Shown here: positions 1-64,000 of the stretch, one piece after another
How positions within the stretch are numbered: the first letter of the stretch is position 1
Layout: each line of letters starts with the position of its first letter
From: Octopus bimaculoides
Lineage: Eukaryota
Direction of reading: 5' to 3'
Assembly (NCBI RefSeq): GCF_001194135.2
Contig: NC_068984.1
Location: 144,361,821-144,425,820 of the forward strand
Length of the DNA stretch: 64,000 nt
The notes under the pieces: generated by a model
What the model saw: only the letters and a program-made list of their open reading frames with translations
What the model was told of the DNA's origin: nothing
Database searches by the model: none
Program-made: the position numbers and the translations under genes

Positions 1-25795: not shown

Positions 25796-26403
25796 TGCTG
25801 TGCGTGAGAAGACCCAGCAAGCCAAGTGAGACCATAATCCGAGGCTTCTGCGAGGGGTGTAGCCAGCCCACTTATGCGTACCTTTCTTTCATTAGACACT
25901 AAACTCCGCTTGCGAAGACCTGTTGGGGCAAGTAAAAGCGAAATCGTGATGGCACCTGTGGCAGTGGAGCGCTAAGAGCACCGTCCGAGTATGATCATTG
26001 CCAGAGCAGCTGTCTGGCTTCCATGCCAGTGGCATGTAAATAGCACCATTCAAACGTGTTCATTACCAGCGTCGCCTTACTGGCACTTGTGCCAGTGGCA
26101 TGTGAAAAAACATTTGAGTGAGGTCGTTGCCAGTGCCGCTGGACTGGCTCCTGTGCAGGTGGCACGTAAAAAACACCATTTTGAGCATGGCTGTTGCCAG
26201 TATCGCCTGGCTGGCCTTTGTACCGGTGGCATGTAAAAGCACCCACTACACTCTCGGAGTGATTGGCGTTAGGAAGGGCATCCAGCTGTAGAAACTCTGC
26301 CAAATCAGATTGGAGCCTGGTGTAGTCATCTGGTTCGCCAGTCCTCAGTCAAATCGTCCAACCCATGCTAGCATGGAAAGCGGACGTTAAATGATGATGA
26401 TGA
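25796..26403 (+). mobile_element. RTE LINE 3' end with (GAT)n tail
   Basis: Same sequence as 17430-17886, ending ggacgttaaatgatgatgatga. Confidence 0.8.
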
Positions 26404-26889
26404 TTATACTACGTTATGGCAGCATTCACCAACTTAATCAAGGAAACTGTCCAGAAGAGTTGCTCAAGGTGTCATGCAGTGGGATTGAACCTGGAACCAT
26501 GTGGTTTGGAAGCAAGATTGTTAACCATACATCCACACTTACAGGATGTGATGTGAAAGAAATTTGACTGCTGTTTCTAGCAGATCAAGCACCCAAATGG
26601 ATGCTGGTATGTGTGTATGTATGGTTACTTCTGTTCATACTTCCCTTACTGATTAACTTTCAAATGTTTTGTGCCAACAAAGAAGTTTCCTTACAAAGTT
26701 ACTCGACCTGCTAGAAATAATAGCCAAATCTCCATCAGATCTATTTCATATAATGAATGAAATAGAGCACAGAAAGCAAAAACAAATCCCACAAAGCATT
26801 CCAAGTTGAAACCTCCATCATGGTTATTTTTTTCCTTTCATCCTTTCAAGTACCAGTCATGTACTGGGCTCAATTTGTCTCTCTGCTTT

Positions 26890-27350
26890 TTACTTTTTTA
26901 CTTGTTTCAGTCATTTGACTGTGGCCATGCTGGAGCACCGTCTTTAATTGAGCAAATCGACCCCAGGACTTATTCTATCGGTCTATTTTGTTGAACCGCT
27001 AAGTTACAGGGATGTAAACACACCAGCATCGGTTGTCAAGCGATGGTGGGGGGGACAAACACAGACGCACAAACATATACACACACATATATATATACAT
27101 ATATATGACGGGCTTCTTTCANNNNNNNNNNTGGTGGGGGGGACAAACACAGACGCACAAACATATACACACACATATATATATACATATATATGACGGG
27201 CTTCTTTCAGTTTCCGTCTACCAAATCCACTCACAAGGCTTTGGTCGGCCTGAGGTTATAGAAGACACTTGCCCAAGGTGTCACGCAGTGGGACTGAACC
27301 TGGGACCATGTGGTTCGTAAGCAAGCTACTTACCACACAGCCACTGCTAC
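26890..27350 (-). mobile_element. tRNA-derived SINE (partly duplicated across an N gap)
   Basis: Matches the family at 52250-52622. Confidence 0.75.
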
Positions 27351-28255
27351 GCCTTTTCTGCTCCTTTTCTGTCTGAAAGAAACCATCTGCATTGAGATCT
27401 TCAGCAGGATCAGCTCTTCCAGGTTTCAAAACTTCAAACACATGGCCATATATCACCACAGTGCTCCCTTTGACCCCACCAGGAGTTGATGAGACTCCAA
27501 GGACACGAAAAAACCCTAAAATATTTTGATGTTGTTGGGAAAGGTTCTTCTCCCAACTGTCTTGTTTTAAATGATAGCGTAACCAAATTATAATTCTGTT
27601 TAAATCGAGTGGCCATTGTTTAATCTTTAGTCAGCCCTGTCTGAACATAGCTATGATCAAAGACACTCTGGCCATGACTATCCTGTCTTTTTCCAATTTT
27701 GTTCCATCTATTATATTATCCAAAGTTCTTTTTTAAGATGATAGTGTGATTTGAGGGAGATTTAGCTGCTATTTCAATCAAATCTATGACCAAATGGTCC
27801 TTGACCATCAGGTTTTTTCCTATAATATTCCATATCAGCTTTTATCGAAGATGGTAAGATTTGATTTGAGGGAGATTTGACTGCTGTTTTTAGTGGGTCA
27901 AATGACTATGTAGATGTTTCCATTTGTCTTTTCTTCGTTTAGTCAAGAATAATTTGGCAGTCACTAATTAGCCACTGGAAAACTTTTAATCAATTGTTGG
28001 GTGCTAAACAATTTAAATCAGACGAACATAATTACCCCCCCCCCCCCCTACTCTTCTTTCACCAACGAATGGCAGAATAAAATGTCTTCTTGGAATTCAG
28101 TTATATTTCTAACTCTCTCACACATTTGTGAGTGTGTGTGTGTGTGTAAGTGTGTATACATACTTATGTGTGTCATATATAAACACACACACACCTATAT
28201 ATATAGGCACAGTGAAATCAGGATTACCTTGAGAGTCTGCCCTGGCACATCACCA

Positions 28256-28296
<41 letters not shown>

Positions 28297-29071
28297 TCAC
28301 TCTCTCACTCACTCACTCACTCACTCACTCTTTCACTCACTCACTCTTTCTCTCTCTCTCATTCTTGATCACACTCTCCCTCTCTCTTTCACTTTCATTC
28401 TCTCTCTCGCTTTCTCTCATTCTTGATCACTTTCTCTCTTTCTTGATCTCTCTCGCTCTCTCATTCTTGATCACTCTCTCCCTCTCTCTCATTCTTGATC
28501 TCTCTCTCTCTCTGACTAGGGCAACCATGTATCTCCTTTACAACAACACCACACCTGTTTCGGTCCCTCTATCATCACCTGGCACCAGGCCACCTCCTCC
28601 AATGCCCTCCCCCACCACCAAAGGACCCTTGTCTTGTGAGTTACTTGGTGACTTTGCCAGTGCTGACGCCATGTAAAAGGCATCCAGCCCACACTGTAAA
28701 GTGGTTGGCATTTGGAAGGGCATCCAGCTGTAAAGACCCTCCCAAACCAGACAGTGGGGCCTGGGGCAGTCTTCTGGCTTGCCAGCTCCTGTCCCAGCCT
28801 CTGCCGGAATGGAAAACAGACTTTAAATAATGGTGAAATATGGAGAGAGTTCTGATGCAAGCTGTGTCCTTGGGAAGTACATCTGCATATTCTAGTACTC
28901 CAAAATTATGTGAAGGTGTTCTATTTGTATGAGCTGTGCATAAGAGTTGAAAAATACTGGGAAATAGTTTTTGCAGAGCAATTGCATATCAAAACAGGAA
29001 ACTGGAAAGAAGTTTTGGTATTATTTATTCTCTAATAGGAATTATCATGATCTACGCATCCCAATGTCATC

Positions 29072-29210
29072 AGTTGTCTCACAGTTACTCACAACTGTGA
29101 CAAAAGTTGTCTCACAGTTACTCACAACTGTGACAAAAGTTGTCTCACAGTTACTCACAACTGTGACAAAAGTTGGCTCACAGTTACTCACAACTGTGAC
29201 AAAAGTTGTC
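29072..29210. repeat. 33-bp minisatellite, 4.2 copies, each with an internal hairpin
   Basis: Unit agttgtctcacagttactcacaactgtgacaaa; one substitution in copy 4. Confidence 0.95.
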
Positions 29211-29638
29211 GAGCCCCATTTCAGCCCTGGTGAAACTGACTTACTATCAAAAGAATATTTAAAACAATTTAATCAGATGTCTTTCCTTCCTTTTGAAGAA
29301 CGTAGACTTACCTGCTGTTTCTAGCAGGTAAAATGACTTCATAAATATTCTGCTGTTTCAAGCAGATTGAGTGATCTCGTTCTCTAACTGTGATAACTCT
29401 TGTACTCAGAAGAGGAGGGGGAAGAGGATACTGCAAGAGTGAATGAGAGCGTAAACTAAAACAGCAAATATATTGAAATCTCAACAATCTTTCGAGTTTG
29501 TCCAAGTTTTCAGTTTTGTTTTCATGAAAGTAAAGTATTTGAAACATCAAAAATTAACAATGTCTGTTGTAGATTTGACTAAAATATACATTACGTGTGT
29601 TCAAATGTAATATTTTTTACAGTCCAAAACTAATCGTC

Positions 29639-30041
29639 GTGGCACTCTGTCGGTTACGACAACGAGGGTTCCAGTTGATATGATCAATGGAACAGCCTGC
29701 TCGAGAAATTAACGTGCAAGTGGTTGAGCACTCCACAGACACGTGTACCCTTAATGTAGTTCTCGGGGAGATTCTGCGTGACACAGTGTGACAAGGCTGG
29801 CCCTTTGAAATACAGGTACAACAGAAACAGGAAGAAAGAGTGAGAGAAAGTTGTGGCGAAAGGGTACAGCAGGGTTCACCACCAGCCCCTGCCGGAGCCT
29901 CGTGGTGCTTTTAAGTGTTTTCGCTCAAACACTCGCAACGCCCGGTCTAGGAGTGGAAACCGCAATGCCCGGTCTAGGAATCGAAACCATGATCCTACGA
30001 CTGCAAGTCTGCTTCCCTAACCACTGGGCCATTGTGCCTCC
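29639..30041 (-). mobile_element. Near full-length tRNA-derived SINE with duplicated B-box segment
   Basis: Reverse complement of the 42820-43190 copy; cccggtctagga occurs twice. Confidence 0.75.
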
Positions 30042-30504
30042 ATTAATCATAGTAGATTCAAGATGAATATACTATGAGTGACGAGTCTACTATACCTGAC
30101 AACTCGACTATGCCTAACAATTATGCTTTCATGACCATACTGTGACTGATGACTGTATCATGATGAGGTCTAATTAGACTGAAACATGTCCGTGGTTGTC
30201 ACCATTTCTGTCCACAAGGATTAAGATTTTCAACAAACTATGACAATTGTTTTCTGTGAAATTCTTAACAATTTTAAAAATTGTTTCCCCATCCTTTCTA
30301 AAGTCATTATCAAATGCTTCTAAGGTTTTATTCTTTTTCCAAATATCTGTTTGAGTATTTTTTTTCTTTCCTTTTTCTGCATGCCATTCAGTCCATCATG
30401 ATCTCCCTGAATTAACAATGCTTTCTTTTTTTTTTGCCATTTTCCCTCGCAGTTACATAATCACGCATAACAGTTCTATAGACTCATAGACAAATACAGG
30501 ATTC

Positions 30505-30618
30505 ATGTCTTCCTCTATACCCATTGCTGATCCAGATGATTATGAAATCTGCCCGTATGACCCTGTTCACAGGGTACAGAGCAGGAGAATGGTTTACCAT
30601 TTAGAAAAATGTCGGAAA
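30505..30618 (+). CDS. GTSF1: GTSF1-like coding exon 1 (CHHC zinc finger 1)
   Basis: MSSSIPIADPDDYEICPYDPVHRVQSRRMVYHLEKCRK = C-P-Y-D-x2-H-x9-H-x3-C (U11-48K-type CHHC). Donor GTAAGT, phase 0. Confidence 0.93.
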
Positions 30619-30642
30619 GTAAGTACACTACTGTAGTTATTA

Positions 30643-30756
<114 letters not shown>

Positions 30757-30949
30757 ACTCTGAATCCCTTTCATCTCAACTTAGCTGTGAACATTCTTGC
30801 TTTTACAATACATAACTTGAAAATAGAAATAATATATTTCTAAATCTCTCAGATTTATGCAGATTTATGCAGCGCAATAAAGTGATAGTATGTTGTCAAC
30901 TTTATGTGACAGTCTCATAAAAGGGAAGAATGCTACTGTTATTTAGCCC

Positions 30950-31920
30950 TAGGAAGTACTGCTTCCTGTTGGCCTAGACACATTTCCTGTGTCCTTATGC
31001 TTACAAAGGAGGAGATAAGCACCTCCACCCAGCATCCAGAGACTAGTTTCAGAGTCATTGCTCATCATCAGTCTGGAGTAGTCTATATTCCAATCCAGCA
31101 TATGACGTTCTTTCTGGGCAAGTTGAACTGCTGCAGTCTCCCAAATTACACTTTGTGGATTTTTAGAGCAGGACCAGATTGAACTGAGGATGTTCTGAAG
31201 TGCAGTATTGACATATCCAGAATTGCAAAATTCAAACCAGTTTGAACATTGTAAACTCAGCACAATAATGGTTCCAGTCTGCTTTATTCCAGTCAAAAGC
31301 AAGCAGTTTGGAAGTGGTAATGGTTCTTGTTTTTGCCCACAAAAGACAAATTGGTAATGACCATAGCATAACCAGAGTCGCCTGAGTCCTCTGTAATGTC
31401 ACTGATAACTATTTCAGGAGTAGTGAAGAGCATATTCAAAGTGTTGTTACCTCTTGTAGGGGGAAGTGACTTCTTGGGACCAACTTGAATCCAGCCCTCT
31501 ATCAGGGAAATCATTTACACTTTGCAGCCAACGAAAAGTTTCCCAATCAATCTTGGAGTAGTTGAGGTCACCAGCAATGAAAACGTAAGTGGTTGTTTTC
31601 CTAGATGCAGTCCTGAGGATGTAAAAAGCTGTGTGTCTTGATGGTACTTTGGTGGGCAGTAGATAGCGCCAAGAAGCAGTGTTAACATGTTGATGCATAT
31701 ATCAGAAAAAAAGCAAAAAACCCTTTTGTTATGATTGGTTCAAAGAATTGTTGAAAAGTTGGAACAAATGTAAACCATCACACAACCCCAACAACGATTA
31801 ACATGGTCATTGCAAAACAAGTTGTAACCAACCATGCTAAAACCAGCATCACAGAATAGAGAGTGCCCATGTTTCTGTGACTGTGATGAAATCAGGGTTG
31901 ATGCTTTTGATGCAAGAGTC
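30950..31920 (-). mobile_element. Decayed CR1/L2-like LINE ORF2 remnant
   Basis: Minus-strand endonuclease motifs GYNLFCNDHVNRCWGCVMVYI and VFIAGDLNYSKIDW, with stops and frameshifts. Confidence 0.7.
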
Positions 31921-31957
31921 AATTAAAAACATAAGTTCTTTTTGTTTTTGTTTCTAG

Positions 31958-32084
31958 AATTTTCCAATGAAAAAAACTCGAATTTGTCCCTTCAATAACA
32001 AACATCGAATTCCGGAGCCAGAATTTCGGTATCATTTGGTTTTATGTCCAGATAAAGCCATTCTTGACCAAGATTTGAAACATG
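31958..32084 (+). CDS. GTSF1: GTSF1-like coding exon 2 (CHHC zinc finger 2)
   Basis: NFPMKKTRICPFNNKHRIPEPEFRYHLVLCPDKAILDQDLKH. Acceptor tttgtttctag, donor GTAAGT; phase 0 to 1. Confidence 0.93.
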
Positions 32085-32319
32085 GTAAGTATTCTAGAAC
32101 TTCCTTACATCAGCACTATTTTGATTTCTTTTCTACTCTAGGCACAAGGCCTGAAATTTTGGGGGAGGTGGAGGGGCCAGTCAATTAGATCGACTCCAGT
32201 ATGCAACTGGTACTTTATCGACCCCAAAAGGATGAAAAGAAGTCGATCTCAGTGGAATTTGAACTCAGAACGTAAAGACAGACGAAATACTGCTAACATT
32301 TCTGCCAGCTCACCACCTT

Positions 32320-32373
<54 letters not shown>

Positions 32374-32376
32374 AAA

Positions 32377-32417
<41 letters not shown>

Positions 32418-32618
32418 TTAAATGGAATAATGTTGTCCAAATATGAAGAATTTTTAGAGCTCATCCTAGCTTTCAATGTTGTCATTTTCTTTTTCTAAGT
32501 GTTATATATGAACAGCAAGAACTTTTAAGTGTCAGAATTATAGTCTAAATTCTTCCAGTTACCGTAAATTTGAATTGACCCGTGAGAACTTCAAATGCGT
32601 TTCCTCTCAAATTTTCAG

Positions 32619-32720
32619 CCTGGCTTCAGCAGAATAAAGATGATGAGGAACTTCCTTCTGGGAACCTCGAGGTCCCCGATACGAACTTTCAACTAAACAT
32701 GGAAGAAGATTGGGAAGCAG
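32619..32720 (+). CDS. GTSF1: GTSF1-like coding exon 3 (acidic region with EEDWE motif)
   Basis: AWLQQNKDDEELPSGNLEVPDTNFQLNMEEDWEA. The acidic Trp motif is typical of the PIWI-binding region of GTSF1. Phase 1 to 1, canonical sites. Confidence 0.88.
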
Positions 32721-34167
32721 GTTAGTATTGTCTCTGTTTATAAAGCATTGTAGTTATCAAGCTCTTTTGGAACCAAGGGAAGTATCATTTCTACATAGAG
32801 TGCACTCTGGATATTGGTGCCTCTTGGGACCCAGGTAAGTAATTCTCTACATAAGAGTATTGTGGTTATTGAGTTCTCTTGTGACTTGGTTAATTAGAGA
32901 CAATTCTCTACATTCAGACTATTGGAATTGTGTTTTCTAGAACTTGTTGCTTGTTCAGAGAAGCAGAGAATAGTTAAACATTACATTTGACAGAGTAATC
33001 TGAACACTAAACATGACAACACAATAATAATATGAACCACTGTAAACTTTGTTTTGAGGTGCATTGCAAAGGAATTTGTGTTTTCATTATTGTCAGCTGT
33101 TGAAAGCAAATTGATTATCTATAACTATAAAAGTGTGTGTGTGCGTGCGCATGTATGTTCCTTATGCATTCCAAAACCAAGTTGCCGATTTTAACGTAAG
33201 GGGTATCAAAAGATTCAGGAAGCTTTTGGCTACCAACTAAACTATATTTTCATTCACATATTTGTATTACAAAAAATTAACATTATCATTTTTCTTTTAG
33301 TCACCTGTCGTAAATGACCTTTTATATCACCACCACAATTATGATGACATCACATTTTCTACACGAGTGTGTCGATGACTGACAAGTACATGTGTGTGAC
33401 AGTATACATGTCTGTCAGTATACGTATATTTTTGTGATGCCTCACACACACACACACACACATTTAAAGACAGACACACACACAGGGACAGAGATAGGCT
33501 TCAAGTGTACGTTAATTTGTGTCTCTTAGTTTATGTATGCGACTCCTCCCCCCCGCAAACAGTGAAACGTGCCAATATTGAAAGTTTACTTGTGGCCTGG
33601 ACTTTATAAGAAGTTTTACACAGGTTAGTTCTTGACTCTGGAAGCTTCTCTCATTCTCTCCCTTGTTCTCCCTCTTCCTCCATTGTTCTCTTTCTCCCAT
33701 TCATCCTCTCTCTCTCTCTCTCCCTCTCTCTCTCTGGCTCTGTCTATCTAGTTACATTTGTGTGATGTGCAATGTCTCTCTCTCTCTACCTGTTTGTGTA
33801 TATATCTGCATGCACACATTTGTCTCCAGCACCAAAAACTGTTGTCAAAACAAGTTCAATGTCCAGTCAGCTACGTCAAAGTCTCAGTGCCCAAGCAGCT
33901 GCACCCTATTGTCTCATTCCGTTTATTTATTGACCCTGAAAAAATGAAAGTCAAAGTTGACTTGAGCAGGATTTGAACTTTTGAGTTCTGGGACTCAGAC
34001 CAAATACAGCAGTCTGTTCCCTTTGATGATGTTCTAAGGATTTTGCCAGTTTGCTGCCACTCTTGTACAGTAGTTCAAAGACTTATTTTTTTCATTGAAA
34101 TATATAGCAGAGAAAATATTCTTCAATGTCTCCACTTATGACAATTCTTTCAATAATTCTATTTCAG

Positions 34168-34213
34168 ATTCAGAACAGAAGTTTTTCAAGCTTGGTGCTG
34201 GAAGAATTGCCAG
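34168..34213 (+). CDS. GTSF1: GTSF1-like coding exon 4
   Basis: DSEQKFFKLGAGRIA; atttcag/GTAAAA. Its phase 1 to 2 exactly bridges exons 3 and 5. Confidence 0.75.
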
Positions 34214-35322
34214 GTAAAATGGTTTTTTTTCATTGGTCAACAATCTCATAGTAATCAGTGGAGGGAATGTGGTGGGTGACAGATGTAAGGGAGACAGTGC
34301 CAAGGATGAAGTTAGAGGTACATAGGGATGGAAATGAACAGAGGTAATTGGAGGAAGGGCTACTGTTGGCATAGTAGGGTTGTACAGGGGAAGAAGGGGT
34401 GAAAGGGGCAATCAGTGGAAAATAAGGTAATAAGGGATGATAACTGAGAATGCTTGAGAAAAAGGAAGATTCAGTGGAAGCTGAGAAGCAGGGAAATGAA
34501 ATCTGTGTAGTTCTGCTCTCATAATACAACAGCTGAGTGAACGAAGCCAGGGTAGATGTTAGGGAGAGATTGGGTGTAGAGGCAGAGATAAGGGATAGGC
34601 TTTTAGGTTATCACTTTTGTTTAGATATTACAAAATGTATATAAAAACCAAAACTGTAGCAAAATAAAGAACATACTTTTATGCATGATTTAAAGGCCTT
34701 GTTAATCACAATATAAGTTTGCCGCTTCCCAGCCAGAATGGATGAGGATAGCTGTGTGAAAAAGTGCCACACCCTAGCGGTTGAGGGAAGACCTGGGATG
34801 AAGTGGTGAAGCGTGACCTTCAAACATTAGGCCTCACCGAGGCAATGACATGACCGAGATCTTTAGAAATATGCTGTGCTTTAGAAGACCCGACAAGCCA
34901 AGTGAGACCATAACCTGTGGCCTATGCCAGGGGTGTAACCAGCCCACTTATGCGTACCTTTCCTTCATTGGACACTAAACTCTGCTTGCAAAGACTTGTT
35001 GAGGCAAGTGAAATTGAAATCAAATTCGATGACTGGCACCCATGCTAGTGGAGTGCTAAGAGCACCATTCGAGCGTGACCGTTGCCAGAGCAGCGGACTG
35101 GCTTCCATGCCGGTGGCACGTAAAAAGCACCATTCGAGCGTGATTGTTACCAGCGTCACTTTACATGGAAAGCAGACGTTAAAAGCAAGCATCGGGTTAT
35201 TTTGTCAAACTAAAATTCTTCAAGGTGATGCCCCAGCATGGCCACAGTCTAATGACTGAAACAAGTAAAAGTTAAAAGCTAAAAGAATCAACTTCAAACA
35301 AATTTTTAAATTTTGATTTTAG

Positions 35323-35471
35323 CAGTCATTCCGTGGTGGATACAAACCAAACTGAACTAAGGTTACCGGCTCACAAGTTTAACAACAGTCAAGATAACCT
35401 TCCAGTCTATCAGTTTAGCTCAAATAGTTTGCTGATGGCATCAGAAGGAATTGGACGAGGAAGAGGAAAAG
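35323..35471 (+). CDS. GTSF1: GTSF1-like coding exon 5
   Basis: SHSVVDTNQTELRLPAHKFNNSQDNLPVYQFSSNSLLMASEGIGRGRGK. TAGCAG tandem acceptor; phase 2 to 1. Confidence 0.72.
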
Positions 35472-36709
35472 GTTGGCACTTTTTTTTTATATTCTTGTGA
35501 CTTCATGTTTTTCTTTTTTTAAATGTTTCTTTCCTATTGTCACAGTTTCTTTTTTTTCTCTCTCACTCTGCCTTTCTCTCTTTCTTGCTCTCACTTGCAT
35601 TACCTCTTTCTCTCTTACTTGCTCTGCCTCTCTCTCACTCTTCCTCTTTCTCTATCTAACTCTCTTTCATTCACTCTTCTTTCTCTCTCTCACACTCTCT
35701 CTCTCATTTGATTTTTCTCTGTTGTGAAATCTTTTTCTGTCTTTTTCTTATCTTTTATTTGCTGTTAAAACAATGACCTCTGACCCCTGACCTAATTCAA
35801 CTTCTGTTTTCATCTTACTAAAAGTTTGGTCTTTGCTGAGTTTTGAACCTGGGTCCTTCAACCGCACATCATGTTTTCCTTCTAATCCACCTCTACCATG
35901 TTGGGTGGTAACAGTTTCCCAATTGTTGGGAGATCTGCGAAGTCTTTAAAATTTGGTTTGCATCAATATTGATAGATTTTGGACAGTTGTGGAAGAATTA
36001 CCAGGGCCCTCTGTTAATCAGGGATGACCATGTCTCTGTGTGTCTGATCTGCAGACCTGGACAATATTCTTTTCTGTGCATGTTTTCAGGCAGTCAGGGA
36101 GACTGGTACTTGTCTACAAATCTCCTCTCTCTAGATTGGTGGTTCTCATCTGGGATCTATATAACCCTTGGGGGCCCATATACCCCTTTACTGTTTTATC
36201 CGCAGGAGGGGCTGTGTGATAAGAAGTTTTCTTACTATCCACATGGTTCTGGGTTCAGTCCCACTGCGTGGCACCTTGGGCAAGTGTCTTGTGCTATAAC
36301 CTTGGGCCGACAAAAGTCAATACCAGCCCCCCCCCCCCNNNNNNNNNNNNNNNNNNNNNNNNNNNNNNNNNNNNNNNNNNNNNNNNNNNNGCCATGACTG
36401 GCTCCTGTGCCAGTGGCATGTACAAACCATCAGCTGAACATGGCCAATGCCAGTGCCGCCTGACTGTTGCCATGCTGGTGGTACGTAAAAAACACCCACT
36501 ACACTCTGTGAGTGGTTGGCGTTAGGAAGGGCATCCTGCTGTAGAGACTCTGCCAGATCAGATTGGAGCCTCCTGGATCGCCAGCCCTCAGTCAAACCGT
36601 CCAACCCATGCCAGCATGGAAAGTGGACGTTAAACAACGCTGATGATGTAGAATGTCTGAAATTAAATCAGAAATGTAGAGTTTCATTTTAGCAGCTCAA
36701 AATCAGTGT

Positions 36710-36982
36710 TGGCCCAGACTCAGATGGAGAGGAATTGGAGCGAGGTGGCAGATAAGGTAGAGGCCATAGTACGGAAGTGGTCCGGAAGGGCTCTGTCCTT
36801 GAAAGAAGGGTGGAGGTGGTACAGGTGTTTATTGCATCTATAATCAGTTAGCGCCTGACCGTTGTCCCTTGCCCCGATTCATGGCTAAACAAGTTGGAAC
36901 GACTCCTTTACTGCTTGTTGTGGAAGGGAGGAAAGCCACTTGTAAGGCGCTCCATTTGCTGCCAGGAACCATTAAAGAGCGG
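36710..36982 (+). mobile_element. L1/Tx1-clade LINE RT C-terminal fragment
   Basis: ERNWSEVADKVEAIVRKWSGRALSLK(fs)RVEVVQVFIASII*RLTVVPCPDSWLNKLERLLYCLLWKG, a Tx1-like post-RT motif. Confidence 0.75.
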
Positions 36983-37078
36983 AAATATAATAATAATGAT
37001 GATGGTGATGATGGTGATTAAAATTTTTTTTTTTGCCATTATGTTAATCTAATAACTTTCAAAAACATTGTCTTTCAG

Positions 37079-37261
37079 GTTCAAAACCAGTGGTTCCAGT
37101 TGGCAGAGGAAGAGGAACTTCAGGTTGTAAAGAGAATGTGACGAAATTAGGGAAACCTGGTGCCTCTCAAACTGCAACAAAGCCAGGAAATGCCTCTGCT
37201 GTAGAATCAGCCAAATTATCTGTGTCTGTTGATAAAACTTGGTTACAAGATGTGAATCAAA
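37079..37261 (+). CDS. GTSF1: GTSF1-like coding exon 6
   Basis: GSKPVVPVGRGRGTSGCKENVTKLGKPGASQ...TWLQDVNQ; tctttcag/GTAATT; phase 1 to 1. Confidence 0.72.
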
Positions 37262-39039
37262 GTAATTATATTTTTGATATTATCATCAACTGCTGAAATA
37301 AAATAACCTTTGTCGGCCAACCTCAAGTTTCTGATGTTGTTCATCTGTTATTGCTGCTGCTGCTTTTTGTTTTCATTGAAAATCTCAAAGTGGAAGGAAC
37401 CCAAGTTACCATTTTCTTTCTCTTCCTTTTCTTTTATTATTAATACCTGATGGTATTTGATTGAATTGAGAGTCTACAGACTGATGTGACCAACGAGTTT
37501 AGTCTGTCCTCGTGTAACATACTGAACTAATTGCTTTTCTGCATCAGGACTATAGATGTTGCAATAATCTGGTCCATGTGGAATCTGACAAAGAACTCGG
37601 TTGCTATGCGTTGTGGACAATCACTCTTGTGGAAGGTTGACAGGAGAGTGTAACACTTGTGGAAATGACTGAATGGAGATTGTCATACTTGTTGTCGCAC
37701 TTATTGAGCACTGTCATGTGCACATGTGGAGAACTGTCATGTGCACATGTGTGGCGGCTGCTATAGGACTTATGCAAATGAAGATAGAATTTACCAATTT
37801 TATAATTGATTGGAATTTTATCTTAATTGATTGATCTTTCTGTGTATAAGCAAGGTAAGTGGTTAGGGTAGGATAAGATTGCTGTGTCTGTCTGTCCTCA
37901 TGTGTGACACACAGACACACTTGTGACTCCACCATAATGACAAATACACGAAATTGACTGTTGTTGTACCACCTCACATTGCTGAACAACACCACAAGTG
38001 AATTAGTTGAGGTTTGTGGTTCAAAAGAGCAGAAATGAAAATAATAAAGTGTGATGATGATCAATGGAGGGTTTCGGTAATGATACAATAGGGGCCTGTG
38101 AGATGACTGAAGGTTTTCAGTAATGACACAGTGGGGCAGTAAAACCTTTTAGTGATGGGACAAACGAGATCACAAGATACATCAGTGAAGTAAGCTTACA
38201 TGGAGGAGATTATCTGATTTGTAAAGTTATTGATCTTCGACAATGGCATAATTTTTGGTATTGAGAAACTCAAGGCTGATATCGATCTTTCCGTTAACTA
38301 CAGTTCAATCTTTGGTCATTGCTGTTTATAGAAATGAGACTTACCACGATACACTATTTATTAAATATAGGCGTGGAGCAAGATGTTTGGTGAGGAAAAT
38401 GTAGTTGTAATGTTCATCCATTTTTTTTTTTTTTTTTTTATGGCATCAGCAATGTGAGTGAAGAGGAATTTTTCCAACTGCATTATAACACCATTATAAT
38501 CATCATTGGTATCTCTCGCTGCCAAGAATTGAATTGTATGGTTCTGGAAAAGCAGCACCTTTTGGCAGGTGATGCATCATACAAAACCTCCAATTTATCA
38601 CCAGTTCCCTGCCATACATAACCCCTTTGCTCCCTGGTCTTCCCATTGTAGGGAAACGTCATATTGTGACCAAAGCTTCATCCATTGACTTAGCACCATG
38701 ATCTTCCTAGATGAAATCCTTCACAAGGAAGGTCCACTCTGCCGATTCGGACAAAATTAGAAGGTCAGTCTTTGATAAGAATTGTAATTTACCTGAGTTC
38801 TCAGTGGCAGTTTTCCCAACAGTGCTTCGTGGACAGACACTTTGTTAAGCTGTTCCCAATAGAATTGGTATCTGGCATTCTGATGTAGCAGAATGCTCCT
38901 CTCACTCTTGCAATAACTTTGTGCTACGAAACAAAGATGATCTGATCATTCTGTCAATGATCACCTAACACAATTCACGCACAAGTTCATTTATTTTGTT
39001 CTATGATTAGGGTACCCATTATATATATATATATATATA

Positions 39040-39296
39040 TATTGGGTTGGTGCATAATTATTGCGGCTTTTTTTTTTCAACAAATTTTATTCAGCAAAAA
39101 CAATAACAATATTTAACAAAATCATCTTTAAATGCCGGTCTGACCGTCTGCCAATCAAATGGGAAGCAGTAATTGAAGTAGATGGTGAATATGCTCTGGA
39201 ATAATTATTTAAAGATGTTTTTATTACATGTTGTTATTGTTTTTGTTGAATAAAATTTGTTGAAAAAAGCCGCAATAATTATACACCAACCCAATA
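39040..39296. mobile_element. Mariner-derived MITE with ~95-bp TIRs
   Basis: TATTGGGTTGGTGCATAATT...AATTATACACCAACCCAATA within a (TA)n site. The centre encodes a transposase C-terminal relic (DRLPIKWEAVIEVDGEY). Confidence 0.85.
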
Positions 39297-39367
39297 TATA
39301 TTTATATTGCATGTATACATACTCATGTATAAAATATATTCTTAGATATATATTACAGACACGCATG

Positions 39368-39402
<35 letters not shown>

Positions 39403-39568
39403 CATACCTGCTATTGTTATCTATTTATGTATGAGTTTTGAAAGTTGTATGGGAGTATGTTTAAGAAGTGACATGTCTTCAGAATATCTCTGCAATAAAA
39501 TTTGCTCCACCTTGCTGGTTGTCATTTATTTTAATGACAATTTTTCACTTTGTTTCCATTTCCTTCAG

Positions 39569-39645
39569 ATTGTAAGAAAAAGAAAACCAAGACTAAGAAT
39601 GCCTGTGCCAAAACTGTGATTAAAGAGGAACCACCAACTCCTGTG
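39569..39645 (+). CDS. GTSF1: GTSF1-like coding exon 7 (basic patch)
   Basis: NCKKKKTKTKNACAKTVIKEEPPTPV; tttccttcag/GTGAGA; phase 1 to 0. Confidence 0.78.
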
Positions 39646-41412
39646 GTGAGATTTTCATTTTCTGTTTCTATTTACGCCTCATGCTCTGTGGCAGAGTTAT
39701 GATCAGTCCTGCTGCTTTTGCTAAACATACCAGTATCTTACGCAGCATATAAAAGCATGCCGTTTGATTGGTTGGCAAAGATTTACCGAGTTGCAAACAC
39801 ACTCCAGCCTCTAGACTATACATGTGCTGTCGCCTCACTTTTCCTCTTGTATTACTACTGTTGCAACAGGCTCTGCTCTTCACAACTTGTTTGTTGCATA
39901 CCACTGCCATTCAAACTCTGCAGTAACCATTTAAGCACAGTCGCCCATCCTCAAGATGTCAGACTCGACCTTTTTATACAACAGGTGTTAAGTTGCAGCT
40001 GACTAAAACTAAGTATCAGCTTCAAGTCTGATCAGTCTGAGAGGGTCTGCAAAGGTCATGGATGATAGCTTATTATTTTAAAAGATGTCTTGCAAGGTAC
40101 TTGGTGACCTTGTCGGTGCAGGTGCCACTTAAAAAGTATCCAGTCCACACTGTGAAGTGGTTGGCATTTGGAAATGCATCCTGCGGTAAAAACCTTGCCA
40201 AAACTGACCTCACCTGTGCTTGTGCCATGTAAAAAGCACCAAGTCCACTCTGCTGAGAGGGTTGGACAGTTTGACCAGGTCGGCATGCTGGAAGGCTGAA
40301 CCAGACTCCAGTCTGATTTGGCATATTTTTCTATGGCTGGAGTCTGGTCCAGCCTTCCAACATGCCGACCTGGTCAAACCGTCAACTCATGCCAACATGA
40401 ACATTTATATATATATATAAGTTCAAATAAAAGTTACAAACTTCATTGAGAGATAGCAAAATCCTATGAAAGTTCTGGTTAGTTACCTGTACAAAGAATG
40501 TTGAACATTACAAATAATAGTAAAGATTGTTTGCCAACATNNNNNNNNNNNNNNNNNNNNNNNNNNNNNNNNNNNNNNNNNNNNNNNNNNNNNNNNNNNN
40601 NNNNNNNNNNNNNNNNNNNNNNNNNNNNNNNNNNNNNNNNNNNNNNNNNNNNNNNNNNNNNNNNNNNNNNNNNNNNNNNNNNNNNNNNNNNNNNNNNNNN
40701 NNNNNNNNNNNNNNNNNNNNNNNNNNNNNNNNNNNNNNNNNNNNNNNNNNNNNNNNNNNNNNNNNNNNNNNNNNNNNNNNNNNNNNNNNNNNNNNNNNNN
40801 NNNNNNNNNNNNNNNNNNNNNNNNNNNNNNNNNNNNNNNNNNNNNNNNNNNNNNNNNNNNNNNNNNNNNNNNNNNNNNNNNNNNNNNNNNNNNNNNNNNN
40901 NNNNNNNNNNNNNNNNNNNNNNNNNNNNNNNNNNNNNNNNNNNNNNNNNNNNNNNNNNNNNNNNNNNNNNNNNNNNNNNNNNNNNNNNNNNNNNNNNNNN
41001 NNNNNNNNNNNNNNNNNNNNNNNNNNNNNNNNNNTGTAAGCCTAGTACTTATTCTATCGGTCGCTTTTGCCTAACTGCAAAGTTACGGGGCTGTAAACAC
41101 ACCAGCATTGGTTGTCAAGCGATGTTGGGGGGGACAAACACAAACACACAAACATATACACACACATATATACATATACGATGGGCTTCTTCCAGTTTCC
41201 ATCTACCAAATCCACTCACAAGGCTTTGGTCGGTCCAAGGTGCCACGCATTGGGACTGAACTTGGGATCATGTGGTTGGGAAGCAAGCTACTTACGTCTC
41301 TCTACTTTCTTACCTTATTTATATAGATATAGTGTGCTTGTGAATATGTGTGTGTGTGTAGTAGTAGTGGTAATTTGATATTTCTAAATCTTTAATTTTT
41401 TTCCCAAATCAG

Positions 41413-41520
41413 ACAGCTGAAGATGAAGCCAAAACGATTCGTCGTCTTCGAAAGAAACTTCGTCAGATTAGTCTATTGGAAGAACAAAAGTCTGCTGGAT
41501 TGTCACTTGATAAAGACCAG
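41413..41520 (+). CDS. GTSF1: GTSF1-like coding exon 8 (PYM/eIF2A-like coiled coil, part 1)
   Basis: TAEDEAKTIRRLRKKLRQISLLEEQKSAGLSLDKDQ; 108 nt, phase 0 to 0, donor GTATGT. Confidence 0.82.
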
Positions 41521-41942
41521 GTATGTTACTTCCATCGAACCTTTTGCTTTTAATATGTGACATTATGTCCCTCTCTGTGTGGTCATTCAGTCTGCTAGAA
41601 ATAACAAACTAAAACCCCTATTATTGGAACATCTTTGTGGTTGTCTTTTGAAAACCCAGTTTGTATTTATCAGTATGGTCTATCAGTATGGCTGTCAGTA
41701 ATGGTATATGGTACCTGCTTACAGCTAGGTGGACTGTGAATATGTCGTGATATGTCCTTCTTTGATTATTTTATCTTTTCTCATTTTCTCCCCCTCTCTC
41801 ATCTTTGTCTATATGTTATGCTAACCCCTAACATCCAGTTCTATCTGTGACACCAGCCCCTTGCTTCAGTTTGTTTTGCTACACAGAATTGGCTTTTTTC
41901 TGGCCCCTCAGTAGAGGAATCTGCCTGCTACAGTTCTCAAGA

Positions 41943-41974
<32 letters not shown>

Positions 41975-41977
41975 GCA

Positions 41978-42789
41978 TACGAGGGGAAGTCAAAAATTAT
42001 CTGCAGTTTTGCCATACCATATCTTTATTCTTGTCACACTGCCTTCTGCAAATGCATGCTTATGGTTGGTATTATTGTGGTCATGTGACTGAAGTTTGAG
42101 CCTGATCACACCATCTTTCTTTCTGGCTTTACAGTGTAAANNNNNNNNNNNNNNNNNNNNNNNNNNNNNNNNNNNNNNNNNNNNNNNNNNNNNNNNNNNN
42201 NNNNNNNNNNNNNNNNNNNNNNNNNNNNNNNNNNNNNNNNNNNNNNNNNNNNNNNNNNNNNNNNNNNNNNNNNNNNNNNNTGGCCATTCCACTAGCAATG
42301 GGCACCAAAGAAGAACAAAGAGCAGTGATCCGAGAGATGGTAAGGATGAACTGGTTCACCATTTACCATCTCTTGGAGCTTGCTGAATCTTCTCGTCAGT
42401 GGTGGAGGTTGACAGGCGTCCTGCTCCCTGTCCGGGCGTCATGCTAGTCCGGTCACTTTTAAACTTCTCGATCCCCTCATACAGTCTTCTACATGGTAGT
42501 AATGGACTGTCCCCATATTGTGCTAAAAGCCTCCAATGAATTTCAGCACCTGACACACCTTCTGTCAAGAGAAATCAAATCACTGCTTTTTGTTCTTCTT
42601 TGGTGCCCATTGCTAGTGGAATGGCCATACTTAGACTGTAAAGCCAGAAAGAAAATGGCGTGATCAGGCTCACACTTCAGTCACATGACCATAATAGCAC
42701 CAACCATAAGCATGAATGTGCAGAAGGCAGTGTGACAATAATAAAGATATGTTATGGGGAAAATGTGGATAGTTTTTGACTTCCTTGTG
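41978..42789. mobile_element. Fold-back mariner derivative with ~210-bp inverted arms
   Basis: TA-CGAGGGGAAGTCAAAAA termini. Both arms are the transposon 5' end. The minus strand encodes the transposase N-terminus (EGVSGAEIHWRLLAQYGD...GRLSTSTTDEKI). Confidence 0.85.
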
Positions 42790-42819
42790 TGTGTGTGTGT
42801 GTATGTATATATGTGAAGG

Positions 42820-43190
42820 TGTAATGGTCCAGTGGTTAGGGCAGTGGACTCGTAGCCATAGGATCGCGGTTTCGATTCCCAGACTGGGCGTTGTGAGCGT
42901 TTATTGAGTGAAAATAAAGCTCTACAAGGCTCCAGGAGTGGGTGGTGGTGAACTCTGCTGTATTCTTTCACCACAACTTTCTCTCACTCTATCTTCCTGT
43001 TTCTGTTGTACCTGTATTTCTAAGGGCCAGTCTTGTCAGACTCTGTGTCCCGCTGAATCTCACCGGGAACTACGTTAAGGGTACACGTGTCTGTGGAGTG
43101 CTCAGCCACTTGCACATTAATTTCATGAGCAGGCTGTTCCATTGATCGGATCAACTGGAACCCTCGTTGTCGTAACCGATGGAGTGCCAT
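42820..43190 (+). mobile_element. Full-length tRNA-derived SINE
   Basis: A/B-box head (tggtccagtggttagg...gtttcgattcc) and family tail ending ccgatggagtgcca. Confidence 0.75.
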
Positions 43191-46100
43191 GATATATGTA
43201 TGTATGTATGTACTTACATTGTCAAGAATGTAAATTTGGTTTCCTGTTATTCTACTACTCAATCAAACAATATGCAAAGATTGTAACAGATATTTTCGTT
43301 CTGTTTTTTTTTTTTATTGAGCTTTTCCTAAATCTTTTACACATGAAATATTTCTTGTTATTGTAAGAAATTTTATTTCAGCCTTATTTTCTATCATACA
43401 CTTCATGTAAGTTGACTTTGAATTGTTTTGCTGTAAATTTTTGTGGTTTGAATTTGTTCTGAAAAGTCATGTTTAATTCGGAGTCATTAATTAACAGGTG
43501 TTTACAGTTTTTGGCATTTTTTCATTTTACTGTATATCATCATCACCATCACTCATCATTCACTTCTGTATGCTTGCATGGATCAGATGGAATTTTTTGA
43601 GGCAGATTTTCTATGGCTGGGTGCCCTTCCTGTCACCAACCCACACCTGTTGCCAAAGTAGACGTTTTTTTTTTACATAAGATTGGAAAGAAACAACTTG
43701 TATAACGATGCCACTCATTTACATCTCTCATGTGATGTCTAGATAAAGCTACACACACACCCAACAGATTTCCTTATAGCTTCCTTCTAGAAAACCCCCT
43801 CACAAGGCTTTGGCTGGCCTGGAGTAATAGTAGAAGACACTTGCCCAAGGTGTCACACAGTGGGACTGAACCTACACAGTTAGGAAGCAAGCTTCTCAAC
43901 TACACAACCATGCACACACACACATATATATCTATTTCCAATTTGGTCATGCGTCTCTGCTCTACCCCGAGTGATATTGATGGTAGCAAATTTCTGGTTT
44001 CTTCAATTTTAGGCTCTGAGGCTTTACTGTCTGGTTTCATGTCTTTGTAATGTGTATATCAAAGTTCTTAGTTTAGTAAATCAATTAGATTTAATTACAA
44101 TCTATTCATACTATAAACTAGGTGAGGTCTTTGAAATTACTTATTGAGTACTGCCTTGGTACTTTACTAATACCTTGTGTCCTGAGAAATATTTCCATCT
44201 TAATTATGCATATGTGTGTGTGTGTCATTGTAAAGGAAAGCTGTTTTCCTGTGATGAAACACAACAGCTCTTCGCGTATTTGTGTTAAAATCTGCTGGAA
44301 CTTAAGAATATTGTGTGGTAAGAAGCTTGCTTCCCAACCACGTGGTTCCGGGTTCAGTCCCACTGCGTGGCACCGTGGATAAGTGTCATCTGCTATAGCC
44401 TGAGGCTGACCAAAGGCTTGTGAGTGGATTTGGTAGACAGAAACTGAAAGAAACCCATCGTACATATGTGTGTGTGTGTGTGTGTGTGTGTGTCCTCCAT
44501 CATCACTTGACAACTGATGTTGGTGTGTTTACGTCCCCCTAACTTAGCAATTCGGTGAAAGAGACTGATAGAATAAGTACTAGGCTTACAAAGAATAAGT
44601 CGTGGCATCAATTTGACCGACTAAATGCGGTGTTCCAGCATTTTCATGTCTTACAATTTGATGACGTCATCTTCCCTCACAAAATTTTCACTTGTAAAGA
44701 AAACTTGTACCTGAAGTGTACCATCTACACACTGCCACCAGGTTCATATCCAGGATTCACAATCAAAATATCATTTTATAATTTTCAATCTTTCTTGTGT
44801 TTTAAAGTTATTTCACTTTTGATTTTTTTTTTTTTCCAATCTTTTAAATTTAAAAAAAAAAAATTTTTTTTTTTACCCTTTCCTGTTCAGATCATTCTTC
44901 CAAATTATAATCCTTATTTATCCTCATTGTTTAGAATTAATTATGGATTATCTTGTGGCTTCAAGATGTCCATGATACAATTGTTTATTTTTAGAATGAT
45001 ATTATAGAGGAGGAGTGGGGGGCCACATCTGGCCAGTTTGAATATAAAACAGAATATTTGAGTTGGACTTGGCCAGTTTAAATGCTAAAGGATGGAAAAG
45101 GATGGGGTGGGTGAGTCAGATTAGGGAGTTTCTCTAAGTTCCTTGTTTTATAAGTTTTGTTCTTTCTGTTCAAACATTTAAAGTTATTTCACCATTTTTA
45201 AAATTTATTTATTTCAATATTTCTTACAAATGTTTAAAAGTTATTTTAATGTTTTCTGTTCCTGTTTTTCTTTGAAATGTTTAAACAAAAAATTTGGGGT
45301 GGTGGTGGTAAGAATATCTACATGTTTACCACATATTGAGAGGAGTGGTGGTGGTCTTTACATGTGGTACTACATGTTGGGTAAACATTGGCTGCTTTGG
45401 CCAACCACGTGTTCTGAAATGTCATGGACACTGCTCTTTCCTCCAGATCATCATCATTTAACATCCGTTATCCATGCTGGCATGGGTTGGACGGTTTGAC
45501 TGGGACGGCACGCTGGAAGGCTGCACCAGACTCCAGTCTCATTTGGCATGGTTTTCTAAAGCTGAATGCCCTTCCTAATGCCAACCACTCCGAGAGTGTA
45601 ATGGGGGCTTTTATGTGCCACCGGCATGACACCAGTATCTGCCACAACTGCGATTTTGCTTGGCTTGATGGGTTTTCTCAAGCACAACATAATGCCAAAG
45701 GTCTTGGTCATTGCTTCCGTGAGGCCCATCTTGAAACAAAAAAGAAAAAATAAATTTGTAAAGATTTAGTCAGTAAAACTGGTCAATCAGTGATTGTTTC
45801 CTGTCGAATAAATTGGGCTGTGCCAGGATATGAAGTATAAATTATTTCCGACATAACTTTTGTTCAACAATGTCCCTTACGACAGACATTTTTGTTTCGG
45901 ACATGTCATTTTACACATACACCACTCCTTGTTGGGTACTTACCCCTTCAGCTGTACCCTTTTATTTTGGTACTTACCCCTTTAACCATTTGTTTTGCCA
46001 GTGTCCTTTCAAGCTTATATTGTTTCTGATTTTAATCCCCTTTTCTCTACAAATCCCCGGATTAGTTTTCTCAACACAGGTACAAAGCTACAGGTTTGCA

Positions 46101-47556
46101 TGAGAAGAGTAGCTGATTAGACTGACCCCCAAAATTGAGCTGGTATTTATTTTATTGATCCCTAAGGATGGAAGGCAAGGCCAGTCTTGACACGATTTTA
46201 TCTCAGAACATTTAGGAACAAACGTGGCCGATGCCAGTGCTGCCTTGACTGGCTCCCGTGCCAGTAGCATGTAAAAAGCACCATCCGATCGTGGTCGATG
46301 CCACCCACCTATGGCTCCTGTGCTGGTGGTACGTAAAAAAAAGCACCCTCTACACTCTCGAAGTGGTTGGCGTTAGGAAGGGCATCCAGCTGTAGAAACA
46401 CTGCCAGATCAGGCTGGAGCCTGGTGCAGCCTCCTGGCTTCCCAGACCCCAGTTGAACCGTCCAACCCATGCCAGCATGGAAAACGGACATTAATCAATG
46501 ATAATGAAACAAAAGACATTTTCTCTATTAAATTAAACAGATCCTACTTTTTGGAACGAGGTGTCTTACCTCCACCACGTGGATAATGTAGACAAATTAT
46601 TCAATGCTAAGAACAGCCAATGATAACCTCAACATCATCCACGCTACGTTATGGGTTTCTTTCCCGAGACACAATGCTTTTATCCTGAATTGATGAAAGA
46701 GAGCATGAGGTCTGATGACACCAAAGATCTTCAAAACCCATCAATACTTAAAAGAATCTTAATGTTGACAGACAGACAGACACATTCTGAGTTTTATATA
46801 TATATAGATGACTCACACTTGTTATAGACTCTTATTATTCTGTTTATGAGAGAAGTGATATTCTTTGAGTACGCACAGCTATGGTCTATGATGTTGGATT
46901 GTGTCAGTCTTTGTGTAAACATAGCAATGGTGCAGGGTTATGACATTCCCTCTAAAGATAACTGTGATGTGCTTGTGATCAGGAATTTGTGATCTTCTTT
47001 CTTTGTAATCATAGCTGTGATATGTGATACTGTCCTCTCAGAATTAAGTATTTCAGAATGCCACTTATCATCATCATCATTGTTTAACATCTTCTTTCCA
47101 TGCTGGCATGGGTTCGGATGGTTTGACTGAGGACTGGCAAGCCAGAAGGCTGCACCAGGCTCCAATCTTATCTGGCAATGTTTCTACGGCTGGATGCCCT
47201 TCCTAATGCCAACTGCTCCAAGAGTGTAGTGGGTGCCTTTTACATGTCACTGGCACCTTACAAAGGTTTCAATTGCTTGTCATCTCCTCCATGAGACCCA
47301 ACATTCGAAGATCAAGCTTCACCACCTTATCCTATGTCTTCCTGGGTCTACCGCTTCCACAGGTTCCAGCACTAAACTATATTTCTCAACACAGGCCGGT
47401 CCCTACAGTTTCTTATGTTACAGTCACATCCTCATACTAAAAATATTGTTCACACTTACTCTAACAATTCAACCAATTGTGCCCTGAATAAACTTTGTCA
47501 AATGTTTGAATTTTTACTGATTTAAAAAAAATTTTCTGTTCTTTTTCATTCATTAG

Positions 47557-47615
47557 ATCGCCAAAATAGCAATGAAAGAGACGTTATGTAAACAACTCGA
47601 ATCCCTAGAATTAAG
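47557..47615 (+). CDS. GTSF1: GTSF1-like coding exon 9 (PYM/eIF2A-like coiled coil, part 2)
   Basis: IAKIAMKETLCKQLESLEL continues the exon 8 motif. Acceptor ctttttcattcattag, donor GTCAGT (phase 2). If unspliced, it stops at 47631. Confidence 0.8.
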
Positions 47616-48454
47616 GTCAGTCTGTTTATGAGTATTTTGATTCTTAAAAAAAAGAATAACTCTAGAAGACCAATATTTTGTTTTTGGGATTTAGATATGG
47701 GATTTCTCTTTTATTGAAGCTATTCACCCTCACTTCAACCTCCAAACATTGAAAGATGTCATTTAATGTATAGAGATACAAGCTACAAATAACTCTTTGT
47801 TTTGGTGATGCTGGTCTACACAGATTTTTATAACACGCCTTGTGTCTCCAAGTAATCTTCAAGCTTTGAGCACATGCTCTGTTTAATTTGAAAACTGAAC
47901 ACTGATACAAAAGAAAAATGAGAAGGCAAATGCTAAAAGTGGAACGGTAAATAAAAATAGAGAAAAGAAATTAGTTATGTCCCCTTTGACTATAAAGCCA
48001 TAATCAAGCTGGTGATTGTAGAATAATTCAATGGAAAAGGTTCCAAAGCCTGCGAGACAACTGCTCGATCGGGTGAGGGTGGTGTCCTCCAGTTTGCCAA
48101 AAGGAATTTGTCCAGATGTTTGCATTTGCTGAAACTCAGCAGTGCAGTGGAATTCTTAGATCTAAAAAGAACGTGATCTTCCAACTATGCATAAGTTGCA
48201 TTTCTTAGATCCATTAAGAAGAATTGGGGAGAAATGTAATCTCAGAAGGCTAAACCTCACAAAGAAGATAAAGGAGCTCCACAGAAGAGATGATTTTTGG
48301 TTGAAGCAACCATGCAGCCCATGTACAATGGAAAAGTACATGTAAAAATGTTGATGAAGATGACACACACACACGTGTGTGTGTGTGTATATATATATAT
48401 TCTTACTACAAATCTCCTCTTATAGATGTAATAATCCATTCTTCTACTATTACC

Positions 48455-48503
48455 GTCTCTGATGAAGGGATACATTGGATCTTCCTTGAAACAGCTGTAA
48501 GAC
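48455..48503 (+). ncRNA. Minimal type I hammerhead ribozyme-like motif (Penelope-type)
   Basis: GUCU-CUGAUGA-[AGGGA...UCCUU]-GAA-AC-AGCU-GU-A|AGAC: intact core, 4-bp stem I, palindromic stem III loop, GUA cleavage triplet. Confidence 0.65.
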
Positions 48504-48646
48504 TTTATACATAAAATATAATTCTAACTTTGCCATTGGTCTCTTTATCCTTTTCTTTCTTTATACATANNNNNNNNNNNNNNNNNNNNNNNNNNNNNNN
48601 NNNNNNNNNNNNNNNNNNNNNNNNNNNNNNNNNNNNNNNNNNNNNN

Positions 48647-48680
<34 letters not shown>

Positions 48681-49111
48681 GAATGGTATGACAACAAGGG
48701 ACTGACTGAGACCTTGATATTATGTAATTAGAGGAATTTATCTGTAATATAATATGTGACAATTATTCGGTTGCCTGGATGTTGGGGTGGAAATCTGCTC
48801 TGGCATCTCGTCAGTTAAGACAATCAAAAAATGCCAGACATCCGAAACTCAGTGTTTTATTATGACAACCAAATAATTGTCACATATATTGCAGATATGT
48901 GTGTGTGTGTGTGTGTATATTTGTTGGTGGGGGGGGGGATCACAAAGAAGGTGAGTATTCAAATATAGGCTTTGTCGGAAGCTGAGGTAGATTTAGTGAT
49001 GTTGTTTTAGAGTATAAGTCCAGTGTGCCTTGCTGAGGTTCAAGTAAATCAGCACAGTTACCTTTCAAACACTGAACTTCCTACAAATGGTTTTTCTTTT
49101 CTCTTTTCCAG

Positions 49112-49121
49112 AGACCATTGA
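49112..49121 (+). CDS. GTSF1: GTSF1-like putative terminal coding exon (R-D-H-stop)
   Basis: Strong acceptor (tttttcttttctcttttccag). Phase 2 joins exon 9 to give AGA GAC CAT TGA. Confidence 0.5.
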
Positions 49122-51717
49122 TGACTAGTGGAGCCTTAACTGCCGAAATTCTTTGAATTTATATATTCAGAAATATTTTATTTTCCTTTCTAAACATTTG
49201 TCAGAAACCTGGTGAATACTGAACTCAAGACGTTTGAGTTTCTATCGCAGCAAGTATTGTGTTGTCCTTAGACAAGACTCTTAACACAACATGCTTTGCA
49301 AATAATAATAATAATAATAATTTTTTAAAAAATCATCCCACCTTTTAAAAAAAAAATTCTAATAATCTAATATTTTTTCCCCTTAAATTCATTTTCCATT
49401 ACAAGTTTGGAAAATGCATCAAAATATGAGAGAAAATGATATCTGAGACTTCAAATTGTTTGCTAAGGGCTTGTGCAATCACTGTGAGCTGGAATTAAAA
49501 AAAAAAAAGAAAAGAAATTGTCTCATGACATCTTTTTGTTGCTACAAGTTCAATTCTTCAATTGTTAGTTGAAGTTACACTCTAACCTCCAGCCCCAAAT
49601 CTCTTGTCTTAATCCTAATCCTTAACCCCTAACCCCACATCAGCTGTATGATCGAACACCACGGGGAAAATTTCTTTCACATTTGACTCAGTAAATCATT
49701 AATGCTGAGAAGAAACCTTTAAATTTCTATTAATGTAGAAGAATGTAAGTTTGGTCTCAATAAGCTAAGGTCATTAATTTTTAATTAATCTTTTTCACTA
49801 CATCACAACTTGCTCAAAAATGTCACCCCAAACCACATAATTGCCTTCACATGACTGACATGTTAAGATCTCCCTTCATATTTCTCTGGTAGAATCATTA
49901 GAGTTGGACTTAAATACTAAGCAGCATTTCTTTCTACACATGTTCTGGTTTCAAATTCTGTCAGGGTTGGCTTTGCTTTCATTCCTTTCGGGGTTGATGA
50001 GTACCAGTTGATCACTTGGGTTGATGTAATCCACTAGTGCCCTCCCATCAAAATGTCAGGCCTTGTGCCTATAGTGGAATTTATTATTATTATTATTATT
50101 ATTATTAATGCTCTGAATTGGCAAAAACCTTTTTTTATGCCAGACATAATGCCTAGCAGTCTTTGTTCTGGTCCTTTTATAGTCTGAGTTCAAAGACCAT
50201 CAAGGATGATTTTTGCCTGTCATCCTTTCATGGTCAATAAAATAAAGGAGCAGCTAAAGACTGACAAATGACTTGTCCCCTCCCCTCAAAATTATCAGCA
50301 TTCTGTCTATATTCAAAACTTTATTAGTGGGGCAGTTGTTGGCATTTATTTGTAGAGAATCGGACAGACTGTCTGGCAGTATTTGCGTTTCTTTAGGTTC
50401 CAGTTCCAATTTTGCCATAGTTGACTTTCGTCTTTCGTGTTATCATAACAATCACCAATTGTGACAGTTCCACCATTATTATCTCACTACTTGTACTATT
50501 TCTATTTGTGTTGCATTTTGAGTGAACCTCCTATTCATTGTATTACTATTGGCTTCACAAATGATAGAATTATGAACATTACCATTACTAGCATTATTAT
50601 TATATTATAAAAGAAATCATTATTATGAATAACAGCAGCAACAGTATAAAGATGAGGAAGTGTAATAAAAGTAATGATAATAATTACAATAATAGTGGTA
50701 GAGGCTACGGCAGTTATATTAGCAACCATAATGGAAATAAGATAAATTAATCTGCAAAATGAGGCAGTATTACAGTGACCTATTGTGGTATAACACTCCC
50801 CATGGTCTACAAATATTATACAATTGGTTAGGAAGTTTTCCAATGTCTTGGAGAAGCACTTCCCTCTGTCTCGTAGCTATAGTAGAATCTTTAACCAACA
50901 CAAAATTAAGCTCTCTTTTTTTGTATAACACCTATTCTGGTTGATAATGCTGCTATTAATCAGCTTAGGATTAGTAAGGATTCCCTCAATAATAGTAATG
51001 GCATTAACCCTACCTGGAATTCATTCTTGCTCAACATATCGTGTATGTAGCAGTCTGTGGGCTAAGTTCCAACACTCATTCGATTAGAGATTATAATCCT
51101 GTTGGTGGTTAGGGGCAATGATAGTCTAATAATAATAATAATAATAATGATCAAATATATTAGTAATGGCAATCACAACTGTAATGATAATATGAAGAAT
51201 GCCAATAGTTGTGTTACCAGTAATTGTACAATGAACACCCATCATTTACATAATAATTCTTATAATAGTGACATACTAACACCCTGGCAGTTACAATGTT
51301 AAATGTTCCAGCTGATCCAATTGATGGAACAGCCTGCTCGTGAAATTAATAGGAAAGTGGCTGAGCGCTCCTCAGGCCTCCTTAATGTAGTTCTCACGGA
51401 GATGTGACGTAACACAATGTAACCAGGTTGGCCCCTTGAAATACAAGTACAACTCAGTTTTGCACTGCAGCAATAAAGTGAAATCAAGTGTCTTGCTCAA
51501 GGACACAACATGCCATCGGGAGTCAAACTCATGACCCTCTGATCGTGAGCCAAGTACCCTGACCACTAAGCCACAAACACCTTCAATATTGTCTATAAAT
51601 GTAACATTAGAACTCACCTACGTATATTTACTTACTCAGAGGTGGGTTGAGAAATAACACTATCTATTCCCTTTGTCATCAATTCATGAATCTGTACCCT
51701 TCACATTCTCCCTATTT

Positions 51718-51773
51718 GTCACCGATGACAGAATGTCCCATACTCTGGGATATCCCAGAAACAGCTGTAAGAC
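51718..51773 (+). ncRNA. Degenerate hammerhead-like motif (same family as 48455-48503)
   Basis: GUCA-CCGAUGA...GAAACAGCUGUAAGAC shares a 16-nt 3' block with the 48.5-kb motif, but U4 is changed to C. Confidence 0.4.
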
Positions 51774-52249
51774 CTTGAATATTTTTCCAATAATGTATAT
51801 GACTTGAGCTGTTTGCCTTAACGTTTGTTGTCCTCTTTAACAATTCTATATCCGTTGCATCGGAAATCTGCAATGGCTCCATAACTACCTTCTCGGCTGT
51901 AATCTCGGAGCCCAAGTAATCCGTTACAGCACTTACCTTGCGTACCTAATCTATTAGATCACCTGTGAACTAAACCCCCATACTTTGTGTATTTACTTAT
52001 GTAGGTTCTTCTTCTTTCAAATTAAGATTTATGTAATCTACTTCACACCTTTTCGAAGGATAAATGAAACGAAAGCACTGTTCTCCAGAAAGTCTGGGAG
52101 TTAGAAAACAAAATGTTGAATTTTGTTTTCATTTAATGTGGAGCTTTATCACACACGCTAAGCCATTTGTTAACAATAGATAGGATTGTAATCTCTGCTG
52201 TATGGAATTGTTGGAAATCTAAAATGCACAAGAGAGGTTCTTTTATTCT

Positions 52250-52622
52250 TTTACTTGTTTCAGTCATTTGACTGTGGACATGCAGGAGCACCACCTTTTA
52301 GTCGAGCAAATCGATCCCAAGACTTATTCCTTGTAAGCCTAGTACTTATTCTATCGGTTTCTTTTTTGCCGAACCACTAAATTATGGGGAAGTAGACACA
52401 CCAACATCGCGTGTCAAGTGAAGTTGGGGGGACAAAAACACACACATACATATATATATGGCGGGCTTCTTTCAGTTTCCGTCTACCAAATCCACTCATA
52501 TGGCATTGGTCGGCCCGAGGCTATAGTAGAAGACACTTGCCCAAGGTACCACGCAGTGGGACTGAACCTGGAACCATGTGGTTGGTAAGCAAGCTACCTT
52601 ACCACACAGCCACTCCTGCTCC
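52250..52622 (-). mobile_element. Near full-length tRNA-derived SINE
   Basis: ttttacttgtttcagtcatttgactg...ttaccacacagccactcctgc; many related copies in the window. Confidence 0.8.
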
Positions 52623-55600
52623 TGTTTGCTTTTAATAGATTGAACAAACTAAAGGTTTATACTTCTATAGGACTGAATGCTAAACCTGGGGTACATACCT
52701 TCATCACCAGTGACAGGATTTATGATTTATCTTCGCAGCCTAGCATACCTCTGTCATTATGGTTGTAACTGATCATATTCAAACAACCCTTTGTTCTAAC
52801 GACACATACTGATGATTGTTAGCGGACGTTAAACGATGATGATGATTTTATATTCCTCATTATTTATATTTAATAACTTTTTGTCAGTTTACTTTTAGCA
52901 CTGGCTTATCTATAATAACTGTCACCATCTCTAGTTACACACCTAATTCTTTATAATTTATTATTCTATAAACTCTCTTGACACTATTTAGCATATAGGG
53001 CCTCTGTAACTCTTACAATTTTTAACATTGTCTTATTAAGCCCAAGAATTACATTATTTACATTTGACGGCTATTTGTCCTCATCTTGTTTGTAAATAAT
53101 TCCTCCTCTCTTAAATATAGAACTGTATAATCCCAATAATTTTAAATCACTAGGGAATGTTTTATCTATTGTACCAGAACAATTTTAATTAACTTACTTT
53201 ATTCTAAATAATTTCTGGCAACTTTGGTTGTTATAAACATTAATGCCTTTGGATTATCACGTTTATCAGTTCTGCTTTTCTTTCTCAATTAAGCTCTGGT
53301 CTTTCAACTGACAGATTCTTTGCAGCTAAGTAACCGATAACTTCTTACTGTGTTGGTCAAGCTCTCATTATTATTATTCTAGGATGTTCATTTATTCATT
53401 CATGCCAATACCATCTTCCTCTGTACGTGATTTATCTTTTTCTTTCTTTTCCTTTTACCTCCCCTTCTTTCCTTCTTCCAGAATTCTGCAGAGAACCGAG
53501 CTCAGCTGCAGTTTTAACTGCCATTATTTGCTGGATCTCTTGTCACTACATTCCGAGTGCAAGTTCCGCTGAGGTCGACTTTGCCTTTCATCCTTTCGGG
53601 GTCGATAAATTAAGCACCAGTTGCGTGCTGGGGTCGACGCGATCGACTATCCACCCACACTCAATTTCCTGGCCTTGTGCCTATAGTAGAAAGGATCATT
53701 AGCTGAATCTCCATTAAATGATGCTAATATACTTGTTGTTCAATAATATTGTTTTGGATCAAACGAATGCTGACTTTTAAGGTAATATTATAACAGTAAA
53801 CGTCTCTTTTTTCCCCTTTGAGCCACATTGGCAGCTGCCTTTGAACATGTTTTGATGGGGGACCAGATGTCATGCTTGGTTCCTTATTATCTGCAACTGT
53901 TGGTCTTTGTGGATGAGGTCACAAGACTTAATGACTTCTTTAGGATTATTAATGCCTTTAACTGCCCTTATATTTGACTTTATTCTACCATCCACCCCTC
54001 TCGATTGGCAGGTTGCAGACGCACCCACCTTCAATTTCTTAAATGTTGGTAATTATGATTTTAACTTCACTTGTTGATAAATCAACCAGTCACACGTTAA
54101 TATGGTTGCCTGATAAGTTGGGTGTTATGTAGCGTTAGACAGTCTAACTAAATTCTATTATGCTTATGTCATAATATAGACTCTGAATGAAATAATTGAA
54201 GCAATTACCAGAAAGGCCCATTAGTCTATATAATATATATACACACTCACATACATACACTGTGCCTTGGAAAAAAGATGGGATGGCCATGGCTGGAACG
54301 TCTTTTCACACAAGTTTGCTCAATAAGGACTGACTGACAGCTAAACAATAACACACAAACATATCTTTATAAACATAAATACATAAAAAAAACAAGCTAA
54401 CACCAATTGCTTTGAATTTGTTTATTCCAATCAAACTTTTAGATATGCCAATCTATACAACTTGTCTTGTCTTATTTTTTTTTTCTGATATTTTTTTCTT
54501 GCAATTAAATTTGCAAAATGAAAAGTTCTACAAAAATGGAAGATGTTCTTCCTGCCAAAAATTAAAAAAAAAACAATTTTAGTCTAAAGTTCAGTGATTG
54601 CTGGTAATTAGTAATTGTGGTGGTGATACTAGNNNNNNNNNNNNNNNNNNNNNNNNNNNNNNNNNNNNNNNNNNNNNNNNNNNNNNNNNNNNNNNNNNNN
54701 NNNNNNNNNNNNNNNNNNNNNNNNNNNNNNNNNNNNNNNNNNNNNNNNNNNNNNNNNNNNNNNNNNNNNNNNNNNNNNNNNNNNNNNNNNNNNNNNNNNN
54801 NNNNNNNNNNNNNNNNNNNNNNNNNNNNNNNNNNNNNNNNNNNNNNNNNNNNNNNNNNNNNNGGGGGGAGAGAGAAAAATACAATTTGTTATGAAATACT
54901 TTTAATTGAATTGGACATAAAGGGTGTCATAGAAATTAAAATTCTTTACCCTTTTTTTTTTTCTTTCTTCTATCCTACAGGTGCTCAAATAGTTGATTGT
55001 ATTTAGATATTTACACAGAGTGTAAGGAAGGGGTTCGTATGCAGTGTTGAAACAATCATTACTTTCTATTGTACTGCAGCTCTACACAAAAAAAGCTCCA
55101 TAAAGGTGAGGGCTACTATTTTCAGGCTTATTAAAACAGTTCAACACTCAGGTGTTAAAGTGGTCGAGAAACAACTGGAATTAAGTACAGATTCCGGTGT
55201 AAGAGTACAACTTGTAAGGCAGAAGTGAGTGAATTTTTATCTAAGAATGAAAAAGACTGCTTGCCTTCTGACATTAAAATTCTAGTTGAGATTATTGTGT
55301 AACATAAGAGTGTGTTTCAAGGGAGGGAGATTTCAACAGACAATAAATGTTGGGGGGGGGGGGAATTCTCACTCACACACACACACCTATACACACATAC
55401 AAACACTATTGATAATGCTTTTTTTATATTAAGCAGAAAAGATCACCTATGCAATATATACACATACAAATATGTATATATGTATATATATATATATATA
55501 TACTCGTGTGTATATATAGACACACACAAAGATATATGTACATCATACACTTATGTACATACATATTTATATATATATATATATAGTAACACACACAAAT

Positions 55601-56292
55601 GCATATCTTTTGTACAAGCTAAATGTATTTATATAAAAATGCCACATTCATTTAGACATGGAGGTCTTAGGATGGTTCCCTCTACCTAAACAAATGCTAT
55701 TAAGGTACTAAAAACCAACGTAATAACTGCCAAACTGGCCGAAGACTGTTGCCATCAATTCGTAAACTAATTGGGTCATTGGAGGTCAAAAGCCTGAATT
55801 GTAACTGAACACACAAGCCTCACATGTGTATTTGACCCTTTAACTGACCATATAAAGTCCAAATGTTATGTTCAAACTGGCTAGATCTGGCCTCTCAAAC
55901 TTACACTACAATGCCATTCTAAAAACAATTACATCAGCAAAATCTCACAACTCGGAGATAACGCATCATAACTTCAAAATGAAAATAGATTAGCATTAGA
56001 TTTGTCAGAATGATCTGAACACCAAACGACTAAACCTTCAACTGGCTACAATTTATGTATATATACATACACACACTCATAACTGGGTGAATGTGTGTGT
56101 ATATATAAACATATATACATACACACACACTCATAACTATATATGTATGTATATATATATATATATATATAGTAACCAAGCAGAAATTAGTGACTCAGGA
56201 GCCTAGAGTTTTGTGTGTTAGCACTTAACAAACCCACAGAATTCTTGGCTCTTCAGTCAGTGGTGCTGATTATTAATAAAATATACACAGAC

Positions 56293-56323
<31 letters not shown>

Positions 56324-58228
56324 CATAGCAATTAGGTGGTTGATCTTTCAGCAAAATATTAACAAAATCGATTTTTTTTTTCTATTTGATGGAGGCATAA
56401 ATTTGTTTTTCTTAAAGAACAAAATGAAGGGCAAGCAACAAGTGAAAAATGTGTTTGTGATTATTCCAATCTAATATATTACTGGTATTTCCATGTTTGC
56501 TTGCTTAATCAAGCCCCTGCGAGGGATGAAAGGGAAAGCTGACCCTTGGCATGGTTTTGTTTTTTTTTTGATGGGTCGATGGAAGTACAACACTATATTT
56601 TGCAAAGTCTTTTATGAATTCAGCCCCTGGTTATAAGGTATGAAACAAACTAATACGGTAATCCCACTTGATCTCCAACACAGCAATGTAACAAATAACT
56701 TAGGTATATATAAATGGGGGTTAGTGGGATGGGGACAGAACACTCTTTCCCTGCCAAAACAAAAAAAAACTTGACAGGAATGATCTTGTGAATGCACTGT
56801 TGTGTGAGTTGACGAGGGCATGAGTGGGGCAATGACCTTTCGGCAGTGACCTTCAGTTCCATCAAAAATATTTAAGGAAAAAAAGAGAAAAGGAGGAATT
56901 AATTGGTAGAGAGGAAGGTTTGGAAATTGAATGTGGACAAAAAGGGAAATACGTGGGCTCAGTGAGAGGACCAACCTATCAACCTGTGTTTGTGAGAAAA
57001 GGTAGGACAAGGTGTCAGTTAACGGTGAAGAAAATATTATGAAGGAAAAAAAAACTAGGTTTTACTTTTTTTGTTTGTTTGAAAGATAAAAATAATTATT
57101 TGGAACCGTGATGTGGAAGTGTGTATGTCTGTGTGTGCATGTATGTATATATATATACTTACACACCACTCATACGTACAAGCAGGCATATATGCATATC
57201 AACACAATCATGCACATATATAGTTTATGTATATACACACACACATATGCATATGTGTATGTCTGTATGCATATCTATGTATGTGTGTATTTTGTCCAAA
57301 ATTTTGTAAAATATAATTTTTGGTAGCTACAAAATATAAAAAACTAAATTTTATTGCCAGTGTGTGCATGGATGTGTGTTTGTGTCATCTGCATGACAGA
57401 AAAACTGTCTTCATTAATTCAATATACAATTCATTAGTGTTAAGGGGATTGTCTAATTAAACTGTTTCATGTCTGTGTTTGCAATTGTATTTGTGTAGAC
57501 ATATATGCAGATTGATTTTATACACTTTTGTAAACAAATGTGCGCATATATATATATGTGTATGTATGTTTGTCTATATATGTTTGGTGTTACAAACAGG
57601 AAAACAGAACTCAAAACATGAGTGTATATATACATTGTTTAATCAGCAGAAGTTACAAAGTAACTGAGGGGCCCAGAGATTTAAATAATGGCCAATGCAT
57701 GGCACTCTTGGTCCTTAAGTCACTTTGTAACTTCTGCTAATTATATATATATATGTTCGCTGAAATATTTTCCGACAAAATTATAAACTCTACACAATGC
57801 ATTAAGTTTTTTTTTTTTTCTGTGTTGCATTTTTGTGTGTGTGTGTGCTGAATTGTGTCGGTGTCCACTGAGTGATTCATCCACAGTGTTGCTAATTAAA
57901 TAACCATCATTAACTCACCAAATTACATTTCAATATCTGTACAGTGCACATGTGATGATGTGTTTCAAGTTCAAGTAAGAGATTGGGTGGGGTACAATAG
58001 CAGGGTGGGCTGACAATCTCGTGCAGTAAACTCCACTGCAACATGTGGAAAACAACAAACATGTTGCAACTGTGCGGTGTGAGCCCACATGTTGACACAA
58101 TCTGCACTGTACCCACCAACCAAAGAAGACAAAACAATGGTCGTTCCTTCAGTGGAAATCAATTTGCATATTGAACTGTTATTGAATAAACATTAGACTA
58201 AATTGAAAAAATGAAGAATGAAGGATGG

Positions 58229-58331
58229 TCAGAATATATCTGGACATCTTGACCAATCACGCTGCCAATAGTCTTTGTTGAAGAGCCAGTCTTCTTTACC
58301 AGTGGTCGGGTGGATACCATAGTGGAACCAT
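58229..58331 (-). CDS. OSBPL1A: Oxysterol-binding protein-related (ORP1/ORP2-type), last coding exon
   Basis: WFHYGIHPTTGKEDWLFNKDYWQRDWSRCPDIF* is the canonical ORD C-terminus. Acceptor tttctctgtatttcag. ORP1 versus ORP2 cannot be resolved from this window. Confidence 0.9.
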
Positions 58332-58856
58332 CTGAAATACAGAGAAATAAACTGAAGTGATGGTGAAGGTTATGTTGAATGTTTATATAGTTGTACTACA
58401 TACTGCAGTGGTCTGTTGAAAAAAAATATATACATAAATCAGGCACGTGCCATCAGTAAGTACCCAGGGTAGGCAGTTGGTAACCTTTATGTAGTAAAAC
58501 ACGTGAAAAAATAAGTGAAACACAGGCGCGCGCGCGACTGAGTTGGAGGCAGGTTTACTAATGCCGTTATAGCACAAAGAAAATGGTGTTGTAGGAATGT
58601 ACACAGCATGCGTAGCTTTAATACTAAGATTGAAAGGCAGGGGTGAATTATGCCTACCTTATCTACAAAAATACAGAATATTTTGTATTTTATGCATAGA
58701 AATCAGAGTAACCTTCATAATTTTATTGAATTTGGTGCATATTTTTGCCTTGAAAGGAAAATGTTACTATCAATCTATTTTATTCAAGGAAGGGATTGCC
58801 TACCTAGGCAGTACATCTCTGATAAATATATATACTAAACAGATTGAAGATGGTGG

Positions 58857-59586
58857 TATTATCATCATCATTTAACGTCCGCTTTCCATGCTAGCATGGG
58901 TTGGACGATTTGACAGGATTGGCGAAACCAGATGGCTACACCAGGCTCCAATCTGATTTGGCAGAGTTTCTACAACTGGATGCCCTTCCTAATGCCAACC
59001 ACTCCGAGAGTGTAGTGGGTGCTTTTACGTGCCACCGGCATGAAGGCCAGTCAGACGGTACTGGCAACGGCCACGCTTAAAATGGTGTATTTNNNNNNNN
59101 NNNNNNNNNNNNNNNNNNNNNNNNNNNNNNNNNNNNNNNNNNNNNNNNNNNNNNNNNNNNNNNNNNNNNNNNNNNNNNNNNNNNNNNNNNNNNNNNNNNN
59201 NNNNNNNNNNNNNNNNNNNNNNNNNNNNNNNNNNNNNNNNNNNNNNNNNNNNNNNNNNNNNNNNNNNNNNNNNNNNNNNNNNNNNNNNNNNNNNNNNNNN
59301 NNNNNNNNNNNNNNNNNNNNNNNNNNNNNNNNNNTTAGCGCTCTACTGGTACAGTTGCCCCAACAGGTCTTCACAAGCTGAGTTTAGTGTCCAATGAAGG
59401 AGAGGTTCGCATGGGTGCCAGTCATCGAATTTGGTTCGATTTCGATTTCATTTGCCTCAACAGGTCTTCGCAAGCAGAGTTTAGTGTCCAATGAAGGAAA
59501 GGTATGCATAAGTGAGCTGGTTACACCCCTGGCATAGGCTGCGGGTTATGGTCTCACTTGGCTTGCCGGGTCTTCTCACGCACAGC
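58857..59586 (-). mobile_element. RTE LINE 3' end (spans an N gap)
   Basis: Reverse complement of the 17.4-17.9 kb and 25.8-26.4 kb sequence. Confidence 0.8.
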
Positions 59587-59594
59587 AATGTATG

Positions 59595-59636
<42 letters not shown>

Positions 59637-59922
59637 TGAATAACACTAATAGTACTAATAACTATATCAAAGGTCGTGCTTCACCACCTCATCCCAAAGG
59701 CGACAATTGTTTCAGAAGCAAGTGGAATCATTTCGGCCATGTGCACATTGGTTTGTACAGATAGAAATGACATAAATTCAAACACTGATTTATTAAGTCA
59801 CGAATAAACGTCTCAACTGTCAACTGATCAGACTCGTTAAAGTTACAGGTGGTAACTTAATTCATGAATTGAATTCATTTGTCATTATTTAGATTTACAT
59901 AATTTGCATCTACAAACCAATG

Positions 59923-60470
59923 TACAAGGTCTCATCAAAAAGTATCGGGACTCATGCTATAAATAGAAAAACTAAAACCACAATTTGGCATTTAATCTCT
60001 TTCGAGTCGTCTCCTGCGGCCACACACTTAATCCAGCATTGTTTCCATTGATGGAAGCATTCCTGGAAATCTTTTTTTTTTAGGGATATTGAACAGCTGC
60101 CATGTTTCATTTTCTTGGATTTCCTCAATGTCTTCAAGTCTTGTTGAGAATCTTACACTGTAAAGACTGAGCCTTGGTTTCACAGACATAGACTCACAAT
60201 TCTTCACCTCTTATGACCATTTTCAAAAAGTTTTCATCTTCCCCAACACAAGGTGGTCCTGCACAGACGAAATCCAATCTTTTCGACACGACCCCTTTCT
60301 ACACACTTTATTTCCAAACACTGCTATAAGCAAGGGAAGTGAGGACACCATAACTCAGTGTTCAAGCAGAACAGAGTTCAAAGTCAATCTGTGCCACGTG
60401 GCTTCACTCTGCATGTTTTAGCTTTGTCACTATAGCAACAGTTCTGACGCTTTTTCATCAGACCTTCATA
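59923..60470 (-). mobile_element. Internally deleted mariner with both TIRs
   Basis: TACAAGGTCTCATCAAAAAG ... CTTTTTCATCAGACCTTCATA termini; minus-strand relic FQECFHQWKQCWIKCVAAG. Confidence 0.8.
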
Positions 60471-60813
60471 TACATTAGCTACCATTTTTATCTACTGGTA
60501 CCAATTTAAAATATGAATTTAAGAGCCAATAGAAGTCTTTATGTGGTCTCTTGACCTGCTAGATATAGGAGCCATAAATCCTTCCAACCACACACTATTA
60601 TCTTAACAAATGGAAGGATACACTGATCAATGTAGTCCAAGAAATACTATGCTAAAACAAACAAACAAAAAAAAGAAGCAGACAAATGTTTGCAGCTGGT
60701 AGGCTTTTGGATGAAGGCCTTCATAGCCAGGACAACCTTCAGATTAAATGGATCTTTACTCTTGTCGACAAAGAAATGGTTTAAGAAACAACTAATGTCA
60801 AAGACAAACTTAC

Positions 60814-60904
60814 ACAGGCGTCCATTCTTCTTTCTTTTTCTTCCGTTCTCGGCGAGCTGATCTTTGTTTTTCTTCAAGCCTGTTCTTCTCCATGGCAGCA
60901 GTGT
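60814..60904 (-). CDS. OSBPL1A: OSBP-related, penultimate coding exon
   Basis: DTAAMEKNRLEEKQRSARRERKKKKEEWTPV carries the EK-x-RLEEKQR ORD motif. Acceptor ctttgtcttctccccag, donor GTAAGT; phase 1 to 2 joins the last exon. Confidence 0.92.
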
Positions 60905-62941
60905 CTGGGGAGAAGACAAAGAAAACATATTTTGTCAACTGATGCAACTGTAATCTGAGCGTTTATAATATCACAATGATTTACTACAACAACAACAGGT
61001 GTCACTTAATCTACAACCATGCCCACCTCCTTTTATTGAAATAAGTTTTTGTAGTGAAATTAATAAATCAATATTTGTTAGGGTCAAATAGAATAGGGGC
61101 TGACCCCTATATTTCTTTCAGTCAGGAAGTGGTGGACGAGATAAAATACATAAATCTCAACAGAAGATTCCCAAAGTGAGAGAGAGATGCAATACAGACT
61201 CACTCTCAAAGGTCACCTTAACAGGGCTTCTCTATCTCTCTCTCTCTCAGCACTCAAAGAAATTTCAAAAAGTTACAAAGTTATTCCGTTTGTCAACCAC
61301 AGGGAATTTCCTGCAACCTCAACACGATAAGGTCTCACACAGTAAAATGAAACGAGCAATTCAGATCAACCCTGATTATCTACCTTCTTTCGTGGTTTAT
61401 AAAACGCAGTTATATTCTAAAAAAAATGTCTAGAAAACAAAACAAAAAACAGAAAAGAAAATGACCCTGGATGTCCCATAAACTAATTTTATCCCTAATA
61501 TTTTGAATATCTGCAGCAGAAATTGGGGTTCATCTAACAACCCTGTGCGTCTTTTATGCCATCGAACACCTGAGCAATTAGTTTGTGGCAAATCTAATAA
61601 CAAGGGAGATCACTCTCGTGGACAACATCGAAATTCTTGAACATTTTTGTAGACAATAAAGACTGGAAGTGGATCTGGTTTTTAAAACAACCTGGGGAAG
61701 GTAACAAACATGTCACCAAACCTCACCTATTTCCAAGAACAGCAATATTCCCCCTTGGCCACACATGTTTTTTCATGAAAGACTGGAAATAAACATCATC
61801 AACTGTGTGATGGTGATGCTCATTTACACTCATCACATGATACCTAGACAAAGGTATATGCACACACACACATGATGGGCTTCTTCAAATAAGCTCCATG
61901 CACCTCAATCACACAGCCACACCTGCGCCTTTGCTATTATATAATTACAAGAGAGGGAGAGAGAGAAAGACAGCTTGATGCTCTCTGATAACAAAGCTAT
62001 GTTGATATGTAATCAAAAAAATGGATGTCACATTATTTAATCTTATTGGGAGATTTGCATTGTTAATTACTCGGAGAGGATTATGCTGCTATGAGCTGGT
62101 ACCATGTAAGAAGCACCCAATCATCATCATCATCGTTTAACGTCCGCTTTCCATGCTGGCATGGGTTGGACGGTTTGACTGAGGGCTGGCAAACTGGGAG
62201 GCTGCACCAGGCTCCAATCTGATTTGGCAAGGTTTCTGCAGCTGGGTGCCCTTCCTAATGCCAACCACTCTGAGAGTGTAGTGGGTACTTTGTACGTGCC
62301 ACTGGCACAGGAGCCAGTCGGGCAGCACTGGCATTGGCCACACTTGAATGGTGCTTTTTACGTGCCACCGGCATAGGTCTTAGTCAGGCGGCACTTGCAT
62401 TGGTGTTAGTCAGGTAAAATGGTTGGCATTAGGAAGGGCACCCAGCCATAGAAAGTAAATGTAACAAAGCAGACAACTGAAGCTCAGCACAGTCGTCTGG
62501 TTTCTTGCATCCTTCCAATCCACCCATGCCAGCTTACAAGATGATGATGATTATATACACACTGACTGGCACCGGTGGCATGTAAAAAGCACTATTCGAG
62601 CGTGGCTGATGCCAGTGCCACATAAAAAGCACCCACTACACTCTCTGAGTGGTTGGCATTAGGAAGGGCATCCAGCTGTAGAAACACTGCCAGATCACAC
62701 TGGAGCTTGGTGCAACCTCCTGGCTTCCCAGACCCCAATCGAACCACCCAACCCATGCCAGCATGGAAAGTGGACATAAAACAATGATGATGATGATGAC
62801 ACACACCACTATATGTTGCTGTTAATTAGCAGATACAGAGATTTCTGTTTGTCTTGACTGTGTTCTAACAATCATTGTTTTCGTGAAGGTGATGATCTAC
62901 ACACACACACACACACACCTATGTTAATATATCCCCTGCAT

Positions 62942-62979
<38 letters not shown>

Positions 62980-63841
62980 ATGTTAATATACCCCCTGCAT
63001 ATGTGTTCTTTTTATTTCATTTATGATTTGCTTATTTTAGTAATGTTAGAGTAAATGGATTAGCCTCTATCCCACCACGGGGCCAGCAAATCAGTGTCTT
63101 TCCACTCCACTGCTGCGGCAGCAGACCAAACTCTACAACCAACACAAAATGGACAACAGATCAAAGTCTAACTACTAGAACAACAACAACATTAGTTTAT
63201 TAAACAACAGAGTGGGGGTCATTGGAATGCTGAGTAAAGCAGGTTTTTTTTTCAATAACACTATAAATTATAAAAACATTTTCATTGAATGCTATGGATT
63301 ACAGTAAGGATAATCCATTGAGATTATCATTATCATGTCAATATCAATTCTGAAGCCAGGCAGGCTCTAGAAATGAAGAAAAGAAAACAAGCAAAAAAAA
63401 TACAACATCAACAACAATAAAGTTTGATAAAATACCACTACGAAACAAACTGAAACTGGGTGTTTTTTTTTCTTTCATCTAAACAAGACAGAAAGGAACA
63501 AAAATATAAAACTAAATCAACTAAAAGAACCGAAGAACAACAAAATCTACAGACGATGGAGATGAACTGAAGACAGACAGACAGACAGAGAAATAGAGAG
63601 AGAGAGAGAGAGGAGGGGAGAATACAGAGAGAGAGAGAGAGAGACATAGAGAGTGTGTGTAGCAGTGGTGGTGGGAGTTGACGTGTTTGGTAAGAGGGAG
63701 AGTGGTGGAGGGAGGAAGTGAAGAGGAGGTGGAAGAAGAGAAAGAAAAGATGAAGACAACAAGAGAGAGAGAGAGAGAGAAGAGCAGTGGTGGGGTGAGT
63801 GCGGCAGCAGCATCCAGACAAATGAGTGAGGTTACATTTAC

Positions 63842-63916
63842 CAAACACCTTCACTGAACGTATTGGGTGACCTCTTTGTTTTTCCTCTAACCTATTCTTC
63901 TCAATAGCGGCACCAT
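63842..63916 (-). CDS. OSBPL1A: OSBP-related, duplicated copy of the penultimate exon (75 nt, phase 1-1)
   Basis: DGAAIEKNRLEEKQRGHPIRSVKVF; acceptor ttctgtttcttgtag, candidate donor GTAAAT. Confidence 0.7.
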
Positions 63917-64000
63917 CTACAAGAAACAGAATCAGCTAGTAGACAACAACATCATATATATGTAGAGAGATATATATTTATTCTGGAACCGGTACATGTA

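Follow-up and report, generated by a model that had tools for sequence, protein, structure and literature searches.

Hammerhead ribozymes of Penelope-like elements (PLEs) are minimal: helix III is short or absent, with positions 15.2–16.2 and loop 3 forming a palindrome, and helix I is short, 4–5 bp (Cervera & de la Pena 2014, PMC4209133). Helix II is long (6–8 bp), an unpaired base follows A9, and the pair G10.1-C11.1 is highly conserved. Most genomic copies are solitary. In vitro, single minimal hammerheads of this type give no detectable cleavage and their dimers show only low activity (PMC4209133). PLEs favour microsatellites as insertion targets and carry their hammerheads near the 3' end (PMC8557442). 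Metazoan non-LTR retrozymes consist of tandem repeats of 170–400 bp units with a type-I hammerhead in each (Cervera & de la Pena 2020, PMC7229834), and a preprint proposes them as derivatives of PLEs (bioRxiv 10.64898/2026.07.22.740005). Two further systems are relevant in the form in which PMC4209133 cites them: the amniote intronic hammerheads HH9 and HH10 (de la Pena & Garcia-Robles 2010), and newt satellite 2 and avocado sunblotch viroid, in which an unstable helix III is extended by pairing two copies (Forster et al. 1988).

Here we describe a hammerhead motif in the last coding intron of a GTSF1-like gene of Octopus bimaculoides. The window, that is, the whole stretch of DNA analysed, is 64,000 nucleotides long. 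We read the motif, at a probability of about 0.75, as a lineage-specific retroelement hammerhead fragment that is an inert passenger in its host gene. The fragment would be short and AT-rich, either the 5'-truncated end of a PLE or a solitary retrozyme-like unit, and would have entered a (CA)n(TA)n microsatellite of the last GTSF1-like intron after O. bimaculoides split from O. sinensis and O. vulgaris. The ribozyme would have served its source element in the processing of multimeric transcripts, with two copies paired through ACAGCUGU to give a long helix III and a double hammerhead. At its present location it would cleave the pre-mRNA little or not at all and would have no conserved role in GTSF1 expression. 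Minimal PLE and retrozyme hammerheads are already known by thousands across invertebrate genomes, and one more solitary intronic copy adds little.

A sequence-only reading had placed a hammerhead motif with an intact core at 48455–48503 and predicted cleavage after 48499. Each feature that it listed is found in the sequence, GTCT CTGATGA AGGGA TACATTGGATCT TCCTT GAA AC AGCT GT A AGAC, and we confirm a type-I hammerhead motif with an intact core, for which cleavage is predicted after A48499. Its parts are as follows:

48455–48503, plus strand: type-I hammerhead motif, whole (direct reading and descriptor search of the window)
48455–48458 (5' strand) and 48500–48503 (3' strand), plus strand: helix I, 4 bp, GUCU/AGAC (motif sequence)
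48459–48465, plus strand: core CUGAUGA, C3 to A9 (motif sequence)
48466–48470 and 48483–48487, plus strand: helix II, 5 bp, with a 12-nt loop at 48471–48482 (descriptor search)
48488–48490, plus strand: core GAA, G12 to A14 (motif sequence)
48491–48498, plus strand: helix III and its loop, the 8-nt palindrome ACAGCUGU
48499, plus strand: A17, predicted scissile bond 48499/48500

All core nucleotides are kept (C3 U4 G5 A6 N7 G8 A9 / G12 A13 A14 / A15.1-U16.1 / H17). At the level of complementarity, three helices adjoin the core; loops cap helices II and III, and helix I is left open. Helix II comprises the pairs A-U, G.U, G-C, G-C and A-U, one of them a G.U. Helix III consists of two base pairs, AC/GU (A15.1-U16.1, which is A48491-U48498, and C15.2-G16.2), around a 4-nt AGCU loop.

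The PLE minimal hammerheads (PMC4209133) are among the closest of the described systems. The motif has the same type-I topology and intact core, a very short helix III within a dimerising palindrome (the 8-nt ACAGCUGU), and a helix I without loop 1 whose 4 bp fall within the PLE range; the solitary state of most copies, the microsatellite context and the low activity expected are likewise shared. Unlike the PLE hammerheads, it has A48466-U48487 in place of G10.1-C11.1, and no unpaired base separates A9 from position 10.1: the best register is unbulged, with 5 bp, whereas the bulged register makes only 3 pairs, two of them G.U. The papers searched give no number for the effect of an A-U pair at 10.1-11.1, and we count it only as a departure from the conserved pair. 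Helix II, with 5 bp and a 12-nt loop, is shorter than the 6–8 bp of PLEs. No pLTR or RT-endonuclease ORF is detectable, and the 71 longest ORF pieces of the window gave no Pfam match to an RT or GIY-YIG remnant. The family to which the motif belongs is known from one diverged relative, because no further hammerhead of the family was found in about 270 kb of Octopus DNA (the window and a further ~210 kb beyond it). Octopus DNA sampled through a LINE endonuclease ORF likewise contained no member of the family; a match to the 14-mer GAAACAGCTGTAAG at 17247 of one locus sampled from the genus was rejected, as it lacks hammerhead features.

The segment that carries the motif also resembles the metazoan non-LTR retrozymes (PMC7229834). 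It is a short unit, with at least 169 bp visible and ~246 bp if the size of the adjoining gap is real, it is AT-rich (GC 0.31, below 45%), and it has one type-I hammerhead with a palindromic loop 3. In contrast to these retrozymes, it is present as a single copy and not as a tandem array, the motif has neither a 6-bp helix I with loop 1 nor loop-loop contacts, and the 169-nt segment is not strongly self-paired (folding z-score −0.61). Like HH9 and HH10, the octopus motif lies on the sense strand in an intron of a protein-coding gene; the amniote ribozymes are described there as ultraconserved, efficient monomers, whereas the motif is absent from two congeners, has no Rfam match and is predicted to be out-competed in folding. 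Like newt satellite 2 and the viroid, it could extend helix III by pairing of two copies, to 8 bp through ACAGCUGU. In those systems, as cited, the partner is supplied by tandem multimeric transcripts, whereas the nearest partner of the motif, at a distance of 3.27 kb, is defective in its core.

The sequence-only reading had called the motif a minimal Penelope-type hammerhead. The palindromic short helix III and the short helix I bear this out; the bulge after A9, the pair G10.1-C11.1 and a remnant of RT or endonuclease do not appear. The most fitting label is a PLE- or retrozyme-type hammerhead with two departures from the consensus, and not a tandem retrozyme. Its retroelement origin, which the same reading had proposed, is well supported by the lineage-specific segment within a microsatellite and by other PLE-type hammerheads nearby; as to the class of element, we infer a PLE or retrozyme from the features above.

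The exon peptides identify the host gene as GTSF1-like, with a double CHHC zinc finger (LOC106881919, Octopus bimaculoides). Isoform X1 (XP_014787926.1) ends in ...LESLEL(R)DH*, and the O. sinensis and O. vulgaris proteins also end in ...LESLELRDH. This C-terminus requires a donor AAG|GTCAGT at 47615/47616, an acceptor ttttccag|AGACCATTGA at 49111/49112 and a stop codon at 49119–49121, and the recorded CDS range, 30505–49121, is consistent with this placement of the last exon:

47557–47615, plus strand: penultimate coding exon, IAKIAMKETLCKQLESLEL + AG (exon peptides, isoform X1)
47616–49111, plus strand: last coding intron (donor AAG|GTCAGT, acceptor ttttccag|A)
49112–49121, plus strand: start of the last exon, which completes an Arg codon and continues with Asp-His-stop (TGA, 49119–49121), followed by 3' UTR (isoform X1)

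Since the X1 ending requires this donor and this acceptor, the motif lies on the sense strand of the last coding intron, with 839 nt separating it from the donor and 608 nt from the acceptor. The placement of the motif in the sense strand of the last GTSF1 intron thus agrees with the X1 C-terminus, the splice sites and the CDS range. We considered and rejected a position 3' of the stop codon, reached by isoform X2 with unspliced read-through, because a further exon at 49112 is evident from X1 and from the proteins of O. sinensis and O. vulgaris.

Isoform X2 (XP_014787928.1) contains two tiny exons, 43382–43408 and 47571–47591, and its C-terminus, PYFLSYTSYRQNSNERDVM, is not seen in other species; it probably arose as an artefact of gene prediction. 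In O. sinensis and O. vulgaris the annotation splits the orthologue, so that the N-terminal zinc-finger part appears as a protein of its own: in O. sinensis it lies on another contig, of 23.9 kb, and in O. vulgaris on one equal in length to the contig of the C-terminal model. The C-terminal halves bear the unrelated names 'eukaryotic translation initiation factor 2A' and 'Partner of Y14 and mago'. The intron 5' of the penultimate coding exon holds three copies of a SINE-like repeat (...CATGCTGGCATGGGTTGGACGG...), at 45447–45612, 46338–46505 (minus strand) and 47071–47241, two of the three forming an inverted pair. About 1.36 kb of the last intron of O. sinensis and O. vulgaris is missing from O. 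bimaculoides (O. sinensis locus 28937–30296, against window position 48217).

Comparing the last intron among the three Octopus species shows that O. sinensis and O. vulgaris both lack the motif at the orthologous position. The orthologous loci align to the window at 84–94% identity on either side of the motif. In both congeners the empty site reads ...GATGAAGATG(AC)7(AT)6TAATAATGGTATGAC..., an uninterrupted microsatellite. In O. bimaculoides the order is (CA)6C(GT)7(AT)6, then 169 bp, then a 77-N gap, then (AT)14AAATAGGAATGGTATGAC:

48363–48400, strand not applicable: left-flank microsatellite (CA)6C(GT)7(AT)6 (sequence)
48401–48569, plus strand: lineage-specific segment with the motif, at least 169 bp, GC 0.31, running into the gap (ortholog alignment)
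48570–48646, strand not applicable: gap of 77 N in the assembly, adjoining the 3' end of the segment, also in CM046604.1
48647–48679, strand not applicable: right-flank (AT)n microsatellite (sequence)

This clear comparison of filled and empty sites, the useful outcome of the analysis, places the motif in a discrete segment with (AT)n on both sides. Because the orthologous site in the two congeners is an uninterrupted microsatellite, the motif is not conserved in the gene, and the comparison dates the copy as lineage-specific. A segment inside a microsatellite fits the insertion bias of PLEs (PMC8557442), and a 5'-truncated insertion would have this appearance. The change is probably an insertion in the O. 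bimaculoides lineage, although a deletion between the (AT)n tracts gives the same picture among three species without an outgroup. The filled site suggests that, once the species had split, an element with a hammerhead was mobile in the O. bimaculoides lineage. No second copy of 48401–48569 was found in about 270 kb of Octopus DNA. Nor did we find a tandem unit around the motif, its nearest relative being 3270 nt away.

A chimeric contig is possible at this position, because the segment adjoins a gap and is joined to the unique left flank only through the 38-nt microsatellite. The segment could then be an assembly artefact, 169 bp from elsewhere in the genome that were linked to the intron through a simple repeat beside a scaffold gap. 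The gap persists at chromosome level: the record CM046604.1 is 100% identical to the window on both sides of it and contains the same 77 N. On the other hand, the segment and the left flank are contiguous in one contig, a real insertion would be consistent with the flanking (AT)n tracts, and the ~270 kb of available Octopus DNA contains no second copy of the segment. We therefore consider such an artefact unlikely and retain the insertion of a retroelement fragment as the preferred reading.

The sequence-only reading had also noted a related motif 3.2 kb downstream on the same strand, and this relative is present:

51718–51773, plus strand: older, degenerate relative, GTCA CCGATGA ...TGGGATATCCCA GAAACAGCTGTA|AGAC (16-mer match, MAFFT)

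It lies 3.27 kb downstream of the motif and 2.6 kb past the stop codon. The two share the exact 16-mer GAAACAGCTGTAAGAC and align across the whole hammerhead with one 7-nt gap (MAFFT). Given the aligned 3' halves, the calculated chance of a match to GTCTCTGATGA with at most two mismatches within the 50 nt upstream is ~0.006. The downstream copy keeps the same palindrome and GUA|AGAC; its U4 is C, its position 2.1 is A, and it has 7 extra nucleotides, so that no helix II abuts the core. With U4 changed to C, its core is, as judged from the sequence, dead. O. sinensis and O. vulgaris have this copy at the orthologous position, and all three species share its CCGATGA; the downstream copy is therefore the older of the two. 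The flanks of the two copies show no significant similarity outside the hammerhead. A degraded full Penelope-like element spanning the 3270 nt between the copies, which lie on the same strand, was considered and rejected: no long ORFs lie between them, and the three plus-strand frames of 48647–52000 gave no Pfam match to an RT or endonuclease. The copies thus do not bound a recognisable PLE as its terminal repeats. O. sinensis and O. vulgaris have, immediately 5' of the downstream relic, a stretch of ~270 bp (O. sinensis locus 35726–35997, against window 51666–51670); it is a dispersed repeat that matches window 49837–49998 in reverse orientation.

Could AT-rich intronic DNA have spelled the hammerhead consensus by chance, without retroelement ancestry? 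We searched the window with a type-I descriptor (4 bp or more in helix I, then CUGANGA, a bulge that may be absent, 4 bp or more in helix II, GAAA, a short helix III of any kind, and U-H). The full descriptor matches one locus in the window, 48455–48503, where 0.012 matches per window are expected from 1500 dinucleotide-preserving shuffles. Requiring a palindromic 15.1–16.1 segment lowers the expectation to 0.0013 per window (1500 dinucleotide shuffles). A palindrome-requiring descriptor, shaped in part after the matches had been seen, has two matches in the window against 0.0067 expected, and none of the 1500 shuffles reaches two. Rfam hammerhead families include Hammerhead_1, Hammerhead_3, HH9 and HH10. 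The hammerhead families of Rfam were not matched by the motif at the gathering score or at E<=10, in slices of 4.5 kb and 91 nt, so the check by covariance model that the sequence-only reading had proposed came out negative.

Chance resemblance would account for this failure of the Rfam models, for a hammerhead fold that is not the minimum free energy (MFE) structure and has a folding z-score of −0.48, and for the finding of a single relative, the flanks of which differ from those of the motif. Moreover, at the measured rate a genome of ~2.7 Gb would contain dozens to hundreds of chance matches, and the window may be one of many scanned for motifs. Against it, only 0.0013–0.012 matches are expected per window, the second copy has both halves of the hammerhead in register, and the motif lies inside a discrete, lineage-specific segment bounded by microsatellite, as an inserted element would. 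In addition, the window itself and other DNA of the genus contain bona fide PLE-type hammerheads. We judge chance resemblance improbable and favour descent from a retroelement.

The pattern GATGA...GAAACAGCTGTAAGAC had no match in a viral collection; its nine metagenome matches were rejected as chance, being microbial-looking contigs without CUGAUGA or helices. A literature text search for strings of the motif, including CTGATGAAGGG, returned nothing relevant.

Folding was predicted with ViennaRNA. The hammerhead fold has an energy of −2.4 kcal/mol, compared with −9.4 kcal/mol for the MFE structure, and a Boltzmann weight of 4.5e-6. In the MFE structure, a hairpin GUCUCU/AGGGAU ties up helix I together with C3-U4 and the 5' strand of helix II; when the whole 169-nt segment is folded, this box is predicted to pair with a downstream pyrimidine run. 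For the homodimer, the double hammerhead has −20.7 kcal/mol and the MFE structure −26.1 kcal/mol. The catalytic fold is thus predicted to be strongly out-competed, by ~7 kcal/mol in the monomer and, even in the homodimer, by ~5 kcal/mol. Nearest-neighbour energies leave out tertiary stabilisation of the hammerhead core, and inactivity is for this reason a prediction. Little or no cleavage is expected from a lone copy in which helix III has only 2 bp and helix I 4 bp, the pair at 10.1-11.1 is A-U, and a competing hairpin is stronger. The motif is probably an ordinary transposon-derived hammerhead relic that is inert, and we infer inactivity on these modelled grounds.

The sequence-only reading had further suggested that the ribozyme could cut unspliced or read-through GTSF1 transcripts. 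This would be an exapted intronic ribozyme: active when dimerised or when assisted by host factors, it would cleave the GTSF1-like gene's last intron or its read-through transcripts and thereby modulate a factor of the piRNA pathway. The sense orientation in the last intron and the intact core nucleotides are compatible with such a role; the 8-nt palindrome allows pairing between two copies, and the copy at 51.7 kb keeps both the palindrome and GUA|AGAC. Copies with an intact core are also rarer than decayed ones in the Octopus DNA examined. However, the orthologous intron of the two congeners is without the motif, which leaves no conserved function, and the predicted folding penalty holds for monomer and homodimer alike. 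There is no tandem partner. The partner copy at 51.7 kb, located past the last exon, is dead in its core. In a heterodimer of the two, cleavage would fall at 51769/51770 and not at 48499/48500, because the core of one copy faces the 16.1-17-1.x strand (GUA|AGAC) of the other. PLE minimal hammerheads are poor cleavers even as dimers (PMC4209133). Retrozymes are reported in the preprint to be depleted from introns, which suggests selection against active ones there (bioRxiv 10.64898/2026.07.22.740005). Nothing beyond position and orientation favours an action on GTSF1 transcripts, and the claim is not supported; we regard exaptation as very unlikely.

A narrower version is less probable still: a young, cleavage-competent ribozyme, specific to O. 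bimaculoides, might sever the last GTSF1-like intron, either paired with sister-copy transcripts or aided by host factors. If so, a transposon-derived ribozyme would lower the output of a piRNA-pathway cofactor in one species. More generally, an active motif would offer a rare example of a ribozyme from a transposon at work on a gene that silences transposons, and nothing found points there.

The window and the orthologous loci contain other hammerheads and repeats. A textbook PLE-type minimal hammerhead lies within 23125–23175 on the minus strand (GACAA-CTGATGA-A-GGCTG...CAGCC-GAA-ACGT-T-GTGTC), with the bulged A, G10.1-C11.1, an ACGU palindrome and one mismatch at 1.1-2.1. It follows by ~70 nt a tRNA-like SINE head with A and B boxes, for which ARAGORN made no call, within 23125–23330 (minus strand); this arrangement suggests a SINE-like element carrying a Penelope-type ribozyme. 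An inverted partial copy lies at 23327–23363, and the family shows inverted head-to-head copies, typical of PLE insertions. The O. sinensis locus has copies of this family at 7351–7559 with decayed cores (CTAATGA, CAAAATG, or the box deleted), and in the window a copy at 53050–53122 keeps only the tail. Homology between the flanks of the GTSF1-like intronic motif and the 23-kb element is not significant. In the O. vulgaris locus, a minimal hammerhead at ~22150–22200 on the minus strand, CTGACGA-A-GAGCtccGCTC-GAAACGTC (GAA-ACGT-C), again has the bulged A, G10.1-C11.1 and ACGU, forms three of five helix I pairs and is antisense within the range of a recorded gene model (locus 10001–48245). A loose hammerhead-like match at 15420–15480 on the minus strand of the window (CTGAAGA ... 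GAAAATTA, with a 43-nt loop 2) is probably due to chance. Finally, part of a LINE-type endonuclease ORF lies at 24277–24888 on the plus strand. Among named proteins, it is most closely related to 'craniofacial development protein 2-like' of Octopus, with faint to weak recorded matches to Exo_endo_phos (PF03372).

Follow-up and report, generated by a model that had tools for sequence, protein, structure and literature searches.

Partial tandem duplication of the penultimate ORD exon in the octopod ORP1/ORP2-type gene, and its probable use as an in-frame cassette

Tandem duplication of an exon, followed by alternative use of the copies, is a well-described source of isoform diversity (PMC9013439, PMC9741552, PMC8373072). 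In the classical cases the copies are full-length, of equal length and mutually exclusive, and choosing between them substitutes one segment of the protein for another. Within the OSBP-related proteins, the nearest described system of isoforms is that of ORP1L and ORP1S, in which a single gene gives rise to a long protein with ankyrin repeats, PH domain and ORD and a short one with the ORD alone, and the nearest structural reference is helix alpha7 of the human ORP1 and ORP2 ORD (PDB 5ZM5-5ZM8; PMC6381110). On this helix, Arg901 of ORP1L contacts the 4-phosphate of PI(4,5)P2 together with the two histidines of the signature motif, with contacts to the inositol ring and the 1-phosphate made by further side chains of alpha7 (PMC6381110). 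In the literature I found no paper that ties exon duplication to OSBP-related proteins or that describes the exon reported here, which is already present in RefSeq and UniProt models.

This exon, from here on exon A, precedes the penultimate ORD exon (exon B) of an ORP1/ORP2-type gene of Octopus bimaculoides. I consider it, with a probability of roughly 0.78, a genuine, alternatively included coding exon that arose by partial tandem duplication and adds a copy of half of helix alpha7, which may tune docking. Like the classical pairs, the two octopus exons are adjacent and homologous, share strand and acceptor phase, bear signs of purifying selection and, in the gene models, are used alternatively. 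In contrast to the classical pairs, only the 5' half was copied (45 of 91 nt), the exons measure 75 and 91 nt, mutual exclusion would shift the reading frame, and the annotated in-frame product with both copies carries an internal repeat instead of a substitution.

The window, i.e. the whole 64,000-nt stretch of DNA that was analysed, covers only the last three coding exons of the gene. With XP_052823656.1 as tblastn query, all three match at 100% and no other ORP exon is found, and the 64,000 nt hold neither upstream ORD exons nor a second copy of the last exon; upstream of exon A, the window extends for only 84 nt. The original prediction, made from the letters of this DNA, had assigned the region to the penultimate ORD exon of a cephalopod gene, and both the gene part and the taxon were right, as were all coordinates and phases when the window was read again. 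The features are as follows.

Exon A, 63842..63916, minus strand: 75 nt, phase 1-1, encoding (D)GAAIEKNRLEEKQRGHPIRSVKVF; residues identical in XP_014787919.1, XP_052823656.1 and A0A0L8FQU4
Duplicated segment of exon A with its acceptor region, 63873..63931, minus strand: the first 45 coding bases, preceded by about 15 nt of polypyrimidine tract and AG, from blastn and local alignment
Non-duplicated 3' part of exon A, 63842..63872, minus strand: GHPIRSVKVF and the first base of the next codon
Intron from exon A to exon B, 60905..63841, minus strand: 2.9 kb, with a CT-rich tract at its start and SINE-like copies at 62123-62358 and 62606-62817
Exon B, penultimate ORD exon, constitutive, 60814..60904, minus strand: 91 nt, phase 1-2, helix alpha7, encoding (D)TAAMEKNRLEEKQRSARRERKKKKEEWTP(V)
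Last exon, coding part, 58229..58331, minus strand: (V)WFHYGIHPTTGKEDWLFNKDYWQRDWSRCPDIF followed by the stop codon, which ends at 58229

The minus-strand sequence of exon A (63916..63842) runs ATGGTGCC...GTGTTTG. Directly in front of the exon lie a pyrimidine-rich tract and an AG (...tctgtttcttgtAG, with the acceptor AG at 63918-63917), and at its end the donor G/GTAAAT, whose GTAAAT occupies 63841-63836. The peptide of exon A is DGAAIEKNRLEEKQR-GHPIRSVKVF, or DGAAIEKNRLEEKQRGHPIRSVKVF when the G carried over from the upstream exon is included. Exon B has the acceptor ...tcttctccccAG, the donor GTAAGT and the peptide DTAAMEKNRLEEKQRSARRERKKKKEEWTPV, and is kept in every cephalopod ORP1/2 protein seen. 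A CT-rich low-complexity tract of about 250 nt (63580-63830, minus strand) starts about 10 nt past the donor of exon A. Pyrimidine tracts can bind PTB-type splicing repressors, and it is a matter of speculation that this one is a handle for regulated inclusion.

An abundant SINE-like repeat of about 235 nt, with members on both strands that are 82-87% identical, accounts for at least 11 near-full copies in the window. The intron between exons A and B holds two of them, and the intron before the last exon holds one.

SINE-like copies: 62123-62358, 62606-62817, 58858-59087, 22666-22899, 26195-26404, 47070-47256, 376-567, 45447-45626, 46312-46507, 36441-36647, 17676-17884

There are 13 runs of N with 2696 bases in total (7369-7737, 10715-11521, 17887-18036, 40541-41034, 42141-42280, 54633-54862, 59093-59334 and six shorter ones), which mark a scaffolded short-read assembly; the gap at 59093-59334 falls within the intron that separates exon B from the last exon. 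On the plus strand, an open reading frame of 197 codons (24298-24891) has a sequence that recalls the endonuclease region of non-LTR retrotransposons, with no Pfam match at E <= 0.001. A scan of the 64,000-nt window against Rfam gave no matches.

The gene to which exon A belongs is the single ORP1/ORP2-type OSBP-related gene of O. bimaculoides. Cephalopod proteins were retrieved with a chimeric ORD query, and among the protein matches each cephalopod has one gene of this type. The PF01237 (Oxysterol_BP) domain is recognised in the Argonauta hians orthologue GAB1597929.1 (P0161) with 484 bits (E = 2.9e-145); most of this domain lies outside the window, its last 65-90 residues or so inside. XP_052823656.1 (P0387) and XP_014787919.1 (P0198), whose last exons match the window at 100%, contain SEQVSHHPP, i.e. 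the EQVSHHPP signature. Searched with phmmer against the PDB, the best matches are human ORP1 (5e-163) and ORP2 (4e-154), followed by ORP3 (3e-87) and OSBP (5e-78), and the best Foldseek match is 5ZM8 (ORP2), with a target-normalised TM-score of 0.91. Outside the duplication, the ORD is about 50% identical to that of human ORP1/2. The organisation of the gene resembles that of ORP1L and ORP1S as well: cephalopods likewise have a long ankyrin form (P0395, 971 aa), in which a PH-domain match is weak and below the Pfam cut-off, and short forms of 480-580 aa, with the ORD in common. The ORP1L/ORP1S variation is N-terminal, whereas the octopus cassette lies within the ORD, near the C-terminus.

Two further observations concern the ORD in the cephalopod models. 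All O. bimaculoides models (P0198, P0387, P0388, P0278) have a garbled stretch (VSIFPCTLSKAHTQ... or KPVGFKPRKGWAPPGLS) in the upstream ORD exons, outside the window, at a position where YGVMEVLNHKTKHKGVLTFKQSGWFGRDLHKVEGYIYNAS is found in O. vulgaris, Argonauta and cuttlefish; the assembly probably has a gap there that conceals an ORD exon, which would make the models wrong at this stretch. Another stretch that seems to be optional, about 24 residues long (VSTYEQFLKTQK...SR), lies in the disordered loop of the ORD and is variably present in the cephalopod models (P0162 versus P0389, P0161 versus P0160), and is probably another cassette exon, common to octopods and cuttlefish.

That exons A and B are homologous is evident from a tblastn search of the whole window with either exon peptide, in which the other exon is the sole significant match (13 of 15 residues identical, E ~5e-5) and the next best match has E >1. 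Both acceptors are phase 1, and the exons lie 2.9 kb apart on the same strand of the same gene, with a similarity beyond chance. At the DNA level, the similarity is confined to 63873-63931 versus 60861-60923 (73% over 63 columns), that is, to the 45 coding bases and 15-19 nt or so of acceptor region with polypyrimidine tract and AG, and in exon A it stops exactly at the AGA (Arg) codon. The downstream flanks of the two exons align no better than shuffled sequences (67 of 300 shuffles reach the score). The upstream flanks, which are AT-rich and of low complexity, are marginally above the shuffles (8 of 300 reach the score). Comparing the tail of exon A and its downstream intron with the tail of exon B and its downstream intron, frameshifted homology included, gave nothing above the shuffles, and the 3' part of exon A (63842..63872), without similarity to exon B, was probably recruited from intron sequence. 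As the match is restricted to the acceptor and 45 of the 91 nt, with flanks that can no longer be aligned, the event was an old, partial duplication of about 60 nt. The tandem duplicate of the penultimate ORD exon that the original prediction had proposed, with the same phase-1 acceptor position in both exons, is therefore real, but as a partial copy.

The original prediction had also held that the differences between the copies are largely synonymous, and this holds for the 15 shared codons. With the Nei-Gojobori method, these show 6 synonymous differences over 8.2 sites and 4 non-synonymous differences over 36.8 sites (pS 0.73 versus pN 0.11, Fisher p = 6e-4). When 8 neutral substitutions were simulated on copy A, about 0.1% of the trials resulted in at most 2 amino-acid changes and no stop codon. 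With 15 codons behind the test, this is suggestive rather than decisive of protein-level constraint on copy A.

In A. hians (GAB1597929.1), the equivalent site reads DGAAIEKNRLEEKQRGHPICSEKGL and then DTAAIEKNRLEEKQRSARRERKKKKEEWTPV. This comparison, like all cross-species comparisons of exon A here, is at the protein level. The A. hians cassette likewise has 25 residues, of which 21 are identical to those of O. bimaculoides; the first 19 are identical and 4 of the last 6 differ, the 3' part reading GHPICSEKGL, and the constraint along the exon is thus uneven between the two species (p = 0.0012). The A. hians genes were annotated from RNA-seq, from ab initio prediction and from homology hints, with O. 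bimaculoides proteins among the latter (PMC12682272), so the model demonstrates that the orthologous exon is intact in the genome but need not mean that it is spliced in. The protein comparison places the duplication before the split of Octopus and Argonauta, for which a fossil minimum of 29 Ma is given (PMC12682272).

Exon A is absent from the O. vulgaris model CAI9721037.1, and the cassette is absent from 12 decapodiform proteins or transcripts (Acanthosepion pharaonis, several Logan transcript contigs and a JGI contig). Among 400 ORP-family sequences the doubled motif is restricted to octopods, and no solved or listed ORP has two copies of the alpha7 half-helix. The best 150 representatives of an exhaustive search (hit table and seven sequences) contained no doubled helix either, in a set that has no octopus member and a best identity of 58% and is uninformative for octopods. 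Absence is equally uninformative in a search with the 89-residue cassette peptide, which returned 8 short fragments and missed the exactly matching O. bimaculoides proteins. Gene ranges of 132 kb and 206 kb are found among the orthologues of A. hians, O. vulgaris and Acanthosepion pharaonis.

The public O. bimaculoides models combine the last three coding exons in four ways.

A + B + last exon: A0A0L8FQU4, XP_014787919.1, XP_052823656.1; in frame, with the doubled helix
B + last exon: A0A0L8FQ43; canonical, exon A skipped
A + last exon: A0A0L8FQ03; frameshifted tail DGSTMVSTRPLVKKTG...FFIFSI
Neither A nor B: UPI0006956DBC; frameshifted tail as in A0A0L8FQ03

The C-terminus of XP_014787919.1, ...RPDIRLLEQGDI-DGAAIEKNRLEEKQRGHPIRSVKVF-DTAAMEKNRLEEKQRSARRERKKKKEEWTPV-WFHYGIHPTTGKEDWLFNKDYWQRDWSRCPDIF, joins exon A, exon B and the last exon, and exon A is included in models from two independent pipelines (RefSeq and UniProt). 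Its length of 75 nt is a multiple of three and, as the original prediction had reasoned from the 1-1 phase, it can be included or skipped in frame; both forms are annotated at the level of gene models. In the 2022 annotation, made with a JGI-type pipeline, isoforms were added from transcript assemblies with PASA (PMC9068888). A second repeat family in the window (44313-44366, 914-982, 52550-52622 and others) translates to ...GLNPEPCGWEASFLPH..., and the same peptide forms the N-terminus of UPI0006956DBC (P0399, residues 1-32), which points to either an alternative 5' exon derived from the repeat or an artefact of annotation at that end of the model. For the 2015 O. bimaculoides models, the isoforms were presumably derived in the same PASA-based way. 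Taken at the level of the gene models on which its expression rests, an in-frame cassette that adds a second half-helix is supported.

Alternatively, exon A could be a decaying pseudo-exon, a relic of the partial duplication that is rarely or never spliced in and that was modelled since it is in frame, ORD-like and provided with usable splice sites. Homology-using predictors readily take in such an exon. The O. vulgaris model without exon A and the A. hians model built with O. bimaculoides protein hints (PMC12682272) would both agree with this, as would the suboptimal donor GTAAAT, with its A at +5, and the low pLDDT of copy A in the AlphaFold2 model described below. However, the flanks have decayed past alignment, yet 13 of the 15 residues are kept and the differences are mostly synonymous; the frame is intact over 25 codons with the first 19 residues identical in Argonauta, and both O. 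bimaculoides annotation pipelines include the exon independently. I therefore consider a pseudo-exon unlikely, and a conserved cassette the better reading of these patterns.

As for what the cassette adds to the protein, EKNRLEEKQR, present in both exons, is the N-terminal half of the ORD helix alpha7, and the E-K-x-x-x-E-E-x-Q-R of the human helix (PDB 5ZM5-5ZM8; PMC6381110) recurs in exon B and in the 15 residues with which exon A begins. In an alignment of 45 sequences, the K, E, E, Q and R are invariant at copy B, and the arginine of LEEKQR corresponds to human ORP1L Arg901, numbered through the phmmer alignment. The role in phosphoinositide binding that the original prediction had ascribed to the EK-x-x-LEE-x-QR helix agrees with the human structures (PMC6381110), and is putative for the octopus copies. 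Inclusion of exon A places 25 residues between alpha6 and alpha7: a half-helix of Lys, Glu and Arg, a Gly-His-Pro break and a short variable linker.

The original prediction had called for structural models of the isoforms, and I modelled the A. hians inclusion isoform with AlphaFold2 and 45 aligned homologues. The ORD fold is kept (pTM 0.76), with copy B as a long canonical helix (477-498, pLDDT >90) in the position of alpha7 and copy A as an extra, separate low-confidence helix before it (454-465, pLDDT ~50-57), joined by a disordered linker (<50); this placement is partly set by the alignment, in which MAFFT put all homologues on copy B. The best stretch of the Pfam match (residues 99-466), on the other hand, passes through copy A and not through copy B. 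Most likely, copy B would retain the alpha7 position in the inclusion isoform, with copy A as an extra helix.

The opposite arrangement, in which the helices are swapped and copy A instead of copy B sits at the alpha7 position by the headgroup pocket, seems rather improbable for the inclusion isoform. With copy A in the pocket, the helix would break at Gly-His-Pro just past the equivalent of Arg901, and the basic RRERKKKK stretch in copy B would come to lie about 25 residues away from its usual place. If such a swap were true, octopods would have an ORP1/2 isoform with altered phosphoinositide specificity or membrane docking by means of an internally duplicated ligand-binding element, and I know of no lipid-transfer protein of the ORP family with this arrangement.

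The original prediction had left open whether the duplicate is a cassette, one of a mutually exclusive pair or an alternative last exon. The public models bear out the cassette; mutual exclusion fails on the reading frame, and an alternative last exon is found in no model. Exon A is phase 1-1 and exon B phase 1-2, so that exon A on its own throws the last exon out of frame, and the annotated models that are in frame hold either both A and B or B alone. Replacement of exon B by exon A, by mutually exclusive splicing or by skipping of exon B, would result in a C-terminally truncated ORD with a frameshifted tail, possibly dominant-negative or non-transporting. Such a product is indeed annotated (A0A0L8FQ03, ...RGHPIRSVKVF-DGSTMVSTRPLV...FFIFSI) and fits the truncated isoform that had been foreseen, and a form that skips both exons is annotated too, the frameshifted tails being seen in P0278 and P0399. 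With a stop in the last exon, its transcript would be expected to escape nonsense-mediated decay. The tail is, however, read from the wrong frame of a conserved exon, exon A ending in phase 1 where the last exon expects phase 2, and the last 49 residues of the ORD, which are conserved in the family, would be lost. In this +1 frame, the last exon (58198-58331, minus strand) is open for 44 codons, DGSTMVSTRPLV...FFIFSI and a stop, ending at 58198, and serves the two annotated isoforms without exon B. The product of exon A and the last exon looks like splicing noise or a product of enumeration by the pipeline, and a function of exon A in place of exon B is very unlikely.

It is highly improbable that exon A serves as an alternative last exon by read-through past GTAAAT into the CT-rich tract, with a stop at 63438 and polyadenylation after AATAAA (63201-63196): open frame and hexamer are both present, as had been predicted, but the low-complexity, repeat-derived tail is in no public model and AATAAA is not special as a last-exon signal, with 70 occurrences on the minus strand of the window and 3 in the intron between exons A and B. 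It is just as improbable that exon A closes a separate tandem paralogue, most of which would lie beyond the window and which the original prediction had named as a finding that would overturn it; with 84 nt upstream, the structure of the upstream gene is not readable within the window, but there is no second last exon in it, in the public models a single protein runs from one ...RPDIRLLEQGDI exon through A and B to the last exon, and one ORP1/2-type gene per cephalopod was found among the matches.

If exon A is the conserved in-frame cassette that I propose, its origin could have been as follows. Some 60 nt of the penultimate ORD exon and its 3' splice site, with 45 coding bases from the start of the exon, would have been copied into the upstream intron, where 30 nt more from the local sequence, together with a GTAAAT donor, may have completed a symmetric exon of 75 nt. 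In the modelled inclusion isoform, copy B would stay in the alpha7 position and run on into the basic RRERKKKK stretch and the C-terminal WF...PDIF subdomain, and copy A would be added as a flexible, charged helix where the tunnel opens, on the face that docks to membranes. In this place it could modulate docking that depends on phosphoinositides, or closure of the lid, and lipid transfer would not be abolished.

Exon A does not open a long-standing question and is a tidy, fairly ordinary case, though a clean example of how a partial exon duplication gives rise to an in-frame cassette instead of a mutually exclusive pair. Phosphoinositides are either exchanged for the cholesterol that ORP1 and ORP2 move or control its movement, and helix alpha7 is part of the headgroup site. 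An optional second copy of this half-helix, specific to one lineage and conserved there, would be a natural experiment on how the tunnel entrance of this family tolerates, or even uses, an insertion.
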